A stretch of 64,000 nt of DNA. It comes from an uncultured Candidatus Saccharibacteria bacterium. GTDB taxonomy: Bacteria; Patescibacteriota; Saccharimonadia; Saccharimonadales; Saccharimonadaceae. Position 1 is the stretch's first letter, and the number at the start of each line of letters is the position of its first letter. Below are positions 1 to 64,000 of this stretch, in pieces. The notes beneath the pieces were generated by a model, which worked only from the letters and a program-made list of their open reading frames with translations, ran no database searches and was not told the origin of the DNA. The position numbers were made by a program, and so were the translations under genes. Where the stretch lies: the NCBI GenBank assembly GCA_963526965.1, contig CAURPS010000003.1, positions 56,303-120,302 of the forward strand, read 5' to 3'.

Positions 1-21
1 GTTTAGTGCTAAAATTGCATT

Positions 22-975
22 ATGACTAAACAAACACCTACAACAAGAAAACAACACATTATACCTCGATTTTATCTTAAACGATTTGCAGACAGTAACG
101 GCAACCTACAAATTTTAGATATCCAAAGAGGTAAAATTATAAAACCACGACCTTACAGCGGTGTTTGCTATGATGACTTTTTTTATGCTATTGAAACTGG
201 AAAAGAGGATGAAATAAGTCAGCTTATAGAGAAGCTCCTTGGCAAAATAGAAAATCAATTTGCTAGAGAATATAACAACATTATCAATACAATCTGGGGC
301 TATAAACCACTCTCAGAACGACAAGCAAATACTTTGGCACAATTTATGGCTTGCCTTTTAATTAGAAGCTCTTTTATGCGTGACCGTACAAACAAAATGA
401 TACTAGGCGGCATAAAAGAAATATTTTCTATGATTACTTCACATCCAGATTTCATCGATAACACTAAAGAAATTTTAAAAACATATGGAACTACCTTAAC
501 AGATCAACAAACTAAGTGCGCAATAGATAGTTTTGAGAGCAGCAATGAACAAGAATTAAATAATATCTATCATTTGATCTTAATCTCTCATCTTGACGAG
601 TTCCATCATTGGCTAGCTATAAAGAAATGGCGTTTTTACTTGGCAAAAGGTAGCAAGAAGTTTATCACTACAGACACTCCTGTAGTTGAGGTATTTGAAG
701 ACAACAGAGAAAAAACACTAATTGAACAAATGTATGGTAATCATATAGTACAAAGAAAGCACTATTTTGCTCTCACACCAGAAATACTTGTTGAGTTGAT
801 AGACCCCTCAATTCCAGGCAAGCAACAAAAAATAAAAGCTATTATGAACGACAACTTAATAAATCAATTTAATATTTTTCTATTAAAACGGTCAAATGAA
901 TATGCTTATACTGCAGACAAAAAGTTTTTGGAGGATATTTTACCCTCGTATAAAAACAACGATACATATAAATAA
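22..975 (+). CDS. DUF4238-family protein, function unknown (accessory-type gene)
   Basis: 317-aa ORF. The N-terminus TRKQHIIPRFYLKRFADSNG matches the signature start of DUF4238 as I recall it. Strongly AT-rich compared with the rest of the window. TGcTAAAAT extended -10-like box lies 6 nt before the ATG. Confidence 0.7.
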   Translation: MTKQTPTTRKQHIIPRFYLKRFADSNGNLQILDIQRGKIIKPRPYSGVCYDDFFYAIETGKEDEISQLIEKLLGKIENQFAREYNNIINTIWGYKPLSERQANTLAQFMACLLIRSSFMRDRTNKMILGGIKEIFSMITSHPDFIDNTKEILKTYGTTLTDQQTKCAIDSFESSNEQELNNIYHLILISHLDEFHHWLAIKKWRFYLAKGSKKFITTDTPVVEVFEDNREKTLIEQMYGNHIVQRKHYFALTPEILVELIDPSIPGKQQKIKAIMNDNLINQFNIFLLKRSNEYAYTADKKFLEDILPSYKNNDTYK

Positions 976-996
976 GACCGATTTTCATCGGTCTTT
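974..996 (+). terminator. hairpin overlapping the stop codon of the DUF4238 gene
   Basis: AAGACCGA-ttttca-TCGGTCTT, an 8-bp perfect stem (974-981 / 988-995). The downstream T-run is short, so strength is uncertain. Confidence 0.4.
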
Positions 997-1007
997 ATCA
1001 TGCATTG

Positions 1008-1082
1008 TGGCTCCGGAGACTGGGCTCGAACCAGCGACCTAATCGTTAACAGCGACCCGCTCTACCACTGAGCTACTCCGGA
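1008..1082 (-). tRNA. tRNA-Asn (anticodon GTT), CCA encoded
   Basis: Reverse complement folds as a cloverleaf: acceptor TCCGGAG/CTCCGGA, D arm GCTC-AGTGGTA-GAGC, anticodon loop CTGTTAA, T arm GCTGG-TTCGAGC-CCAGT, then G-CCA. Confidence 0.9.
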
Positions 1083-1092
1083 TTACTCTGTA

Positions 1093-1122
1093 AGTATACC
1101 GGTTAGAGGGGTGGTTCGTCAA
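1093..1122 (-). promoter_or_regulatory. sigma70-like promoter for tRNA-Asn
   Basis: On the minus strand: TTGACG (1117-1122), 18-nt spacer, TATACT (1093-1098). The -10 lies about 10 nt upstream of the tRNA 5' end. Confidence 0.45.
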
Positions 1123-1151
1123 GAGTCACGCCGCAAAATAGGCATTTTATG

Positions 1152-2918
1152 CTATGGCTGGCTGCGGAATTGTTCGATCCGCTTAGTTAGCTCAGCGATA
1201 TTGTTCCAACTACTGCCATCTGTCATGATGGCGAGGACGTATTTGTCGTTCGAGCCATAGACGATCGCTGCGTCGTGCAGGAGACCATTCAAGAATCCAA
1301 CCTTATCTGCCACCGTGCCATTCGTGCCAGCAGGAATGCCCTTGCGATACACATTAGCCTTGAGCGCAGAGAGGAATCGGTCGCGGTTGGCACTACTAAA
1401 GTTCTGCCCCGCATCAAGCATCACCATAAAGCGTGCAAGGTCATTTGCTGTGGTGTATGGGCCACCAGACTTGGCAAAAGTCGTGTCTTTGAATCCAATA
1501 TCATTAGCATCCTTTGTCACGACGTCATAACCAATGACTTTGAGGTAATTCTCTGCGCATGGGTTGTCGCTCTGGCTAATCATCTTATTGAAGCAAACTT
1601 GGTTGTCCTCCCAGCGCCAGCCTGCCAGCTGCTCGCGCCGAAGCACGCTATAGCCAACAAATAGTTTGTATGTACTGGCAGTGACAAATTGCTTGTTACC
1701 ATTGTAGCTTGCATTACGTTTCTTACCATCGATCTCTAAGAATGAGATACCATACGTCCCCGGATGATCCTCGGCATAGTGCTTGAGAAGAGCGTTGAGC
1801 CCGTCTTCGGTCGAGCTATAATTGCGGTCATATTCTACCTTGGCTGGCACCGTCTTCATCACTGCGGCTGGCTGTGGGCGTGTTTGATTAATAAACTCCG
1901 AGAGCTGCTGCGCAGTTGCGTCAATATCAAGAGTGCGCCCTGGCTTACCATCTGTGCGTGATGTTTCGGTGAGGTCGTACGTGGCAACTTTCGTGGTACC
2001 TGGGTCAATGTTCACCTTTGGCGTAACATGCTTTGTGAGATAGCCGGAGGCCTGTGATGCACTAATGCTTGCTACTAATGTCTTATCCTTTGGCTGAGCG
2101 ACAACCCACTGGGTGACTTCATTCGCTGGCAATGTTACCGTCTCGTCGTTTACCTTCAGCGCAACACCTTTGCCAATAACTTTCGTGATTTTTTGCTCGA
2201 GTGCATTCGCTGCATCGGTTGTAATGGCTGGGGCAATGCCACGCATTGGAATCTCAACAGTCGTGCCCTGCATGAGGCGCGGGCTAATTGCACCAATGCT
2301 GTGCGACACCGCACCACGCTCGCACTCACCGCCACGCCGCGCTTGATTCACTACCAGTTTACCGTGCTCTACCTTGAGACTAGCATCGACCGGCGCACGC
2401 TTACAGACTGGCATGATCGTCTGCGTAATATATTGTTCGGTACGCGTCGTAGTCGTTAATTTTGGCGAGCTCGGCACATCTGGCTGCCACCAGAACGACG
2501 ACAACGGCATAATTCGCCACAGCAAGGGATACTGCGCCTGCGCAAGCCGGTCGGTGTTGTCTACTGTAATAGCAAGTTGCTCAATCGTCGGCGAGGCAAT
2601 GGTTGTACCATCACCCACTAGCTTTACAGAGTGCCCTTGGTAGGCTTGATTAAGGGTCTCTGTGGCTTCTGGCAGTGTTTGCCAGCCAAGCGACACACCG
2701 TCGATCCGCGCATTTGGCAGCAGCCGATCACTCGGATACACCAGCTGGAATAACACATTGAGCCCAAGAATAACACCAATAGTGATATAGGTTTTGCGCC
2801 GTGTCCAGCGAATACGCAGCACTGGCACACGCCAATCGGCGAAACGGAGTTTTTCGGCAATAGTTGCCTTGCGGCGTCGGGGGTACGGACGCTGCGCGCG
2901 CGGAGGAGTATACATCAT
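1152..2918 (-). CDS. membrane-anchored extracytoplasmic serine hydrolase with a C-terminal class A beta-lactamase / PBP-like domain
   Basis: 588 aa. Basic N-terminus plus one TM segment (ITIGVILGLNVLFQLV). The C-terminal domain has SxxK (STYK), SDN (SQSDNP) and a KTG-like motif (DKVGF). The middle region resembles YoaR/VanW-type accessory domains, but only weakly. Confidence 0.65.
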   Translation of the reverse strand: MMYTPPRAQRPYPRRRKATIAEKLRFADWRVPVLRIRWTRRKTYITIGVILGLNVLFQLVYPSDRLLPNARIDGVSLGWQTLPEATETLNQAYQGHSVKLVGDGTTIASPTIEQLAITVDNTDRLAQAQYPLLWRIMPLSSFWWQPDVPSSPKLTTTTRTEQYITQTIMPVCKRAPVDASLKVEHGKLVVNQARRGGECERGAVSHSIGAISPRLMQGTTVEIPMRGIAPAITTDAANALEQKITKVIGKGVALKVNDETVTLPANEVTQWVVAQPKDKTLVASISASQASGYLTKHVTPKVNIDPGTTKVATYDLTETSRTDGKPGRTLDIDATAQQLSEFINQTRPQPAAVMKTVPAKVEYDRNYSSTEDGLNALLKHYAEDHPGTYGISFLEIDGKKRNASYNGNKQFVTASTYKLFVGYSVLRREQLAGWRWEDNQVCFNKMISQSDNPCAENYLKVIGYDVVTKDANDIGFKDTTFAKSGGPYTTANDLARFMVMLDAGQNFSSANRDRFLSALKANVYRKGIPAGTNGTVADKVGFLNGLLHDAAIVYGSNDKYVLAIMTDGSSWNNIAELTKRIEQFRSQP

Positions 2919-2934
2919 GTAGATATTATATCAT

Positions 2935-3297
2935 CTATGATGATTGGTCGCTCTGTAAAATTTCTAGTGCACGCTGCAAAACCGCAATATCATCAGCGGC
3001 ATTGTCCTGCTGCTCTAGTGCGCTTATTTTTGCACGAATCACCTGCTCGACTGGTGCCACCACTACATCCGCAGCATTCTGAGTGGGCGGTACCACTTGC
3101 AGGCTACGTGCTGAGTTATCCTTTTTGACCAAAAATCCACGAACAATCAGGCCATTGACATGCGCTGCTACCGTACTGACCGACTTATAGTCGAAGGCAC
3201 GCATAATTTCGCGGTAGCTTGGGCCGTAACCATTGCTCTTGATAAATGTGTCTATAAATGTCAATAATTCACGTTGTTTTCGCGTTGGGCTTGTCAT
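2935..3297 (-). CDS. LexA-type winged-helix DNA-binding protein lacking the S24 peptidase domain
   Basis: MTSPTRKQRELLTFIDTFIKSNGYGPSYREIMRAFDYKSVSTVAAHVNGLIVRGFL resembles the LexA N-terminal DNA-binding domain. The C-terminal 50 aa look coiled-coil. I chose the ATG at 3297 because it overlaps the upstream stop (ATGA at 3294-3297); the track start at 3336 would overlap the upstream gene by 43 nt. Confidence 0.6.
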   Translation of the reverse strand: MTSPTRKQRELLTFIDTFIKSNGYGPSYREIMRAFDYKSVSTVAAHVNGLIVRGFLVKKDNSARSLQVVPPTQNAADVVVAPVEQVIRAKISALEQQDNAADDIAVLQRALEILQSDQSS

Positions 3298-4592
3298 AAT
3301 CCATCCTCCGTTATCGCTAGTGCTGCCAGCCCCCACCAGAGCATCGACACAGTGTCGTCAACAAAAACTGGTAAGAACAATCCTATCACAGTTAAGCCGA
3401 TTCCGCCAGCAAAACTACCGAAAGCCAGCCAATACGACCGGCGATGCCATAATTTTACCAGCACACCAGTGGTTAATGCAACTAATAATAGTAATCCAAT
3501 CCAGCCAATTTCGTGAGCGACGAATAAATAGTGGTTTTCAATGATTAAGCTCTGCCCATTGCCAAGAAGTGATGCCGAGCCAGTGCTCCCCACGCCAGTG
3601 CCAAGTGGTTGCTGTAGAGCGCGCGCTAGGCCAGCTTGCAACGAAGTTATTCGGTCGCTGTCGGATGTTTGGGCGGGGCCATGCGTTGGGTCGTTATGCA
3701 AGATAACATTATCGATAAAGTGCGGGTCCATAGCGTAGCCAATACTACCAACAATCACCCCACAGCCAAGTACTACACCAGCACCCCACAGCACAATACG
3801 CCGAGATGCCTGTGACCGCCATGCGCTGACAATCGCAACAATACCAACACCAACCGCCACCGCGAGCAGCGCACTTCGCGAATAGCTCTGCCACACCGCA
3901 AGCGCCGCTAGCAGCGCCGCACCACCAAGCAGCCAGCGCCGCATAGGTGAGATACGCCGCCATTGCAATGCACCATACGCCACAATAAGCGTCAGGACAG
4001 TACTTGCATACGCTCCGAGCGGATTTGGCCCACGCAGCGTGCTATTAATGCGGACATAGGCACTGTTGGAGTCGACTGTTTGGTAAGGCTCGATCGTCGT
4101 CGGCCCGTAGCCAAGCGGCACAAGCACATCACGCGACAAAACAAGCTGCGCTGCCGCAAAACCAATCACAACAACCGCACCCGCACCGAGCATACGCAGC
4201 AACCAGCGCCGATACTGCGGATAATTACTCACAAACACATAGACTGCCGCACCAAGCGCCACAAAACGCAGGTCAATCAACAAACCTGATAGCAATGCCA
4301 AACCAGACGTTGGCACAAGCAGCGCCACCACGCCGTGCCACAGTGCAAAGGCGAGCGCAAGCTGAATAATGCGATCACTCAGCCAACGCTGCCACTGTCG
4401 ACGTAGCGTCACGTCGATAACAACAAGAAGCAAAACAATGAGAAGTAAAACTTCCTTCCACGCCTTGACAGAGAGTGTATAATCTGGCCAATGCGCACCA
4501 ACCCATACCGTCAGCGGTGCATGGATAGCCAACCCGAAAAATATCGTACACAAAAACCAAGCCGGTATCTTTTCTCGCAATAACCGCTTCAT
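3294..4592 (-). CDS. O-antigen ligase / polymerase-like polytopic membrane protein (Wzy_C-type)
   Basis: 432 aa with about 10-12 hydrophobic segments and a large loop (PYQTVDSNSAYVRINSTLRGPNPLGAY) typical of the O-antigen ligase/Wzy family. Sits in a glycan-cluster context. Confidence 0.6.
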   Translation of the reverse strand: MKRLLREKIPAWFLCTIFFGLAIHAPLTVWVGAHWPDYTLSVKAWKEVLLLIVLLLVVIDVTLRRQWQRWLSDRIIQLALAFALWHGVVALLVPTSGLALLSGLLIDLRFVALGAAVYVFVSNYPQYRRWLLRMLGAGAVVVIGFAAAQLVLSRDVLVPLGYGPTTIEPYQTVDSNSAYVRINSTLRGPNPLGAYASTVLTLIVAYGALQWRRISPMRRWLLGGAALLAALAVWQSYSRSALLAVAVGVGIVAIVSAWRSQASRRIVLWGAGVVLGCGVIVGSIGYAMDPHFIDNVILHNDPTHGPAQTSDSDRITSLQAGLARALQQPLGTGVGSTGSASLLGNGQSLIIENHYLFVAHEIGWIGLLLLVALTTGVLVKLWHRRSYWLAFGSFAGGIGLTVIGLFLPVFVDDTVSMLWWGLAALAITEDGL

Positions 4593-4644
4593 CTCTTTCT
4601 AGTGTAGCAAACTTTCGGTAAAAAGTGTTATAGTAACAGTTGTT

Positions 4645-6081
4645 ATGCCGTCAAAAAATACGAAATTTTATAGTCTCATTCTCATCGGCCTCGATTTTGT
4701 TGTGCTGATGGCGGTGTTTTTCATCGCATACTATGTCCGCACGCAAATCGATCACCGTGATTTGCTCCATACCGTCTATGCCAGCGACTACTTGCTCGGT
4801 TTCGTCGTCATTGCACCAGTGTGGATTATCCTCTATGCCTCGCTTGGGCTCTATAGCGCAAGTGTCTACGGCCGGCGGCTCGTCGAGTGGGGGCGGCTGT
4901 TGCTGGGGACATTCATGGGTATTCTGCTCGTGATTGGCTGGGAGTACGGCACACGAATGTATATCTTTCCGGCTCGCTTGGTGGCGATGTATGTCTTTCT
5001 TGGTTCGTTTTTGGCAATTGGCACAGTGCGCGAGCTGTTTCGCCTGACGCGGAGCTGGCTCTTCCAGTACAACCATGGCGTGAACCGTGTGATGGTGATT
5101 GGGACATCGCTGGCAACGCGTGACATCGCTGAGTCGATCTCAACCACCTACAAGTCAGGTTTTCGCGTTGTGGCAATGGCTGGCCCTAAGCGCTTTGTGC
5201 CACCTGGGCTCGATGTTGTTCATTTTGCATCACTCGACCCTGCCCTTGCGCAGATCAAGGAGCTCAAGATCGACACCATTATCCAAACCAACCTCTACGA
5301 AAACGAGGAAAAGAATCAAAAAGTGCTTGGTGCCGCACAGGTCAACCATATCCAATACAACTTCATCCCTGGCGAGCCAGAATTTTATACTGGCAAAAAC
5401 ACCATCGATGTTTTTCTTGGCTACCCAATGATTACCGTTAGTCAAACACCACTCATTGGCTGGGGAGAAATCGCAAAGCGGATTTTCGACACAATTATTT
5501 CTGGCATATTACTCATTGCCCTTGCCCCGCTTTTTGTACTCCTTATCATTATGCAAAAGATCTTTAACCCTGGGCCAGCATTTTATATCTCAAAGCGCCT
5601 CAGTCGCTACTCCGAGCCAATCCAGCTCATCAAGTTCCGTAGTATGGGTGCACAATATGGCAAGCAAGACGCGGCTGATGAATTCCGTGCAATGGGTCGC
5701 GACGACCTGGCTGAAGAGTATGAAAAAAACCGCAAGGTCGAACACGACCCACGCATCACTCGCTTTGGCAATTTTTTGCGGGCAACATCACTTGACGAAT
5801 TACCCCAGATTTTCAACGTCTTTCGTGGTGATTTGAGCTTGGTTGGGCCGCGGCCAATTCTACCCCAAGAAGTGAAGTTTAGTTCAGCCCGCACGGCACT
5901 CTTGCACAGCGTGAAGTCAGGGGTGACGGGCCTATGGCAGGTATCTGGGCGCTCAAACCTGAGCTTCGATGAGCGGATCGAGCTTGAGCTATTTTATGCC
6001 CAAAACTGGAGCTTCTGGCTAGATATTAAGATTCTATTCAAGACAATCGGCGTGGTGCTACGCAAGACGGGTGCAAAATAG
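4645..6081 (+). CDS. polyprenyl-phosphate hexose-1-phosphate transferase (WbaP/CpsE-like initiating sugar transferase)
   Basis: 478 aa with N-terminal TM segments and the C-terminal bacterial sugar transferase signature DELPQIFNVFRGDLSLVGPRP ... GLWQVSGRS. Confidence 0.85.
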   Translation: MPSKNTKFYSLILIGLDFVVLMAVFFIAYYVRTQIDHRDLLHTVYASDYLLGFVVIAPVWIILYASLGLYSASVYGRRLVEWGRLLLGTFMGILLVIGWEYGTRMYIFPARLVAMYVFLGSFLAIGTVRELFRLTRSWLFQYNHGVNRVMVIGTSLATRDIAESISTTYKSGFRVVAMAGPKRFVPPGLDVVHFASLDPALAQIKELKIDTIIQTNLYENEEKNQKVLGAAQVNHIQYNFIPGEPEFYTGKNTIDVFLGYPMITVSQTPLIGWGEIAKRIFDTIISGILLIALAPLFVLLIIMQKIFNPGPAFYISKRLSRYSEPIQLIKFRSMGAQYGKQDAADEFRAMGRDDLAEEYEKNRKVEHDPRITRFGNFLRATSLDELPQIFNVFRGDLSLVGPRPILPQEVKFSSARTALLHSVKSGVTGLWQVSGRSNLSFDERIELELFYAQNWSFWLDIKILFKTIGVVLRKTGAK

Positions 6082-6380
6082 ACGACATATTGTTATAGAG
6101 CTGAAGTAAGAGAGAATAACCTCAACAGGCTATTCCTTGTTTAGATTCCAAACCACACTATCTTTTGATAGCTTCGCCTTGCTCTATCTACTGGAATACT
6201 TGGTTTATTAGTTTTCATAACAAACCGTCATCTTTAATATAAAAGATTAATAGTGGGAGGTGCCGATGCTTTATAACGTCTCTAAGAAAGCAGTAGAAGT
6301 GTGGGACAGAAAATCGCAACAATAAGCCGTCAGACTTGGGCACTGCTCACAAAAAAAGCGTGTAGCCCTCAGTTCCTTAG

Positions 6381-7505
6381 TTATTTTATCATCTGATCGC
6401 GCACTACCTTGCGTAGCTTGGTCAGAAATAGCGTCTTGTCAAAACGCTGTGCAGTGCGACGCAATACCGTCGGATCAAAGGTTCGTTTCTCGGCCTGCTC
6501 AATTGCTTTAGCAACGCTAATGCTCGTCTGCCGGTCGAATAGCACACCCACTTCGGGCGACGTGACAATATCCGTTGTGCCTCCACGCGCTAGGCCAATC
6601 ACTGGTGCACCAGCCGCTAGCGCTTCAACACTGACAATCCCAAAGTCCTCCTCTGCTGGATAGATAAAGCCACGCGCTGTTGTAATAGCCTTCTCATACT
6701 CGGCATCGCTCGCATCGCCGAAGCGATCAGTGCGGAACTCAACCGTTGGGCCAGCCAGATCAACAAGCCTATTGTGTGCGGGGCCATTACCAAAGACGAT
6801 CAGCTTCTTGCCAAGCTTCGTCGCTGCTGTGACTGCCAGGTCGTACCGCTTATATGGCAACTGCCGGCCAATCGTCACATAATGATCACCCCGCTTGGCA
6901 GCAGGTGCAAACCGGCTTATATCTACCGGTGGATGAATAACTATGCTATTTCGATTGTAATATTTTTTAATGCGCTGCTGCGTCTCGGTAGAGTTTGCCA
7001 AGAAAACATCGACTTGCCGAGCGGCTTGGAGGTCTAGCTTGCGCTGGTGTGGCACCATGAGCGGCATGAGTGTGCGAATGAGCGGATTGAGATTACCATA
7101 GCCTGGGTCGCGCCGATATTCGTTGTAGTGGCTCCAGTAGTATCGTGGTGGTGTATGGCAGTAGTTGATGATGACTTGGCCAGGCCGCGTCTTTCTCACT
7201 TGGTGACCATGCATATATGAACTGGTGAGGATGATATCAAACTCACGCAGATCAAGCCGCCGCATCGCTTTGACAGCCAGTGTTGGAAACAGCTTATAAT
7301 ACGTGCGCACCTTGCGCGGAATTTTTTGCAAAAACGACGGCCGGATATCAAGCTCAGCAAAGGCCGGCATTTTGTCTTCATTGTACATTGCGGTATAGAT
7401 CGGCGCATCTGGAAAGGCTTCGTGCATAGCGAGCACGACATTCTCAGCACCACCCATTGTTGTCAAGAAGTCGCAGACAATGGCAATTTTGGGTTGTTTA
7501 CTCAT
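6381..7505 (-). CDS. GT4-family (GT-B fold) glycosyltransferase
   Basis: C-terminal EEDFGIVSVEALAAGAPVIG (E-x7-E type) motif. I preferred the ATG at 7505 (MSKQPKIAIV) over the TTG at 7523 given in the track. Confidence 0.8.
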   Translation of the reverse strand: MSKQPKIAIVCDFLTTMGGAENVVLAMHEAFPDAPIYTAMYNEDKMPAFAELDIRPSFLQKIPRKVRTYYKLFPTLAVKAMRRLDLREFDIILTSSYMHGHQVRKTRPGQVIINYCHTPPRYYWSHYNEYRRDPGYGNLNPLIRTLMPLMVPHQRKLDLQAARQVDVFLANSTETQQRIKKYYNRNSIVIHPPVDISRFAPAAKRGDHYVTIGRQLPYKRYDLAVTAATKLGKKLIVFGNGPAHNRLVDLAGPTVEFRTDRFGDASDAEYEKAITTARGFIYPAEEDFGIVSVEALAAGAPVIGLARGGTTDIVTSPEVGVLFDRQTSISVAKAIEQAEKRTFDPTVLRRTAQRFDKTLFLTKLRKVVRDQMIK

Positions 7506-7544
7506 AGTATCAGTGTAGCGCAAAGGAGAGATTTTACCTATACC

Positions 7545-9371
7545 CTACTCTACCGTCACGCTCTTGGCAAGATTGCGCGGCTGGTCGACGTCGTGCCCCC
7601 GCTCCACCGCCATATAATAAGCAAAGAGCTGTGATATCACGTTAAACAAAACTGGTGTGAGATGCTGCAGCTTGGTCGCGACACGCACCACCGTCTCGGC
7701 AGGGACGCGTTTATCTGTGTCGGTAATGACAATCGCATGGGCGCCACGTGCATTCATCTCTATCAAATTACTCTGCGATTTTTCGTACAGCCAGTTGTCC
7801 TGCAAATAACACACTTCGAAGAAATGATCGTCGATCAGGGCAATTGGCCCATGCTTGAGCTCACCTGCTGCATAGGCTTCAGCATGAATGTAGCTTACCT
7901 CCTTAAGCTTGAGTGCGCCCTCAAGTGCAGCTGGGTAGAGTGTGTCGCGACCAATATAAAGCGCATGATTATAGTGGGCATAATTATGTGCGATGTTTTT
8001 GACGCTATCAGCTTGCTTAGCCAGCGTCTTTTCAATCTCGGCTGGTAGCATCTCAAGCTCATTAATAAACTCACCCATCAGCCGTGGGTTTGTCCCTTTG
8101 GCTGCTGCGAGCATGAGGCCAAAGATCGTCATCGCTGCCACTTGCGAAGTAAAGGCCTTAGTGCTGGCCACACTGATCTCTGCCCCCACGTGTACATATA
8201 CTCCACCATCAACTTCGCGTGCAATCGTGCTCCCCACTGCATTAACGACACCAAGGCACGTCACACCACGCCGTTTGAGCTCCGTGAGGCAGGCCAATGT
8301 ATCGGCCGTCTCACCACTCTGACTCACAATGAGCGCAACGGTATGCTCGGGGATGTTATATGCTCGGTAGCGTAGCTCACTAGCAATCTCCACACTCACT
8401 GTCACATCATCAGTTAGTTGCTCAATAAAATAACTAGCCTGCATTCCCGCAAAATACGCCGTGCCACAGCCGACAATCATCACATGCTTGATCTGCCGCA
8501 ATTCAGCATCACTTAAGCCTATACCGCCTAGCCGGGCATAGCGCTGCGCGGCAATCACTCGCCCAGCCAGCGTTGCCGCAAGGCTGGTCGGCTGCTCAAA
8601 TATTTCTTTGAGGAGAAAGTGGTCATACCCCTGTTTTTGAATAGCTTGCAAATCCATCTCTAGCGTCTCTACTTGCACATCGACCACTTGCGAATCAGTT
8701 GTTTGAAGCTCGAGACCAGTGCGGGTGCAGCGCCCTACTTCACCATCATGGAGATAGACCACTTGGTTGGTATATCCCACCAAGGCCGATGCATCACTGG
8801 CAATGTACGTTTCGCCGTCGCCCAGCCCAACAATGAGTGGACTACCCTTGCGTGCCACAATGATTTCGTCAGGGTTATCTGCTTGGACGACCGCCAAGCC
8901 GTACGTACCCACCACCATTTTGAGCGCACCTCGCACTGCTGCCAAGAGGTCTGGTGCTTGCTTGTGTAGGTAGTCGATGAGCGCCGTCAACACCTCAGTA
9001 TCAGTATCACTCTTAAATTCATACTCGTGCGCTGCAAGCATCGTCTTGAGCGCCTGATAGTTCTCGATAATGCCATTATGTACAACATAGATCTGCCCCA
9101 CCTGATGTGGATGAGCGTTGCGCTTGCTCGGTGCACCATGGGTTGCCCAGCGAGTATGCCCAATGCCAACTGTATCAGTCGTCTTGTGGCGAGCTGTTAG
9201 CTCATTCAGCGCAGCCACCTTGCCTTTTGTTCTGAGTAACGTTGGCGCGGCATCCTCATCGAGTGTAACAATACCAGCACTATCATATCCGCGATATTCA
9301 AGCCGCTTGAGTTCCGTCAGCAGTACACTCTGCGCTGGTCGCGTTCCGATATATCCAACTATTCCACACAT
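7545..9371 (-). CDS. glmS: glutamine--fructose-6-phosphate aminotransferase
   Basis: 608 aa. Starts MCGIVGYIG (Ntn Cys), has two SIS domains, and ends in the canonical C-terminus PRNLAKSVTVE. Confidence 0.95.
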   Translation of the reverse strand: MCGIVGYIGTRPAQSVLLTELKRLEYRGYDSAGIVTLDEDAAPTLLRTKGKVAALNELTARHKTTDTVGIGHTRWATHGAPSKRNAHPHQVGQIYVVHNGIIENYQALKTMLAAHEYEFKSDTDTEVLTALIDYLHKQAPDLLAAVRGALKMVVGTYGLAVVQADNPDEIIVARKGSPLIVGLGDGETYIASDASALVGYTNQVVYLHDGEVGRCTRTGLELQTTDSQVVDVQVETLEMDLQAIQKQGYDHFLLKEIFEQPTSLAATLAGRVIAAQRYARLGGIGLSDAELRQIKHVMIVGCGTAYFAGMQASYFIEQLTDDVTVSVEIASELRYRAYNIPEHTVALIVSQSGETADTLACLTELKRRGVTCLGVVNAVGSTIAREVDGGVYVHVGAEISVASTKAFTSQVAAMTIFGLMLAAAKGTNPRLMGEFINELEMLPAEIEKTLAKQADSVKNIAHNYAHYNHALYIGRDTLYPAALEGALKLKEVSYIHAEAYAAGELKHGPIALIDDHFFEVCYLQDNWLYEKSQSNLIEMNARGAHAIVITDTDKRVPAETVVRVATKLQHLTPVLFNVISQLFAYYMAVERGHDVDQPRNLAKSVTVE

Positions 9372-9630
9372 AGGTTTTTCCTTTCTTCTTGTATTATAGC
9401 GCTTTGGTCTTTGCCTTCTAGTGTACTCTCATTTTTTAAATAATTTTGCAAAAATGTAAAAATTACAATGATTTTTCTCTGTTGCTACCTGATGCTATTT
9501 TTACATCAATAGTCCTTTGAGTATAAAATACTAGAAAAAAGTGGCAAAAGATAAGACGGAATGCAGCGCCCACCTTCAGCTATAATTAAGCCGATATACA
9601 CATACTTATAGATGAAAATAACACGATATG

Positions 9631-9660
9631 TTCGACATTTTTTCGACGAAGAGGTATACT
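9631..9660 (+). promoter_or_regulatory. promoter of galE, probably giving a leaderless or near-leaderless mRNA
   Basis: TTCGAC (9631-9636), 18 nt, TATACT (9655-9660). The ATG at 9668 lies only 7 nt after the -10 and there is no Shine-Dalgarno. Confidence 0.45.
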
Positions 9661-9667
9661 AAGTGGT

Positions 9668-10690
9668 ATGAGTAGAGAAACGATTTTAGTCACTGGTGGC
9701 GCTGGATATATTGGCAGCCACACCATTATCGAGCTTATTGCGGCAGGATTTAGCGTCGTTGTCATCGACAACCTTGCCAATGCAAGCCACGAAAGCCTGC
9801 GACGCGTCGAAACAATTACCGGTACAACCATCCCCTTTGTCGAGGCAGATGTGCGCGACCGATCGGCACTCGATGCGATTTTTACTAAGTATGATATCAG
9901 TGCTGTGATTCACTTTGCTGGACTCAAGGCAGTTGGTGAGTCGGTTGAGAAACCGCTGGAATACTATGACTGCAATCTTAGCTCAACCCTCACCCTCTTA
10001 GCGGCAATGCGCCAACATGCAGTACACCGGCTTGTATTCTCGAGCTCCGCAACGGTCTATGGCACACCAGAGTCATTGCCACTCACTGAATCATCACGCA
10101 CTGGCACCGGCATCACCAATCCATACGGCTGGACGAAATATATGATCGAGCAGATCATTCGTGATTATTGCGTAGCGCACTCGGACTTCCAGGCAACTAT
10201 CTTGCGCTACTTTAATCCAATTGGCGCACATATATCAGGTATGATTGGCGAAGATCCAAATGGCATCCCTAATAATCTCTTGCCTTACGTTGCACAAGTT
10301 GCCGTTGGAAAATTGCAAAGTGTTGGTGTGTTTGGTAATGACTACGACACACCTGATGGTACCGGTGTGCGTGACTACATTCACGTCGTCGATCTTGCTA
10401 AGGGACATGTAGCTGCCCTATCACACATGCAGCCAGGTGAGCACACCTACAACCTTGGCACTGGCCATGGTACCTCTGTTTTGGAGATCATTAGCGCCTT
10501 TGGCAAGGCCTGCAATCATGAGATTCCATACGAGATAAAACCACGCCGTGCTGGTGATATTGCAGCTTGCTACGCCGACTGCAGCAAGGCACAGCAAGAG
10601 CTTGGTTGGCAGGCAGAGCTGTCGATTGAGCAAGCCTGTGAAGACTCCTGGCGCTGGCAATCTCATAACCCAAATGGGTATAATGGTTAA
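9668..10690 (+). CDS. galE: UDP-glucose 4-epimerase
   Basis: 340 aa. ILVTGGAGYIGSH Rossmann motif, YGWTKYMIEQ (YxxxK), and full-length GalE-like sequence. Confidence 0.9.
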   Translation: MSRETILVTGGAGYIGSHTIIELIAAGFSVVVIDNLANASHESLRRVETITGTTIPFVEADVRDRSALDAIFTKYDISAVIHFAGLKAVGESVEKPLEYYDCNLSSTLTLLAAMRQHAVHRLVFSSSATVYGTPESLPLTESSRTGTGITNPYGWTKYMIEQIIRDYCVAHSDFQATILRYFNPIGAHISGMIGEDPNGIPNNLLPYVAQVAVGKLQSVGVFGNDYDTPDGTGVRDYIHVVDLAKGHVAALSHMQPGEHTYNLGTGHGTSVLEIISAFGKACNHEIPYEIKPRRAGDIAACYADCSKAQQELGWQAELSIEQACEDSWRWQSHNPNGYNG

Positions 10691-10698
10691 AATTTAAA

Positions 10699-10720
10699 TA
10701 ATACCCCATGGGGTATTTTG
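10699..10720 (+). terminator. intrinsic terminator after galE
   Basis: Palindrome AATACCCCATGGGGTATT followed by TTTG. Confidence 0.6.
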
Positions 10721-10875
10721 CAATGAATAATATAGATGTATGTTCAGTTTGAATATATTATTTGTTCGTACTATAATTTTGCTGTTCAAAATATTGGTCT
10801 ATTAATAATCTGTGCTTCTTGTGTGAATAATAAATGTATTCAGGCTGTTCTCGTCTGCCAAATGTAAACCTATGA

Positions 10876-10910
10876 AAACAAAAAACAGCCCACTATTTAC
10901 GGGCTGTTTT
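10876..10910 (-). terminator. intrinsic terminator after the cytidylyltransferase-like gene
   Basis: Minus strand reads ACAGCCC-gtaaatagt-GGGCTGT followed by TTTTTT. Confidence 0.6.
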
Positions 10911-10948
10911 CTAGTGCAAGTAGCAAAAGTTAGCTTACTCGAGCAATT

Positions 10949-12499
<1,551 letters not shown>

Positions 12500-12502
12500 C
12501 CA

Positions 12503-13051
12503 ATGCCCGATACCCCCAGTAAAACTCGTGTGAGTAGCAAGATCGCCTACCAAAACCCGTGGATCACCATCCACGAAGACCAAACACGCGACCACGCAGG
12601 CAATCTGGGGGTATATGGCTATATGGAGTCGCGAAACTCGTGTATGGTCGTTGCTGTCGACGAGCATGAGCGCATCTACCTGGTGCGTGGCTTCCGCTAC
12701 CCCTCACAGAGCTTTGGCTGGGAATTGCCCGGCGGTGGCGGTGATGGCGAGGATCTGCTCACCGCCTCCAAGCGCGAACTAGAGGAAGAGACTGGTATTG
12801 TTGCCCAGTCGTGGGAGAAGCTCGGTGAGGCATACGTGTGCAATGGCCTGATGACAGAGAAAATGGCGGTGTGCTTGGCACGAGACCTGTCTTTTGGCGG
12901 CAACAAAGAACAGTCGGATGAAGTATTTAGCGATATGCGGTTCTTCACCAACGAGGAGATCGACCAGCTTATTACCCAAGGCGATATCAACGACTGCCAG
13001 ACACTAGCTGGCCTCCATTATTATCATATATGGCGAAAGGAGAACGCATGA
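12503..13051 (+). CDS. NUDIX hydrolase
   Basis: 182 aa. Nudix box GGGGDGEDLLTASKRELEEETGI. Lies 3 nt after the rfbB stop, and its own stop overlaps the rfbC start. Confidence 0.8.
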   Translation: MPDTPSKTRVSSKIAYQNPWITIHEDQTRDHAGNLGVYGYMESRNSCMVVAVDEHERIYLVRGFRYPSQSFGWELPGGGGDGEDLLTASKRELEEETGIVAQSWEKLGEAYVCNGLMTEKMAVCLARDLSFGGNKEQSDEVFSDMRFFTNEEIDQLITQGDINDCQTLAGLHYYHIWRKENA

Positions 13052-13617
13052 ATTTCGACCCATCAACCTACAACGACCTTACCGTGACTGAATCACCAAT
13101 TCCAGGGCTATTCGTCATCAAGCTGCCCGTCCATGGTGACAACCGTGGGTGGTTTAAAGAAAATTACCAGAAGGAGAAGATGGAAGCGCTGGGACTACCT
13201 GCCTTGACCATTGTGCAAAACAACATTAGCTTTAATGACAAAGCTGGTGCAACGCGTGGGCTACACGCCGAGCCTTGGAATAAGTTCATCAGCACTGCCA
13301 ATGGCCGCGTGTTCGGTGCATGGTGTGATGTGCGCCAAGGCCCAACCTTTGGCCAGACATTCTCTGTAGAAATTAATCCTGGCACAGCGGTATTCGTGCC
13401 CAAAGGCGTGGCAAATGGCTACCAAACACTGGACGATAATGTGGCATATACCTACCTGGTTGACGCCCACTGGTCACCAGATGCGCAGTATACCTTTGTT
13501 AACCTCTTCGACCCAGCGCTGGACATTGCATGGCCACTCGGCAAAGACCAAGCGATCATCTCTGACAAAGATGCTGCGCACCCCCTCCTGCGCGACGTAC
13601 AGCCAATGGAATTATAA
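13048..13617 (+). CDS. rfbC: dTDP-4-dehydrorhamnose 3,5-epimerase
   Basis: Cupin protein with GDNRGWFKENYQ ... RGLHAEPWNKF, resembling the actinobacterial-type RmlC. The ATG at 13048 forms an ATGA overlap with the NUDIX stop. Confidence 0.85.
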   Translation: MNFDPSTYNDLTVTESPIPGLFVIKLPVHGDNRGWFKENYQKEKMEALGLPALTIVQNNISFNDKAGATRGLHAEPWNKFISTANGRVFGAWCDVRQGPTFGQTFSVEINPGTAVFVPKGVANGYQTLDDNVAYTYLVDAHWSPDAQYTFVNLFDPALDIAWPLGKDQAIISDKDAAHPLLRDVQPMEL

Positions 13618-13634
13618 AAAGAAAGGAAGCGTGC

Positions 13635-14492
13635 ATGACAGATCACACCTCTACCCTCATCATTGGTGCCAACGGGCAATTGGCCAAAGCAATGCAGCAG
13701 CAATACCCTAGTGCTCGGGCGGTTGGGCATAATGAGCTCGACCTCTGCAACGCAGCAGCTATTGCAACCTTCGACTGGTCTGGCATTAAGACAATCATCA
13801 ACACTGCTGCTTATACCAATGTTGACGGTGCAGAAACATCGGAGGGCCGCGCAGCAGCCTGGCGCATCAACGCCCAAGCGGTGGGACAGCTTGCTCGTAT
13901 CTGCTCTGAGCGAGACATCACCTTAGTTCATGTATCGAGCGATTATGTTTTTGATGGTGAGACAGCACCACATACCGAAGATGAGCTATTTAGCCCCTTA
14001 AGTGTCTATGGTGCATCCAAGGCAGCGGGCGATATTGCTGCCAGCACCACGCCGCGGCACTATATTATCCGCACTAGTTGGGTGATCGGCGATGGTAAAA
14101 ACTTCGTGACAACGATGCTCGGCCTGGCTGCAAAAAATATCGCACCAACAGTAGTAGCAGACCAAATCGGCCGCCTGAGCTTCACACCAGAGATTACGCG
14201 CGCAATTGACTACTTGGTAGAAAATAGGACACCATACGGCACTTACAATGTGACGAATAGTGGCCCACTGGCAAGCTGGGCAGATATCACGCGGCAGATC
14301 TTTGCCTTGGCAGGGCGTGATGACTTATCAGTGACAGATACAACCACCGCCGACTATTTTGCTAATAAGCCTGGCATCGCGCCGCGACCACTCAATAGTG
14401 ACCTCAGCCTTGATAAACTCCATGCGACCGGCTTCGTCAGCCAAGACTGGTACGAAGCACTACGTGAATATGTTACTCTAAATACTCATTAA
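13635..14492 (+). CDS. rfbD: dTDP-4-dehydrorhamnose reductase
   Basis: 285 aa. GANGQLA Rossmann motif, SSDYVFDG, YGASKAAG (YxxxK). Confidence 0.88.
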   Translation: MTDHTSTLIIGANGQLAKAMQQQYPSARAVGHNELDLCNAAAIATFDWSGIKTIINTAAYTNVDGAETSEGRAAAWRINAQAVGQLARICSERDITLVHVSSDYVFDGETAPHTEDELFSPLSVYGASKAAGDIAASTTPRHYIIRTSWVIGDGKNFVTTMLGLAAKNIAPTVVADQIGRLSFTPEITRAIDYLVENRTPYGTYNVTNSGPLASWADITRQIFALAGRDDLSVTDTTTADYFANKPGIAPRPLNSDLSLDKLHATGFVSQDWYEALREYVTLNTH

Positions 14493-14685
14493 AGTAGTCC
14501 TTGGCTATTTGTCATAGCTTTTAGGTTATCATCTCACGACGTGAATAATTTTGTTTGACTTCGCGCACTATCTAGAATGACTGACTATTTCGTACACTGT
14601 TATATATTCCCATTATCTTCGGTATTATGGTACTATTACTTTATCTGGTATGATAAGTATATAGTTTCAAAAAGGAGTTTTACGT

Positions 14686-15537
14686 ATGAAAGGTATTATT
14701 TTGGCAGGTGGTTCGGGTTCGCGCCTGTGGCCGATTACTAAAGCAATTAGCAAACAGCTGATGCCTATTTATGACAAGCCGATGATCTATTATCCCCTCA
14801 CTACGCTGATGCAGGCAGGGATTCGCGACATTCTCATCATCACTACCCCAGCTGATCAAGCAGGCTTCCAGCGGTTGCTTGGCGATGGTGCGCAGTGGGG
14901 TATTAATCTGCAATACGCTATTCAGCCCAGCCCCGATGGCCTGGCCCAGGCATTTATCATTGGCGAGGAGTTTATTGGTGATGACAAGGTGGCGCTCGTC
15001 TTGGGTGACAACATATTCTACGGCGCAGCGCTCGATGACTCACTGCGTGCCTGCACTGACCCAGACGGCGGTGTGGTCTTTGCTTACAAGGTATCTGACC
15101 CAGAGCGGTATGGCGTCGTAGCTTTTGATGATGACAACCACGCGGTATCGATCGAAGAAAAGCCCGCCCAACCTAAGTCGAACTTTGCAGTGGTAGGGCT
15201 CTATTTCTACGACAATGATGTGGTAGAAATCGCGAAGAATGTCCAGCCAAGTGACCGTGGTGAGTTAGAAATTACCTCTGTGAACGCTGAGTATCTGCGT
15301 CGCGGCAAACTGAAGGTCCAGACACTAGACAACGGCGATGTATGGCTTGATACTGGGACGATTAGCAGCCTGACCGATGCTGAGGACTTTGTGCGTGTTG
15401 TACAGAATCGCACCGGCCAAGTCGTTGGTAGCCCCGAAAAGACTGCGCACATCAACGGTTGGATCACCGACGAGCAGCTTGCCGAACTTGCTGCACCGTT
15501 AAAAAAATCAGGCTACGGAAATTACCTCTCGGCGTAG
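14686..15537 (+). CDS. rfbA: glucose-1-phosphate thymidylyltransferase
   Basis: Starts [26 protein letters not shown] lies upstream. Full-length RmlA-like sequence. Confidence 0.93.
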
Positions 15538-15552
15538 TATAATAATACCAAT

Positions 15553-16272
15553 ATGAAAACGAATACCAAGACGGTGTGTGTGATCGTCCCAGCCTACAAC
15601 GAAGCGACGGTCATCAAGGACGTGATCAAACAATCCAGGCGAGTCTTTGCCAAAGCCAAGGCAGCTGGCTATACAATTGATGTCGTGCTAGTCAATGATG
15701 GATCGAAGGACGACACACTTACCCAAGCTAAAAAAGGCGGTGCCATTACGATCGATCATATCCTTAACTCTGGTGCGGGCGGCGCAACCTTAACTGGTCT
15801 ATCGTATGCTCGGCAGCATGGCTATGACATTGCCGCCACGATGGATGCCGATGGCCAGCACGCGCCAGAGGATGTGTTGGCAGGTATCGCGCAGATCGAT
15901 GAGCGCCACGCTGATTTACTTATCGGTAGTCGTCTCATTGACAGCACCGGCATGTCCAAGACAAAAGTGCTCGGCAATAAAGGCTTGAGTTTGATCACTA
16001 AGCTCTTGTTTGGCATTAATGTGACAGATTCACAGTCTGGCCTACGTATCTATTCGCGCCGCGCCATTGATGACCTCGATTGGAAGTCAACTGGTTACGA
16101 ATTTTGCTCGGAAATGATTTGGCGTGCCAAGCAAGCGGGGATGACAATTGGTGAATATCCAATCAAGGCAATATACACTGACTACTCCCGTGCTAAAGGT
16201 CAAAACAACTGGAATGCCATCAATATCGTCAAACGCTTATTCAAACAACGCTTAACGGAGCTCTTCGAATGA
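15553..16272 (+). CDS. GT2 glycosyltransferase (polyprenyl-phosphate sugar synthase-like, soluble type)
   Basis: VCVIVPAYNEATVIKDVI ... DADGQH motifs. Confidence 0.8.
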   Translation: MKTNTKTVCVIVPAYNEATVIKDVIKQSRRVFAKAKAAGYTIDVVLVNDGSKDDTLTQAKKGGAITIDHILNSGAGGATLTGLSYARQHGYDIAATMDADGQHAPEDVLAGIAQIDERHADLLIGSRLIDSTGMSKTKVLGNKGLSLITKLLFGINVTDSQSGLRIYSRRAIDDLDWKSTGYEFCSEMIWRAKQAGMTIGEYPIKAIYTDYSRAKGQNNWNAINIVKRLFKQRLTELFE

Positions 16273-16628
16273 GATATTTTGCTCTTGTCTTGCTCAATGT
16301 GCCAATTATTCTCCTGGCGCTCGTCAACATCATCACCCAATACAAACTAAATAAAATCACCGTCACTCGCTTACGCCACCAAGTGGTGATGTGGTTGGTG
16401 GTGATGGCAGTGCTGCTGAGCTGCTTCCCGCTGTATAATATTTCGATTGGTCACCCACCGTTTGATTCGTCGGAGTTGAGCTTGTTTGATATTGTCCAGA
16501 CGACAGCGATCGTGTTACTCTTCTACATCGTCAACACGCAGCGCCAGCGGATTGACCAAAACGAACGCCGCGTGCGCGACCTCCATCAAGAACTGTCAAT
16601 TAAACTCTCGGCTCATGACAAAAAATAA
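16269..16628 (+). CDS. small integral membrane protein (DUF2304-like partner of GT2)
   Basis: 119 aa with 3-4 hydrophobic segments. ATGA overlap with the upstream GT2. The family assignment is tentative. Confidence 0.5.
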   Translation: MRYFALVLLNVPIILLALVNIITQYKLNKITVTRLRHQVVMWLVVMAVLLSCFPLYNISIGHPPFDSSELSLFDIVQTTAIVLLFYIVNTQRQRIDQNERRVRDLHQELSIKLSAHDKK

Positions 16629-17430
16629 ATCACTCGATATCGTCATCCCCTACTGGGGTGAATTTGCCTTACTCAAAGAAGCGGTTGACTCTGTCTTGGC
16701 TCAGACGAGCGACGACTGGCACCTGACCATTCTTGATGACCACTACCCATCGACCGAAGCACGCGATTATTACACAAAACTCGCCGACCCACGCATCACC
16801 TATATCCGACACAAGAAAAACCTCGGCATTACCAATAACTTCAACTTTGCCGTCCAACATGTAACGGCACCGCACTGTATGATTGTGGGGTGTGATGATC
16901 GGCTCTTGCCGGAGTGCGTAGCAGTGGCATTGCGAACAATTGGTGAGGCAGATTTTTATCAGCCAGGGGTGGAAGTGATTAATGATAAGGGTCAGCCATA
17001 TCTCCCACTGGTTGACCGCGTCAAGCGATTTTTGCAGCCTCGTAAATCAGGGCTTTACTCGGGCGAAAAGCTCGCAACGTCTCTGAGTCATGGCGACTGG
17101 CTCTACTTCCCATCGATCGTCTGGAAGACAGCGACACTTAAGCGGTATTCCTTTGATGCGACGTATACTATACTAGAAGATCTTGTCTTGGTATTTGATT
17201 TTATTCTTGACGGAGCAGTACTTGCCTTTAATCAGACTGAGACATTCCAATACCGACGCTTTGCCCAGTCGCTCTCAAGCAAAGAAAAGTCAAAGGATGG
17301 AGTGCGCTTTGCAGAAGAAAATGCAGTATATAATAGCTATGCTCAGCGCTTCGCATCGGTTGGTTGGCACAAAGCTGCTCGGGCGGCGCGACTCCATATT
17401 ACGTCACGCATTCATCAGTTGTTGTCGTAG
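16615..17430 (+). CDS. GT2 glycosyltransferase
   Basis: MTKNKSLDIVIPYWGEFALLKEAVDSVLAQTSDDWHLTILDD. The ATG at 16615 overlaps the upstream ORF end by 14 nt. The track start at 16486 is rejected. Confidence 0.75.
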   Translation: MTKNKSLDIVIPYWGEFALLKEAVDSVLAQTSDDWHLTILDDHYPSTEARDYYTKLADPRITYIRHKKNLGITNNFNFAVQHVTAPHCMIVGCDDRLLPECVAVALRTIGEADFYQPGVEVINDKGQPYLPLVDRVKRFLQPRKSGLYSGEKLATSLSHGDWLYFPSIVWKTATLKRYSFDATYTILEDLVLVFDFILDGAVLAFNQTETFQYRRFAQSLSSKEKSKDGVRFAEENAVYNSYAQRFASVGWHKAARAARLHITSRIHQLLS

Positions 17431-17765
17431 TTAATGCAATTTGAATATTCTCTCACCTCTATAAAAATAGGTTATTTTATGGTAAATTAGTATCTCTTTG
17501 CTCTTGTACTACTGCATAGTAAAACTTGAGAATAATATTCATGAGCGGCAATTCGTTTACTATTCTTTTCTGTTAGCCAACCCTAGCCTCATCATAGACA
17601 AGATGATGGATGAAAAAATTGGTTTTTATTCTTTGTAAAACACTCTGGTTAAGTGTTGTTGCGGGACTTAAAAAGAGCGTGCGTCTTGAATAAGATCAAG
17701 ATACGACAAGAGTGTGAAAAAATGAACTCTTCTATATCAAGAAATTTACTCCTTTGTGCTGCACG

Positions 17766-17797
17766 AAAAACCGGCTCAGTTTCCTCGAGCCGGTTTG
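17766..17797. terminator. bidirectional hairpin between convergent GT2 and GT8 genes
   Basis: AAAAACCGGCTC-agtttcct-GAGCCGGTTTGTTT, with A-run and T-run flanks on both sides. Confidence 0.6.
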
Positions 17798-17811
17798 TTT
17801 CATTATGTACT

Positions 17812-18840
17812 CTACCTCACGTTTGCTTCAGTCGTTTCGGTTTTCTCTTTATCAACCTCAGCAAATTTGCGCTCCACTGCCATGATGTATAGCTGCATAA
17901 AGATCGGGCGAGGTAAGATATCATACAGATACCATACCAGTGTTTTCTTAGCGTGTGGGAGCTCAGTGTTTTTCCATGGAGTGAGTGCAAAATACTTTTG
18001 CCACAGCAGCCGGTTCGGGTGCTTGTTGCCAACTTCCCACGGTTTGCCCTGAATGCCATAGAGCGAGTGAATAATCTTGGGACTGTAATAGTTAGTCATA
18101 ATCTCGTCGTAACTATAAAAGTATGGCTGCTTAAGATTATTAATGCGCAGCAGATCTTGCGGCCTATAGGCGTAAAACGCACTGGAGAAATTATAGGCAA
18201 TATCGAGCGTCTTGATCTGCCCGCGGAACATAACATTACAGAGGTCTTGATCGGCAATGACGTAGTCGCTTTTCTTCGACAGATGCTCGACGACTTGGCT
18301 CGACACATCATCTTTGAGCCATTTTTTGTGATTGATGAGCATGATACCACAGTTGTAATAGCCATCGGTAGGCTGGAGTCCAATCGTTGCTTTGTGCTGA
18401 TTGGTGAGAGTGTCGTAGGCCAGTGCCATGATATTTTTCTCAAAATCAAGCTCCAGCAAGCCATCAAGGGAGCTGGTAATGATCGTGTGTGGGTTGAGGT
18501 AGAGTACGCGATCGGTCTTGATATCAAGATCGGCTAGCGCCAGCATCTTGAGCCACGTCACATACACACCGTGCCACGGCTTGACGCCTAGCTTCTGTAA
18601 TTTCTTGTGGTACGCGTTAGGGTTGATGAATGTCAAATAGGCATTGGGGTATTTTTCAACCAACTTTTTGAGGCGATCTTTGCTTTGCTTGCTTAGCTTA
18701 TACCCACAATAAAAAATATGAATCTCGTCGAGCGTCTTATTGTTCTCAAGCAATGATGCGATCGAAATCGCACTGACAACTGCGTAGTTATCGTCACTTT
18801 GATACAAGACGTTTAAGATTTTCTTTTTGACTCTGGGCAT
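17812..18840 (-). CDS. GT8-family glycosyltransferase with an atypical metal-binding motif
   Basis: 342 aa. QSDDNYAVVSAISIASLLENN, YYNCGIMLINHKKW and ADQDLCNVMF fit GT8. The position of the canonical LYLDxD reads VLYLNPH. AT-rich gene. Confidence 0.7.
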   Translation of the reverse strand: MPRVKKKILNVLYQSDDNYAVVSAISIASLLENNKTLDEIHIFYCGYKLSKQSKDRLKKLVEKYPNAYLTFINPNAYHKKLQKLGVKPWHGVYVTWLKMLALADLDIKTDRVLYLNPHTIITSSLDGLLELDFEKNIMALAYDTLTNQHKATIGLQPTDGYYNCGIMLINHKKWLKDDVSSQVVEHLSKKSDYVIADQDLCNVMFRGQIKTLDIAYNFSSAFYAYRPQDLLRINNLKQPYFYSYDEIMTNYYSPKIIHSLYGIQGKPWEVGNKHPNRLLWQKYFALTPWKNTELPHAKKTLVWYLYDILPRPIFMQLYIMAVERKFAEVDKEKTETTEANVR

Positions 18841-18856
18841 GGCCTGCCTCTCTCCT

Positions 18857-19714
18857 TTATTCCACCGCTGCTATGTTTTTTACGTAGTTTTCCAGTAATG
18901 GCTGGTAGCTCTCACTGATGAATCCGGTGTTGTGCAGCTTCGACAAATTCATATCGCTATACATTGGTCGAGGCGCAAACGGAATCTTATCTTTACTATA
19001 CTCTTGTGTTGACACTTTTACAACCCTATCGCGATCGTGCCCTGCATATTCGAATACATCCTCGGCAAGCTCTGCCCACGATTTGATCGGCCCAGAGTTA
19101 GAAACATGATACAAACCATACTCAGCCTTGGTATCTATCAAATGCTTGGTGGCGCGCGCGATCTCCGACGCAAAGGTTGGCCGACCATATTGATCATCCA
19201 CAACCTTGGGATTAATGCGCATGTCAGCCAGGCGCTTCATCGTCCGCGGGAAGTTGTGCCCATCGCCAATCACCCAGGAGACACGCAGCACATAATGGCG
19301 CGGCGCAAGGCTAACCAGTAGATCCCCTGCTGCCTTGACATCACCATAGACCGACAGTGGTGAGAGCGACTCATCCTCACCATGGTTTTTGTTCGTCCCA
19401 TCAAAGACATAGTCGGATGAGTAATGCACCAATGTAATATCATGCTCCAGCGCTACCTTGACGAGATTGCGTGGGCCAACCGCATTGACCTGCCAGGCTT
19501 TGGTGCGGCCCTCAAGCGTTTCTGATCCATCGGCATTGACGAACGCCGCCGCGTTGATAATAACATCCACACCCGACCAATCATACCCAAGCACCTGCTC
19601 TTCGTCCGAAATGTCGAGCTGCTGGTGGCCCAGCGCCGTTGCCTTTGGATATATTTCTTGGAGCGCCCGCCCCACTTGGCCATTACAACCCAATATTACA
19701 ATCCCCTTGCTCAT
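18857..19714 (-). CDS. second dTDP-4-dehydrorhamnose reductase-family protein (RfbD paralogue)
   Basis: 285 aa, the same length as the rfbD at 13635. GCNGQVG, SSDYVFDG, YGDVKAAG. AAGGAGG lies 5 nt upstream of the ATG. Confidence 0.8.
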   Translation of the reverse strand: MSKGIVILGCNGQVGRALQEIYPKATALGHQQLDISDEEQVLGYDWSGVDVIINAAAFVNADGSETLEGRTKAWQVNAVGPRNLVKVALEHDITLVHYSSDYVFDGTNKNHGEDESLSPLSVYGDVKAAGDLLVSLAPRHYVLRVSWVIGDGHNFPRTMKRLADMRINPKVVDDQYGRPTFASEIARATKHLIDTKAEYGLYHVSNSGPIKSWAELAEDVFEYAGHDRDRVVKVSTQEYSKDKIPFAPRPMYSDMNLSKLHNTGFISESYQPLLENYVKNIAAVE

Positions 19715-19942
19715 ATACCCTCCTTTGTTTCCGCTATTATAGCACAGTTAGCGTAAGCTTTTTGAAATATCTGAAATCGCATGGTCGATGTAGGATAAAA
19801 AACACGCTGATAAGCCATTTTACTACTGTTAAACGCTCATATAGTCTCGCTCAATCCCCCTTGGGATATCATTGCAATCAATTTTGCCACGTAGTAAGCT
19901 AAGAGAATCTGAATCTCACAGCCTCTCTCGGTACTGGATTTT

Positions 19943-20059
19943 CCTCCAAACTTTACCTTGATGAGCTGTGAAATCAATCGTTACGATCAATTGCTGGCTC
20001 TGACACAAGAGGGCCGGTGTCTCGTAGACATCGACCCTTTAGTGATCTATCGGAGGGGT
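19943..20059. repeat. copy 1 of a conserved structured element (CCTCC ... GGAGGGGT bracket with two internal hairpins)
   Basis: Shares ordered blocks with 37068-37197: GAG(C)TGTGAAA, a hairpin, CAAGAGG, a hairpin ending ATCGACCCTT, TAGTG-TC, GGAGGGGT. About 46 of 60 positions are identical over the 3' half by hand alignment. Confidence 0.55.
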
Positions 20060-20165
20060 GTAGAAAGACAGAGCGTGAAGATTTTGCAATTTAGGTAGAG
20101 GCGATGAAGGCCTGATAATCTCTTGCAAAAAGCCAATAAGATTTACTTTGCAGCGGCGAACAATA

Positions 20166-21392
20166 CTACGCAGCCATACAGCGCAGCTGCCGGCGATAAA
20201 CTGCCGCGAGCAGCACCGCTTGGATGATGCCTGCCACCATAAAGCACAGCACACTGCCCAGCATCGCATAGTGCTGCACCACGCTATATGACACGACTGT
20301 GAGTACGATATTACTCAACAGAAGTATATAGAACTGCCCTTTAAACTCGCGCAGCACGGTGAGGATATTGATATAAATCGACACCAGCGCATTAGCCACC
20401 GCTCCCACCACCATGATGAGCAGCTCAGTGCGATAATCAGTAATACGCGCATTAAAAATGAGAGTAAGAAGCGGTGCCCCAACCAGCCACGTCGCAATCA
20501 GTGTTAGTGCACTAATCCCCAAGACGATGAGGATAATTTTGCTCACCAGCGCGTGGAACTCAAGGCGCTTCTGCTGATGATAGAGCTCCGACAGCTGCAC
20601 GATATTGGGCTGAATAATGAAGGTAATAAATAGCGAGAGTAAGGTAATAGGCATAGCCATAATACCAAAATAAGCGATCTCGTGCGTGTGGAATGTATCG
20701 AGAAAATAGCGCGGAATATTAAGCGAAAACATCGTCAAAAATGTGGTAAGGAACACTGGTGCGCAGCGCCGCATGATCATACCAACATGGCGCAGCTTAG
20801 GCACGAGATGGTCGATATGGGGCTGGATAGGTTCGTACCGCTGTACCTGTTGCCAATCATACAACACAAGCATGAGAGCATTAACCGCCACAATTGCCAC
20901 CACCCCCCACAGCACACTATGCACAAGCATATCGACGAGCAAAAATGCCACAAAGCCCCCTACCGCCTTGATCGTAAGCGAATAGCCAACGACGTAGAGC
21001 CTGTGATGGATTTGCAGCACACCATAGAGTGCATCGGCTACTGCCTCCAGCGCCTTGAAGAGTACGAGCGCGATGATGATACTCGACTTAACGACATCAT
21101 AGTGATTTGCCACGCAAAACAGCACCGCACCCACCATCATCACGATCGACGTCACGAGTTTAACGGCAAGGTAGCTGCTACTACTAAACTCTTTGCGCAC
21201 ATCCGACACCTGATAAGTACGCCCACCCCACAAACCAATCGCCCAAAACACTACCGAGAGCGACAGCGCAAAGGAAAAAATTCCCGAGTCGGTGATACCA
21301 TTAAGCCGCGTAATAAGTAGCAGGAGTGCTGGCGAGATAGCACTTTGCAAAAAGGAGCCAATAGAGTTCCAGATATAATTTTTAGACTGCAT
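20166..21392 (-). CDS. Wzx-like oligosaccharide flippase (MOP superfamily)
   Basis: 408 aa with about 12 TM segments. The N-terminus MQSKNYIWNSIGSFLQSAISPALLLLITRL is typical of polysaccharide flippases. Confidence 0.65.
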   Translation of the reverse strand: MQSKNYIWNSIGSFLQSAISPALLLLITRLNGITDSGIFSFALSLSVVFWAIGLWGGRTYQVSDVRKEFSSSSYLAVKLVTSIVMMVGAVLFCVANHYDVVKSSIIIALVLFKALEAVADALYGVLQIHHRLYVVGYSLTIKAVGGFVAFLLVDMLVHSVLWGVVAIVAVNALMLVLYDWQQVQRYEPIQPHIDHLVPKLRHVGMIMRRCAPVFLTTFLTMFSLNIPRYFLDTFHTHEIAYFGIMAMPITLLSLFITFIIQPNIVQLSELYHQQKRLEFHALVSKIILIVLGISALTLIATWLVGAPLLTLIFNARITDYRTELLIMVVGAVANALVSIYINILTVLREFKGQFYILLLSNIVLTVVSYSVVQHYAMLGSVLCFMVAGIIQAVLLAAVYRRQLRCMAA

Positions 21393-21484
21393 AATCTTAT
21401 TTAGTATACCACTGGTTGATTATTTCCTGCGATTTAGACCATAATTTGCTCTGTTGTGATTTGTGCTCTATAATCAGGCGTGTT

Positions 21485-22921
21485 ATGAAGAAATATTGGG
21501 CATCATTCGAATCATTTATTGCACGGCCAGAGCGAGTCTTTCTTTCGCTGTGTTTGTTGTTTGGCTTATTGTCGGCGTTTTTTGTGCCGCAGCTATCGGT
21601 GAGTGATGAGAATATGCACTACTTGCGGGCGTATGCGCTAGCTGATGGTCGCCTCGAGTCCAAGCGCTGCACCTACCCAGTGGATGTTAATGGCCGAGCA
21701 TCATCAGTGTATCATGGCAATATCAGCGCTGATTATTCGCGTCCTATCAACCGCTCAGAACTCAAGACAAGTAAGTGCAACAGTGCTGTGGGCTACGCAC
21801 CCATTATGCATGCGCCGCAAACGCTTGGTATTTTCATCGCTAATCTCTTCAATGGGTCGACAGGCCTGACGATTCTCTTTGGGCGGATTGCCAACTTGCT
21901 GTTCTACGCGCTCAGTGTGTTTTTCATTATCAAGTGGGTGCGCATTGGTAAGTGGGTCTTTGCAGTAGTGGGGCTGCTACCACTAATGGTTCATCTCGCT
22001 GCCTCGCTCTCAAGCGATGTCATGACGAATGTGGCGATATTCCTCATTACCGCCACGACACTCAATCTCTACACCCAAGAAACGCCGATCCGCCGCAAGC
22101 AAGTCGCTGGCCTCTTAGCTATAGCGGCACTGCTGGCACTGACCAAGGCGGTTAATGGTTTACTGCTCTTCCCGCTGCTTTTTTTGCCAGGGCGACTCTT
22201 CATCCCAAACACCAAGCTGCCGAAGCTACCATCACTTTTCAAGAAGCTCCCCTTCAACCTGCATAAGTGGGCGCTGATCGCAGGTGCTGGTATTGTGTCG
22301 CTGGCGGCACTGCTTATCTGGCAAAAGATCTATGATGGTGCGCTCCTTTCATCTGGCGCAGCCGATAATCCACTGCATCACAACCCGCTTAGGTTTATCC
22401 GCATCCTCTTTAATACCTACATCAATCCAAACATTGGCTACACCGATATCGTAGTACGTGGTAGTGTAGGCGACTTCTCAAGCTTCAAATATCACCTGCC
22501 GCTCTTTGTTTTGATCCCGCTCTTTCTACTGGTCTTTCTTGCACTGATCAAGCGCGATAAGGCCGAGGAGCAAGCACTCGCCCCAGCTGCTGGTCGATTA
22601 GCCGCGGCCAACCTCACTACTGTTGCCGTCTTTATTGCGGCGGTTTCATATGCGATGTACACCGCCTGGGCGCTGCTACCAATTCGCTTTGGTGCTGGTG
22701 CATACTACGCCGATGGAGTGCAGGGGCGTTACTTTACGGCGCTACTCGTGCTCCTCATCCCCTGTGGAGTGTGGCTACGCAAGTATGTTTGGTTCCATAC
22801 TGCCTCGGCTAAGGTGTTTCACGCTCTTATATTCTTTGGCTGCGGGGCAATTTTGCTGTACTATACCTTTGGCACCTATTGGGCTTACCACGCGCCAATA
22901 CCGGTACCACCGGTGGCATAA
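21485..22921 (+). CDS. polytopic membrane protein, GT-C-like / DUF2142-like
   Basis: About 478 aa from MKKYWASFESF, with many TM segments. An early loop reads SDENMHYLRAYALADG. TATAAT lies 10 nt upstream of the ATG. The function is inferred from context only. Confidence 0.5.
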   Translation: MKKYWASFESFIARPERVFLSLCLLFGLLSAFFVPQLSVSDENMHYLRAYALADGRLESKRCTYPVDVNGRASSVYHGNISADYSRPINRSELKTSKCNSAVGYAPIMHAPQTLGIFIANLFNGSTGLTILFGRIANLLFYALSVFFIIKWVRIGKWVFAVVGLLPLMVHLAASLSSDVMTNVAIFLITATTLNLYTQETPIRRKQVAGLLAIAALLALTKAVNGLLLFPLLFLPGRLFIPNTKLPKLPSLFKKLPFNLHKWALIAGAGIVSLAALLIWQKIYDGALLSSGAADNPLHHNPLRFIRILFNTYINPNIGYTDIVVRGSVGDFSSFKYHLPLFVLIPLFLLVFLALIKRDKAEEQALAPAAGRLAAANLTTVAVFIAAVSYAMYTAWALLPIRFGAGAYYADGVQGRYFTALLVLLIPCGVWLRKYVWFHTASAKVFHALIFFGCGAILLYYTFGTYWAYHAPIPVPPVA

Positions 22922-23234
22922 GAGAAAATATTCTCTGTCTCTCAAAGCTCTTTGTTTTTTCTGCTTGTTTAGCTTGCACTTCATCTGCTTAAATCTCAAT
23001 ACTTTCTTTTGGCGTCAATACTGTTTCATCTAATGGATATATGGATTTGTCGTTGTCCTAATGATTTTTATCACTGGTACTGGAGGTCTATGGAGAATTT
23101 CACCCTTTATAGTATCTTGAAGGAGGCATCACAGAAAATACATGATTCTATAAAAGTTTTAAATCCTTCTTTTCACCTTCCCCTTTCATGACGCTTATGC
23201 TATAGTGACATGGAACACTAATAGCACAAGCATT

Positions 23235-23810
23235 ATGAAATTATTACGTCCTCTATCCAAAAAACGTCTCACAGTCATCATTAGTATTGGCATTGCGCTC
23301 GTCACCGCTGGTGGCTATGGTGCCTATATCGCAACGCGCCCCGCCCCATTGCCGCCCCTGTCAGACGAGCCAACGCCAGCCCAAAAACAAACACAGCACA
23401 AGACCGATGCCACCACGAAAGAATCATTTTTAGACAATAACACAGACCATAATACGACCAATACCAAAGACACTTCGCAGCAGCGCACCACCCAGGCTCA
23501 GCCCGCGCCAGTCCCAGCCTCGGCCAAGCACATTGAGCTCTCTGCCGAGCAGTCAGGCGAAACAGTCGTTGTGACTACTAAGCTGAGAGAACAAGGTTTT
23601 TCCTCTGGTCAGTGCGTGCTGACGATCACTAGTAGCGAGCAGCGCTCCGAGCAGCACGCTGCCATCATCTACCAGCCAGAATACTCCACCTGTGCTGGCT
23701 TCTCTGTGCCCGTCCGATCATTACCCAAAGGTACGTGGCATATCTCTCTCGCTGTCACGCCGCTTGGTGGCAAGACACTCACGAAGACGCTTGATAAGGA
23801 GATTCGCTAG
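23235..23810 (+). CDS. membrane-anchored hypothetical protein
   Basis: MKLLRPLSKKRLTVIISIGIALVTAGGYGAYIA signal-anchor, then a T/Q/N-rich linker and a small C-terminal domain. Its stop abuts the start of the ChW protein gene. Confidence 0.5.
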   Translation: MKLLRPLSKKRLTVIISIGIALVTAGGYGAYIATRPAPLPPLSDEPTPAQKQTQHKTDATTKESFLDNNTDHNTTNTKDTSQQRTTQAQPAPVPASAKHIELSAEQSGETVVVTTKLREQGFSSGQCVLTITSSEQRSEQHAAIIYQPEYSTCAGFSVPVRSLPKGTWHISLAVTPLGGKTLTKTLDKEIR

Positions 23811-26117
23811 ATGATGGCTCAATCATACTCCACCGCCCACCCCTTCTCGACATATTGGCGATATGTCCTTGCTGGTGTTTTGTGTGTAAGTTTATTTGCT
23901 GCAACCATCCTCTCCCGCCCAGCCCAGGCAGTGACGGCAGCCGATTGGCGAGCAGGTAATATCGTTGATGATTTGCTCTTTACCAATAGCGATGATATGT
24001 CGGTGGCAGATATTCAGGCGTTTCTCAACAGCCTCAACCCACAATGCGACACTTATGGCCGGCAGCCTGCTGCCGAACATGGCAGGCGCGATATCAGCCG
24101 GGCGCAGTATGCTGCCGCTCGAGGTTGGCATGGGCCGCCATATGTCTGCCTCAAGGACTATTATGAAGTACCTAAATACACACCGGGCAATTACATCCCT
24201 GCTAATAACTTCGGTGGAACGATCCCCGCTGGAGCAGTCAGTGCCGCGCAAATTATCTACGATGCTGCCAAGCAGAATAATCTCAACCCCAAGGTGTTAT
24301 TGGTGAAGATCGCTACCGAGTCGGCTGGCCCGCTCACCTCTGACACCTGGCCCCTCCAAAACCAATACACCTATGCCATGGGTTCGCACTGCCCCGATAG
24401 TGGCCCGGGCGGCAGCGCCAATTGCGATCGCAACTATGCTGGCTTCTCGATGCAAGTTGCCTCAGGAGCACAGCTCATCCGTTGGTATCTGGATAGTATG
24501 CAGCAACCATGGTGGTCGTACAAAAAGCCGTTTGCGACCAATCGTATCCTATGGAATGTGGTGCAGCGAGGCTGCGGCGCTGGCGATGTGTATATCGAGA
24601 GCAAGGCCACAGCGGCACTCTACACCTACACACCGTACCAGCCTAATCAAGCAGCACTGGCCAATATGTATGGCCTGGGTGATCATTGCAGCGCCTATGG
24701 CAACCGCAACTTCTGGCGAGTGTGGAACGACTGGTTTGGCTCGACCCAGCATAGTCGACCACTTATCAGCTTCCGATCGCACAGCAGCTACATCGGCTGG
24801 ACAGGGGTAATTCATAACCGTGGCATTACAGGCGTCACTGGTCAAAGCAAGGCAATGCAAGCTCTCACGATCGATGGTGAGGTAACTTATGCCTCATACA
24901 GCAACGAGCGCGGTTGGCAGCCCACTGTGCAGGGTAGTATGCAATCGGGCACAACAGGGCTTGGCCGACCAATCACCGCCGTCAAGATCCAGCCAACTGG
25001 TACTCTCGCCCAGGCGTACGACATCTACTATCGCGCCCACGTGAGCTACATTGGCTGGATGGGCTGGGCTAAGAATGGTGAAGTGGCTGGTGTGACTGGC
25101 GGAGCTAACAATGCTATCGAAGCGGTCGAAATAAAGCTTGTGCGCAAAGGAACGCCTGCACCTGAGTCATCTGGGGTAGCGTATAAAAATATTGCAACAC
25201 ATGGCGACCCATCACCCCTCAAGCTCTCACTCAGCTCACATGTTGGTATGGTTGGCTGGCAGCCAGAAGTACGTGATGAGATGATGAGCGGCACCACTGG
25301 CCAAAGCCGCCGCATCGAAGCCATCAAAGCATCGCTCCACAACACAACGGGCCTGCCAGGTAACATCCAATATTCATCACATGTTAGCTACGTCGGCTGG
25401 CAAGATTGGAAGCAAGCAGGCGACGCATCCGGCACCACAGGACAGTTCCGCTCCATCGAGGCAGTCCGCTTCTTACTCACCGGCAAACTCGCTACTGCAT
25501 ACGATATCTGGTACCGAGGTTACTCACAATATGTCGGTTGGATGGGCTGGGCCAAGAATGGCCAACCAGCTGGCTCGGCTGGCGCCTACCGGCAGCTCGA
25601 AGCACTGGAGGTGCGCCTTGTGCCGAAGCATACACTCAGCCTGCCTGGCGGTGCCTTTTATAACCCAACCAACACTGCCGTGCCCGATCTCTATCAACTG
25701 AGCTACGCTGCCCACGTAGGCTACATTGGCTGGATGCCCGATGTATCGCACCCCATTATGGCTGGCACCACTGGCAAATCGCGCTACCTTGAGGCAATCC
25801 GTCTTGGCAAAGCCGTATCGCTGCGCGATGGTTCACCCATCACCATCCAGTGCGAAGCAAAAACTGCTGGCCAGTGGCTCCCACCAGTCACTCTCTCACC
25901 ATCGCAGCCCTGTGGCACGACTGGTCAGCGCAAAGCGCTCGAAGCCCTCAAGCTTAACCTCAGTCCCGCCGACGCCACTCGCTACGATATTTATTACAAC
26001 ACTCACCTCTCCTGGGTAGGTTGGCAGGGCTGGAAAAAGAATGGCGAAGTAGCTGGCGACCGACCCGGTTCGCATATCGAAGCAGTGATGATGAAGCTGG
26101 TGGAGAAGAGTAACTAG
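23811..26117 (+). CDS. secreted surface protein: about 300-aa unknown N-terminal domain plus 9 ChW (clostridial hydrophobic W) repeats
   Basis: Signal peptide VLCVSLFAATILSRPAQA. Nine repeats of the type Y-x-[AS]-H-V-[SG]-Y-[IV]-GW ... G-x-[ST]-G ... [IL]EA[IVL]. Confidence 0.8.
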   Translation: MMAQSYSTAHPFSTYWRYVLAGVLCVSLFAATILSRPAQAVTAADWRAGNIVDDLLFTNSDDMSVADIQAFLNSLNPQCDTYGRQPAAEHGRRDISRAQYAAARGWHGPPYVCLKDYYEVPKYTPGNYIPANNFGGTIPAGAVSAAQIIYDAAKQNNLNPKVLLVKIATESAGPLTSDTWPLQNQYTYAMGSHCPDSGPGGSANCDRNYAGFSMQVASGAQLIRWYLDSMQQPWWSYKKPFATNRILWNVVQRGCGAGDVYIESKATAALYTYTPYQPNQAALANMYGLGDHCSAYGNRNFWRVWNDWFGSTQHSRPLISFRSHSSYIGWTGVIHNRGITGVTGQSKAMQALTIDGEVTYASYSNERGWQPTVQGSMQSGTTGLGRPITAVKIQPTGTLAQAYDIYYRAHVSYIGWMGWAKNGEVAGVTGGANNAIEAVEIKLVRKGTPAPESSGVAYKNIATHGDPSPLKLSLSSHVGMVGWQPEVRDEMMSGTTGQSRRIEAIKASLHNTTGLPGNIQYSSHVSYVGWQDWKQAGDASGTTGQFRSIEAVRFLLTGKLATAYDIWYRGYSQYVGWMGWAKNGQPAGSAGAYRQLEALEVRLVPKHTLSLPGGAFYNPTNTAVPDLYQLSYAAHVGYIGWMPDVSHPIMAGTTGKSRYLEAIRLGKAVSLRDGSPITIQCEAKTAGQWLPPVTLSPSQPCGTTGQRKALEALKLNLSPADATRYDIYYNTHLSWVGWQGWKKNGEVAGDRPGSHIEAVMMKLVEKSN

Positions 26118-26131
26118 TAACTACTAGATGT

Positions 26132-26170
26132 ACAAAACAATCCTCCCACATCTGTGAGAGGATTGTTTGT
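26132..26170. terminator. bidirectional hairpin between convergent ChW and glycosyltransferase genes
   Basis: ACAAAACAATCCTC-ccacatctgtga-GAGGATTGTTTGT. Confidence 0.55.
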
Positions 26171-26195
26171 ATATATCACAGCAAGACAACAAGCT

Positions 26196-28412
26196 TTACT
26201 CGTAGATCGCCGCTACTTTCTCCTCAATATTCTTCCATTGATAGTCGTTGGCAGTTTGGCGGCCACCGGCGATAAGCTTGTCGCGTAGTGCTTTGTCTGC
26301 CACCAGGCGCTCCACCGCCGCGACACCAGCCGCTATATCACCCTGTTGGTAGAGGAGGCAGTTCTCACCATCCTTGAGGTACTCGACATTACCGCCATTG
26401 GGCACTACCACTGCGAGGCCACCGGTTGCCATCATCTCGAGTGGTGGGTAGGAGAAGCTCTCGAGGATGCTTGTCTTGATAAGGATGTCACAGCTGGCGT
26501 ATACTTCGCCGACCTTCTCAGGTGCAATGCGATTGTAGAATGTATCGACGCGGTACCAGTCCTTAGGCTCTTTGCGGTACGATAGGTACGAGACTTCATA
26601 CTTCGCAGGGTCGAGCTGGTTGATGATGCGAAAAGCTTCGTCGGTATTCTTGTACTCACTCTTGCTATCGCCCTCAACGAGGATTTTTATCTTGCGACCA
26701 CTGTCAAAGTCGCGCTCGCGGTATGGATAATACTCGATATCGATGCCGTTTGAGACATACTTCGCATCCTTGCCAAACATATCTTTGAGCCACTTCTGGC
26801 ACCAGAGCGACATCGTTACATAGCGCACACCCGACTGGTCACAGTACGATGCATTGGCTGCAAAGCGTGGCCCACCCGTGCCGGGGATATAAAAATCAGT
26901 CTCGAAGTTTTGGACGAAGTAAAGCCGGTTGCGCACATTGGGGTGCTTTTTGATAATCTCTACCGTTGACCACAGCGTCGCCACTTGCGTGTCGAAGAAG
27001 GCCTCTATCTTCGTCTTGTGCGCTGTAATAACATTGAAGCCTGGCAATTCGGAGCGGTATTGGTAGGTCTTTTTGGCCTGCTTAAGGGCGTGCTTGCTCA
27101 CTGAATCGATCAGCGTTACATCCCAGCCCGCCTTGCGGAGAATGTCAGCGTGTTTGACGGCAACGATCACTCCACCCGAGATATCTGTCGAAGGCAAAAC
27201 AAAGCCAATATTGCGCGCTAAGCGCTCCCGTATAAACGATGCAAGCGTGTAGCCAGTGTAGACTGTCGAATAATCATTGGTGGCAATCTTGTGTGCATTC
27301 TCGCCCAGCTGAGTGCGCAGTGCTTTGTCGGTAATGAGGCGATCGAGTGCTGCGTACCAATCGTTATCTGCACCAACCAAGAGGCCTGTCTCACCATCCT
27401 TGACCTGTTCGGCAAAGGCCCCCACCTGGCTCGCCACCGTTGGCACCTTGACGAGGCCAGCCTCAAGCCATTTATTCTCAGACTTCGCACGGTTAAAGAT
27501 CGTATCGACTAGTGGTGCAAGGATGATATCGCAATCCACCATCACTGCGGGCAGCTCCCGCCAATCGACAAAGCCTGACGTCATCACCCGCTCTTTATAC
27601 GGCTCAAGCGCGGCCGGTACATCGAGAATACCAGCAATCTTGAGGTGGAGCTGTGGATATGCATCGAACAGCCGAATCAAATCTGGGATGACTAGCTCAA
27701 AGTCCTCATTGTGCGTAATACTCCCACTAAAGTACCCAATGATGATTTTGTCTGCATCTTTGGCGATCTTCCCCTCAGCCAGGTCTTCAAGTGCCATGTT
27801 AGACGTCTTGATCATCTCATCAGAGGCGGCATTACGGTTGATGAGTACATCGCCAGTGGTGTATTTTTGCAGCTCATCGCGCAGTTGCGTTGTAGTTGTC
27901 ACAACGTGATCACAAAGCTTAAGTGTCTCACGCATACGGTTCACTCCGTCGTCATAGAGCTGCTTATCGGCTTGGTTCATCTGCTGGACGTACTTAATGC
28001 CGTCGGTATACGTTTGATCGATAACAAGATCGTCAATATCAAAAAAGCAGGTCTTGTTGAAGAACTTTGCTTGCTTAATAAATTCCCGCACCGTCTCTGT
28101 CACTGGGCAACGAAAGAATACGAAGCCACGATAATATTTGAGGTCATCCAGCGAGAGTCGATCATAAAACACACTCTCCACCGTTAGCCCCTGCGACATC
28201 AACTGCTCCATTTGGTGTGCCACGCGGTAGCGCTCGGGGTGCGGCAGGGTGCAACCATTGATAAAGAGGATGTCTTTGTAATACTTCTGCTTGCGCTCGG
28301 GGAATTTACGATAATAGGCATACTTCGTGGCGCGCTTGCCAAAGCCGATCATTCCATCGTCTTTGATAATCTTCATGCTTTTCTTGGCGGCTTTGTGTAC
28401 TTTACCGATCAT
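26196..28412 (-). CDS. two-module GT-B (GT4-like) glycosyltransferase, probable polymerising enzyme
   Basis: 738 aa. Two GT-B-type C-terminal signatures: GAFAEQVKDGETGLLV in the first half and ESFSYPPLEMMATGGLAVV in the second. ATGA overlap with the upstream GT2. Confidence 0.7.
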   Translation of the reverse strand: MIGKVHKAAKKSMKIIKDDGMIGFGKRATKYAYYRKFPERKQKYYKDILFINGCTLPHPERYRVAHQMEQLMSQGLTVESVFYDRLSLDDLKYYRGFVFFRCPVTETVREFIKQAKFFNKTCFFDIDDLVIDQTYTDGIKYVQQMNQADKQLYDDGVNRMRETLKLCDHVVTTTTQLRDELQKYTTGDVLINRNAASDEMIKTSNMALEDLAEGKIAKDADKIIIGYFSGSITHNEDFELVIPDLIRLFDAYPQLHLKIAGILDVPAALEPYKERVMTSGFVDWRELPAVMVDCDIILAPLVDTIFNRAKSENKWLEAGLVKVPTVASQVGAFAEQVKDGETGLLVGADNDWYAALDRLITDKALRTQLGENAHKIATNDYSTVYTGYTLASFIRERLARNIGFVLPSTDISGGVIVAVKHADILRKAGWDVTLIDSVSKHALKQAKKTYQYRSELPGFNVITAHKTKIEAFFDTQVATLWSTVEIIKKHPNVRNRLYFVQNFETDFYIPGTGGPRFAANASYCDQSGVRYVTMSLWCQKWLKDMFGKDAKYVSNGIDIEYYPYRERDFDSGRKIKILVEGDSKSEYKNTDEAFRIINQLDPAKYEVSYLSYRKEPKDWYRVDTFYNRIAPEKVGEVYASCDILIKTSILESFSYPPLEMMATGGLAVVVPNGGNVEYLKDGENCLLYQQGDIAAGVAAVERLVADKALRDKLIAGGRQTANDYQWKNIEEKVAAIYE

Positions 28413-29824
28413 ACGTCCTCCTCTGGCGTTACGTGCGGGTTATATAGTGTGTTGTATCCTTTACCACAGAGTGCAGCAGTTATCTGAGCACTGGTGAGCG
28501 GTGTGTCTGGCGCAAGAGCGGCAAGTTTGGTGCGCGCCACCACCACTGTTGGTGCGTCGATAGTACCAAGATTATAGCGTGCTGTCAAGTAGATGTGTTT
28601 GGTAAATGAGCGCCGACTGAGCTGCTGGAGCAGACCTACCACCGATGGTTGTAAAATCGACGACAAATTTGCAATCACCTGCTGCTCATCGGCAATCCGT
28701 GGCGTCACCGCACCAATCATTGGGCGAGCGGCATCGGCAGCGAGATGCTGCAGCGTGCTAGAAGGCAGCGCATTATGCTGCGTCAGGCATATCATCTCGG
28801 CAGTGGTTGTCTCAAGCAGCTGACCAACAGTGGTCGACTCATCGAACAACGCGGTGTCAGTGCTATATGCTTGGTCTAAGATATAGCTCATCTGCCACTG
28901 AGCGCCATACTGCGGGTCGCGCTCCACCTGGGTCTGCACCTGGCGAGCAGCGCTGTCTGCCTTGAGGGCGCGACGCTGCGCATCGATGACGTAAGGTTTG
29001 GCATCAAGGTCTTTCGCTGTAGAGGCTTGGTGAACACGCCAATAGTAGAGGATCTGCGGCACATGAGTAATCTGCTCGGGCTGCAAAGCCCGCGTTAGGC
29101 GCAAGAACAGCTCCCAATCCTGCGTGCCATTATACGACCCATCTTCACTACCAACCTCTGTGAGTAACTGGCGTGACATAACGGCAAAGTGCGTAATGTA
29201 ATTCACTGCGCGCAAAAAATCTGCGTTCCAATCGGGCTTGAAAAATGGCTGATATGGCCGCCCGTGCTCGTCCATCTTCGTCTCATCGGTGTAGACGAAC
29301 TGCGCGCCCGTACGGTCGATTGCGGCCGCGACCCACAGAAGTGCATCAGGGTGGAGAGTATCATCATGGTCAAGCAGCGCAATGTATTCGCCCGTAGCCT
29401 GTGCGATGCCATAGTTGGTTGCACCAGCAATGTGACGGTTCTTGTCCAAAAAGAACGGCTTGAGCTGTGGTATGTCCTCGGCTAAGTCACGGATCGCCTG
29501 GCGAGTAGTCTCATTAGTCGAGGCATCGTCAACGAGGATAAGTTCCCAATGTGGGTACGACTGCGCCACCACCGACTGCACCATCTCTCGCAGGAATGGA
29601 ATTGGCGTATTATACGTCGGTACGATGATAGAGATACGCGGCTGCTCAGTAAGTGAGGCAAGTGCTGGCGGCTGCTCAGTATGCTGACGCTGCCATGCAT
29701 CGTAGATGCGACGCTGGCGAGCATCAAGATAGACTCGATACGGCGTTAAAAGGTAACGTACCGCGCGGTGGAGATGGCGATTGGCTTTGATAAGGTGCGT
29801 CAGATGATGTAATATATACGACAT
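28409..29824 (-). CDS. GT2 glycosyltransferase
   Basis: ISIIVPTYNTPIPFLREMVQSVVAQSYPHWELILVDDAS and LLDHDD motifs. The C-terminal 170 aa are unassigned. Confidence 0.8.
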   Translation of the reverse strand: MSYILHHLTHLIKANRHLHRAVRYLLTPYRVYLDARQRRIYDAWQRQHTEQPPALASLTEQPRISIIVPTYNTPIPFLREMVQSVVAQSYPHWELILVDDASTNETTRQAIRDLAEDIPQLKPFFLDKNRHIAGATNYGIAQATGEYIALLDHDDTLHPDALLWVAAAIDRTGAQFVYTDETKMDEHGRPYQPFFKPDWNADFLRAVNYITHFAVMSRQLLTEVGSEDGSYNGTQDWELFLRLTRALQPEQITHVPQILYYWRVHQASTAKDLDAKPYVIDAQRRALKADSAARQVQTQVERDPQYGAQWQMSYILDQAYSTDTALFDESTTVGQLLETTTAEMICLTQHNALPSSTLQHLAADAARPMIGAVTPRIADEQQVIANLSSILQPSVVGLLQQLSRRSFTKHIYLTARYNLGTIDAPTVVVARTKLAALAPDTPLTSAQITAALCGKGYNTLYNPHVTPEEDV

Positions 29825-29830
29825 TTCTCC

Positions 29831-30991
29831 CTATTTCCAGGTATGCTTGAGCTTGGTAACACCACCCCACCGGCCATGATCATAATCACGTTGCACCGAG
29901 AAGTGCGGCCCCTCCTCAGTAAAGGCGATCGTCTTGGTGTCGTCCGCCCCCATCAAGCCAGCCTTGATGAAATAACTCCCCTCGTTGAGGTTGAGCTGCA
30001 CAGTGTAGGTCGCGCGATTCTTGTCAGCAATCTTCACTTTTTCTTGATAGGTGTTGGGACCATAGACATACTCACCATTCTCGCGGAAGATTGCCACACC
30101 AACATGCTTGACCCCTGTTTGCTGCCACTCTAACTCCACTGTCATAGTTTCGTTATACTCATACACCGTCTGTTCGTTACCATCACTGCCGCGCAGTGTA
30201 ATATCAAAGTCATCTGATATTTGCTCGTCTAGCCCTTCTGACTCGTTGTAGCTCTTAATATTGCTCCGACTATAGGCGGCGGCAATGCGGTATGGCTTGC
30301 CGATCATCTTCACCTTCCCATCCTCGATAAACACTGCCTTGTTGCAAAAGCGCTCTACCGCCGACATATCGTGCGTGACGAGGATAACAGTGCGCTTTTC
30401 GCGCTTAAGCTTATCGAAATAAGCGTAGCACTTCTTTTGGAAGGCTTCATCCCCTACCGCCAAGACTTCATCTAGTAGTAAGATATCGGCATGGGCACGA
30501 ATAGCGATAGAGAAAGCCAGGCGCACCTGCATCCCACTAGAATAATTCTTGAGCCGCTCCTCCATAAAGTCACCCAGCTCAGCAAAATCGACAATTTTAT
30601 CATACATTGCCTCCATCTCGTCATGACTAAAGCCCAGCAATGCACCGTTGAGAAAGACATTCTCGCGGCCAGTGAGCTCTGGGTTAAAGCCAACGCCCAG
30701 CTCGATAAACGGCACCAGCGAGCCACCCACCTCGACGCTCCCGCTATTGGGGGTGTAGATGCCGGCAATCGTCTTGAGCAGTGTGCTCTTGCCCGAGCCA
30801 TTGCGCCCAACAATACCAAAGAAGTCTCCCTCGTTAATGGTAAAATCGATATCTTTAAGCGGAGTAAAGACCCGATACCCTTTGCGCCCCTTGAGGAGGT
30901 TAATGAGCTTTTGCTTGATGCCCGAGCTTGCCTCCAGCGGGATCTTGAAGGATTTGGTAAGGTTATTGATAACAACGATTGGTTGCGCCAT
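29831..30991 (-). CDS. polysaccharide ABC exporter ATP-binding protein with a C-terminal glycan-binding-type domain (Wzt-like)
   Basis: Walker A GRNGSGKST, signature YSSGMQVRL, Walker B ILLLDE, plus a roughly 140-aa beta-rich C-terminal extension as in Wzt. Confidence 0.85.
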   Translation of the reverse strand: MAQPIVVINNLTKSFKIPLEASSGIKQKLINLLKGRKGYRVFTPLKDIDFTINEGDFFGIVGRNGSGKSTLLKTIAGIYTPNSGSVEVGGSLVPFIELGVGFNPELTGRENVFLNGALLGFSHDEMEAMYDKIVDFAELGDFMEERLKNYSSGMQVRLAFSIAIRAHADILLLDEVLAVGDEAFQKKCYAYFDKLKREKRTVILVTHDMSAVERFCNKAVFIEDGKVKMIGKPYRIAAAYSRSNIKSYNESEGLDEQISDDFDITLRGSDGNEQTVYEYNETMTVELEWQQTGVKHVGVAIFRENGEYVYGPNTYQEKVKIADKNRATYTVQLNLNEGSYFIKAGLMGADDTKTIAFTEEGPHFSVQRDYDHGRWGGVTKLKHTWK

Positions 30992-31816
30992 CTAGATACT
31001 CTCCGCAAAATACTGCTGGTTGCGCCGGAAATAAAACACCGCCAGCAGGATGATAGTGATAATCGAAACAAATGGTATGAGCACCATAGGGTATGCCACG
31101 AGGTCGTAGAGCTGGATGGTCTGGGGTGTTACCAGCACCTGGCGGACGTCTTGGATGATCTGGGCGGCTGGGTTGAGCATGAGGTATGGCGCAGCAGCCG
31201 GCATACGATCCATCACCATCTGCAAAGGATAAATAACCGGCGTGGCATAGAACGCAGCCTGCATAAAGATCTCCCATAGGTAGCCAATATCGCGGTATTT
31301 CACATTGATCGTCGCAAGGAAAAACGCCACCGCCAAGGAGAGTACATAAAGCTCGAGGATCAGCGGCACCACAAGCAGCGCCTCCCACGACCAATGCACA
31401 CCATTAAACAAACAAAAGCCCAGAATCACCACCATATTAATGGCGAGGTTGATAAAGGCCGAGATGGTACCTGAGATAACGATAATATACTTGGGGAAGT
31501 TGATCTTGCGAATAAGGTCGCCGCGCGAGACGATCGACTGCAGCCCTTGCACCGTCGCCTCACTAAAGAAGTTCCATAGCACAATTCCCACTAAAAGATA
31601 CACCGGATAGTGCTCGACTTGCTTACCAAGGCCGAGGAATTTATCGAACACGATATACAAAATAATAAACAAAAATATCGGTTTGAGGATTGACCACAAA
31701 TAGCCCAGCACCGATCCCTGGTAGCGCAGCTTGAAGTCCGTTACGACCAGCTCGCGCAGCAAGATACGATTTTTTCGTTGCAAAAGATTTGTTACTTTCA
31801 TAGTTTCTCTGGCCAT
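30992..31816 (-). CDS. ABC-2 type polysaccharide exporter permease (Wzm/TagG-like)
   Basis: Six hydrophobic segments. FKLRYQGSVLGYLWSILKP is the typical ABC-2 N-terminal motif. The start is uncertain: ATG at 31816 or 31801. Confidence 0.8.
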   Translation of the reverse strand: MARETMKVTNLLQRKNRILLRELVVTDFKLRYQGSVLGYLWSILKPIFLFIILYIVFDKFLGLGKQVEHYPVYLLVGIVLWNFFSEATVQGLQSIVSRGDLIRKINFPKYIIVISGTISAFINLAINMVVILGFCLFNGVHWSWEALLVVPLILELYVLSLAVAFFLATINVKYRDIGYLWEIFMQAAFYATPVIYPLQMVMDRMPAAAPYLMLNPAAQIIQDVRQVLVTPQTIQLYDLVAYPMVLIPFVSIITIILLAVFYFRRNQQYFAESI

Positions 31817-31824
31817 TATATAAT

Positions 31825-32850
31825 ATGACCGTGGTAAAAAACAATCTTGCAATCATAGTTCTTAACTGGAACGGCGCCGATGATGCCCTAGAATGCATCG
31901 ATTCGTTGGCGCAGCAGACGCTGGTGCCGACTATTATCGTAGTTGATAACGACTCGCATGATGACTCGGTGGCACGCTTCCGCTCATATCAAGCTAAGCA
32001 CCCTGCGCTCAGTCTCGTCATCATTGAGAACCAGCGCAACCTCGGCTTCGCCGGTGGTATTAACACAGGCCTGCGCTATGCTAAAGAGCAGCAATTCCGC
32101 TTTGTTGGCGTACTTAACCCCGACGCAGTAGCCAACACACACTGGTGCCAAGCCTTGGTGGACGAGCTACGAGCTCATCCGCACTGTGGTATTGCTACTG
32201 GGCTGCTGGCTCGTCGCGATGGGACGACCATCGATAGCTCGGGCGACTTCTACACCACCTGGGGGTTGCCTGGCCCGCGCCACCGTGATGAGCCAATTAG
32301 CCATGCGCCAACAGAGGCCGGAGCGGTGTTTGGTGCAACGGGTGGTGGAGCAGTGTATCGCTTGGCACTGTTCGACACTGTTGACCTTTTTGACGAAGCA
32401 TTCTTCATGTATTACGAAGACGTCGATCTCAGTTTTCGTACGCAGCTAGCAGGCTGGACGGTGCGCTTCACACCGCACGCCGTCGCGTACCACAAGGTTG
32501 GTGCCAGCAGCAGCAAAGTCCCGGGGCTCGCGGTATACAACACCTTTAAGAACTTGCCGCTCATTTTTATCAAGAATGTGCCGGGGCGGCTGTTTTGGTC
32601 AATTGGCGTGCGCTTTTGCCTCACCTATTGGCTGATATTCTTGAGTGCACTGCGCCATGGCAATGGCTGGCCAGCACTGCGTGGTATGCTCGCCTCTGTT
32701 GTCCACCAGCCAGCGGCCTATCGGCAGCGCTTTGCTATCCAGCGGCAGCGCAAGGTGTCGGTCGATTATATCCGTGGTATTATCCACAACGGGCCATTAC
32801 CTAACCAGACAGGCCTACTCAAGTTTCGGAAGTTTTTTACTGGTAAATAG
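31825..32850 (+). CDS. GT2 glycosyltransferase (rhamnosyltransferase-like)
   Basis: LAIIVLNWNGADDALECIDSL, VVDNDSHDDS, YYEDVDLSFR. Confidence 0.8.
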   Translation: MTVVKNNLAIIVLNWNGADDALECIDSLAQQTLVPTIIVVDNDSHDDSVARFRSYQAKHPALSLVIIENQRNLGFAGGINTGLRYAKEQQFRFVGVLNPDAVANTHWCQALVDELRAHPHCGIATGLLARRDGTTIDSSGDFYTTWGLPGPRHRDEPISHAPTEAGAVFGATGGGAVYRLALFDTVDLFDEAFFMYYEDVDLSFRTQLAGWTVRFTPHAVAYHKVGASSSKVPGLAVYNTFKNLPLIFIKNVPGRLFWSIGVRFCLTYWLIFLSALRHGNGWPALRGMLASVVHQPAAYRQRFAIQRQRKVSVDYIRGIIHNGPLPNQTGLLKFRKFFTGK

Positions 32851-33083
32851 TTCAGCTTGAGAGGACGGGTCAGCGCCAAAGAAGCGAATTTTAAAGACCG
32901 ATTTTCGTATGATAACTGTACAAGAAAATATATGGAGGCCAGTAACCCAACAAGCGGAAAAGCACTATATAAGAGTCTGGCCGGAACATTTTCGGTATAG
33001 TTATTATACGAAAGAAGTACACTATATTCTATTCGTATGCAATTAACCTACTCCACCTCACCCCTGTTACGCACGCAATCATT

Positions 33084-33111
33084 TTGCATATTCGCCATCT
33101 ATGCGTACAAT
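33084..33111 (+). promoter_or_regulatory. promoter of sucC-like gene, leaderless-type
   Basis: TTGCAT (33084-33089), 16 nt, TACAAT (33106-33111). The ATG at 33119 is 7 nt downstream. Confidence 0.45.
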
Positions 33112-33118
33112 AATACCT

Positions 33119-34168
33119 ATGCGTCTTCTTGAATATCAAGCCAAGCAGTGCTTGGCTGAGGCTGGTGTGGCAGTACCGCAGAGTAATGTTGTAGAATCTG
33201 CAACGGTGGTGCCCACTGCCCCTATTGTCCTCAAATCACAAGTGCCGATCGGTGGCCGCGGCAAGGCAGGCGGCGTGGTGATTGTCCGCGAGCAATCCGC
33301 CGTTGTGCCAACCATTCAGCGTCTCTTTGCTCTCGATATTGGTGGCTACACCCCCACGAAGCTCCTCGCTGAGGAAGTCCTCTCCATCGGCCGCGAGTGT
33401 TACATTTCGCTTACTATTAATCGCGAGCAATCATCCATCGAGCTACTCGCCCACACCAGCGGTGGTATTGATGTGGAAGAACACGATCGTGCAGCGTTCT
33501 TTCGCCAGGCCATTACACTGCAAACAGTTCATATTGTGGCCGAAGCACTGGCGGAGTATCTGTCGTTACCAGAGCAAGCCTTTGCGCTTGAGGATGTGGT
33601 GGCAAATTGTTTGCGTTGCTTTATTGACAACGATTGTCTCTTACTCGAGATTAACCCACTCGTCGTGACGACAGATGGCCAGCTCATCGCTGGCGATGCC
33701 AAGATGACGATTGACGATGCGGCGCTGTTTCGCCATCCGCAGTGGCACGAAGCAGCCCTAGAGGATCATAATTTCGTCACGCTTGACCACAACGGGACGG
33801 TTGCGACGATTGCCAACGGCGCAGGCCTGGCAATGGCAACTGTCGATGCGGTGATTGCCCGCGGTGTGCAGCCAGCTAATTTTCTTGACATTGGTGGCAC
33901 GGCAACTCCAGAGAAGATCCTGGCTAGCTTTGAGCAGATTGCCCGCTTCCCTGCCGTGGCGCTCATCATTATTAATATCTTTGGCGGTATTGTGCGCTGC
34001 GACGACGTAGCAAGGGCCATCATCAGTGCCAAGCAGCAGCTACCTGACCTCCCGCCACTCGCTGTCCGCCTAACAGGCAACCGCGAGGCCGAAGCCAAGA
34101 CGCTCCTTACCCGCGAACATATCCCACTCTACGATAATCTCTCTCACATTTTGGAGGAAGCCGTATGA
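33119..34168 (+). CDS. sucC: succinate--CoA ligase beta subunit-like (ATP-grasp)
   Basis: Starts MRLLEYQAKQCLAEAGVAVP, like the canonical MNLHEYQAK. Has the GAGLAMATVD and NIFGGIVRCD motifs. About 350 aa, somewhat short for the family. Confidence 0.8.
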   Translation: MRLLEYQAKQCLAEAGVAVPQSNVVESATVVPTAPIVLKSQVPIGGRGKAGGVVIVREQSAVVPTIQRLFALDIGGYTPTKLLAEEVLSIGRECYISLTINREQSSIELLAHTSGGIDVEEHDRAAFFRQAITLQTVHIVAEALAEYLSLPEQAFALEDVVANCLRCFIDNDCLLLEINPLVVTTDGQLIAGDAKMTIDDAALFRHPQWHEAALEDHNFVTLDHNGTVATIANGAGLAMATVDAVIARGVQPANFLDIGGTATPEKILASFEQIARFPAVALIIINIFGGIVRCDDVARAIISAKQQLPDLPPLAVRLTGNREAEAKTLLTREHIPLYDNLSHILEEAV

Positions 34169-35037
34169 TGACCCCTGATATCTTTCGTGGTAAGCATGTT
34201 ATCGTCCAGGGCATAACGGGCAAACATGGCTCATTTCATACCGAGCGTATGCTAGCGAGTGGCACACATATCGTTGGCGGCACATCACCCAATCGGTCGG
34301 TTACAGAGGTACACGGCGTGCCGGTCTTCCGGGCGATTCGCGAAATTCAGGCGCAGCAGCCTGTCGATATTTCCGTGATTTTTGTACCAGCAGCTCATGC
34401 CAAGGCGGCGATTATGGAGGCAATTGATGCAGAGGTGCCACTCATTATTTGTATCACCGAGGGCGTGCCTGTCCACGATATGTTGCATATAAAACAACGC
34501 CTGGCAACCAGTTCTTCGGTTTTGATCGGCCCCAACTGCCCTGGCGTTCTCATCCCCAGCGTGCACAACCTTGGTATCATTCCTGCTGCGCTCGCCACGC
34601 CAGGCCACACTGCCATCGTCAGCCGTAGCGGCACGCTCACCTACGAAGCAATGAGCCTCCTCACCCAGGCAGGCATTGGCCAGCGCTATGTGATTGGGAT
34701 TGGTGGTGATATGATTGGTGGCAGCAGCTTTATTGATTGCTTGCAGTTGTTTGAGCAAGATGCGGCGGTAGAGCAGATTGTGCTGATCGGTGAAATTGGT
34801 GGCACGAGCGAGGTTGCCGCAGCGGATTATATTAAGCGTCATATAAGCAAACCAGTCTATGCTTACGTTGCGGGTCACAGTGCACCATCTGGAGTACAGA
34901 TGGGCCATGCTGGGGCGATCCTTGGCACAAATGAGCTGGAGTCAGCCCAGGCCAAGACAGCCCGGCTCGAGGCCAGTGGCGCAGTGGTGGCATCGTCCAT
35001 CCAGTCGCTCATCGCGCTCATACCAACCAATAAGTGA
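34165..35037 (+). CDS. sucD: succinate--CoA ligase alpha subunit
   Basis: VIVQGITGKHGSFHT, SRSGTLTYE, and GHAGAI with the phosphohistidine. ATGA-type overlap with sucC. Confidence 0.88.
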   Translation: MMTPDIFRGKHVIVQGITGKHGSFHTERMLASGTHIVGGTSPNRSVTEVHGVPVFRAIREIQAQQPVDISVIFVPAAHAKAAIMEAIDAEVPLIICITEGVPVHDMLHIKQRLATSSSVLIGPNCPGVLIPSVHNLGIIPAALATPGHTAIVSRSGTLTYEAMSLLTQAGIGQRYVIGIGGDMIGGSSFIDCLQLFEQDAAVEQIVLIGEIGGTSEVAAADYIKRHISKPVYAYVAGHSAPSGVQMGHAGAILGTNELESAQAKTARLEASGAVVASSIQSLIALIPTNK

Positions 35038-35052
35038 TACAATAAGGCTACG

Positions 35053-36000
35053 ATGAAAACAATCACCATTCTTATCCCTGCCTACAACGAAGCAGCTGTT
35101 TTGCCACAGCTATTTGCCCGGCTCGAGACGCTGCAGCGCAGTGTCGATCGCCGGCGCTACCAGTTCGAATTCTTATTTATTAATGATGGCAGCCAGGATC
35201 ACACGCTCGAGCTCATCCAGATCGAGCAGCAACACAACCCCGCCATTGCCTACCTTAATCTCTCACGCAACTTTGGCAAAGAAGCTGCTATGCTCGCTGG
35301 CTTCGACCACGCCGCGGGTGATGCTGTCGTGGTAATTGATGCCGACCTACAAGACCCACCAGAGCTGATCCCGCAGATGATCGAGCTGTGGGAACAGGGG
35401 TATGATGATGTGTATGCACGGCGCCGAAGCCGCTCCGGCGAGACCTGGCTCAAGAAAAAAACCGCCGCGTGGTATTACCGTCTCCTCCAGAGTACGACGC
35501 ATATTCCTGTTCAGATCGACACGGGCGACTTCCGCTTACTTAGCAAACGCTGTGTCACTGCCATCACCCAGCTACGCGAATCTCAGCGCAATACCAAAGC
35601 GATCTTTAGTTGGGTGGGCTACAAAAAAAAGGAGATTCTCTACGACCGCGACCCACGGGCTGCTGGCACCATTAAGCAAAGTCCCCGCACACTCATCAAC
35701 CTGGCTATTGACGGCATCACAAGCTTTACGACCGCTCCGCTGCGTATCTCAGCCGTGCTGGGCTTCCTTATCGCCTTCTTGGCCTCCATCTACATCCTCT
35801 ATCTGCTCATCCGACCACTGTTCGGTGTGCCAACCGGTGCAGGCTATTCGTCGCTCATGGCGGTGATTCTCTTCCTTGGTGGAGTGCAGCTGCTGAGTTT
35901 GGGGGTGATTGGCGAATACATCGCCCGGATTTTTAGCGAAACGAAGCAGCGCCCACCTTATCTCGTCGAGGAGCATCGTGAGGCTCGCCATCGCAAATAA
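35053..36000 (+). CDS. polyprenyl-phosphate glycosyltransferase (GT2; ArnC/GtrB/DPM1-like) with two C-terminal TM helices
   Basis: ITILIPAYNEAAVLPQL, VIDADLQDPPELIPQM, and C-terminal hydrophobic segments. Confidence 0.85.
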   Translation: MKTITILIPAYNEAAVLPQLFARLETLQRSVDRRRYQFEFLFINDGSQDHTLELIQIEQQHNPAIAYLNLSRNFGKEAAMLAGFDHAAGDAVVVIDADLQDPPELIPQMIELWEQGYDDVYARRRSRSGETWLKKKTAAWYYRLLQSTTHIPVQIDTGDFRLLSKRCVTAITQLRESQRNTKAIFSWVGYKKKEILYDRDPRAAGTIKQSPRTLINLAIDGITSFTTAPLRISAVLGFLIAFLASIYILYLLIRPLFGVPTGAGYSSLMAVILFLGGVQLLSLGVIGEYIARIFSETKQRPPYLVEEHREARHRK

Positions 36001-36400
36001 CAGCGGTAAATTGCTGCGGTTTGCGCTCGTTGGCGGGATTAATACAGCGATCGATATTGGCTTGCTGTTTGGGCTCACCGCGCTTGGCGTGCCAAAGCTC
36101 GCGGCCAATACAGTATCGACAGGCACGGCCTTTATCTTCAGTTTTTTTGCTAATAAGTCGTACACTTTTCGTGCCCAGGGTGATGTGCGCCGGCAGTTGA
36201 TCTTGTTTGTCGTCGTTACTCTGGCGGGCTTGTGGGGGCTGCAAAATGCGGTTATTTTCTGCGCTTCGCCTATCCTGGCCTCTGTTATTCATGCCGAGTC
36301 ACTTGTGCTGTTGCTTGCAAAAATCATTGCCACCAGTGCATCGTTGATGTGGAATTATTGTTTGTACGATCGTGTTGTTTTTCGAACAACAGAGAGATAA
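35978..36400 (+). CDS. GtrA-family membrane protein (lipid-linked sugar translocation)
   Basis: LLRFALVGGINTAIDIGLLF and four TM segments. I propose the in-frame GTG at 35978, overlapping the GT2 end; the exact start is uncertain. Confidence 0.65.
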   Translation: MRLAIANNSGKLLRFALVGGINTAIDIGLLFGLTALGVPKLAANTVSTGTAFIFSFFANKSYTFRAQGDVRRQLILFVVVTLAGLWGLQNAVIFCASPILASVIHAESLVLLLAKIIATSASLMWNYCLYDRVVFRTTER

Positions 36401-36464
36401 TGTTTCGCTGAAAAATATGGTTTTTAAACAGTACATTTACAAACTCACTATACGCTCATACCTA

Positions 36465-36986
36465 TTATTGACGCTGATAATCATCCGCCACCCGCACAAT
36501 ATCATCCTCTGTTGATGGGTGCGCTGGGTCAGTGTGCTGCCAGAGTTCAGCAATAATCGTTGGGTGCTGAGCATCACCGCAAGCACGGTGGCGCTCCCCT
36601 GCCGCCAGCCTTACGATATCACCTGCCTGAGCTGGTGTTGGCTGGGCTGGTAGCTCGTCGCTCGTGTTGCAATAGTATGCACCAGCGGTCAGAAAACGCC
36701 ACAACTCCGCTCGCCGATGATGATATTGCCAGCTCAGGCGCGCCCCTTGCCGAACAAAGAGAATCTTGGGACTGAGCGGTGCATGAGCATTGTCCTTAAC
36801 TATTACTTCCGATACTGCAAAGAAATCCGCCGCAAACTGCTCCGCCTGTGCCGGGTCAATACAGATAAACCCACCCCAGGGCCGCCGGCTGTCTGTCCCA
36901 GTGATGTGGTAGCCCACCTGGTGAAGAATATATTCTATCTGCGCCAGATTCGTCTGAACTGCTATGTGTTGCGGTAGTTCCGTCAT
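36465..36986 (-). CDS. cupin-domain protein, type II phosphomannose isomerase-like
   Basis: 173 aa. RPWGGFICI ... LSWQYHHRRAELWRF resembles the cupin core of mannose-6-phosphate isomerase / GDP-mannose pyrophosphorylase C-terminal domains. Confidence 0.6.
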   Translation of the reverse strand: MTELPQHIAVQTNLAQIEYILHQVGYHITGTDSRRPWGGFICIDPAQAEQFAADFFAVSEVIVKDNAHAPLSPKILFVRQGARLSWQYHHRRAELWRFLTAGAYYCNTSDELPAQPTPAQAGDIVRLAAGERHRACGDAQHPTIIAELWQHTDPAHPSTEDDIVRVADDYQRQ

Positions 36987-37067
36987 ATTACTCGTAATAT
37001 GGGTATTATAGCACTTTTATATACAGTTTGTGTTTTTATTATTTATTGGAATTTGGTAATTCCTAAT

Positions 37068-37197
37068 CCCCGCTCACTACCCCTCCGATGGAGTGTGAAA
37101 ACAGATTGCAATAATCTGTTTGCAGCCCAGCGCAAGAGGTCGATATCTGGGAGATATCGACCCTTATAGTGTTCCTGAGGAGGGGTAGTGAGCGGGG
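37068..37197. repeat. copy 2 of the conserved structured element: 19-bp perfect closing stem around a three-way junction
   Basis: CCCCGCTCACTACCCCTCC (37068-37086) is the exact reverse complement of GGAGGGGTAGTGAGCGGGG (37179-37197). Inner hairpins are AAACAGATT-gcaat-AATCTGTTT (37099-37121) and GGTCGATATCT-ggg-AGATATCGACC (37138-37162). Confidence 0.6.
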
Positions 37198-37296
37198 GTA
37201 ATATTACAGAGATGTTACTTTAAATTTAATGCCACCCACCTTGACACACGCGTGTCCATCTGGCGCTTTTGGTGCAGGAGCTGTATACTAGAGGGT

Positions 37297-38400
37297 ATGA
37301 GTTTTCATATTGCAATCGACGCCCGCGTGATCAATTCTGGCACGGGCACATATGTCGTGAAGCTGCTCGAGCAGCTGGAGCGGCTTGATACGACTAACCG
37401 CTATAGCATCCTTGTCCCCACCAAGGATCGCGACTATTGGCAGCCACACAACCCCAACTTCACCATCCGCACGGTCGACTTTGCCAATTATTCGCTGGCG
37501 GAGCAGCTTGACTTCCGGCGCTACCTAGATGAGCTAAAGCCCGACTTAGTGCACTTTTGTATGCCGCAGCAACCGGTCTTTTACAGAGGTAAGCACGTTA
37601 CCACGGTGCACGATATGACCCTTCTCAAGACATATAATTCTGACAAAAATTGGCTGGTGTTTCATCTTAAGCAATTGGTGGGGCGCTGGGTGTTTCGGCG
37701 GATCGCCCGCACCAGCGAGCATATCATCACTATTTCTCAGACGACCAAGCAAGAATATCAGAGCTTTACTAAGATCCCCGATAGCAAAATCTCGGTCATC
37801 TACGAGGCGGGCGAGGCACACCCTGGGCAGCTCACGCCATATATCGACCTTCCCTTCAAGCGATTCATCATCTACGTTGGGCAGCAGCCTGATTATAAAA
37901 ATCTGCGGCGCCTCGCGGCCGCACACCAGCAGCTGCTGAGCCGCTGGCCAGACCTTGGCCTGGTGTTTGTGGGGCGAATGAACGAAGACACCAAGCGCAA
38001 CCAAGCCTACTACCAGCAGCAAGGCTATCGCAATATTCACTTCACTGGGTTTATCCCCGACGGGCAGCGCGATTGGCTGCTTAACAAAGCCGAGGCATAC
38101 GTCTTTCCATCATTAATGGAAGGATTTGGCCTGCCGCCACTCGAGACGATGGCGTATGGCACGACACCTGTTATATCGAGCAATACCTCGTGTATGCCCG
38201 AGATTTTGGGCGATGCTGCCGAGTACTTCGACCCACTCGATGTCGATGCCATCGCTAGCGCGATCGACCGCGTCCTCAGCCAACCAGCTCGCCGTCGCGA
38301 GCTTATCGTCAAAGGCAAAGCCCAAGCTGCTCGCTACTCATGGGAGCGCTGCGGCAAGGAAACGTTGGCGGTGTATGAGCGAGCATTGCGGCAATCATAA
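37297..38400 (+). CDS. GT4-family glycosyltransferase
   Basis: MSFHIAIDARVINSGTGTY ... EGFGLPPLETMAYGTTPVISSNTSCMPEILGDAAEYFDP. TATACT lies 7 nt upstream of the ATG at 37297. Confidence 0.8.
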   Translation: MSFHIAIDARVINSGTGTYVVKLLEQLERLDTTNRYSILVPTKDRDYWQPHNPNFTIRTVDFANYSLAEQLDFRRYLDELKPDLVHFCMPQQPVFYRGKHVTTVHDMTLLKTYNSDKNWLVFHLKQLVGRWVFRRIARTSEHIITISQTTKQEYQSFTKIPDSKISVIYEAGEAHPGQLTPYIDLPFKRFIIYVGQQPDYKNLRRLAAAHQQLLSRWPDLGLVFVGRMNEDTKRNQAYYQQQGYRNIHFTGFIPDGQRDWLLNKAEAYVFPSLMEGFGLPPLETMAYGTTPVISSNTSCMPEILGDAAEYFDPLDVDAIASAIDRVLSQPARRRELIVKGKAQAARYSWERCGKETLAVYERALRQS

Positions 38401-38610
38401 TCAGTCTATTTATAGCCAGTGTGAGTGATTGTGGATCAGAAATCGTAAAGCCTCGTTCACCTTAGCGTGAGTCTATTCTCTCTTACCTTATATAGATGTA
38501 ATGTCATTTATAATACTTTACTTCTGCTCTGTATCACGTTCTATTAAAAACAGTGGAGTGAGCACAAGAATTAGCACGCCGCTACGAAGTAGCTATTTTT
38601 GATATTATTA

Positions 38611-38646
38611 TTGCAAAAATAACCGGCCATCACTGACCGGTTATAA
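38611..38646 (-). terminator. intrinsic terminator after jag
   Basis: Minus strand reads ATAACCGG-tcagtgatgg-CCGGTTAT followed by TTTTTG. Confidence 0.6.
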
Positions 38647-38666
38647 GATGTATCGTAGCGTAGCTT

Positions 38667-39131
38667 TTACTCAGCCTCTTCCAGCTGGATAATCACATGG
38701 CGCTCGCGGCCTTCGCCTTTGGAGACGGTCGTGATGCCAGCTGCGTCGGCAGCGACTTGGTGGACGATGCGCCGATCGGCTGGGTTGAGGTGGGCGGTGT
38801 AGGGCTCACCAGTTGCACGCACACGCTCGATCCAGCCGCGGGCTTTATCGGCAACCTTTTCTTCGTGCTGCTTTTTGTAGTCGGCGATATCAACACTCAC
38901 GCGCACTATGGCCGCGTGCTGCGCCCGCAGTGCCGACGAAACGATATATTGCAGCGCCCGCAACGTCTCTGCCCCGCGGCCAATCAAGATACTATTGATG
39001 TCTGACGACTCTACCCGAAGTGTCATTACCTCGCCATCGTCATCACCCGATACCGCAATATTTTCGCCAAAAAACGAGATGATGTTCTGGAGATATTCTC
39101 GGGCAAATGTTACTGATTGGTATCGATCCAT
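38667..39131 (-). CDS. jag: Jag/KhpB-type RNA-binding protein (KH + R3H)
   Basis: 154 aa. R3H-type motif NPADRRIVHQVAAD. Conserved position downstream of yidC. GAGGAGGAG SD. Confidence 0.85.
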   Translation of the reverse strand: MDRYQSVTFAREYLQNIISFFGENIAVSGDDDGEVMTLRVESSDINSILIGRGAETLRALQYIVSSALRAQHAAIVRVSVDIADYKKQHEEKVADKARGWIERVRATGEPYTAHLNPADRRIVHQVAADAAGITTVSKGEGRERHVIIQLEEAE

Positions 39132-39148
39132 CGGGTTCTCCTCCTCTG

Positions 39149-40069
39149 TTATTCTTTGGCTTTGATGCGTGTGATGTTGGCTTCTGTAGCCGCTTTGGCG
39201 CGCTTTTTCGTCGACTTTTTCTTGGCAGGCGTTGTAATATCTACTTCATCAGCAATTGCTTCAAGCTCTTGCTTATCTTTACGGAGGAGATATGACTGCT
39301 GCGCTACCGCTACTAGGTTAGATGCCGTGTAGTAGAGCGCCAACGCCCCTGGCAGACCCATCATGATCATAAACATCATCACTGGCATAAACTTCGCCAT
39401 ATTGCGCATCATTGCGGCGTTCATCTCGGCAGGGTCAGCCTCTTTGCCAGCGGCCGTCTCCTTCATGATGTCGCGGAAACGCTTGGCACTCTTACCGGTT
39501 GGCATAGTTTGCTTAGTCATCACATACTGGGTGAGAGCCGAGATGATTGCGAGAGCGAGGAGCGGCCAGACAATGCCATCCTTGCCAAGCGCTACCTTGG
39601 TGAGGTCGATAAAGCCCAGCATGGTGTGATTAAACTGTTCAGGGTGGTGAATGATCGTCTTGATGGCATCGATATTCTTGAGCGGCTCGTAGATGTAGCG
39701 TGCCACTTGGTCGCGGTGGAGCGAGATGATCATAATCACCTGGTAGAGGCCAATGAAGATCGGAATCTGAATGAAGAGCAGGAGAATCGAGCGAAATGGC
39801 TTGATACCGTACTTCTTATACAGTTCCATCTGCTGCATCGCTTCTACTTGGCGGTTGCCATTAGCTGCTTTCTTAATCTTGGCGAGCTCAGGCTGCATCT
39901 TGCGCATCTGTTTGCTCTGGTGGAGCTGCCGCTTGAGCAGTGGGTAGAGCAAAAAGCGAATGATAACCGTAAAGATAATCACCGCCACGCCAAAGTCACC
40001 ACCAGGGATGATACTATAGATAAGCAAAAGTGCGTTAAAAATGGGCTGTAAAATTATTGTCTCAAACAT
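39149..40069 (-). CDS. yidC: membrane protein insertase YidC (short, monoderm type)
   Basis: MFETIILQPIFNALLLIY ... PLLKRQLHQSKQMRKMQPELAKIKK. I chose the ATG at 40069 because GGAG lies 6 nt upstream; the ATG at 40111 overlaps a TACAAT -10 box. Confidence 0.9.
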   Translation of the reverse strand: MFETIILQPIFNALLLIYSIIPGGDFGVAVIIFTVIIRFLLYPLLKRQLHQSKQMRKMQPELAKIKKAANGNRQVEAMQQMELYKKYGIKPFRSILLLFIQIPIFIGLYQVIMIISLHRDQVARYIYEPLKNIDAIKTIIHHPEQFNHTMLGFIDLTKVALGKDGIVWPLLALAIISALTQYVMTKQTMPTGKSAKRFRDIMKETAAGKEADPAEMNAAMMRNMAKFMPVMMFMIMMGLPGALALYYTASNLVAVAQQSYLLRKDKQELEAIADEVDITTPAKKKSTKKRAKAATEANITRIKAKE

Positions 40070-40380
40070 ATTCACTCCGATTACTGCATTTATTGTATCA
40101 TAGGTGGCCACGGAAGATGAATTGTGGCGAAGTATTTTTGGAAATCAATCGTTGATATATGCGATACACTACTGCCAATACTACATATAAGAGTATTTAT
40201 AACCTTAGAAAAGAACACTCACCTAGCTTGCCTTTCATTGGTATAGAATGACAAGAAAAGAATTTTTTATAAATGTTTTGAGTTCTATTTACCACTGTTT
40301 ATACAGAACTATTTGGCATTGATTTGACTCAAAGTACTATGAAGTAGGTCGCGCAAAGAAGACTGAAAGGATATAAGATT

Positions 40381-40767
40381 TTATTCTGCCTTATCTCTTT
40401 CATCACTTGGCGTTGCGTCGCCAGGGCAAATACCAGCTCGCACAAGGAGATTTTTTACCACCAGCGCAAGCTCATCGTGCGGCGTGGTAAGGACTTCGCT
40501 TGAGGTGATGATTAGTGCAACGTCGTACACCCCTGTAAAGTACGGCACGTGCTGGCGTAGAATCTCATAGACGCGGCGGCGAATGCGGTTGCGCCCCACC
40601 GCAGATTTGTGCACCTTTTTGCTCACCACCACGGCAATGCGTGGCATGCGCCGACGGCGATTAGCTACGTATTTGACGGTCAGCAGGCGCGAACGCTCGG
40701 CACTCGCATGGCGATACAAATAGCGTAGCCCGCCATAGCCATGAAACCGATATCGTTGCTGTAACAT
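40381..40767 (-). CDS. rnpA: ribonuclease P protein component
   Basis: 128 aa, basic. VSKKVHKSAVGRNRIRRRVYEILR is the RnpA signature. Sits between rpmH and yidC. Confidence 0.85.
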   Translation of the reverse strand: MLQQRYRFHGYGGLRYLYRHASAERSRLLTVKYVANRRRRMPRIAVVVSKKVHKSAVGRNRIRRRVYEILRQHVPYFTGVYDVALIITSSEVLTTPHDELALVVKNLLVRAGICPGDATPSDERDKAE

Positions 40768-40799
40768 AGCTGTATTATAGCAAATCTACCCGCAAGCAG

Positions 40800-40832
40800 A
40801 GATAAAATAACCCACCAAGCAGTGGGTTATTT
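40800..40832 (-). terminator. hairpin/attenuator between rpmH and rnpA
   Basis: 10-bp stem AATAACCCAC / GTGGGTTATT with a 6-nt loop, followed on the minus strand by TTTTAT. Confidence 0.5.
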
Positions 40833-40854
40833 TCGTCATTTTGCTATCATCTCA

Positions 40855-40995
40855 CTACGAGAGTGCGAGGCGAGCGCGGCCCTTGGCGCGGCGGCGCTTG
40901 AGCACATTGCGGCCTGCCTTGGTGGCAATCCGTGCCCGAAACCCGTGCGTCCGAGCACGATGACGAGTGTGTGGTTGGTGAGTTCGTTTTGGCAT
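40855..40995 (-). CDS. rpmH: 50S ribosomal protein L34
   Basis: Not in the ORF track because it is under 60 aa. My hand translation is [46 protein letters not shown], stop TAG at 40855-40857. Confidence 0.92.
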
Positions 40996-41097
40996 ATCAT
41001 TGCTATTATACGCGATTGCTCCAGATCTTTCAACTTTTCACTCGCTTGGTGGATTTTGTGCTCCGAGCAACCTCCGTCATAAGCATAGCCAAATTGT

Positions 41098-41222
41098 TTA
41101 TCCACATTTGTTCGCGAGTTATCCACACTTTAACAGAGGTAATGCATTTTTGTGGAAAAACTCCACCCCTGTTGCTCTTCTTGCACTCATCCCGTTGTTG
41201 TATTTCTCACGGTTGTGGAAAA
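41098..41222. promoter_or_regulatory. DnaA-box cluster in the rpmH-dnaA intergenic region (dnaA promoter / oriC part 1)
   Basis: Perfect TTATCCACA at 41098-41106 and 41119-41127. TGTGGAAAA at 41151-41159 and 41214-41222. Confidence 0.7.
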
Positions 41223-41283
41223 GTCGGTTTTTTCTTATACTAAAAGGAGTCATTGTATAACAAACAAGGAGTAGCAAAAGCCA

Positions 41284-42672
41284 GTGTACCACAGCCTGTG
41301 GAAGAGTGTTTTGGGTGAGATTGAAGTGTCGATACCAAGCGGTATTTTTTCGACGTGGTTTGCCAATACCGAGATGCTCAGCAATAAAGACGGGGTGATC
41401 ACCATTGGCGTAGCGAATATCTTTGCGATTCGCCAGTTTGAGGTGCGCTATGATAGCATCGTCAAAGAAGCGCTCCAGCATAGTGGTGTGGAGGTGTCGC
41501 GCATCGCTTATGTGGTAAACAAACACGGCAAAAAACGCACCGTCATTAGCCGCGAAACCACTGGCCAGCCAGCCGACCGCGTCGAGGAACGAGCGGCGGC
41601 GCTCATCAGCAAGCCAACTACCTCATCACACTCTAGCTCTAGCTCTACCACACCAGCAACCAGCCTCAATGCGCGCTATACCTTCCAGAATTTCATTGTC
41701 GGCTCGAGCAACGACCTCGCCTACACCGCCTGCCAAGCGGTCGCACATAGCCCTGGTACGAAGTATAATCCCCTCTTCATCTACGGTGGCGTCGGTCTCG
41801 GTAAGACACACCTCATCCAAGCGGTAGGCAACGAGATCCTTGCGCGCGACCCAAGCAAGAAGGTCGCCTATCTGAGCTCGGAGACGTTTGTCAAAGAATT
41901 TATCGAGTCGATCCGTTTCAAAAAGGCTGGCTTTTCTGACCGGTATCGCAATGTCGATGTACTGATCGTCGACGACATGCAATTTATTGCTGGGCGTGAG
42001 AAGACCCAAGAGGAGTTCTTTCACACCTTCAATGCCCTCCATCAGGCTAATAAGCAAATTATCATCGGTAGCGACAAGCCACCACACAGCATCCCTACCC
42101 TGACGGAGCGCTTGCGCAGTCGCTTTGAATGGGGGATGGCGATCGATATCCAGATGCCCGACTTTGAGACGCGGTGCGCGATCGTCGAGACCAAAGCGAG
42201 CTTCGCTGGCGTGACACTTGAGCGCGACACCGTGGAATACCTGGCTAAGAACGTCAAGACAAATATCCGCGAGCTCGAGGGTGCGCTTAATCAACTTCTT
42301 GCTTATGCTGAGATGCGCGGCGTCGCTCCTGACGTAATGACAGCGGAGGGTTTGCTTGGTAACGTCCGGCGTAGTCGCCCCCAACACCTTACTGCCAAGC
42401 AGATTATCGACAAAACTGCCCGCCATTTCCAGATCGATAGCAAAGAAATCTGTGGTGCTAAGCGGGCTAAGCATATCGTTGTACCGCGGCAGATTGCCAT
42501 GTATTTACTGCGCAGCGAGCTCCATATGAGCTTCCCACAAATTGCCAATGAGCTGGGCCGCAAAGACCACACGACCGCCATCCATTCAGTCGAAAAAATC
42601 GAAAAGTCCATCAAGCTTGACTACCTCATCCGTGAGCAGGTCGCTGACATCCGGGATAAGCTCTATGCCTAG
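41284..42672 (+). CDS. dnaA: chromosomal replication initiator protein DnaA
   Basis: 462 aa with a GTG start. Walker A GGVGLGKTHL, the AAA+ domain, and C-terminal DNA-binding KDHTTAIHSVEKI. Confidence 0.95.
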   Translation: MYHSLWKSVLGEIEVSIPSGIFSTWFANTEMLSNKDGVITIGVANIFAIRQFEVRYDSIVKEALQHSGVEVSRIAYVVNKHGKKRTVISRETTGQPADRVEERAAALISKPTTSSHSSSSSTTPATSLNARYTFQNFIVGSSNDLAYTACQAVAHSPGTKYNPLFIYGGVGLGKTHLIQAVGNEILARDPSKKVAYLSSETFVKEFIESIRFKKAGFSDRYRNVDVLIVDDMQFIAGREKTQEEFFHTFNALHQANKQIIIGSDKPPHSIPTLTERLRSRFEWGMAIDIQMPDFETRCAIVETKASFAGVTLERDTVEYLAKNVKTNIRELEGALNQLLAYAEMRGVAPDVMTAEGLLGNVRRSRPQHLTAKQIIDKTARHFQIDSKEICGAKRAKHIVVPRQIAMYLLRSELHMSFPQIANELGRKDHTTAIHSVEKIEKSIKLDYLIREQVADIRDKLYA

Positions 42673-42696
42673 GCCGTGTGTTTTTTTCGCGACGCC

Positions 42697-42950
42697 TGTG
42701 GAAAAGCCGTGTATAGTAAGCCGTATAACCAGCGGACAGCTCGTGGGCAGTCATCCACAGCACCAAGAGCGCACCGCCCTCCAGCCTTATTGGCTGGTGG
42801 ATAACCACCACTTCTCCCCGGCTTATCCACGCCAGCGATCGCAGCGTTTTGCACAAGTAGTGAGCAAGTCGTACCCCTGTTATTCATCATGGTTTCCACA
42901 GTATCCACAGCACCTATTACTATATCAACCATATAAAAGAAAGGATTGTA
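42697..42950. promoter_or_regulatory. DnaA-box cluster plus AT-rich stretch in the dnaA-dnaN intergenic region (oriC part 2)
   Basis: TGTGGAAAA 42697-42705, TCATCCACA 42751-42759, GGTGGATAA 42796-42804, TTATCCACG 42823-42831, GTTTCCACA 42892-42900, GTATCCACA 42901-42909. An AT-rich stretch ctattactatatcaaccatataaaagaaa follows. Confidence 0.7.
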
Positions 42951-42953
42951 GAT

Positions 42954-44054
42954 ATGAAACTGTCTGTCACACAAGAAAACCTTGCACGAGCGCTCGGGGT
43001 TGTCGGGCGAGTTGCGAGCAATCGAGCTGGCCTGCCGATCTTAAATAATATACTATTCCGCACCGAAGGTAATCGCCTTCTTCTCGCTGCGACGAACTTA
43101 GAGATTGCCGCTACCTATTATATTGGCGCAAAAGTAGAGACACCGGGGGTAATTACCCTGCCGGCTAAACTTGTGAGCGAATTTGTGGCGAATTTGCCGA
43201 AGGGGCCGATCGAGCTTGAGACCGATGGCGCGCGTATGACACTGACGTCTGGCGGGTACACTTCGACGATTAATGGCGTGGTAGCGGATGACTTTCCGGA
43301 GCTGCCGACGATTGATGAAGAACAATCGGTGCGCTATAGCATTGCCGCGGCGGACTTTAAGCAGGCGGCAGCGCAAACCTTGGTGACCTGTAGTAATGAT
43401 ACGACTCGGCCTGTCCTGACTGGCGTGTATTGGCACACAGTGGATGGTGCGCTGTATATGGCAGCGACGGATGGCTATCGCTTGGCTGAGCGGCGTTTGA
43501 TGGCAAGCCAGAGCCAGATTGCAGCCATTGTGCCAGCGAGCAGCCTGCAAGAAGTGCTGCGCTCGCTCAGTGACGGCACAGAAGAGGTGGAGGTGCTCTT
43601 TGACGAGACGCAGGTGCGCTTTCGGCTGGAGGAGGTAGAGATTACCAGCCGCTTAATTGATGGCACCTACCCAAATTATCGGCAGCTCATCCCTGCTCAG
43701 TCAGAGACAAATGTGATGCTGGCGGCACGCGATTTCTCACGCGTGGTAAAGGTGGCTGGGCTCTTTGCCCGGGAGTCTGGTGGCAGTGTCACGCTCACCG
43801 CTGACCATGAGGCGCAGAAATTGCGGATTCACTCCGTTGCGTCTGAGCTGGGCGAAAATACCTCCGAGGCAGAAGCTGAGGTGTCGAGTGATGGGCAAAT
43901 TACGCTCAATTCGCGGTACATTAGTGATGCACTAGGCGTTCTTGATGGTGAGACGATCACCTTCCGCTTTAGTGGCAAGCTCTCGCCCTGCGTCTTAACA
44001 GTCGCTCAGCCCGAGCCAAACTACATTCATATTATTATGCCACTGAAGAGCTAG
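42954..44054 (+). CDS. dnaN: DNA polymerase III beta sliding clamp
   Basis: 366 aa. MKLSVTQENLARAL ... YIHIIMPLKS is the typical DnaN N- and C-terminus. Confidence 0.95.
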   Translation: MKLSVTQENLARALGVVGRVASNRAGLPILNNILFRTEGNRLLLAATNLEIAATYYIGAKVETPGVITLPAKLVSEFVANLPKGPIELETDGARMTLTSGGYTSTINGVVADDFPELPTIDEEQSVRYSIAAADFKQAAAQTLVTCSNDTTRPVLTGVYWHTVDGALYMAATDGYRLAERRLMASQSQIAAIVPASSLQEVLRSLSDGTEEVEVLFDETQVRFRLEEVEITSRLIDGTYPNYRQLIPAQSETNVMLAARDFSRVVKVAGLFARESGGSVTLTADHEAQKLRIHSVASELGENTSEAEAEVSSDGQITLNSRYISDALGVLDGETITFRFSGKLSPCVLTVAQPEPNYIHIIMPLKS

Positions 44055-44056
44055 CG

Positions 44057-45055
44057 ATGAAGATAACACGGCTAGCAGTGCAGCATGTGCGAATCCATAC
44101 GCTCAAGACGCTTGACCTTGAGCCAGGCACAACGTTGATTTCTGGCCCAAATGGCTCTGGCAAGACATCACTTATCGAGGCGATCCATATTGCGCTGCGT
44201 GGTACCTCCTTTCGCGGTAGTGATGAATCGGTCTGTCAACATGAACAAAAAAATTATACAATCGATCTCGCGACGGATGAGCAACATTACCGCGTCCAGT
44301 ACGATCGCCGCCATGAGACGAAGCGCAAGCGTTTTATCGTTGATGGCACAACCTATGGTCGCCTTCCCTATGGCAAAAAATATCCGATCGTCCTCTTCGA
44401 GCCAGATACGCTGCGAATTATCACTGGCTCGCCGCAGCGTCGGCGCGATTTTCTTGATACACTCATCCAGCAATATGATGCACACTATAGCCACGAGCTG
44501 AGCCGCTACCACCGAGCACTACAACAACGCAATAAATTACTCAAAGACCCTACCCTCAGCGAGGCGGCACTTTTCTCGTGGAATCTTATCTTGAGTCAGT
44601 ATGGTGCGTCGATCATTGCCAAGCGCCAGCGGGTGCTACATTATCTTAGTGCAAAAAGCAGTGCTATGTACCAAAGTATTGCAGGCGTGGCGGATAGCGT
44701 TACGCTACACTACTCAGAGGAGCGCAGCATGACCGCGCAGCAACTCCTTGCCGAGTATGAGCAAAAAACGGCGTATGATACAGTGGTCGGCGCGACGAGT
44801 GTTGGGCCACACCGGCACGATATCACGGTGCTATTCCGAGGCAATCCGGCCGCCAAGACTGCATCCCGCGGTGAAATCCGCACCATTGTGCTCGCTCTCA
44901 AATTTCTCGAAGCAGCCTACATCCAGCAGCAAACAGGTCAAGCACCACTTATTCTACTCGACGATGTCTTTGGCGAGCTCGATCAGCAGCGCCAGCAGCG
45001 CCTCCTTAGCGAGTTCGTCGATAACCAGATCGTGATGACGAGTGCGGTGGGGTAG
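44057..45055 (+). CDS. recF: DNA replication and repair protein RecF
   Basis: 332 aa. Walker A GPNGSGKTS, SGGE-equivalent region ASRGEIRT, Walker B LILLDDV. Confidence 0.9.
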   Translation: MKITRLAVQHVRIHTLKTLDLEPGTTLISGPNGSGKTSLIEAIHIALRGTSFRGSDESVCQHEQKNYTIDLATDEQHYRVQYDRRHETKRKRFIVDGTTYGRLPYGKKYPIVLFEPDTLRIITGSPQRRRDFLDTLIQQYDAHYSHELSRYHRALQQRNKLLKDPTLSEAALFSWNLILSQYGASIIAKRQRVLHYLSAKSSAMYQSIAGVADSVTLHYSEERSMTAQQLLAEYEQKTAYDTVVGATSVGPHRHDITVLFRGNPAAKTASRGEIRTIVLALKFLEAAYIQQQTGQAPLILLDDVFGELDQQRQQRLLSEFVDNQIVMTSAVG

Positions 45056-45071
45056 GCTTCTAGGCTTCGCC

Positions 45072-45800
45072 TTATATATCAGTGTACATATAACACCATG
45101 GTGGGTTATTGCCGCCGCACGGAACAACACGCTTCTTTTCTAGCTCTTCGGCGGTGGGATATATTTTGCCATTGATTTTTATGTCGTATTTATCAATATC
45201 TTTGTCGTGTTTTTTAATATAGTTGAGGGCTTGGTCGACTTGCGATTGGCTCGTTTTGTCTGTTGTGACGATGCACACACCAAGCCGATTTGACCGGTCG
45301 GTCGTGCGGTATGGGTTGCAGGTAACAATATAAAACCAACGCGAGTAGTAAGGTAGTTTATTAATAAGAGGGCTCTCTTGAGATATCTTTGCTCCGCCTT
45401 GTGTTGCTTCGTGACCGCCGATTGCTTCGCGGATATCGTTGTATTTTTCCTTCTTCGCTTCTCTCTTTCCTTCCTCAGTTAGTGGATTCATGGCAAAGAA
45501 TAGCTTCTTTTCTTCGCCTGGCTTGAGGTCTAGCTTGACCTGGTGGTCGGCAAAGCCCTTAGCTCGGAATGTGTAGGTGTACGACCCGCTCTTTACGGCG
45601 TGCTTTGTCCGCGTTGTTACCTTTTGGTCTTTGATCGTATCATACGAGACAGTGAGGCTATCGGGGATAGCATAGACGAGGATAGTGCTATCGTATTTGA
45701 GATTATCAACAAAGCGATATATCGTAAAGGCAATCATGCCAACGGCAAGCAGGGCAAATAATGCGATAATTTGGTTACGTTTTTGATTGAGTATTTCCAT
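45072..45800 (-). CDS. membrane-anchored hypothetical protein (possible PEGA-like beta domain), last gene of the T4SS-like operon
   Basis: N-terminal TM IIALFALLAVGMIAFTIY. The beta-rich segment SGSYTYTFRAKGFADHQVKLDLKPGEEKK looks PEGA-like. Overlaps the upstream gene by 26 nt. Confidence 0.45.
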   Translation of the reverse strand: MEILNQKRNQIIALFALLAVGMIAFTIYRFVDNLKYDSTILVYAIPDSLTVSYDTIKDQKVTTRTKHAVKSGSYTYTFRAKGFADHQVKLDLKPGEEKKLFFAMNPLTEEGKREAKKEKYNDIREAIGGHEATQGGAKISQESPLINKLPYYSRWFYIVTCNPYRTTDRSNRLGVCIVTTDKTSQSQVDQALNYIKKHDKDIDKYDIKINGKIYPTAEELEKKRVVPCGGNNPPWCYMYTDI

Positions 45801-47163
45801 TGACTGTCCTCGCTAATACAACACCCGGGTTTCCAAGCATCCACTCGACTGTTCCTTGTTTAATGTAGGTTGGTGAGTAATCAAATTGCGATGCCTGTGC
45901 ACCAACAAATCCATTACCAAGGTCACCAGTATAGATAAGAGTATGACCTTGCCCATTATTATAAATTAGAATATCACCAGGTTGTAAGTCGGACATTCCA
46001 GGAGACTCTTTAGTATAGAATTTCTCTGGGTGGCTTAAGACATATGGGCGCTGAACTGCCGTTCCGGCTGGTGGATAATTCGGATCTGCCCCACTCATGC
46101 GCATCACTGTTGCAACGTATTTGCCGCAATCGGTGTAGTCACCACCCGCTTCTGGGTTATACTGCTGGCGGGCTTGTTTATACTCTGGTTTTGCACCATC
46201 ACTGTCGACATGTCGTCCATCCTCCCAGGCAAGACTCTTGGCCGTCTCGACGATTGATCCACCGGCGGCACTCTTGCTGCCGTTTGCGGTGCAGCCTGTG
46301 GCTGATGCATTTTGGGTGTTGGCGCCATTGTTATTGCCGCCTTCGACTTGGATTTGGGATGAAGGCGGAGATAAGTTCTCCTCTTTGACAATTTGCTCGA
46401 TCTTGTCGATATACTCAGTGACAGTCGAGACATACTGGCTGTCGGTCGCATAGCCAGCATTTTTGATCTCTTGGAGGTATTTGCGTGGGTCACCAGGGTA
46501 TTTGAGGGCTTCGCTATAGCGTGAGTTGCTGGTGATGAATTCGCCATAGCCAAGCCAGCCAGCCTCGACGGTAGGATATTTGCGGAAGCCATCGACGATT
46601 GTTGTTCGGCCAGAGGCGTATTCCTCCTCGGTCTCCATATCGATCACCTCACCCGACCAGTTCCCGCCAGCCTTGATACCATGGAAATTATTTGCCTTGA
46701 CGGTAAGTCCAGATTTGCCATAACCAGACTCAATAACCCCCTGAGCAAGAACTGTCTCGTATGGCGTGCCATACTTTTTGTTCGTTTCGACAGCCATCTT
46801 GACGTATTTGCGGACGAAGTCTTTGAGGTCTTCTGCCCCAGTGGCGCTACTACCATCGCTACTGCTGGTGCTGCTGGTAGAGCAGGTTGCTGCGTCGGGG
46901 TCGAAATGCTCGATATTGTTGCCAGAAAAGAACCCTGCATCTAGAGCTGAAGCAGGAGTTGATACGAGAGAAAACACTATCGCAAAAACAAGAGAGCTTA
47001 TTCGATAGATAGTTGTGCAGTGAGAAAAGAGTTGTGTTGATGGAGAAAAAAGAGACGAAAAGCGAAGCAGTTGTTGGTGGGTGTATATTTGGCAGCGAGT
47101 GACAAGCACACAAAGAGAGTAGAAACACTGAGCAAAAATAGCATGAGTCCACCGTATGATCAT
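45775..47163 (-). CDS. secreted two-domain peptidoglycan hydrolase: N-acetylglucosaminidase (FlgJ/LytD-type) + NlpC/P60- or CHAP-like cysteine peptidase
   Basis: YGTPYETVLAQGVIESGYGKSGLTVKANNFHGIKA is the glucosaminidase signature. The C-terminal DCGKYVATVM ... GDILIYNNGQGHTLIYTG gives a Cys...His papain-like pair. I chose the ATG at 47163 because of its ATGA overlap with the upstream stop; the start remains uncertain. Confidence 0.7.
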   Translation of the reverse strand: MIIRWTHAIFAQCFYSLCVLVTRCQIYTHQQLLRFSSLFSPSTQLFSHCTTIYRISSLVFAIVFSLVSTPASALDAGFFSGNNIEHFDPDAATCSTSSTSSSDGSSATGAEDLKDFVRKYVKMAVETNKKYGTPYETVLAQGVIESGYGKSGLTVKANNFHGIKAGGNWSGEVIDMETEEEYASGRTTIVDGFRKYPTVEAGWLGYGEFITSNSRYSEALKYPGDPRKYLQEIKNAGYATDSQYVSTVTEYIDKIEQIVKEENLSPPSSQIQVEGGNNNGANTQNASATGCTANGSKSAAGGSIVETAKSLAWEDGRHVDSDGAKPEYKQARQQYNPEAGGDYTDCGKYVATVMRMSGADPNYPPAGTAVQRPYVLSHPEKFYTKESPGMSDLQPGDILIYNNGQGHTLIYTGDLGNGFVGAQASQFDYSPTYIKQGTVEWMLGNPGVVLARTVNGNTQSKT

Positions 47164-50126
47164 GATGACCCTCCAACACGTCGAGCATACTCCCAGTGCC
47201 ATGCCTCTGGTTTGCTGCCATTTGGTTCGGCCCATTCGGGATGGACGTAGCCATATTTATGCGCATTGGCTTTGAGCCAATTGTATGTAGAAGAACCAAA
47301 GTCTCCCACACTAATATCTGCTGCAAGCCCCCAGCCATGGTTCGAACTACACGGTGGCGCTGGCTTGGCGAGGCCACCTTGGTATAGTGGGTCACCTGGT
47401 GTCGCGTATGCTATTTGCCGTTGGCAGTCTCGGTATGCTTCGTTAATACCGAAATCTGCACCAGTTTCTGCTTTGTATGCTTTGTTCATTTCTTCCATAG
47501 CGGCCGCAGCTTGCTTGTGCATCCTCTCGCCGGACGAAAATGACAGAGCTACCAAGTCGCCTTCTGCTAACTCGCCGTTTTTAAGGCCGTTCCATGTTGA
47601 TATAGAATCGCCACCTTCTGCAGCAGGCTGGGCTTGGTTAAATTCTGGCTCGCCAACTGCCGGGCCGCTGGGGGTACTGCTGCTAGATTGGCTTGCACCA
47701 CCTCCACCAGAGATCGGTTCATTGTCCATAGTGTCGACGACACGTTGGTCGATTGTGAAGAGTGCAGCATTGACTTTTTCCTCAGAGTCAAACTTGCAAT
47801 AAGCGGTGTCGACGCCATTCTCGCCATCAGTACCTTTGCCACACTTCTCTTGCCATTCTTTGAGCGTGCCGCCAGTTGCTTCGCCTGTTTCTTCGTTGTA
47901 TTGCCCAGCGAGAGATTGGGCAACCTCGTCAGGGTCTTTATCGAGATTGAGTGCACCATACGATATATTACAAAATGGCCCAGCAGCGACGTCTTTGGGG
48001 ATATTTGGGTCATCGCATGCTTGCCAAATTTTTTTCATGCGATCTGTCTCGGTATTAGCGCTGACTTTATTACCAAAGAAAGCCGGTACGATATTCTTAG
48101 GGAGAGACACAAGATTATGAACGAAACTACTAAGATTAGAAAAGCTACCCATATAGGGGATGAATGAACTGTAGAGACTTCCCATAAAGGTATATGGCGA
48201 CGTTGCGTCAAATGGACTCCGCTCAACGCGTTGCTCAGCAGCATAGGCAAGGTTGAGACGAGCTGTTTCTCGTTCGTAGGCGATTGTTTGGTCGACATTG
48301 AGCATACCGTTGCCACCCGCCGCTGCTGCTTCAGAGAACATATTTACTGCACCACTCGTGAGGGCATCTCCAGCATCTTCACCAACAGTAGCACTACTCA
48401 CAAGAGTGCCCGCCATAGAATTTATGAGCTTACTGAGGATTGGCGCAAGCACAGCAGAAATAACAGGAGCAGCTAAGTTTGAAACCAATTCACCGACGAC
48501 GCTTGTCCATCCACCAACGACACTCATGAGGAGCTGACCGCCAGTGCTGTTGATGGCTGTGCAGGATGTCTTTAGTGCGCTAATATTAGCTCCAAGGGCA
48601 TTGGCAACGCCGCTCATCTTCCGAGCCCACCCTCCGCCAGGGACGTACTCCGTCCAATTGGAGGTACCAGTTGGGGCTATCTCTTTCATTAGGCCATATT
48701 TAAGACCCATTCCGTCGGTTGCGGCCTTTTTGGTCACGTTGCCAGATTTGTTGACAAGTACAGTAGTAAGAATCGTCCCAAGTACAGCAACAGCCATATA
48801 GTCTGTTGAACCGGCCTTAATATTATCTGCCATTGTAAAGAACATCATGGCATAGCTAATAACCTGTGTCATTTGGATGAGGCGAATCGTCTTGCTAATA
48901 GACTGAGCACCATCTTGTACCATACAGAGGCCGCCAGCAATCATGGCGACGATATTGCCAGTCTTGCCAACGCCATTTTTGATAATATTGGCTGCTGCTT
49001 CTTTGCTGATAGATTTTGTTGCTCCTTCGGCACCTTCACTTACTGCTTCTTTTGCGGCTTTGCCAACATCAGTGTCTTCAGTAACCTTTTCTTTGCCTTC
49101 ATTGTCATTTTCCTTGGCTTCGTATCTGCCATTCATTTCTTTGCCTTTGGTATTTTTGTCGATGCTTTCGCGGACTTCTTTCTCACTTTTGGCGCCAGCC
49201 AGCTTGTTTTTCTTGGTGAGGGAGAATTTTTTTATGACGCCATTATTAAATACTTTGTCGAAGAAAGCGACCCAGCGCGGTGCATATGCGCGGTGCATAA
49301 TTGCTCTGAGCTCAGGCTTCTCATAATATAATTTTTTGAAATCTTTGGCGCTGATTGTTTCCTGAGTCCCATTAGGGTAAGTGACGCGCAGATTCTCGAT
49401 TTTTTCACCGATTGTGGACTTTTTCGCATCAAACCCATCGGAAGCTTTGACGATATTCCCTTCCTTGTCGAGGGCTTCAACATTATTTTTTTCAAATTGC
49501 TTTAGCAGCCGATTCGAAACACGATTATAGCGGCATCGTACATTCACAACCGAACAAAGGCCATCGGTTGCAGTGTTTTGGATACGCTTAAACATCACCT
49601 TATTAGCGCGTCGTTCGAAGCTGGTATTTTGTGAATTCCAGTGGTTGGTGAGATTTTCTTTAATATGAAGCAAAAGTAGACTTGGCCCACCAAAAAACGA
49701 GATCATTGAGCCACCGCCAAGCAAAATAGCGCCAAGGATTCCCATTGGCCCACCCTTCTTAGAGAATATCGCACTCCGCGCTTTGGCAAAGCGAGATTTG
49801 GGCTCAGAGAGTTTACTGTCTGGCGGGACTACCTTGTTGAACCAGTTATTATCGCTCCAGTTGCTTCCTGGCGCGCCCTCCTGGCCTCGGACGGAGTTGG
49901 CGTAGTCGCTGCCAGTTGCGCCAGTGCTGCTGGTGTTGCTATGGGCGGATGAACCACTCCCGCTGTTCTCGCGCGACTGGAGGTCTTGGGCGGTGTTGGA
50001 TTGGCTGTAATCACCACTGCCAGCGTGATTATTCCGGCCGGCGAAGGTGTCGTTGCTCCAATGCGTATTTCCCGGATTGTGCCGGTCGAGATCGGGTTTT
50101 TGCTGAGAGGGAATGGGGGTAGGCAT
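47160..50126 (-). CDS. 988-aa membrane protein with a C-terminal VanY/M15B-type D-Ala-D-Ala carboxypeptidase-like domain
   Basis: S/G/N-rich N-terminus, TM GILGAILLGGGSMISFFGGPSLLLL, and further hydrophobic segments mid-protein. The C-terminus has NEAYRDCQRQ, SNHGWGLAADIS, WLKANAHKYGYVHP and EAWHWEY. Confidence 0.7.
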   Translation of the reverse strand: MPTPIPSQQKPDLDRHNPGNTHWSNDTFAGRNNHAGSGDYSQSNTAQDLQSRENSGSGSSAHSNTSSTGATGSDYANSVRGQEGAPGSNWSDNNWFNKVVPPDSKLSEPKSRFAKARSAIFSKKGGPMGILGAILLGGGSMISFFGGPSLLLLHIKENLTNHWNSQNTSFERRANKVMFKRIQNTATDGLCSVVNVRCRYNRVSNRLLKQFEKNNVEALDKEGNIVKASDGFDAKKSTIGEKIENLRVTYPNGTQETISAKDFKKLYYEKPELRAIMHRAYAPRWVAFFDKVFNNGVIKKFSLTKKNKLAGAKSEKEVRESIDKNTKGKEMNGRYEAKENDNEGKEKVTEDTDVGKAAKEAVSEGAEGATKSISKEAAANIIKNGVGKTGNIVAMIAGGLCMVQDGAQSISKTIRLIQMTQVISYAMMFFTMADNIKAGSTDYMAVAVLGTILTTVLVNKSGNVTKKAATDGMGLKYGLMKEIAPTGTSNWTEYVPGGGWARKMSGVANALGANISALKTSCTAINSTGGQLLMSVVGGWTSVVGELVSNLAAPVISAVLAPILSKLINSMAGTLVSSATVGEDAGDALTSGAVNMFSEAAAAGGNGMLNVDQTIAYERETARLNLAYAAEQRVERSPFDATSPYTFMGSLYSSFIPYMGSFSNLSSFVHNLVSLPKNIVPAFFGNKVSANTETDRMKKIWQACDDPNIPKDVAAGPFCNISYGALNLDKDPDEVAQSLAGQYNEETGEATGGTLKEWQEKCGKGTDGENGVDTAYCKFDSEEKVNAALFTIDQRVVDTMDNEPISGGGGASQSSSSTPSGPAVGEPEFNQAQPAAEGGDSISTWNGLKNGELAEGDLVALSFSSGERMHKQAAAAMEEMNKAYKAETGADFGINEAYRDCQRQIAYATPGDPLYQGGLAKPAPPCSSNHGWGLAADISVGDFGSSTYNWLKANAHKYGYVHPEWAEPNGSKPEAWHWEYARRVGGSS

Positions 50127-50132
50127 GGTGGG

Positions 50133-51968
50133 CTACGACCTCACTGGCTGCTGATATAAGCTGTTATTGGCCACCGGGTTGGTAGTGATGAATTGCGTCT
50201 CGGTCTCGCTGGCGAAGATGCGGATATGGACGTGGTTTTGCCCCGCAAAGAAGAGCCCATCGCCCACAGGGAAGTTAGATAGACGCTTACGCTCTTCCTC
50301 GGTGAGTTTAAAGACCTCAGCGAGCACATCCACCGCGCTGGTCGATTGCTTTAGCAAGAGCTGGAGCGAACTGTTTGCCACAATGGCCCGGCCCTTCTCA
50401 CTCCCCATAAAGTCCTCCACATCCTGTGTAATAGTCGTCAGCCCCAGAGAATACTTACGAGCTCGCTTGGCTAGGCTATGGAGAAACTCCGCCGAGTCTT
50501 CGTACTTCATCAGCTGCCAAGCCTCATCGACGATCAGCATCCGCCGGCGCTGCACGGTGCGAGCGATATTCCAGATGTGGCTCAGCACAATATACATTGC
50601 CACTGGCCGTAGGTCATCCTCGAGATCGCGGATATTAAACACCACCATGCTGTTATTAATATCAACATTGCTCTGCTGGCTAAAGATACCAGCAAAAGTA
50701 CCTGTGGTGTATTTGCGCAGGCGCTGGGCTAGCGATGGCCCTGCCCCACCCATGTGAAGGAGGGTGTCGTAGAGGTCGATGATCGTCGGTGGCTGAGAAT
50801 TATGCGTTAGTGGGTCGCTGGTGATGCCAGCCCGAGCGTAGGTATCGATGAGCGCTTGATCGAGATCGGCCTCTTCAGCTGGGCTGAGCAAGGCAATCTG
50901 TTGCCCACCCACCAACGTGCCGCCCAACATGAGCTTGAAGAGCCGCTGCAGGGTGATGAGATTGGCGCGCAGGGCATCAGTTGCTTCGTCGCTGTCGATT
51001 ACTCGGGGAAGGTCGAAGGGGTTAATTCGCGTATCGCTACTGAGGCTGAGGCGAATGTAACTGCCGCCGACTGCGTCAGCTAGCTTCTGATACTCGTTCT
51101 CAGGGTCGATGACAAGGATGTCGGTGCCAAGCATCATACTGCGCAGTGCTTCGAGCTTAACGGTAAAGGATTTACCAGCACCAGACTTTGCAAAGACGAC
51201 CATATTCGCGTTCTCAAGGCTAAAGCGGTCGAAAATAACGAGCCCTTGGTTGTGCTGGTTCACACCATAGAGAATCCCCTCGCCGTCACTGAGGTCGGCA
51301 CTGGTAAAGGGAAAGCTCGTGCTCACCGCACCAGTGTTCATGTTGCGGCGGACTTGCAGCTGGTCGGTCATTTGGGGGATGGTACTGTTGAGGCCTTGCT
51401 CTTGTTGGTTACTGGCAGTTTTGCTGTAGACCATATTTTGGCCAAAGATTGTCTCGATAACATGCTGAACGAAGCTCAGCTCCTCGAGGCTATCGGCATA
51501 AAGCGTGACGTAAAGCCCAAAACGGAAGAAACGCTCAGCCCCAAGCTGTAGCTGGTCGCGCAGCTCCTCGGCATCGGCCAGAGCGGCTTCGCGGGCTGGG
51601 TCACGCACCTTGCCTTTTTCGGAATTAAGCGCCATATCGGCCTCAAGCTGCGTCACCTTCTTGCGGAGGTTATTAAGGACGATCTCTGTCTCGACGGGGT
51701 AGATAAACATGCTAATATCGAGCACTTGGTCGATGTTGATCAACCCTGACAACCAGCCTGTGTAGAGCTCACGTGGGTAGCCATAGATGTAGAGTGTGCG
51801 GCCATACTTGGTACCAATGCGGAAGTATGTGCTGTGAATCTCGAGGCTGCTGGGCGCGATTAGGTCGCGCAGCGTCGTCATCCCCTTGATAAAGGCTTCT
51901 TCTACCTCTGCTTGCTCGCGCTCGCGCTGCTGGGCAGCAATGTCGATTGGATCGGGTCGTCGTGCCAT
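50133..51968 (-). CDS. virB4: VirB4/TraE-class type IV secretion ATPase (monoderm type)
   Basis: 611 aa. N-terminal LIAPSSLEIHSTYFRIGTKYGRTLYIYGYPRELYTGWL, Walker A KSGAGKSF, Walker B MLIVDEAW. Confidence 0.85.
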   Translation of the reverse strand: MARRPDPIDIAAQQREREQAEVEEAFIKGMTTLRDLIAPSSLEIHSTYFRIGTKYGRTLYIYGYPRELYTGWLSGLINIDQVLDISMFIYPVETEIVLNNLRKKVTQLEADMALNSEKGKVRDPAREAALADAEELRDQLQLGAERFFRFGLYVTLYADSLEELSFVQHVIETIFGQNMVYSKTASNQQEQGLNSTIPQMTDQLQVRRNMNTGAVSTSFPFTSADLSDGEGILYGVNQHNQGLVIFDRFSLENANMVVFAKSGAGKSFTVKLEALRSMMLGTDILVIDPENEYQKLADAVGGSYIRLSLSSDTRINPFDLPRVIDSDEATDALRANLITLQRLFKLMLGGTLVGGQQIALLSPAEEADLDQALIDTYARAGITSDPLTHNSQPPTIIDLYDTLLHMGGAGPSLAQRLRKYTTGTFAGIFSQQSNVDINNSMVVFNIRDLEDDLRPVAMYIVLSHIWNIARTVQRRRMLIVDEAWQLMKYEDSAEFLHSLAKRARKYSLGLTTITQDVEDFMGSEKGRAIVANSSLQLLLKQSTSAVDVLAEVFKLTEEERKRLSNFPVGDGLFFAGQNHVHIRIFASETETQFITTNPVANNSLYQQPVRS

Positions 51969-52927
51969 TAAAAATCTCCTTTGTGATATGCTGTCGAGGT
52001 TGGGACGGCTCCCTCACCCTTGCGGACGAAGGTGGAAGTCACGTTATTAAAGTCGCCCAGTGGCTCGCGCACCGCCGTGTCGGGGTTGTACATGTTGTAA
52101 TAGAGGGTACCGAGCTCTTTAGTCTTGAGCTGCACTGCCCGCACACCAATCTGCATCAAGCCATTAAGGATGGTGTCAGCGCGGTTGCGGATCTCCTCGC
52201 GGGCTCGCTCGTAGGTTTCTTTGCTGATCTTCGTCACAGTGTTGGTATTCTTAGGGGCGAAGAGCTTGGTGAAGAACCCTTTACTCTGGTCGAGAATCGT
52301 CCCCTCCCCTGCTGGGTAATACGGGATGACGACGTAGAAACTCTTGTCCATGATGTTGGCGTTTTGTGAGAGGTCGTCGATGAAGTTGATATAGTCTTCC
52401 ATCAGCACGCTGAGCAGCATGTTGTCTTGGGTGCGCTGGATGGCGACGAGCTTGTCGAGGTATGGGCCAATATCCACCCGCTGCGAGCGGATGCAGATCT
52501 GCACTGGGAAGTACAGCGCATTGAGGAAGTTCTGGTAGCTATACTCTACCCCCTCGCGCTCACGAGCGCTCATGAGGTCGAAGTTAATCGACTCACAGGC
52601 AATGACGGCGCGGAAGCTCCCATCACCCATGATGATCATATCATCGCGCAATTCCGAGAGGAGGAGGCTATTCTGTGTGGTAGCGGGTTTGGGTGGAGCC
52701 TTTTTCTTGGTGTCTTGAGTAGGCTGATCATTCGTATTACCTTGCACAGCTGGTGGCTGAGCCGGTGCTTGCACGGCGGGGTAATTGCCCTGTGGCGGAG
52801 CAGGATATTGCGGGTAATTAGCTGGCACCTGGCCAGCTGGCGCAGCGCCCTGGCCTTGGCTATAGCCAAACTGGCTGACTGGCCCAGCTGGTGGTTGTTG
52901 ATTGTTGGGTGAATTTGGCGACACCAC
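51968..52927 (-). CDS. hypothetical T4SS-associated protein (P/Q-rich N-terminus plus about 230-aa globular part)
   Basis: GTG start directly after AAGGAGA. Its stop overlaps the virB4 ATG (TAATG). I recognised no catalytic motif. Confidence 0.5.
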   Translation of the reverse strand: MVSPNSPNNQQPPAGPVSQFGYSQGQGAAPAGQVPANYPQYPAPPQGNYPAVQAPAQPPAVQGNTNDQPTQDTKKKAPPKPATTQNSLLLSELRDDMIIMGDGSFRAVIACESINFDLMSAREREGVEYSYQNFLNALYFPVQICIRSQRVDIGPYLDKLVAIQRTQDNMLLSVLMEDYINFIDDLSQNANIMDKSFYVVIPYYPAGEGTILDQSKGFFTKLFAPKNTNTVTKISKETYERAREEIRNRADTILNGLMQIGVRAVQLKTKELGTLYYNMYNPDTAVREPLGDFNNVTSTFVRKGEGAVPTSTAYHKGDF

Positions 52928-52942
52928 TCTCCTTCTTATTTC

Positions 52943-54811
52943 TTAGCGCAAAGGGATGACAATCTCATCATCGTCATCATCCTGACTAGCCTGCTCTTGA
53001 TGTTGAATCCGATTGGCTTCATTGGCAATGGCAGCAACGGACAAATCAGAGTTGCTGGCTAGTCTAATTATATCAGGCGAGACGGTGTTTGTGCTAGTGT
53101 TTGGCGGCAGATTGTTGCGTTGCTGGGCGAGCTGCTCCTCCCGCAGACGTTCCTCGCGCGTGGGGGTTGTCTTGGCGTAATAACTGGGGTCGAGCGGCTG
53201 GATGACCGACTGATGAATGCTGGGGTATGGGTTGTAGCGCACCGCCATATCGATGACATTTTTGTCATCAGCCAGTGCTGAGCGATCTCGGTAGGATACT
53301 GCGGCTGGGGTGGGTGCAAGAGCTGGTGCGGCTTGAACTGGTGCAACGGGTGGCTGCTGAGGTGGTGCTGGCTGGTAGGTAGGCTGCTGGGGAGGATACG
53401 ACACAGGGGTTTGCGGATAATTGGAGGCTGCTGGCGGGGTTGGTTGCTCTGCAGGTACTGGGGTGGATGATGGTTGAGTGTCAGTAGGATGCGCTTCAGC
53501 TGGTGGGTTGCTGGGCGTAGTTGTTGTGTGCGTGGCTGACTTTTGGGGTGGTACAAGCGGCACAGCATCGGTGATGGGAGTGGCGTGCTGGCGCAGGTTG
53601 GCATAGATCGCCTCAAAGGATGGTGTCTCCTCTGGCTTGGGCTCTGGCGCAGCTTCTGCTGTAGGTTCAGGCGGTGTGTAGGGCTTACTCAGGGCGTCTG
53701 GCAAGACCGAATCGTGCGGAATAACGGCGGGCAGTGCCATTGGCAGAGACTGGAGTGAGTCATGCTTTTGCGGCATGGGCTGTGGCTCAGTAACAGGCGT
53801 TTCGTCATGCGCCGCATCATCCACTGGCGAAATCTCGTATACCTCGGTAGGTTGCTGAGGTGGGTATGGGTTTGGTTGGTTTTGGTAGGCGCTAGCATCG
53901 GGCGAGGGAGCTTGCTGATGCGACGACGCCGTACGATTCTCCGGGAAGCTCGTGGACGAATACGACACCGCTGGGCGCTGAGGCTCTGGTGCTGAGTATG
54001 GCGACTCAGGCATGCGAGGCTGAGCTGGCGACACTGGCGCAAAGCCAGCGGCATCAACGGGTGGCTGATACGGAGGTGTAGCCTGTGGTGGGATAGTTGG
54101 AGCTGGCTGCGGTGCTGCCTGGTATGGTTGCGGCTGGGCCTGTGGCCAGGCTGGCTGATACGGCACCGGGGCTTGCTGGAGTGGCTGCCCATCAGCTACG
54201 GCAGGCAGCGCAGCCGCTGGGGCTTGCATGCGCTCGATGGCGGCTCGGCGCCGGGCTTGGTTGGATTGCTCAATGCGCCGCGTCATCGCCCGTGCTTCGC
54301 TGCTGTTATCATCAAACATATCCGAGGTCTGCTGCGCCTCGAAGTAGACATCGCTAATCATCGACCCCTGTGCGTCGGGCACACGAGTATGGCGGATAGA
54401 CCAGCCATGGCTATCAGCCAGCTGCGACAGGTATGCTAGGCGGCGCTCGGCCTCGTCTTGGCTGAGGTTCTTTGTTCGCTCAATCTCCACCTTCTCAGGT
54501 ACCGTAATTTCGATGAGTGAGCTGATGCCATCGGGCTGCCACATACGCCGGCGTGGCTTGGTGTAGAATGATATCACCGCCGCGAGGTAAACCTCCATTG
54601 GCTGATCCTTACGTAGTGGCAAAGCTAAGGCACCAAACAGCAGAATAATCGGCACCGGAATAACCGCCAGTGGCAAAAACACTTGCGACAGCCCCCACGC
54701 TAGCGCAATCCCCGCCGCCGCAACCAGCAAATAAATAAACTGGCGAAAGCTAAACGGCCCAAGAATCTTATCCTCTGCCTCTACATCCTGCGCAACCTTA
54801 TATCTCGACAT
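52943..54811 (-). CDS. PrgI/VirB3-like membrane protein fused to about 450 aa of P/Q/A-rich low complexity
   Basis: N-terminal MSRYKVAQDVEAEDKILGPFSFRQFIYLLVAAAGIALAWGL followed by a second TM, as in PrgI-family proteins. Most of the remainder is a proline/glutamine-rich tract. Confidence 0.6.
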   Translation of the reverse strand: MSRYKVAQDVEAEDKILGPFSFRQFIYLLVAAAGIALAWGLSQVFLPLAVIPVPIILLFGALALPLRKDQPMEVYLAAVISFYTKPRRRMWQPDGISSLIEITVPEKVEIERTKNLSQDEAERRLAYLSQLADSHGWSIRHTRVPDAQGSMISDVYFEAQQTSDMFDDNSSEARAMTRRIEQSNQARRRAAIERMQAPAAALPAVADGQPLQQAPVPYQPAWPQAQPQPYQAAPQPAPTIPPQATPPYQPPVDAAGFAPVSPAQPRMPESPYSAPEPQRPAVSYSSTSFPENRTASSHQQAPSPDASAYQNQPNPYPPQQPTEVYEISPVDDAAHDETPVTEPQPMPQKHDSLQSLPMALPAVIPHDSVLPDALSKPYTPPEPTAEAAPEPKPEETPSFEAIYANLRQHATPITDAVPLVPPQKSATHTTTTPSNPPAEAHPTDTQPSSTPVPAEQPTPPAASNYPQTPVSYPPQQPTYQPAPPQQPPVAPVQAAPALAPTPAAVSYRDRSALADDKNVIDMAVRYNPYPSIHQSVIQPLDPSYYAKTTPTREERLREEQLAQQRNNLPPNTSTNTVSPDIIRLASNSDLSVAAIANEANRIQHQEQASQDDDDDEIVIPLR

Positions 54812-54874
54812 AGTTTATGTATTTATTATAGCATGAGGGGGATGAAGTCTCTCTTACTACCATCAAATATTTTA

Positions 54875-57800
54875 TTAAAACTTGCCGCGAGACCAGTTAT
54901 CGACAGTATCTTTGATGCTCTGACGACTACGAATTTCATTTTTGACCTGTTTATCTTTAAGGGCGAGTCGTGCAGATTCTTGTAGCCTTTGTTGAGCTTG
55001 CTTCAGTTCTTGAGCACCCACTCGAGGGCCGGGCTGTGCTAAAGCATCATTGATAATCTTTGTAGATGCTTGATCCATGTTTGCAATTTCTTCAGGTTTA
55101 CCAAACTTCTCTTTATTAATAGATCTAACGATAGATTGCTGAAGATCAAAATTACCATCCTTTATATCATTGTAGGCCCCACCATCAAACCAGCCATGTT
55201 TTTTTGCACCACTTGATGCACTAAGAGCTGAAGCAAGAGCCAATCGTTCACCTTCGCTCTCAAGGCTATTGGCAAGTTCTGCAAGTTGCACAAACTGCTG
55301 GGCATTCGCAGATCGTCCAGCCCTATCTAGGACATATCTTCTCTCGGAAGTTGTTTGTGGCAGAGGGATGCTTGTAATTACATTTCCTGCACTATCTGTT
55401 GGTTTTATATTTGGTTTTACTAGACCTCTAGCCATGTCAACAAATTGGCCGTTCCCAAGGCGGGTTTCCTTGCCAGTCCCACTATCTATAAATGAGACAT
55501 CACTCTCATACATAGTTTTTGCTTTCTTTATAGACTCGTCATACCGTTTCTCTTCTTGCCAAGATGCTTCTTTACCGAGATCCTCTATCATGCGTTTAGC
55601 GGCTTCATTATTAAACTTATTTGCTCCCACTTCAATAACTCTATTAGCTTTTCCAGATACCCAACTCCGTGCAGCTCTACCCCAAGTAGTAGGATTTTTT
55701 GTACCCTTATAAGTTCCAGCCTGTATTTGTGCACGTCTTTCTGCCTTTACCTGATCACGATAGTCCATATATTTGCCCCATTTGGATTCATTGAGCATCT
55801 TTTGTGATTTTTTGCCTACCGCATTGCCAGCCATTTGTCCCCACTTATCGGCAATATTTGCTAACCCCATCATTGAGGTCATGAGGCTTGTTAGGCGAGA
55901 AACTAAGAGGAGTGGCGTGAAGGTAAGCGCAGCAGCAATAATCTGTAATAACACCTCTGATTCGCCCTTCATGCCATTAATGACCGTTGCCCCCAGATTA
56001 CACGCACCATAGAGCAAGCCAACTGCAGGGTAGAGAAATAGCAATGTCTTGAAGAAACCCCACCATTTCTTGAATAATCCTTCTGTACTTGGCAATAGCA
56101 GGGCTACAAAGGCAAGTGGAGACAAGATAATAGTAAAGATAACCAAGGCATGCCGCGCCCCGAGAAGGAATACTGTAACAGTTGCAGTAACAGCAATGAA
56201 GATAAGACCAGAAATAAGCGCGCCAAGGGCAAAGAAGCCAACGGTGCCAGCAAGAACAGCAGCAGCAATTCCTCCTAGCGCATTACCCTTTGTTGCCCAG
56301 CCACCCTCTGGGCCGCTCCCGCCACCACCAAGTGAGCTGATGAAATTGAACGATGATGACCCGACAATATTTGATATATCGACAAGAATGCTACATATAT
56401 AGAAAGATATATTGACGAGGACGATAGTCATAAGAAGCTTGGGTAGAAGTTTCTTAATACCATAATTGCTAATACCAAGACCGCTAACCTGCGAGTAGAT
56501 AATAATCAAGAAAACGATAACAAAGACGATATTGGCAATATCCCGAATACGTGACCAATAGTGGAAGGCCGAATCAGGACCACGGTTAGTTAAGATAAAT
56601 GAGTTGACTTCAAGCAGTTTGGCTAAAATACCTGCAGAGTCGTCTGAGATGTCGGCAAGGAAGTTAACGACAGGGCAAACAACCCAGCCAACACCATCGA
56701 TGGCACAGCGTGATTTGGATTCTTCTTCACCATCCTCAGGCGTGTCGTGAGCACCCTCACCACCCCCTATGTCAATGTCTCCTGCCTTTGCTGCGTCTGC
56801 CGCCTTCTTTGTATCAACACCGTTAAGAATGTCTTTGATCTCTTTTTCTGTCAGATTTGGCCATTTTTCATGCATACATTTGCTAATGTATTCTTTTTTG
56901 TATGTGTTGATATCTTTTTCTTTACTAGATTTCCCGCGCGTTACTACAGCCTCTGTAACATAGGATTTCGTAGCATTTGCAATACAAACCGCAACAGATT
57001 TTTCCCAACCATTATCATTACATTTCGATTGGTCTGCCGCACATGCCTTATTTTTTAGAGAAGACAACGCTGATGCAAGGCTGTCGTCAACTGCCTTTGC
57101 TGAGGCGTTTTTCTTGGCGTTATCTATTGCCTTGCTTGCTTGCGCTGTAACTCTTTTTGATTTATCGATACAGAATTTTTTGTCTTCTTCTGTCTTAGAA
57201 TGATTACCCGCTGTTACAGTTATGTCTGGAGCTTTGTACTTTGCTATAACTTGCTGTACTATATCACTGTTGCCGTCTTTTCCAATCCTGCTATATGATA
57301 TATAGCCATCTTCTGCTTTGTCTGCAAGAGTGATTTGAGAACTATTAAGCTCTGATCGATTTTTCTCATCCTTGACGGAACACGTGCTGACAAAATCCTT
57401 ATAATAATACGTGTATATCTCACCAGGTTTTAAATACTCCTCTATATTATTATCATTAATTTTTAACTTACTACGAATTGCTGCGTTGACAGGGCCTTGC
57501 CGACCTTTTGTTGCTTCCCATGTTCTATTGCTATTGTTCTTCTTATAACCAGCTGCGGTCAAAAAATCTTCAGCGCCCGAAAACCCCCATTTTAAGATAC
57601 CTTCTTCATAAATGGCAGCACATGACATTTTTTTGCCTAGGACAAAGCGCTCTTTACTAAAACCATTTCCGCCAAGACCATTAGTTTTGACATCTCTAAA
57701 GTCAATACTGTCAATCCCGTCAAAACACCCAGCATGAGATGTGCCACTCTCCCCGTCTTGCGCCTCAAAGAGAGCCCATTTTCGAATCTTCTCATCATGA

Positions 57801-57910
57801 TCATCAGCATAAGCCTTTTGGTCTATAAACACACTAGAACTAAGTACAAGAATAATAGCTAATGGAAAGAGTGAAAAGCGCTTTAGCTTAGATACAAGAG
57901 AGTTTGTCAT
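54875..57910 (-). CDS. 1011-aa polytopic protein, VirB6/TrbL-like T4SS channel component with a large Cys-containing ectodomain
   Basis: Signal peptide, a roughly 400-aa extracytoplasmic domain, about 7 TM segments (aa ~430-690), and a roughly 320-aa hydrophilic C-terminus. The assignment rests on topology and context. Confidence 0.55.
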   Translation of the reverse strand: MTNSLVSKLKRFSLFPLAIILVLSSSVFIDQKAYADDHDEKIRKWALFEAQDGESGTSHAGCFDGIDSIDFRDVKTNGLGGNGFSKERFVLGKKMSCAAIYEEGILKWGFSGAEDFLTAAGYKKNNSNRTWEATKGRQGPVNAAIRSKLKINDNNIEEYLKPGEIYTYYYKDFVSTCSVKDEKNRSELNSSQITLADKAEDGYISYSRIGKDGNSDIVQQVIAKYKAPDITVTAGNHSKTEEDKKFCIDKSKRVTAQASKAIDNAKKNASAKAVDDSLASALSSLKNKACAADQSKCNDNGWEKSVAVCIANATKSYVTEAVVTRGKSSKEKDINTYKKEYISKCMHEKWPNLTEKEIKDILNGVDTKKAADAAKAGDIDIGGGEGAHDTPEDGEEESKSRCAIDGVGWVVCPVVNFLADISDDSAGILAKLLEVNSFILTNRGPDSAFHYWSRIRDIANIVFVIVFLIIIYSQVSGLGISNYGIKKLLPKLLMTIVLVNISFYICSILVDISNIVGSSSFNFISSLGGGGSGPEGGWATKGNALGGIAAAVLAGTVGFFALGALISGLIFIAVTATVTVFLLGARHALVIFTIILSPLAFVALLLPSTEGLFKKWWGFFKTLLFLYPAVGLLYGACNLGATVINGMKGESEVLLQIIAAALTFTPLLLVSRLTSLMTSMMGLANIADKWGQMAGNAVGKKSQKMLNESKWGKYMDYRDQVKAERRAQIQAGTYKGTKNPTTWGRAARSWVSGKANRVIEVGANKFNNEAAKRMIEDLGKEASWQEEKRYDESIKKAKTMYESDVSFIDSGTGKETRLGNGQFVDMARGLVKPNIKPTDSAGNVITSIPLPQTTSERRYVLDRAGRSANAQQFVQLAELANSLESEGERLALASALSASSGAKKHGWFDGGAYNDIKDGNFDLQQSIVRSINKEKFGKPEEIANMDQASTKIINDALAQPGPRVGAQELKQAQQRLQESARLALKDKQVKNEIRSRQSIKDTVDNWSRGKF

Positions 57911-58004
57911 ACACTACATATAATACACAAAAATAAGTAAGAAAACCAGCCAAATAACATAAGTAGTGTATGGTATTTGGCTGGCCTGGATGAAAGCTAG
58001 ATTT

Positions 58005-59129
58005 TTAGCCTTCTTTGATATCGTTGAGAGGCGCGGTAACCCTTGGTTTGATCGCGCGAGCTTTATAGTCGTTTTCGTTTGTTGGATAAAAATAAGATAC
58101 ACGGGGGAATGAATGTACTGTGTAGTGGTTTGTGTTTCGATCTTTTTCGGTTATCTGCCTTTGGGTCTCAAGAGCGACACGGTATGATTCTCCATTTTCG
58201 TTTTCTACCTCTTGTACTTCGCAATATGCTGCCGAATATACCTGGGGTTGATTGGTTTCTTTGCCGTCGTTGATCGGGAATGGGTCTTCGTATTCTGCCA
58301 TGATCGCACATTTCGTAACGCGGAGAGCAATGCGGTCTTCTTTTTCTGGTTTTTTGCCTTTCGTATGAGCTTCATAGGCGGCTTCAACAAGGCGGCCATA
58401 ATAACCGTGGGGTTTTGATTGATTTTTATCGCCGCCATCTTTACTTTCATCATTGGAATCTCTAACAATGTTAGAATGTGGGACGTCTATATAGTCTGCC
58501 AAACACCGCAGCACTGGCCATGCATCGACTTCTCTACCCTCTGCATTTGTGAATAAAGCATTTGACTGAGCATCATCACAGAGATCACGGAAAAGTCGAT
58601 CAACATTATCAAACCACGTAATTGCCAACTCTTTTGACTGGTCAGCACGTGATTCGGTAAGAATTGTCATGACCTCTGGTTTTAGGTTATTACCAAAGAG
58701 GGTTTTACACGCAAGCCCTTTGTCATAATCACTCATTGTTTTCCACTTTTCAGAGTCAAACTCACTAAGATTCGCGAAGTTATACGACCGGCGAGGTTCG
58801 GGCCGCTCATTGCTTGGTGCGCCAGGCTCCACAGGCTCTTGTGTAGGTGATGAAGTTTCTGTCGCTGTGGCAGATGGGGTTGCTTCTGGGCTCGAGCTTG
58901 GAGATTCTGATGGAGAGGGTGTTTCTAAAGCTGTATTATTGTTCTTGGCCGAACCACGACCAGCTAAGAACGCTATACTTGCTGCAGCAGCGGCACCAAC
59001 GCCAAGAACACCAAAGAAAGTTCGTCGGTCAACAACTCTTTCTCGTTCGCTATCTTCATGAGAGACTGTATTGCCTAACGCTTCAGGCTCGCTAGCGTTT
59101 GTCGGATAACCATTGTATTTGTCTGTCAT
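58005..59129 (-). CDS. secreted hypothetical protein with a twin-arginine-like signal, first gene of the T4SS-like operon
   Basis: VVDRRTFFGVLGVGAAAAASIAFLAG followed by an S/P/T/E-rich linker. I preferred the ATG at 59129 (GGGGAGGA 9 nt upstream) over the TTG at 59138 in the track. Confidence 0.55.
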   Translation of the reverse strand: MTDKYNGYPTNASEPEALGNTVSHEDSERERVVDRRTFFGVLGVGAAAAASIAFLAGRGSAKNNNTALETPSPSESPSSSPEATPSATATETSSPTQEPVEPGAPSNERPEPRRSYNFANLSEFDSEKWKTMSDYDKGLACKTLFGNNLKPEVMTILTESRADQSKELAITWFDNVDRLFRDLCDDAQSNALFTNAEGREVDAWPVLRCLADYIDVPHSNIVRDSNDESKDGGDKNQSKPHGYYGRLVEAAYEAHTKGKKPEKEDRIALRVTKCAIMAEYEDPFPINDGKETNQPQVYSAAYCEVQEVENENGESYRVALETQRQITEKDRNTNHYTVHSFPRVSYFYPTNENDYKARAIKPRVTAPLNDIKEG

Positions 59130-59525
59130 AAGCTTCAATCCTCCCCAATACAGGATTAGTGGTTATGTGTGCTATTATTATGCGCACTTGCGTTTCATGC
59201 TACCATTGTTTGCGCGGCAGGTCAAATATTTTTTGGCCTCTGTTGAGGAAAATGAATGACGAATACACACAGAGGTTAGTATAGAAATATATTCGAACGA
59301 TATTTTTTGGCAAAAATGGGAGATATTTTATACATATTGCATGATGGAGAAATATGATGGCTCGAATATAGGAAGTTAATCCTCATCTATGCAGATATGA
59401 TGGTACCCCGTCCCTATTATTGAAAAAATATAGCCACACAAATTAACAATATACCTAATAAATACTCTGATAAGCTACATAATTTACACGAATAAACCAC
59501 TATATATCCGAATCACTCATACATA

Positions 59526-59554
59526 TTGCCACCCTACCCTATATCCGCTATAAT
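59526..59554 (+). promoter_or_regulatory. sigma70-like promoter for tRNA-Ser
   Basis: TTGCCA (59526-59531), 17 nt, TATAAT (59549-59554). The tRNA starts 10 nt downstream. Confidence 0.55.
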
Positions 59555-59564
59555 ACAGAGGTAC

Positions 59565-59654
59565 GGAGAGGTGCAAGAGTGGTTGAATTGGCACGCCTGG
59601 AACGCGTGTGTGGCGGCAACGTCACCCAGGGTTCGAATCCCTGTCTCTCCGCCA
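59565..59654 (+). tRNA. tRNA-Ser (anticodon GGA), class II with long variable arm, CCA encoded
   Basis: Acceptor GGAGAGG/TCTCTCC, anticodon stem CACGC/GCGTG with loop CTGGAAC, variable arm GTGGCG-gcaa-CGTCAC, T arm CAGGG-TTCGAAT-CCCTG. Confidence 0.9.
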
Positions 59655-59792
59655 TATCAGCGCCAGGCGGCACGCTGCCATAGGAGTGCGCTGCTGATTC
59701 GTCTTTTGCATAATGCGTGGCCATAGATATGCACTTTTGGGCAGATTGGGCTTGCAGAAATGTTTTTTGACAGTTTATACTAAAGGATAATT

Positions 59793-61079
59793 ATGGTACG
59801 ATCTTCTACACCAGTTATAGAACTCCGAGGCCTCACCAAGCAGTATGGTCTGGGCGACGCTGCCCAAAACGCCTTGGACAACGTCGACCTGCGAGTCGAA
59901 AAAGGCGAATTTATTGTCATTATGGGCCCTAGTGGCTGTGGCAAGACGACATTGCTCAATATCATGGGCTTGCTCGACCGCGCCGACAGCGGCGAGTATT
60001 TTCTTGACGGGACATCGGTCGCGACGCTGAGCAAGCGTCAACACGCTCGGATTCGCTCGCGGCAGATTGGCATCGTCTTCCAGAGTTTTAACCTGATTAA
60101 TCGCCTAACGGTGCTGGAGAACGTTGCCCTTCCCTTGAGTTATCGTGGGGGGATGCGCCGCGTCAAGCGTCTGGAGCAGGCCAGTGCGGTGCTGAAGAAT
60201 TTCCACCTCCAAGAGCGCGAATATTACATGCCGTGGCAGCTCAGTGGTGGGCAGGTGCAGCGCGTGGCGATTGCTCGCGCCCTGGTAAATCACCCGTCGA
60301 TTATCCTGGCGGATGAGCCAACGGGTAACCTCGATAGCCGCTCGAGCCATATCATCATGGAAGAGCTGGCTCAGCTGCACCGCCGAGGCAATACTATCAT
60401 TATGGTGACACACAACCCGAACCTTACGAGCTACGCCAGTCGTGTGATTAAGATGCTTGATGGGCAGATTGCTAGTGATGAGCAGATGCGCACCACTGCT
60501 GCCGCGCCAACGCCAGTGGCTCGCAAGCCACGGGTGCGTCGGGCGGCGCCTGCTAGCAAGACTGCGCCGACGATTGCGCAGGGCACAGCATCGGCTGCTC
60601 AGCCAGCTGCACCCGTCAAGGCAATTGCCCGCGGTCGTCCCGCGAAGGCCGCCCCTGCACCAGCAACGACAGCACCAGCAGTAGTCGACTATGAAGATCC
60701 GCATACTCAAGATGGCCCAACCATTGAGCCTATGCCAGTTGCCCCACCAGAGGTGCCGCCAGCCTTGCCCACCGCCCAGCACGCTCCGTCGGTAGCGCAG
60801 CCTGCTCTGGCACACTCTGCTGCGCCGGCTCATACAACCTCAGTTACCCCGGCTCAGCCTACACCAGCTTTGCCAGTGCAATCTACCCCAGCTCAGCCTC
60901 AGCCAGCTGCACCGCAACCAACCAACCAACCTGCAGCACCAGTGGCTCATACTACAGCTCAGTCATCATCCACACCGTCTGCTGTATCGACCACTCAGCC
61001 AGCTGTGGCTACACCAGCCCAGCAGCCCACTCCATCATCATCTGCTCACCAATCTAGCACAAAGGAGCCCCAGGCATGA
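59793..61079 (+). CDS. MacB/LolD-type ABC transporter ATP-binding protein with a roughly 200-aa P/A/Q/T-rich C-terminal tail
   Basis: Walker A GPSGCGKTT, signature LSGGQVQRVAIARAL, Walker B ILADEPTGNLD. After about aa 225 the sequence is low complexity. Confidence 0.88.
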   Translation: MVRSSTPVIELRGLTKQYGLGDAAQNALDNVDLRVEKGEFIVIMGPSGCGKTTLLNIMGLLDRADSGEYFLDGTSVATLSKRQHARIRSRQIGIVFQSFNLINRLTVLENVALPLSYRGGMRRVKRLEQASAVLKNFHLQEREYYMPWQLSGGQVQRVAIARALVNHPSIILADEPTGNLDSRSSHIIMEELAQLHRRGNTIIMVTHNPNLTSYASRVIKMLDGQIASDEQMRTTAAAPTPVARKPRVRRAAPASKTAPTIAQGTASAAQPAAPVKAIARGRPAKAAPAPATTAPAVVDYEDPHTQDGPTIEPMPVAPPEVPPALPTAQHAPSVAQPALAHSAAPAHTTSVTPAQPTPALPVQSTPAQPQPAAPQPTNQPAAPVAHTTAQSSSTPSAVSTTQPAVATPAQQPTPSSSAHQSSTKEPQA

Positions 61080-62299
61080 TAATCATCGACCATTTCGAAA
61101 ATGCAAGCAGTAGCTTCCGGCGCAATCGCGGCCGTAATTTGCTGGCGACGCTGGGTGTGGCCATTGGCGTGGGTAGTATCGTGGCGATCTTGGCACTGAG
61201 CGGCGGCCTGCACAATATCATCTCCCAACAGGTGTCCGACCTCAATAATAACCTCATTGTGGTGCGCCCTGGTGTACAAGACAAGAGCTTCTCGTCGCTA
61301 GCGAGCTCGGTGGCACAGTATAATTACAATACTAGTACCATCACCGAGTCCGACGTCGAGGCAGTGCGCAAGATGCCACATATCCGTGCCGTAGCACCAA
61401 TGATGACCTCTGAGAACAAGCTCAAGAGCAACGACCGAGAAGCCACCACTACTGTTGTGGCAACTTCGCCAGACCTTGCTATCACGAGTCAGCTCGAGCT
61501 GCGTGAGGGCGACTTTCTCGAGGGTGGCACACACGACGCTAAGCCAGCGGTGCTTGGCCCAAAGCTATCGGTGCAGCTGTTTGGCACCGAGCAGTCGATT
61601 GGCCAGACCTTTAAGATCCGCGGCAAGGAATTTATTGTGGTGGGAGTGATGCGGGCTACAGAAAATCCGCTGAATTATAACAACGTCGATTTCGACAACG
61701 CAGCTATCATCACCACCGAGGCAGGTAAGAAGATCCACAGTGGTCATACACAGATTCAGCAGATCAACATCCAGGCCGATGCATCGCAGCAGGTCGGGCA
61801 GATTGCTCAGCAAGTTAAGGACAAGATTAAGCAAAATCACCAAGGGGAGGAAGACTTTACTGTGGCAACAGGCGATGCGATTAGCCAGCCAACCAACCGG
61901 CTCTTCACAGCGCTAACCCAGGTGTTGACGCTAATTGCGGCGATCTCGCTGGTGGTTGGCGGCATTGGCATCATGAATATCATGCTGGTGAGCGTGGTAG
62001 AGCGCACGCGCGAGGTGGGTATCCGCAAAGCGGTTGGTGCGACCGATGGCAATATCATTACCCAGTTTGTGATCGAGGCGCTGGCGATTAGCTTGCTTGG
62101 TGGCATCCTGGGCTACATCCTCGGCTACATAGTGGCGCTGAGCTTTAGCGTCTGGCTGTCTTTCCCGCCAGCACTGGAGTGGCAGACAGCAGTGATGGCA
62201 ATTGGCCTCGCACTAGCGGTTGGTCTCACCTTCGGTCTCTATCCAGCTATTCGTGCTGCGCGCAAGAACACGATCGAATCGCTACGGCAGTACCACTAA
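61076..62299 (+). CDS. MacB-like ABC transporter permease (FtsX domain plus extracytoplasmic domain)
   Basis: 407 aa. TM1, a large loop, then three C-terminal TMs with GIGIMNIMLVSVVERTREVGIRKAVGA. ATGA overlap with the ATPase gene. Confidence 0.85.
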   Translation: MIIIDHFENASSSFRRNRGRNLLATLGVAIGVGSIVAILALSGGLHNIISQQVSDLNNNLIVVRPGVQDKSFSSLASSVAQYNYNTSTITESDVEAVRKMPHIRAVAPMMTSENKLKSNDREATTTVVATSPDLAITSQLELREGDFLEGGTHDAKPAVLGPKLSVQLFGTEQSIGQTFKIRGKEFIVVGVMRATENPLNYNNVDFDNAAIITTEAGKKIHSGHTQIQQINIQADASQQVGQIAQQVKDKIKQNHQGEEDFTVATGDAISQPTNRLFTALTQVLTLIAAISLVVGGIGIMNIMLVSVVERTREVGIRKAVGATDGNIITQFVIEALAISLLGGILGYILGYIVALSFSVWLSFPPALEWQTAVMAIGLALAVGLTFGLYPAIRAARKNTIESLRQYH

Positions 62300-62318
62300 A
62301 CAAGGTTATTTTGGCACG

Positions 62319-62348
62319 AAACCTGCCTGGAATGTGGCGGGTTTTTTG
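62319..62348 (+). terminator. intrinsic terminator after the ABC permease gene
   Basis: AACCTGCC-tggaatgt-GGCGGGTT followed by TTTTTG. Confidence 0.6.
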
Positions 62349-62622
62349 TATGAGTTGTGGTATTTCTGGCCCGCCCTACCCTGCTCATTTACAGAGTAAG
62401 ATGATAGAATTTCTGCACATATTATTCCAGATTAATCGTCACCTGTAATGTTTGAGATGATGAGCGATTTCGTTGGTGAATTTATTGTAGCAGCTCGTTG
62501 TTTATGTAACATTTTGCGACAGCGAGCCACCGTACAAGATCATGACAAGGGCTCAAGAGTGAGAATAGAAAAAACAAAACACTACGATTCTCAAAAAACC
62601 AAAACACGTTAGGTTAGAATTT

Positions 62623-63636
62623 CTAAGACATGCCGCCCTTCCCCTGCTTCACGCCGTTCAACACGCCGAGGTAACAGCTGGCGAATTCTGCTAACATCAT
62701 GCCGTGCAGTACCTGCTCGATCTCTGTCTCGCCCGCAAGCAATATAGACTTTGCATGGGGTCTGCGGCCACTGAGGCGGCGATCGAGCGCTGCCATGCGC
62801 TGCTGGGTAGCGGCGTCATTCTCACTCGCGAGGTCGAAAAGCGCAAATGGTTTGTCTACAGGATGGCTTAGCCAGCCATGAGCGCCAGCCTGATCGGCCT
62901 CGGCAAGGGTGGTGGCGAATGCCACATTGTGCGCCCGCTCCTGCCAGCACCACTGCCACCACTGGGCGACTGGCGCGAGCGCCCCACTGCCGCAAAACAC
63001 CGCTGTCTTGCCCGCTGCCTGTTGCGCCAGCTGCTTGGCAAGGTTGTGAGCGGTCGGCACGGCAGCACCCCACTGCTGCGCTGCATTCGCTGTGCCATCT
63101 GCTATCGCTTCCACAAGATCATCATCCAGCAACTGATAGGCCGTCAGTAGCGCACTCAGTGTGCTGAGTATGCGTAGTGGTTCTACCTGCCCTTCTCTCT
63201 TCGCAACCGGCACGACGATAGCTGCAGGGTATGCTGTAGTGCACTCAACCACAGCAGCATCATGAGTGAGCAGAACAGTCGGAGTACTGTGCTGCTCTGT
63301 ATAAGACACCATGTTTTTTACCTGGTCAGGCAAGATGCCAGCCTCGATAATAATCACCAAGCTATGCGTGCTCACAAATGGTGGCACTGCTGCTGCATCG
63401 CAGCACAGTACAGGCACAGCCATATAATGCTGCACGAGCTGCTGAGCGACGCGAGCCAACACCGCACCACCATCCGTTGCTATAATCACAACATTACGAA
63501 TATCATGCTGGACTGATATATGCGAGAGTTGGCTAGTTACCTCTGTTGGTAGCGTCGTTTGTTTCCATAATGTTGCAACGTGATACAGAGTGGCTTCGGC
63601 ACCGCGTTGGCGCAATATGGTCTGGTCATCAAGCAT
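62623..63636 (-). CDS. SIS-domain sugar isomerase, bifunctional phosphoglucose/phosphomannose isomerase-like
   Basis: About 337 aa from MLDDQTILRQRG. Two SIS-like halves with a C-terminal region typical of PGI/PMI. AAGGAG lies 7 nt upstream of the ATG at 63636. Family call comes from overall resemblance only. Confidence 0.55.
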   Translation of the reverse strand: MLDDQTILRQRGAEATLYHVATLWKQTTLPTEVTSQLSHISVQHDIRNVVIIATDGGAVLARVAQQLVQHYMAVPVLCCDAAAVPPFVSTHSLVIIIEAGILPDQVKNMVSYTEQHSTPTVLLTHDAAVVECTTAYPAAIVVPVAKREGQVEPLRILSTLSALLTAYQLLDDDLVEAIADGTANAAQQWGAAVPTAHNLAKQLAQQAAGKTAVFCGSGALAPVAQWWQWCWQERAHNVAFATTLAEADQAGAHGWLSHPVDKPFALFDLASENDAATQQRMAALDRRLSGRRPHAKSILLAGETEIEQVLHGMMLAEFASCYLGVLNGVKQGKGGMS

Positions 63637-63726
63637 AATCGTCTCCTTCTGCTTGCAAGAGTATACCCTCCCATGATACATTAATTAGCAGAGAATCATA
63701 AGCATATTTGGAGACAGGTGGGAACC

Positions 63727-64000
63727 ATGAATATCAGCACTACATCACAATCAATTACCGACGATCAAGAGCTTGCCAAGGTGCTCGCTGGGATCGGCCC
63801 ACAGGTGGGCACAGCAGCCTCGCAGCGGTCGCAGGCGATGATGTCGGGGCAAGGTGCTGGCCGTTCGTCACTCTCGGGTATGTCGGGCAATATGGGCTCG
63901 TCCGTGCCAGTCATGTCGTCGCAGCAGCAGCCGTCGCAGCCTGCCCCCAGTGGTGAGGCGCTCAATGGCGTGAAGCAGTCGGCCATCAAAGAGCTGCGCC
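63727..64000 (+). CDS. hypothetical protein, 5' partial (runs off the window)
   Basis: The frame from ATG 63727 stays open to the window end (MNISTTSQSITDDQELAKVLAGIGPQVG...), S/Q/M-rich. Not in the ORF track because no stop is reached. Confidence 0.35.
   Translation, partial: MNISTTSQSITDDQELAKVLAGIGPQVGTAASQRSQAMMSGQGAGRSSLSGMSGNMGSSVPVMSSQQQPSQPAPSGEALNGVKQSAIKELR

What the first reader, a model, noticed from the sequence alone, without database searches (positions are those of the whole stretch)
37068..37197. 130-nt element with a perfect 19-bp closing stem around a three-way junction, in the divergent spacer between a PMI-like cupin gene and a GT4 gene
CCCCGCTCACTACCCCTCC (37068-37086) and GGAGGGGTAGTGAGCGGGG (37179-37197) are exact reverse complements. 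Between them lie two further perfect hairpins: a 9-bp stem at 37099-37121 and an 11-bp stem at 37138-37162. These are separated by single-stranded blocks GATGGAGTGTGA, GCAGCCCAGCGCAAGA and CTTATAGTGTTCCTGA. No annotated feature type explains it. It is too long and branched for a terminator, lies in a 310-bp promoter region, and has a diverged second copy at 19943-20059. Candidates are a cis-regulatory leader RNA for sugar-nucleotide or glycan genes, a small ncRNA, or a miniature inverted-repeat element. The perfect stems lean towards a DNA-level or very young element.
Basis: seen in the sequence. Interest (0 to 1): 0.65.

Follow-up and report, generated by a model that had tools for sequence, protein, structure and literature searches.

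The report
Dispersed palindromic repeat of Saccharibacteria
The 130-nt hairpin is real, but it is one copy of a previously undescribed ~157-nt branched palindromic repeat scattered through the intergenic DNA of Saccharibacteria genomes, not a regulator specific to the sugar genes beside it.

Summary
There is a perfect 19-bp closing stem, two inner hairpins and a diverged second copy. The fold z-score is about -10 on either strand.

It is not a leader RNA for glycan genes. A pattern taken from the two copies found more than 110 loci, and all the real ones lie in Candidatus Saccharibacteria MAGs, with several copies per genome. The family unit is ~157 nt:
- a long P1 stem with a C/T-rich 5' arm and a G/A-rich 3' arm;
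- two hairpins, P2 and P3;
- short conserved junctions.

Pairing holds in 92% of cells, and 27 of 51 pairs change on both sides.

The copies behave like a mobile or decaying repeat:
- They are almost always intergenic, in any orientation, next to unrelated genes.
- They are present or absent between close relatives. One clean empty site carries a single copy of an 11-bp flanking repeat.
- Some copies are internally deleted or truncated.
- 7 of 18 orthologous sites hold the element in opposite orientations in different genomes.
- Resident copies diverge about as fast as their flanks.

No Rfam family, promoter, terminator, phage or plasmid match, or neighbouring transposase was found.

Best reading: a new MITE/ERIC/BOX-like structured repeat family. 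How it moves, and whether it acts as RNA, remain open.

The parts
37051..37206 (+). Copy A: a full-length member of the repeat family (covariance-model positions 1-157)
   Evidence: cmsearch with family model R1 gives 148.3 bits, E = 4e-38.
37068..37086 (+). P1 5' arm, C/T-rich. It is perfect and 19 bp here; the family consensus is about 25 bp with a conserved U.G pair and an A.G mismatch.
   Evidence: (repeat I1).
37087..37095 (+). GAT internal-loop strand (opposite TGA 37176-78), the inner P1 triplet GGA (pairs with TCC 37173-75), and junction J1/2 GTG
   Evidence: Folds; family alignment and pair counts (helix 3 is 98% paired).
37096..37124 (+). P2 hairpin: TGAAAACAGATT / loop GCAAT / AATCTGTTTGCA. 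In this copy it is 12 bp with one A.G mismatch.
   Evidence: repeat I5. Covariation is seen (helices 4 and 5; pairs such as AU/UA/CG and AU/GC).
37125..37133 (+). Junction J2/3, GCCCAGCGC, a conserved block
   Evidence: Alignments A2 and A3.
37134..37165 (+). P3 hairpin, AAG(A)GGTCGATATCT GGG AGATATCGACCCTT. The distal stem varies among copies by transitions with compensation.
   Evidence: searches (repeat I6; helix 6), and the copy A orthologues.
37166..37178 (+). Junction J3/1 ATAGTGT, inner P1 TCC, and the internal-loop strand TGA. The spacing TAGYG-N7-GGWGGG is constant across the family.
37179..37197 (+). P1 3' arm, G/A-rich
37043..37232 (.). Approximate block present in the window but absent from the same spacer in related strains. 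The element plus about 25 and 35 nt of private flank is replaced there by a few bases.
   Evidence: Contigs of runs X1 and X13 join 37028/37030 to 37257 with only 31-34 intervening letters. Most of those letters align to window 37030-37042 and 37233-37256.
19925..20078 (+). Copy B: an old, degenerate family member. P1 and P2 have decayed, while P3 and the blocks CAAGAG, CGACCCTT-TAGTG and GGAGGGG are kept. It is collinear in four other genomes.
   Evidence: 56 bits. Orthologues L030, L042, L045 and L061. The fold z-score is only -1.05.
36465..36986 (-). Left neighbour of copy A: a 173-aa cupin protein with a weak MannoseP_isomer match. Not part of the element.
37297..38400 (+). Right neighbour of copy A: a GT4 glycosyltransferase. 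Not part of the element.
   Evidence: the gene is called as 367 aa in L001.

Best explanation
Copy A is one insertion of a non-coding, ~157-nt palindromic interspersed repeat specific to a group of Candidatus Saccharibacteria genomes (one host genome is labelled Nanosynbacter).

The unit is a three-way junction. It has a long closing helix P1, two hairpins P2 and P3, and short conserved junction sequences. I infer about ten or more copies per ~1-Mb genome.

Shown here:
- The family exists, is multicopy and is confined to this group of genomes.
- Its helices are kept by compensatory change.
- Copies sit in intergenic DNA in any orientation, next to unrelated genes.
- Copies are gained or lost between close relatives.
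- Copies flip or are replaced in the opposite orientation at the same site.
- Copies decay by internal deletion and truncation.
- Resident copies diverge at about the rate of their flanks.

Inferred:
- The element spreads, or spread, as selfish DNA moved by an enzyme encoded elsewhere.
- That enzyme, or the hairpin-templated repair typical of DNA palindromes, needs the folded form. This would explain why pairing and junction motifs are preserved in the lineages that multiplied.
- The long inverted arms of P1 allow occasional in-situ inversion.
- Any effect on the cupin and GT4 genes is a by-product of where this copy landed. It separates their start codons by an extra ~190 bp and places a very stable hairpin between them.
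For: **Family and host range.** The scan found 116 or more stretches. All are Saccharibacteria MAGs except two chance hits that lack the rest of the element.

**Copy number.** The core has 5-10x the depth of its flanks in three samples. Many MAG contigs end inside a copy.

**Structure.**
- 92.2% of cells are paired, against 85.6% in shuffles and 46-53% when partners are slid.
- 27 of 51 pairs have changes on both sides.
- 230 compensated cells are seen, against 92 expected.

**Context.**
- Arrangements are < E < 27, < E > 22, > E < 20 and > E > 13. About nine in ten copies overlap no called ORF.
- Neighbouring gene functions are unrelated.

**Gain and loss.**
- Copy A is absent in X1 and X13.
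- Locus L103 is empty, with one copy of GTGGTGTCAAG. L110 and L076 are filled, with that sequence (one base different in L110) on both sides of a ~230-bp insert.
- Flanking direct repeats of 9-11 nt are in excess: 14 of 87 against 6 of 259 in the control.

**Decay.** P1-only derivatives arose by deletion between the internal 8-nt repeat GGAGTGTG at two loci. There are also core-only copies and a 5'-truncated copy.

**Orientation.** 7 of 18 orthologous groups hold both orientations. One group shows flank homology running to within 0-18 nt of the element ends.

**Rate.** Orthologous identity is 0.87-0.90 for the element, 0.84-0.88 for the near flanks and 0.83-0.90 for DNA further out. Paralogues are 0.77-0.80 identical.

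**Negative searches.** No Rfam family matched. No promoter or terminator consensus lies inside the element.
Against: - No target-site duplication occurs at a fixed distance from the element ends. The flanking repeats lie 0-80 nt away, so the true ends of a mobile unit are undefined.
- The terminal helix varies between copies with compensation, whereas a transposase-recognised TIR is normally conserved.
- No multicopy or transposase-like ORF lies near the copies. Only 8-kb tiles around copies were available, not whole genomes.
- No copy was found in phage, plasmid or viral collections that could act as a vector.
- The single clean empty site could equally be a deletion between pre-existing direct repeats.
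- Conserved junction motifs and a conserved U.G plus A.G pair in P1 would also fit a functional RNA.
Confidence: 0.6

Rival explanations
1. It is a family of structured non-coding RNAs, either trans-acting small RNAs or RNA processing and stability elements. In this reading the three-way junction and its conserved junction nucleotides are the functional unit, and the variable closing helix only has to pair. The genomic copies would be paralogous genes or modules that act at the RNA level, for example as an RNase III substrate or a protein-binding scaffold.
For: - There is strong compensatory variation in all three helices, with well-kept junction blocks (GATGGAGTGTG, CAGCCCAGCGCAAGAGG, CCCTTATAGYGTTCC).
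- P1 carries a conserved U.G pair and an A.G mismatch that make the + strand hairpin better than the - strand one.
- G.U outnumbers A.C in helices, 167 against about 122-157.
- Changes in P3 are almost all transitions, as expected for evolution through wobble intermediates.
- Contigs from runs labelled RNA contain the element.
Against: - Orientation relative to neighbouring genes is random and flips between species.
- There is no promoter or terminator consensus. The -10-like signal upstream is weak, 8 of 29 at -17 to -14.
- The RNA-labelled contigs run 60-200 nt beyond the 5' edge of the element at low depth, so no discrete 5' end is seen.
- Resident copies evolve no more slowly than their flanks.
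- Many copies are truncated, internally deleted or absent in relatives.
- Four of seven copy A orthologues carry C.A mismatches in P3 on the + strand. These would be G.U pairs only on the - strand.
Confidence: 0.2
2. It is a family of invertible DNA switches (invertons). In this reading the P1 arms are the inverted repeats recognised by one master invertase, and flipping the ~105-bp core changes expression of flanking genes, giving phase variation of surface structures among others.
For: - 7 of 18 orthologous loci occur in both orientations.
- In the L012/L080 versus L105/L106 group the flanks are conserved to within 0-18 nt of the element and the outer P1 stays in place while the inside is reversed.
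- All copies share the same inner P1 sequence, as the targets of one recombinase would.
- Both window copies lie next to surface-glycan genes.
Against: - In most flipped groups the two classes also differ by 10-110 nt of unrelated private flank on each side. That fits replacement or re-insertion, not a simple flip.
- Copy A has one orientation in all 17 assemblies examined.
- Samples X1, X2 and X7 each show a single orientation at the L012 locus.
- The core holds no promoter or terminator consensus.
- Many copies lie between convergent genes.
- An invertase has no need for the conserved inner hairpins.
Confidence: 0.1
3. It is a cis-regulatory leader, a riboswitch or attenuator, for sugar-nucleotide or glycan genes.
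For: - Copy A lies 80 nt upstream of the cupin gene and 100 nt upstream of the GT4 gene.
- Copy B lies upstream of rmlD-GT8 on the - strand.
Against: - Most family members lie next to unrelated genes, and often at their 3' ends.
- Related strains keep the same cupin-GT4 pair without the element.
- There is no Rfam match.
- No terminator or anti-terminator arrangement with a U tract is present.
Confidence: 0.03

Closest known systems
ERIC / IRU, and BOX and RUP elements (enterobacterial and pneumococcal intergenic repeats)
   Same: They are 100-150-nt imperfect palindromes, non-coding, present in tens of copies and confined to one bacterial group. They lie in intergenic DNA in either orientation, fold into very stable hairpins, show presence or absence between relatives, and have an unresolved or trans-supplied means of spread.
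   Different: There is no sequence similarity and the phylum is different. This element has a defined three-way junction with covarying helices, and a closing helix that differs from copy to copy. BOX is modular (boxA-B-C). RUP has IS630-like ends with a TA duplication.
MITEs such as the Correia elements (Neisseria) and Nezha (cyanobacteria)
   Same: They are small, non-autonomous, multicopy and insertion-polymorphic, have inverted-repeat ends, and can alter expression of neighbouring genes.
   Different: Classical MITEs have conserved TIRs matching an IS and a fixed-length target duplication directly at the ends. Here the outer helix is variable, no fixed-boundary duplication is found, and no partner IS was seen.
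REP/BIME elements mobilised by RAYT, and IS200/IS605-derived palindromic elements
   Same: Recognition would be of a folded single strand (hairpins with conserved unpaired bases and covarying stems) rather than of a duplex sequence. There is no regular target duplication.
   Different: REPs are 20-40 nt single hairpins, often in clusters. No Y1/HUH transposase gene was identified here. There is no strong bias with respect to GC skew (65:42), whereas single-strand transposition is usually strand-biased.
Invertible promoter switches (fimS, and the Bacteroides and C. difficile invertons)
   Same: A short segment bounded by 19-30-bp inverted repeats is found in both orientations at the same locus, and many loci share one repeat consensus.
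   Different: No promoter is recognisable inside. No within-sample mixture was seen. Private flanks differ between the orientation classes at most loci. No linked invertase was found.
Rickettsia palindromic elements (RPE)
   Same: This is also a palindromic repeat family that proliferated in a small, host-dependent genome.
   Different: RPEs often insert in frame into coding genes. About nine in ten of these copies overlap no called ORF.

Membership tests
MITE | Short, non-coding and multicopy within a genome | tested here: met
   The unit is 157 nt with no ORF. The core is at 5-10x flank depth, and several copies occur per MAG.
MITE | Insertion polymorphism between related genomes | tested here: met
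   Copy A is absent in X1 and X13. L103 is empty where L110, L076, L099 and L072 are filled.
MITE | Conserved terminal inverted repeats shared by all copies | tested here: not met
   The inner 10 bp of P1 are conserved, but the outer helix and the ends differ between locus groups with compensatory change. Flanks beyond P1 are not self-complementary.
MITE | Target-site duplication of fixed length directly flanking the ends | tested here: inconclusive
   No boundary pair gives matching k-mers in more than 14 of 82 copies. However, 9-11-nt direct repeats at variable distance are in excess, and one empty site has a single copy of the repeat.
MITE | A related autonomous IS with the same ends | tested here: inconclusive
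   No multicopy or transposase-like ORF occurs in about 0.9 Mb of tiles around copies. Whole genomes were not available.
Inverton (invertible switch) | A segment bounded by inverted repeats found in both orientations at one locus | tested here: met
   This holds between genomes: 7 of 18 locus groups, with one group showing precise boundaries.
Inverton (invertible switch) | Both orientations coexist within one population or clone | tested here: not met
   X1, X2 and X7 show a single orientation at the L012 locus. Copy A has a single orientation in 17 assemblies. This rests on contigs only, so it is a weak test.
Inverton (invertible switch) | A promoter or other directional signal inside the segment, and a dedicated invertase | tested here: not met
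   No sigma-70 or terminator consensus lies inside the element. No recombinase is consistently linked to it.
Riboswitch / cis-regulatory leader | A constant position and orientation in the 5' leader of functionally related genes | tested here: not met
   All four gene arrangements occur and the neighbours are unrelated.
Any Rfam 15 family | A score at or near the family's gathering threshold | tested here: not met
   Nothing was found at gathering threshold in the window except a tRNA. Only noise appears at E <= 10 on copy A, copy B and a consensus-like copy.
Independent small-RNA gene | Its own promoter and terminator, and a discrete transcript | tested here: inconclusive
   No consensus promoter or terminator was found. 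A weak -10-like cluster occurs at -17 to -14 in 8 of 29 copies. Contigs from RNA-labelled runs run past the 5' edge. No stranded read data were available.
Retron msr/msd | A reverse-transcriptase gene immediately downstream of the structured RNA | tested here: not met
   The neighbours are a cupin and a GT4. The neighbours of other copies have no RT.
Integron attC site | Arrays of sites separating gene cassettes next to an integrase, with R''/R' core sites (GTTRRRY) | tested here: not met
   The copies are solitary and dispersed, with no arrays. The ends lack the GTTRRRY core.
REP/BIME | A 20-40-nt palindromic unit with a conserved 5' tetranucleotide, plus a RAYT gene in the genome | tested here: inconclusive
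   The unit is four times longer and branched. The presence of a RAYT gene could not be examined without whole genomes.

The most novel reading that the evidence does not exclude
The family is not just selfish DNA. It would be a functional structured nucleic acid of episymbiotic CPR bacteria, in one of two forms. Either it is a new class of ~160-nt three-way-junction RNA made from about ten or more loci per genome. Or it is a set of recombinase-driven invertible switches that diversify expression of neighbouring genes, surface glycans among them. The conserved junction motifs would be the binding site of a dedicated protein.
Probability: 0.15. Interest if true: 0.75.

Novelty: new member of a known kind. 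Interest (0 to 1): 0.45.

Why it matters
Saccharibacteria are ultrasmall episymbionts with genomes of about 1 Mb. Non-coding DNA is scarce in such genomes, and the searched literature describes no repeat family for them.

A well-defined, genus-level repeat has several practical and biological consequences:
- It explains recurrent contig breaks in MAGs of this group.
- It gives a handy marker for strain typing.
- It marks sites of intergenic turnover and inversion.
- It warns annotators not to read each copy as a local riboswitch.
- Its unusual anatomy (conserved junctions, freely varying but always paired helices, frequent reversal at the same sites) makes it a tractable case for asking how palindromic repeats spread and persist without an obvious transposase. 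Genetic tools now exist for these organisms.

Tried and rejected
- **Rfam.** Searches at gathering and permissive thresholds on copy A, copy B and a consensus-like copy returned only noise. Hammerhead-like reading of GAUG...GAAA was considered and dropped, because the junction lengths do not fit and no ribozyme model scores.
- **Contig breaks at 37113.** I first suspected these signalled inversion or a long palindrome. They are explained instead by k = 31 graph branching at the first fully repeated 31-mer (37083 + 30).
- **Strand from wobble pairs.** The bias is weak (167 G.U against about 122-157 A.C), and copy A orthologues point the other way.
- **Internal or upstream promoter, and terminator.** None was convincing.
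- **Fixed-boundary target duplications.** None was found.
- **Extension of the palindrome into the private flanks.** None was found.
- **Homology of private flanks between orientation classes, in either orientation.** None was found at five loci.
- **A neighbouring transposase.** None was found.
- **Replication-strand bias.** It is weak, 65:42.
- **Phage, plasmid and IMG/VR carriers.** None was found.
- **Metagenome scan for a reversed copy A.** Five loci were found, all in the window's orientation.
- **RNA-labelled public runs.** Only low-depth, strandless contigs were available, so they are uninformative about transcript ends.
- **Literature.** Six searches found no description.

Full report
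**1.
- Arms 37068-37086 and 37179-37197 are 19 nt and perfectly complementary.
- Hairpin 37138-37162 has an 11-bp perfect stem.
- Hairpin 37099-37121 has a 9-bp perfect stem, extendable to 12 bp with one mismatch.

The 146-nt stretch folds at -80.3 kcal/mol as + strand RNA, against -40.7 +/- 4.0 for dinucleotide shuffles (z = -10.0). The - strand gives z = -9.9 and single-stranded DNA z = -10.3. The structure therefore exists equally on both strands and at the DNA level.

The diverged second copy is real (nhmmer E = 2.5e-5; alignment). The neighbours are a 173-aa cupin with a borderline mannose-6-phosphate-isomerase match and a clear GT4 glycosyltransferase.

**2. It is one member of a large family.**
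No Rfam family matches, at curated or permissive thresholds.

Laying public contigs on the region was the turning point. Strains about 90-95% identical to the window join 37028/37030 directly to 37257, so the cupin-GT4 spacer there lacks the element. The element core also has about five times the depth of its flanks, and it continues into several different flanking sequences.

A pattern built from the blocks shared by all these copies (GACCCTT-TAGYG-N7-GGWGGG) then hit at least 116 stretches among 185,579 species genomes. All are Candidatus Saccharibacteria MAGs except two chance hits that lack the rest of the element. One host genome is labelled Nanosynbacter. Several genomes contribute five to eight tiles each.

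**3. Anatomy of the family.**
A 53-sequence alignment (A3) gives a 157-nt unit with these parts:
- **P1:** about 25 bp, C/T-rich on the 5' arm and G/A-rich on the 3' arm.
  - It has a nearly invariant inner part, CACTTCATCC / GGAGGGAGTG, that holds a conserved U.G pair and an A.G mismatch.
  - A small internal loop (GAU opposite NNN) lies between that part and a GGA/UCC triplet at the junction end.
- **J1/2:** GUG.
- **P2:** 12-14 bp, with loop GYAAU.
- **J2/3:** GCCCAGCGC.
- **P3:** about 13 bp.
- **J3/1:** AUAGYGU.

For this structure, 92.2% of cells are standard pairs, against 85.6% in shuffles and 46-53% when partners are slid. 27 of 51 pairs show changes on both sides. 230 compensated cells are seen, against 92 expected (RNAalifold agrees).

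A covariance model (R1) scores copy A at 148 bits and copy B at 56 bits, and finds nothing else in the window. In about 0.76 Mb of family loci it finds further full copies, copies that have lost the outer helix, and 62-nt remnants that keep only P1.

Copy A is a full-length member whose P1 is shorter and perfect. Copy B is an old, decayed member that is collinear in four other genomes.

**4. Behaviour of the copies.**
- **Position and orientation.** About nine in ten copies overlap no called ORF. All four arrangements relative to the neighbouring genes occur: 27, 22, 20 and 13.
- **Neighbours.** These include methionyl-tRNA formyltransferase, PilC, LigA, a GH1 hydrolase, a KwaB defence protein, an HxlR regulator, a Xer-type recombinase, ndk and a spermidine-synthase-like membrane protein. 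This removes the idea of a glycan-specific leader. Both window copies lie near glycan genes because positions 1-36 kb of the window form one surface-glycan cluster.
- **Gain and loss.** Locus L103 has one copy of GTGGTGTCAAG where L110 and L076 have a ~230-bp insert with that sequence (one base different in L110) on both sides.
- **Flanking repeats.** Direct repeats of 9-11 nt flank 14 of 87 copies, against 6 of 259 in mismatched controls. They lie at variable distances, and no fixed-boundary duplication exists.
- **Decay.** At two independent sites the core has been deleted between an internal 8-nt direct repeat, GGAGTGTG. L059 keeps only the 3' third.
- **Rate.** Orthologous copies are 0.87-0.90 identical. 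That is no more than their near flanks (0.84-0.88) or DNA further out (0.83-0.90). Paralogues are 0.77-0.80 identical.

**5. Orientation changes at the same site.**
In 7 of 18 orthologous locus groups the flanks align in one orientation and the element in the other. This was found by an all-against-all flank analysis and checked by direct BLAST for eight pairs.
- In the L012/L080 versus L105/L106 group, flank homology runs to within 0-18 nt of the element. The outer P1 stays put while the inside is reversed, and one genome (L032) combines the left arm of one class with the right arm of the other. That is an in-situ flip by exchange between the P1 arms.
- In most other groups the two classes also carry 10-110 nt of unrelated private flank on each side, homologous in neither orientation. 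That fits replacement or independent insertion better.

I found no sign that flipping is ongoing. Copy A has a single orientation in all 17 assemblies seen, including five from a dedicated metagenome scan. Three samples each show one orientation at the L012 locus. These are contig-level tests and cannot exclude a minor reversed fraction.

**6. What it most likely is.**
The sum of these properties matches the bacterial interspersed palindromic repeats (ERIC, BOX, RUP, Correia and other MITEs, RPE):
- multicopy and lineage-restricted;
- intergenic, orientation-free and indifferent to neighbours;
- gained, lost, truncated and replaced;
- drifting at the local rate.

I therefore read copy A as one insertion of a selfish or formerly selfish repeat (confidence about 0.6).

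The compensatory pattern needs an explanation. My inference, which is not shown, is that the folded form is required by whatever enzyme moves the element, or that pairing is restored by hairpin-templated repair of DNA palindromes, or both. Lineages that multiplied would then differ by paired changes, while resident copies simply drift.

It is not a textbook MITE. The terminal helix is variable, no regular target duplication or partner transposase was found, and no phage, plasmid or viral carrier was found.

**7. Rivals.**
- **A structured-RNA family (0.2).** The covariation, the conserved junctions and a mild G.U excess keep it alive. Against it:
  - orientation is random and unstable;
  - there are no promoter or terminator signals;
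  - RNA-labelled contigs run past the 5' edge of the element;
  - there is no extra conservation in place;
  - copy A orthologues have P3 mismatches that are wobble pairs only on the - strand.
- **An inverton family (0.1).** This is suggested by section 5. It lacks a directional signal, a linked invertase and within-sample mixtures.
- **A glycan leader RNA.** This is effectively excluded.

**8. Novelty and limits.**
Six full-text searches found no description of such an element in Saccharibacteria, and Rfam 15 has no model for it. I class it as a new member of a known kind.

Main limits:
- only 8-kb tiles around copies were available, not whole genomes;
- public read data were limited to strandless contigs;
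- all carrier genomes are fairly close relatives (flanks about 85-95% identical), so the covariation counts are inflated by shared ancestry.

Noticed in passing
window 37083-37113; loci L006-L009: Independent Logan and ENA contigs of other strains all stop at 37113 (one at 37126). This is exactly the last 31-mer that still contains a base unique to copy A. The breaks are therefore repeat-induced graph breaks, not structural variation.
   Followed up: yes
L033, L049, L063, L073, L085, L091, L093, L100, L113: Nine GTDB MAG contigs begin or end inside a family member. The repeat is a recurrent cause of fragmentation in Saccharibacteria assemblies.
   Followed up: partly
family consensus; window 37090-37097 and the 3' arm of P1 in typical copies: An 8-nt direct repeat, GGAGTGTG, occurs once in J1/2 and once in the 3' arm of P1. 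It gives the 5' arm an alternative local partner. It is also the site of recurrent core deletions (L090 and L082 at one locus, L100 at another).
   Followed up: partly
window 37138-37162 versus L127, L129, L130, L131 and L057: Orthologues of copy A differ in hairpin 2 by blocks. GATATCT/AGATATC (window) and GACACCT/AGGTGTC (L130) are both perfect. Four others combine GACACCT with AGATATC or AAATATC. This looks like recombination or conversion between hairpin variants rather than single substitutions.
   Followed up: partly
L032:7041-7203: One family member carries short internal tandem duplications (GATGGAGTGTC-GATGGAGTGTG and CAAGAGGCGTCAAGAGG). This points to slippage within the element.
   Followed up: no
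window 38667-44054: This is the chromosomal origin neighbourhood: jag (KH/R3H) 38667-39131, yidC 39149-40111, dnaA 41284-42672, and a probable dnaN at 42954-44054. Copy A lies only about 4 kb from dnaA.
   Followed up: no
window 1-36000: A very large surface-glycan region. It has two RmlD paralogues (13635-14492 and 18857-19714), RmlA, two 4,6-dehydratase-type enzymes, GlmS, Wzy_C-like and Bac_transf proteins, a Wzt ABC ATPase, GT2, GT4 and GT8 enzymes, a fused double GT4 of 738 aa, and a ChW-repeat protein (23811-26117).
   Followed up: partly
window 47160-57910: A cluster that looks like conjugation or type IV secretion: a 988-aa protein with a C-terminal VanY peptidase domain, a TraG/VirB4-like P-loop ATPase, a PrgI-family protein, and a 1011-aa protein with no Pfam match.
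   Followed up: no
window 20166-21392 (-): A 408-aa ORF immediately beside copy B has no Pfam match at E <= 0.001.
   Followed up: no
L021:64-1462: An ORF with large-serine-recombinase domains (Recombinase, Zn_ribbon_recom) lies about 190 nt from a family member. I did not test whether it is linked to the element. No recombinase was consistently linked to family copies.
   Followed up: no
L035:4930-6046: A KwaB-like (Kiwa anti-phage defence) gene lies next to a family member in a Saccharibacteria MAG.
   Followed up: no

Follow-up and report, generated by a model that had tools for sequence, protein, structure and literature searches.

A relaxase-less type IV secretion locus convergent with dnaA-dnaN-recF in the Saccharibacteria core genome, with a probable role at the epibiont-host interface

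We analysed a 64,000-nucleotide (64-kb) stretch of DNA from an uncultured Candidatus Saccharibacteria bacterium (CAURPS010000003.1:56303-120302, hereafter the window), in which eight co-directional genes occupy positions 45072-59129 of the minus strand (Table 1). An original prediction, made from the sequence alone, had read these genes as a tightly coupled type IV secretion-like operon. An ORF check recovered all eight exactly where that prediction had drawn them, and direct reading confirmed their junctions: an ATGA at 47160-47163, a TAATG at 51966-51970 and a 26-nt overlap at 45775-45800, with the remaining intergenic gaps measuring 6-94 nt. Upstream of gene 1, the conserved 5' region carries two promoter-like matches to sigma-70 sites (59313-59286 and 59225-59197), and a Shine-Dalgarno sequence (GGGGAGGA) precedes the gene 1 ATG at 59129. 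This block retains 91-96% identity in three related genomes (L001, L005 and L009), even though the gene downstream of it has been replaced there. The terminator-like hairpin behind gene 1 has a dG of -21.7 kcal/mol (z -4.6; 0 of 200 shuffles fold equally well) and is kept in L002, L003 and L006, with a substitution in L003 that repairs its single mismatch. Because this conserved hairpin divides gene 1 from genes 2-8, the claim of co-directional genes stands, whereas the single operon may in fact be two transcription units of one and seven genes.

Table 1. Features of the locus and its surroundings (positions counted from the first nucleotide of the window)
Feature	Position	Strand	Description
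Gene 1	58005-59129	-	374 aa; predicted RR-type signal/anchor protein
Gene 2	54875-57910	-	1011 aa; polytopic protein, putative VirB6/TrbL family
Gene 3	52943-54811	-	622 aa; PrgI/VirB3-like
Gene 4	51968-52927	-	319 aa; predicted TrsD family
Gene 5	50133-51968	-	611 aa; VirB4 ATPase
Gene 6	47160-50126	-	988 aa; C-terminal VanY-type D,D-peptidase
Gene 7	45775-47163	-	462 aa if the start is at the ATGA overlap; predicted GH73 glucosaminidase
Gene 8	45072-45800	-	242 aa; predicted PEGA-domain protein
Conserved promoter/5' region of the locus	59124-59336	-	also left recombination anchor of the variable cassette
Terminator-like hairpin, then U-run	57946-57984	-	between genes 1 and 2
Left cassette	54845-59124		RR-signal protein and VirB6-like protein with orphan ectodomain
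Right cassette	45051-50058		988-aa peptidase protein, GH73/CHAP hydrolase, PEGA protein
dnaA-dnaN-recF	41284-45055	+	Pfam matches; convergent with the operon
Bipartite DnaA-box region flanking dnaA	41098-42909	.	likely oriC; box clusters, GC skew
tRNA-Ser(GGA)	59565-59654	+	ARAGORN

Gene 5 matches the NCBIfam model of the CD1110-family VirB4 (NF045971) with 380.9 bits against a cutoff of 325, over profile positions 173-732 of 752, and both ATPase motifs named in the original prediction were located, Walker A (GAGKS) at residues 263-267 (nt 51168-51182) and Walker B (LIVDEAW) at residues 478-484 (nt 50517-50537). Against the PDB it matches 4ag5 (E 5.6e-50) and TrwK (E 1.6e-4); its own N-terminal domain is missing. 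The neighbouring 319-aa protein, originally left as an unknown, is by profile comparison TrsD, a separate protein homologous to the N-terminal domain of VirB4. The window protein matches NCBIfam TrsD (E 5.3e-5) and positions 19-185 of VirB4_CagE (E 0.0026), and its family consensus matches positions 91-255 of 894 of VirB4_plasma (E 2.6e-8) and TrsD (E 1.1e-5), all of these scores lying below the curated cutoffs. A TrsD-family gene adjoins virB4 in 75 of 80 loci, and here its stop overlaps the virB4 start in the TAATG. The motor is a split VirB4, in which TrsD gives the N-terminal domain and the 611-aa protein the ATPase, and the two genes are translationally coupled. Gene 3 bears out its assignment as PrgI/VirB3-like, with 48.1 bits to PF12666 (cutoff 27) over residues 5-90, which form a two-TM hairpin. 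The hairpin is followed by a Pro/Gln-rich linker of ~450 aa and, at the C-terminus, by a ~45-aa motif (SPDII.LA.N.DLS...EA.RI...E.VISLR/H); the motif is conserved class-wide, while the length of the linker varies (~100-200 aa elsewhere).

The 1011-aa protein has a signal peptide; its ectodomain (~30-385) is Cys-rich and hypervariable, its TM core (~387-740) conserved and its C-terminal tail charged. Its proposed VirB6/TrbL character holds at the level of the family and not of the window protein itself, which has no Pfam match: 9 of 35 homologues match TrbL/VirB6 (PF04610; best E 1.6e-5), and the consensus TM core does so at E 8.6e-6, with 26.1 bits against a cutoff of 25.9. By these scores membership is borderline; the orthologues in Candidatus Southlakia epibionticum are annotated TrbL/VirB6-like by fold (PMC10633639). 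Invariant columns are restricted to residues 402-628, and the ectodomain has only 7 relatives among 1.84 billion cluster representatives.

Gene 1 encodes a DRRTFFG motif with a hydrophobic stretch, an S/P/T-rich linker and an alpha/beta domain. Originally predicted as a Tat-signal protein, it does have the RR pair, which 13 of 19 family members share. The Pfam TAT_signal model (PF10518), however, misses the window copy and matches one relative at just E 0.0036; tatA and tatC are absent from the 64-kb window. Relatives combine the RR with a LAGC lipobox, which in the window copy reads LAGR, the lipobox Cys having been lost. An AF2 model folds residues 107-374 (mean pLDDT 65) as helices packed on a beta-sheet. 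Foldseek searches with this model returned nothing significant (NTF2, VirB8 and TraM folds only at E ~6-7), the matches of the gene 1 profile in the PDB are confined to lipoprotein signal regions, and none of 78 homologues, all at least 40% identical, is informatively named. The S. epibionticum counterpart, SEML1_0012, is described as a TAT signal with an NTF2/VirB8-like domain and is non-essential (PMC10633639).

At the other end of the locus, the predicted block of cell-wall hydrolases is confirmed by two domain matches, that of gene 7 to glucosaminidase (PF01832; 98.7 bits) and that of gene 6 to VanY (PF02557; 47.8 bits). The gene 6 family occurs in 73 of 80 loci. The window protein is disordered at its N-terminus and has a single TM segment (~127-150), a conserved Cys-containing module of ~650 aa and the D,D-peptidase at 867-981; its AF2 model (pLDDT 34) recovered no fold for the ~650-aa module. 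The C-terminal enzyme of this family alternates class-wide between VanY, M23, M15-like, C39-like, CHAP and EEP (among 47 members, VanY 17, M23 12, Exo_endo_phos 4, C39_2 3 and CHAP 1). Gene 7 (family in 64 of 80 loci) is a predicted secreted VirB1-like wall hydrolase, a GH73 glucosaminidase whose C-terminal domain weakly resembles CHAP/NlpC-P60 (CHAP E 0.015, below cutoff); its true start is uncertain because the N-terminal ~50 residues are poorly conserved. The consensus of the gene 8 family, which occurs in 43 loci and sometimes as two paralogues, matches PEGA (PF08308; E 1.1e-7, 32.1 bits, cutoff 20.8), which points to a PEGA-domain protein that is N-terminally anchored or exported. All products of the locus besides the split VirB4, PrgI and the VirB6-like protein are predicted to be exported or anchored outside the membrane.

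The locus lies beside dnaA-dnaN-recF, as originally described. DnaA-box matches number 30 across the window against 13 expected, four of them clustering at 41098-41222 and five at 42697-42909, and the cumulative GC skew has its minimum at this same region. With dnaA-dnaN-recF on the plus strand and the box clusters beside it, the operon runs head-on to the rightward fork. This orientation had been called unusual, which it is not here, since the window lacks strand bias: only 40-47% of its coding bases are co-oriented with replication. The 3' end of the tRNA-Ser is directed away from the operon. Nor does the view of an inserted element hold, as the convergent dnaA/dnaN/recF arrangement recurs, at the same site and with the same orientation, in 56 of the 59 species-level Saccharibacteria loci whose sequence reaches far enough to judge it, and the window holds no integrase and no att-like flanking repeats (short repeats only, at chance level). 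The arrangement is ancestral core genome, and the locus is most probably vertically inherited. An integrative conjugative element or conjugative plasmid, for which a relaxase, VirD4 and integrase with flanking direct repeats had been the proposed sign, is ruled against by the constant site, the missing att repeats and the lack of a relaxase or integrase in the ORFs scanned. In 52 of 77 loci the genes run VirB6-PrgI-TrsD-VirB4-p988, with a single VirB6-like gene in 30 of these and two in 22. The window comes from a human-oral Saccharibacteria genome, its VirB4 being 100% identical to that of oral Candidatus Saccharibacteria MAGs, in agreement with the epibiotic small-genome bacterium that had been thought plausible.

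The finding is real but already known, and it is not new because the counterpart in a cultured relative has been published as essential for growth on its host. In Candidatus Southlakia epibionticum ML1, SEML1_0004-0019 occupy the same chromosomal slot, convergent with dnaA-dnaN-recF and likewise with a tRNA-Ser beyond the locus (SEML1_0022). The window matches SEML1_0005-0013 gene for gene, with the families in the same order: PEGA, a lysozyme/GH73 and Cys-peptidase hydrolase, a DD-peptidase protein of ~1000-1100 aa, VirB4, a TrsD-like protein of ~290-320 aa, PrgI, VirB6-like and TAT-signal protein (genes 8, 7, 6 and 1 corresponding to SEML1_0005, SEML1_0006, SEML1_0007 and SEML1_0012). All of SEML1_0005-0013 except 0012 are essential by Tn-seq (Wang 2023, PMC10633639). 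Unlike S. epibionticum, the window has one VirB6-like gene instead of two, lacks the lipobox Cys of the RR-signal protein, and holds neither the six-gene pilin array (essential there) nor the Hsp20 and comFC-like genes nor a counterpart of SEML1_0004. The literature places the class close to ori and derives it, minus the relaxase, from monoderm (MPF-FATA) conjugation machinery (Quinonero-Coronel 2025; PMC12102498, PMC12857230), and the original prediction of a monoderm-type system with neither relaxase nor coupling protein (T4CP) nearby fits this description.

With the MPF-FATA systems of Firmicutes (pCF10 Prg/Pcf, pIP501 Tra, pGO1 Trs, CTn2/Tn916-type ICEs) the locus shares the CD1110-type VirB4, PrgI/VirB3, TrsD, a VirB6/PrgH-like channel protein and a membrane-anchored modular wall hydrolase (PrgK, TraG, CwlT), as well as the lack of outer-membrane parts. 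It differs from them in having no T4CP, relaxase or LPxTG adhesin, in the large VirB6-like ectodomain and the 650-aa module on the peptidase protein, and in being chromosomal core genome instead of a mobile element. Bordetella Ptl and Brucella VirB are likewise machines without a dedicated coupling protein, and the putative partners of the window system would first be exported by Sec or Tat, as in Ptl; Helicobacter ComB and archaeal Ced are DNA importers, and import is also possible for the window system, whose VirB4 weakly resembles CedB (E 3.3e-11, well under the cutoff). Ptl, VirB and ComB are, however, diderm systems with VirB7/9/10, and Ced is archaeal. To our knowledge, none of these four is essential for viability. 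The Xanthomonas X-T4SS resembles the locus as an interbacterial, contact-dependent T4SS with peptidoglycan-degrading proteins, but it is diderm and uses VirD4 and XVIPCD-tagged effectors with immunity proteins, none of which was found in the window.

Comparison with sister genomes adds new detail to this picture. VirB4 shows a dN of 0.0007 against L007 and of 0 against five others (dS 0.31-0.42), and is 100% identical by blastp in L004 and L009, leaving no amino-acid change in 7 of 8 sister genomes. These values indicate strong purifying selection on VirB4; dnaA, for comparison, has a dN/dS of 0.004-0.043, and the other genes of the locus 0.02-0.25, except gene 1 (up to 0.42). All eight ORFs are intact. 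PrgI, TrsD and VirB4 are flanked by two cassettes that together carry every exported part and have a GC3 of 0.35-0.50 (0.35 in gene 2) against 0.57-0.67 in the core. Nine genomes that share ~92% identity in the flanking DNA hold no fewer than 6 allele classes of the VirB6-like gene and 3 of the 988-aa gene; between classes, amino-acid identity is 30-60% and dS is saturated. Cassette breakpoints coincide with gene borders, the right one (45051) being anchored in the recF 3' end, and the left and right classes assort independently, a further new detail.

We consider it very probable that the locus is a core-genome Saccharibacteria T4SS, a relaxase-less descendant of MPF-FATA systems, that works at the epibiont-host interface and not in plasmid or ICE transfer. 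A host-interaction machine in place of conjugation is what had been proposed from the window, and it is also the published conclusion for the orthologous locus (PMC10633639, PMC12102498, PMC12857230). A working conjugation or DNA-transfer system would need its coupling protein, relaxase and oriT elsewhere on the chromosome. VirB4 does come from a conjugative family (CD1110), our view of the genome spans 64 kb, and many Patescibacteria genomes encode VirD4-type homologues, mostly at a distance from virB4 (PMC12102498), so that a distal T4CP is likely here as well; a distal relaxase may also exist. Against this, only 103 Patescibacteria genomes were found to carry relaxases, and in S. epibionticum the T4SS is essential but the T4CP is not (PMC12102498). 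The absences noted originally were also borne out: none of the sizeable window ORFs scanned carries a T4CP, relaxase or integrase domain, and in 80 relatives the ±10 kb around virB4 hold no T4CP-like P-loop protein of 400 aa or more. Together with the fixed place in the core genome, these observations make DNA transfer a very unlikely function.

An apparatus for adhesion only, a VirB2-type attachment fibre through which nothing is translocated, seems to us similarly improbable. Tubular structures have been reported at a Patescibacteria-host interface, and in other Saccharibacteria essential PF18895 pilin arrays adjoin virB6. The window is atypical in this respect: a six-frame scan found no T4SS-pilin-like ORF (best E 0.018), as originally noted, and an HMM built from the pilins of relatives, with PF18895 as Pfam control, gave 106 matches in 29 loci and none within ±10 kb in the nine closest genomes (L001-L009). 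This clade thus has no pilin array at the locus, which is new, and yet its motor is extremely constrained; the machine here may differ, or its pilins may be encoded elsewhere. Adhesion in Saccharibacteria has moreover been ascribed to type IV pili (PMC12857230, PMC10633639). That the locus is a decaying, functionless remnant of an ancient integrated conjugative element, as its missing relaxase, T4CP and adhesin modules and several orphan genes might suggest, is effectively refuted by selection and synteny, given intact ORFs, a VirB4 dN of at most 0.0007 across eight sister genomes, low dN/dS in the other genes except gene 1, class-wide conservation and essential orthologues.

In a T4SS at the epibiont-host interface, VirB4/TrsD hexamers would dock on PrgI and the VirB6 TM core, the hydrolases would open the epibiont's own wall and perhaps that of the host, and the VirB6 ectodomain and the 988-aa protein would form the outward-facing, host-contacting part, the outcome being a conduit from cell to cell. 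Its cargo could be proteins or effectors for export, to which we give nearly an even chance; import of host macromolecules is a plausible but more tentative direction, and any other is rather unlikely. We also suggest, with some reserve, that the invariant PrgI-TrsD-VirB4 motor is served by two independently exchangeable cassettes which may set host range or 'serotype', with hydrolases suited to the host's wall chemistry and not to that of the epibiont itself.

Our analysis establishes a sequence-level parts list for this type IV secretion system (T4SS), with a split motor, exported remaining products, strong constraint, and no conjugation modules nearby. The eight minus-strand open reading frames (ORFs) of the original prediction and the junctions read from the sequence (an ATGA, a TAATG, and a 26-nt overlap) are all present, and the other intergenic gaps within the operon measure 6, 15, 63, and 94 nt. 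Upstream, the minus strand carries yidC, jag/khpB, and rnpA, followed by dnaA-dnaN-recF on the opposite strand (plus), and DnaA-box clusters on either side of dnaA suggest a bipartite oriC. The orientation of dnaA-dnaN-recF and the positions of these clusters place the operon head-on to the rightward fork.

Coordinates of the T4SS locus and of other features in the window
Feature	Position	Strand	Remark
Low-GC segment	1-2000		GC 0.415
DUF4238 protein	22-975	+	at window edge, adjoining tRNA-Asn
133-aa protein	2935-3336	-	LexA DNA-binding domain only
Cell-wall polysaccharide/rhamnose cluster	3294-38400		~35 kb
Low-GC segment	16-19 kb		GC 0.44
Secreted 768-aa protein	23811-26117	+	seven ChW (clostridial hydrophobic W) repeats
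SucC/SucD-like genes	33101-35037		inside polysaccharide cluster
DnaA-box cluster	41098-41222		4 boxes
DnaA-box cluster	42697-42909		5 boxes
Flank (cassette)	45051-50058
Gene 8	45072-45800	-	PEGA-domain protein
26-nt overlap	45775-45800
ATGA junction	47160-47163
C-terminus of 988-aa protein	47160-47760
PrgI-TrsD-VirB4 block	50058-54844
VirB4	50133-51968	-	611 aa
Walker B	50517-50537		in virB4
Walker A	51168-51182		in virB4
TAATG junction	51966-51970
GC-skew spike (+0.2) and GC peak	52-55 kb
PrgI	52943-54811	-	PF12666
Flank (cassette)	54845-59124
Terminator-like hairpin	57946-57984	-	gene 1/gene 2 gap
Gene 1	58005-59129	-	putative Tat-signal protein
tRNA-Ser(GGA)	59565-59654	+	long variable arm, encoded CCA

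The head-on arrangement, previously called unusual for an operon described as inserted next to the origin, is real and ancestral, but neither label fits. Coding bases co-oriented with replication make up 40% of the window (47% of the left replichore), so a head-on operon is no outlier in this genome. Among 80 species-level loci compared, dnaA/dnaN/recF are convergent with the operon in 56 of the 59 that reach at least 9 kb downstream of it, and 52 of 77 loci keep the gene order in which one or two VirB6-like copies precede PrgI-TrsD-VirB4-988-aa family. The cluster thus belongs to the ancestral core genome and is not an insertion. A search for att-like direct repeats around the operon returned chance-level matches only, and, as predicted, none of the sizeable ORFs of the window contains a domain of a coupling ATPase, a relaxase, or an integrase.

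Elsewhere, the left 40 kb of the window holds the polysaccharide/rhamnose cluster, which encodes many GT2/GT4/GT8 glycosyltransferases together with Wzy-like, Wzt/Wzm ABC export, RmlD-like reductase, and DUF2142 proteins. The ChW-repeat protein is preceded by an anchored 201-aa protein without a family match. The tRNA-Ser gene was found by ARAGORN and is absent from the list of the Rfam gathering-threshold scan.

The same locus is present in Southlakia epibionticum ML1, where it starts after recF (SEML1_0003) and comprises a PEGA protein (SEML1_0005), a lysozyme/GH73 and Cys proteinase (SEML1_0006), an 1113-aa protein with a DD-peptidase C-terminus (SEML1_0007), VirB4 (SEML1_0008), a 293-aa protein (SEML1_0009), PrgI (SEML1_0010), two VirB6-like proteins (SEML1_0011 and SEML1_0013), a protein with a TAT signal and NTF2-like domain (SEML1_0012), pilins (SEML1_0014-0019), and tRNA-Ser (SEML1_0022) (Wang et al. 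2023, PMC10633639, supplementary gene tables). The listed locus genes scored as essential for growth on the host, save SEML1_0012 (Wang et al. 2023, PMC10633639). This T4SS class was described in 2020 (PMC7427843); a phylum-wide 2025 analysis characterized it as lacking a relaxase, deriving from MPF-FATA machinery, and lying near dnaA (PMC12102498), and it is treated in a 2025 T4SS review (PMC12857230). The system is thus already known, and no new type of system is reported here; modest additions are the cassette architecture and the absence of pilins from the locus, both described below.

The VirB4 assignment is confirmed, with 380.9 bits to the NCBIfam CD1110 family model (cutoff 325) and a match to PDB 4ag5 (E 5.6e-50); metagenome-assembled genomes of human-oral Candidatus Saccharibacteria encode proteins with 100% identity to it, and identity class-wide is 77–85%. 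The neighboring 319-aa product, initially left as an unknown, is TrsD (model match E 5.3e-5), and it weakly matches VirB4 N-terminal regions. The TrsD family consensus aligns to positions 91–255 of the 894-position VirB4_plasma model (E 2.6e-8), and the 611-aa VirB4 spans positions 282–893. Together, the two proteins tile one full-length VirB4, making the motor a split VirB4 with translationally coupled halves; a TrsD profile search against PDB sequences gave no informative match. PrgI, also called correctly (48.1 bits), carries a Pro/Gln-rich linker of ~450 aa between its VirB3-like hairpin and a C-terminal motif of ~45 aa conserved class-wide (SPDII.LA.N.DLS...EA.RI...E.VISLR/H), and this linker accounts for the local GC-skew spike and GC peak.

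Assignment of the 1011-aa gene 2 product to VirB6/TrbL holds at the family level, where a conserved transmembrane (TM) core (~387–740) matches TrbL/VirB6. The model matches 9 of 35 family members and the family consensus scores 26.1 bits (cutoff 25.9), and the family profile found no informative match among PDB sequences. For the Cys-rich ectodomain of 356 aa, a search of 1.84 billion cluster representatives detected just seven relatives, only two of them with E below 1e-10. In P0092, a 1563-aa protein of a public collection, nine separate stretches match ectodomain query residues 144–193 at 37% identity. The ectodomain may contain a repeat-derived module.

The locus stands out by its VirB6-like copy number and its pilin content, as well as by the long PrgI linker. 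The window has a single VirB6-like gene instead of two. Relatives carry divergently transcribed PF18895 pilin arrays adjoining virB6, and an HMM built from them recovered 106 pilins in 29 loci but none in the nine closest genomes or when all six frames of the window were scanned; TM-pattern scanning, tblastn, and this purpose-built HMM all detected no VirB2-like pilin in the window. A 158-aa polytopic ORF in the alternative cassette of one close relative (L005) is not a Pfam pilin.

Genes 6–8 include the anticipated cell-wall hydrolases, with a GH73 glucosaminidase (98.7 bits to PF01832) and a peptidase domain of the VanY family (47.8 bits to PF02557). The GH73 protein ends in a weakly CHAP-like domain. 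The 988-aa protein consists of one TM segment, a conserved module of ~650 aa, and a peptidase tail; its AlphaFold2 (AF2) model, built from a 10-sequence alignment, was unusable (mean pLDDT 33.7). Its C-terminal enzymes are interchangeable class-wide: domains counted among 47 family members are VanY (17), M23 (12), endonuclease/exonuclease/phosphatase (EEP; 4), C39-like (3), and CHAP (1). M15-like and CHAP/NlpC-P60 tails also occur among the compared loci (L001-L080), and the EEP tails are in four long members. Variable C-termini could point to polymorphic toxins, but we downgraded this reading because nearly all tails are peptidoglycan peptidases, in the manner of modular hydrolases of the VirB1/PrgK type, and because no immunity-like partner was identified.

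Gene 1, proposed earlier to encode a Tat-signal protein, has a DRRTFFG motif and a hydrophobic stretch; Pfam TAT_signal does not match it. Its relatives combine the twin arginine with an LAGC lipobox, which reads LAGR in the window copy. The AF2 model is folded from residue 107 on, and a Foldseek search against solved structures gave no match with E below 0.8; VirB8, TraM, and NTF2 folds were at noise level (NTF2/VirB8 E about 6–7), and the family profile found no informative match among PDB sequences. Genes 1 and 2 are separated by a conserved terminator-like hairpin of 18 bp with a U-run behind it (dG -21.7, z -4.6), which fits with the S. epibionticum counterpart of gene 1 being the sole non-essential member. 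Four genomes share the 60 nt past the hairpin and the first ~20 gene 2 codons at 100% identity, including cases in which the remaining gene 2 is only 50% identical.

We compared eight sister genomes (L001-L007 and L009), whose flanking DNA shares ~91–93% identity with the window (about 8% of nucleotides differ). VirB4 shows zero amino-acid change in seven of the eight (dN 0.0007 in L007), with dS at 0.31–0.42 across the six pairs for which dN/dS was calculated, a constraint exceeding that on DnaA and DnaN in the same loci (dnaA dN/dS 0.004–0.043). The PrgI-TrsD-VirB4 block is collinear in all eight sisters, and both flanks are replaced in several of them by alleles only 30–60% identical in protein, with saturated dS and breakpoints at gene borders. 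The VirB6-like gene falls into at least six allele classes and the 988-aa gene into three, which assort independently. GC3 is 0.35–0.50 in cassette genes versus 0.57–0.67 in core genes. The window's alleles are shared with one sister, L002, at a dS below background, suggesting recent exchange.

This T4SS is a leading candidate for the route by which ultrasmall epibionts draw on their hosts and the only one known to be essential for survival of its bearer, as the literature already establishes. The original interpretation, a dedicated delivery or attachment machine rather than conjugation, stands in its core, without the insertion or the unusual orientation. VirB4/TrsD would dock onto PrgI and the core of VirB6, the hydrolases would breach the epibiont wall and probably the host wall too, variable ectodomains would contact the host, and a conduit between epibiont and host cell would form. 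For cargo direction, the literature considers protein export or uptake of host macromolecules (PMC10633639, PMC12857230, PMC12102498). The evolutionary picture is sharpened to an ATPase frozen at the protein level between swappable cassettes of exported parts, and if these cassettes track host specificity, allele swaps in genetically tractable Saccharibacteria could test host choice.
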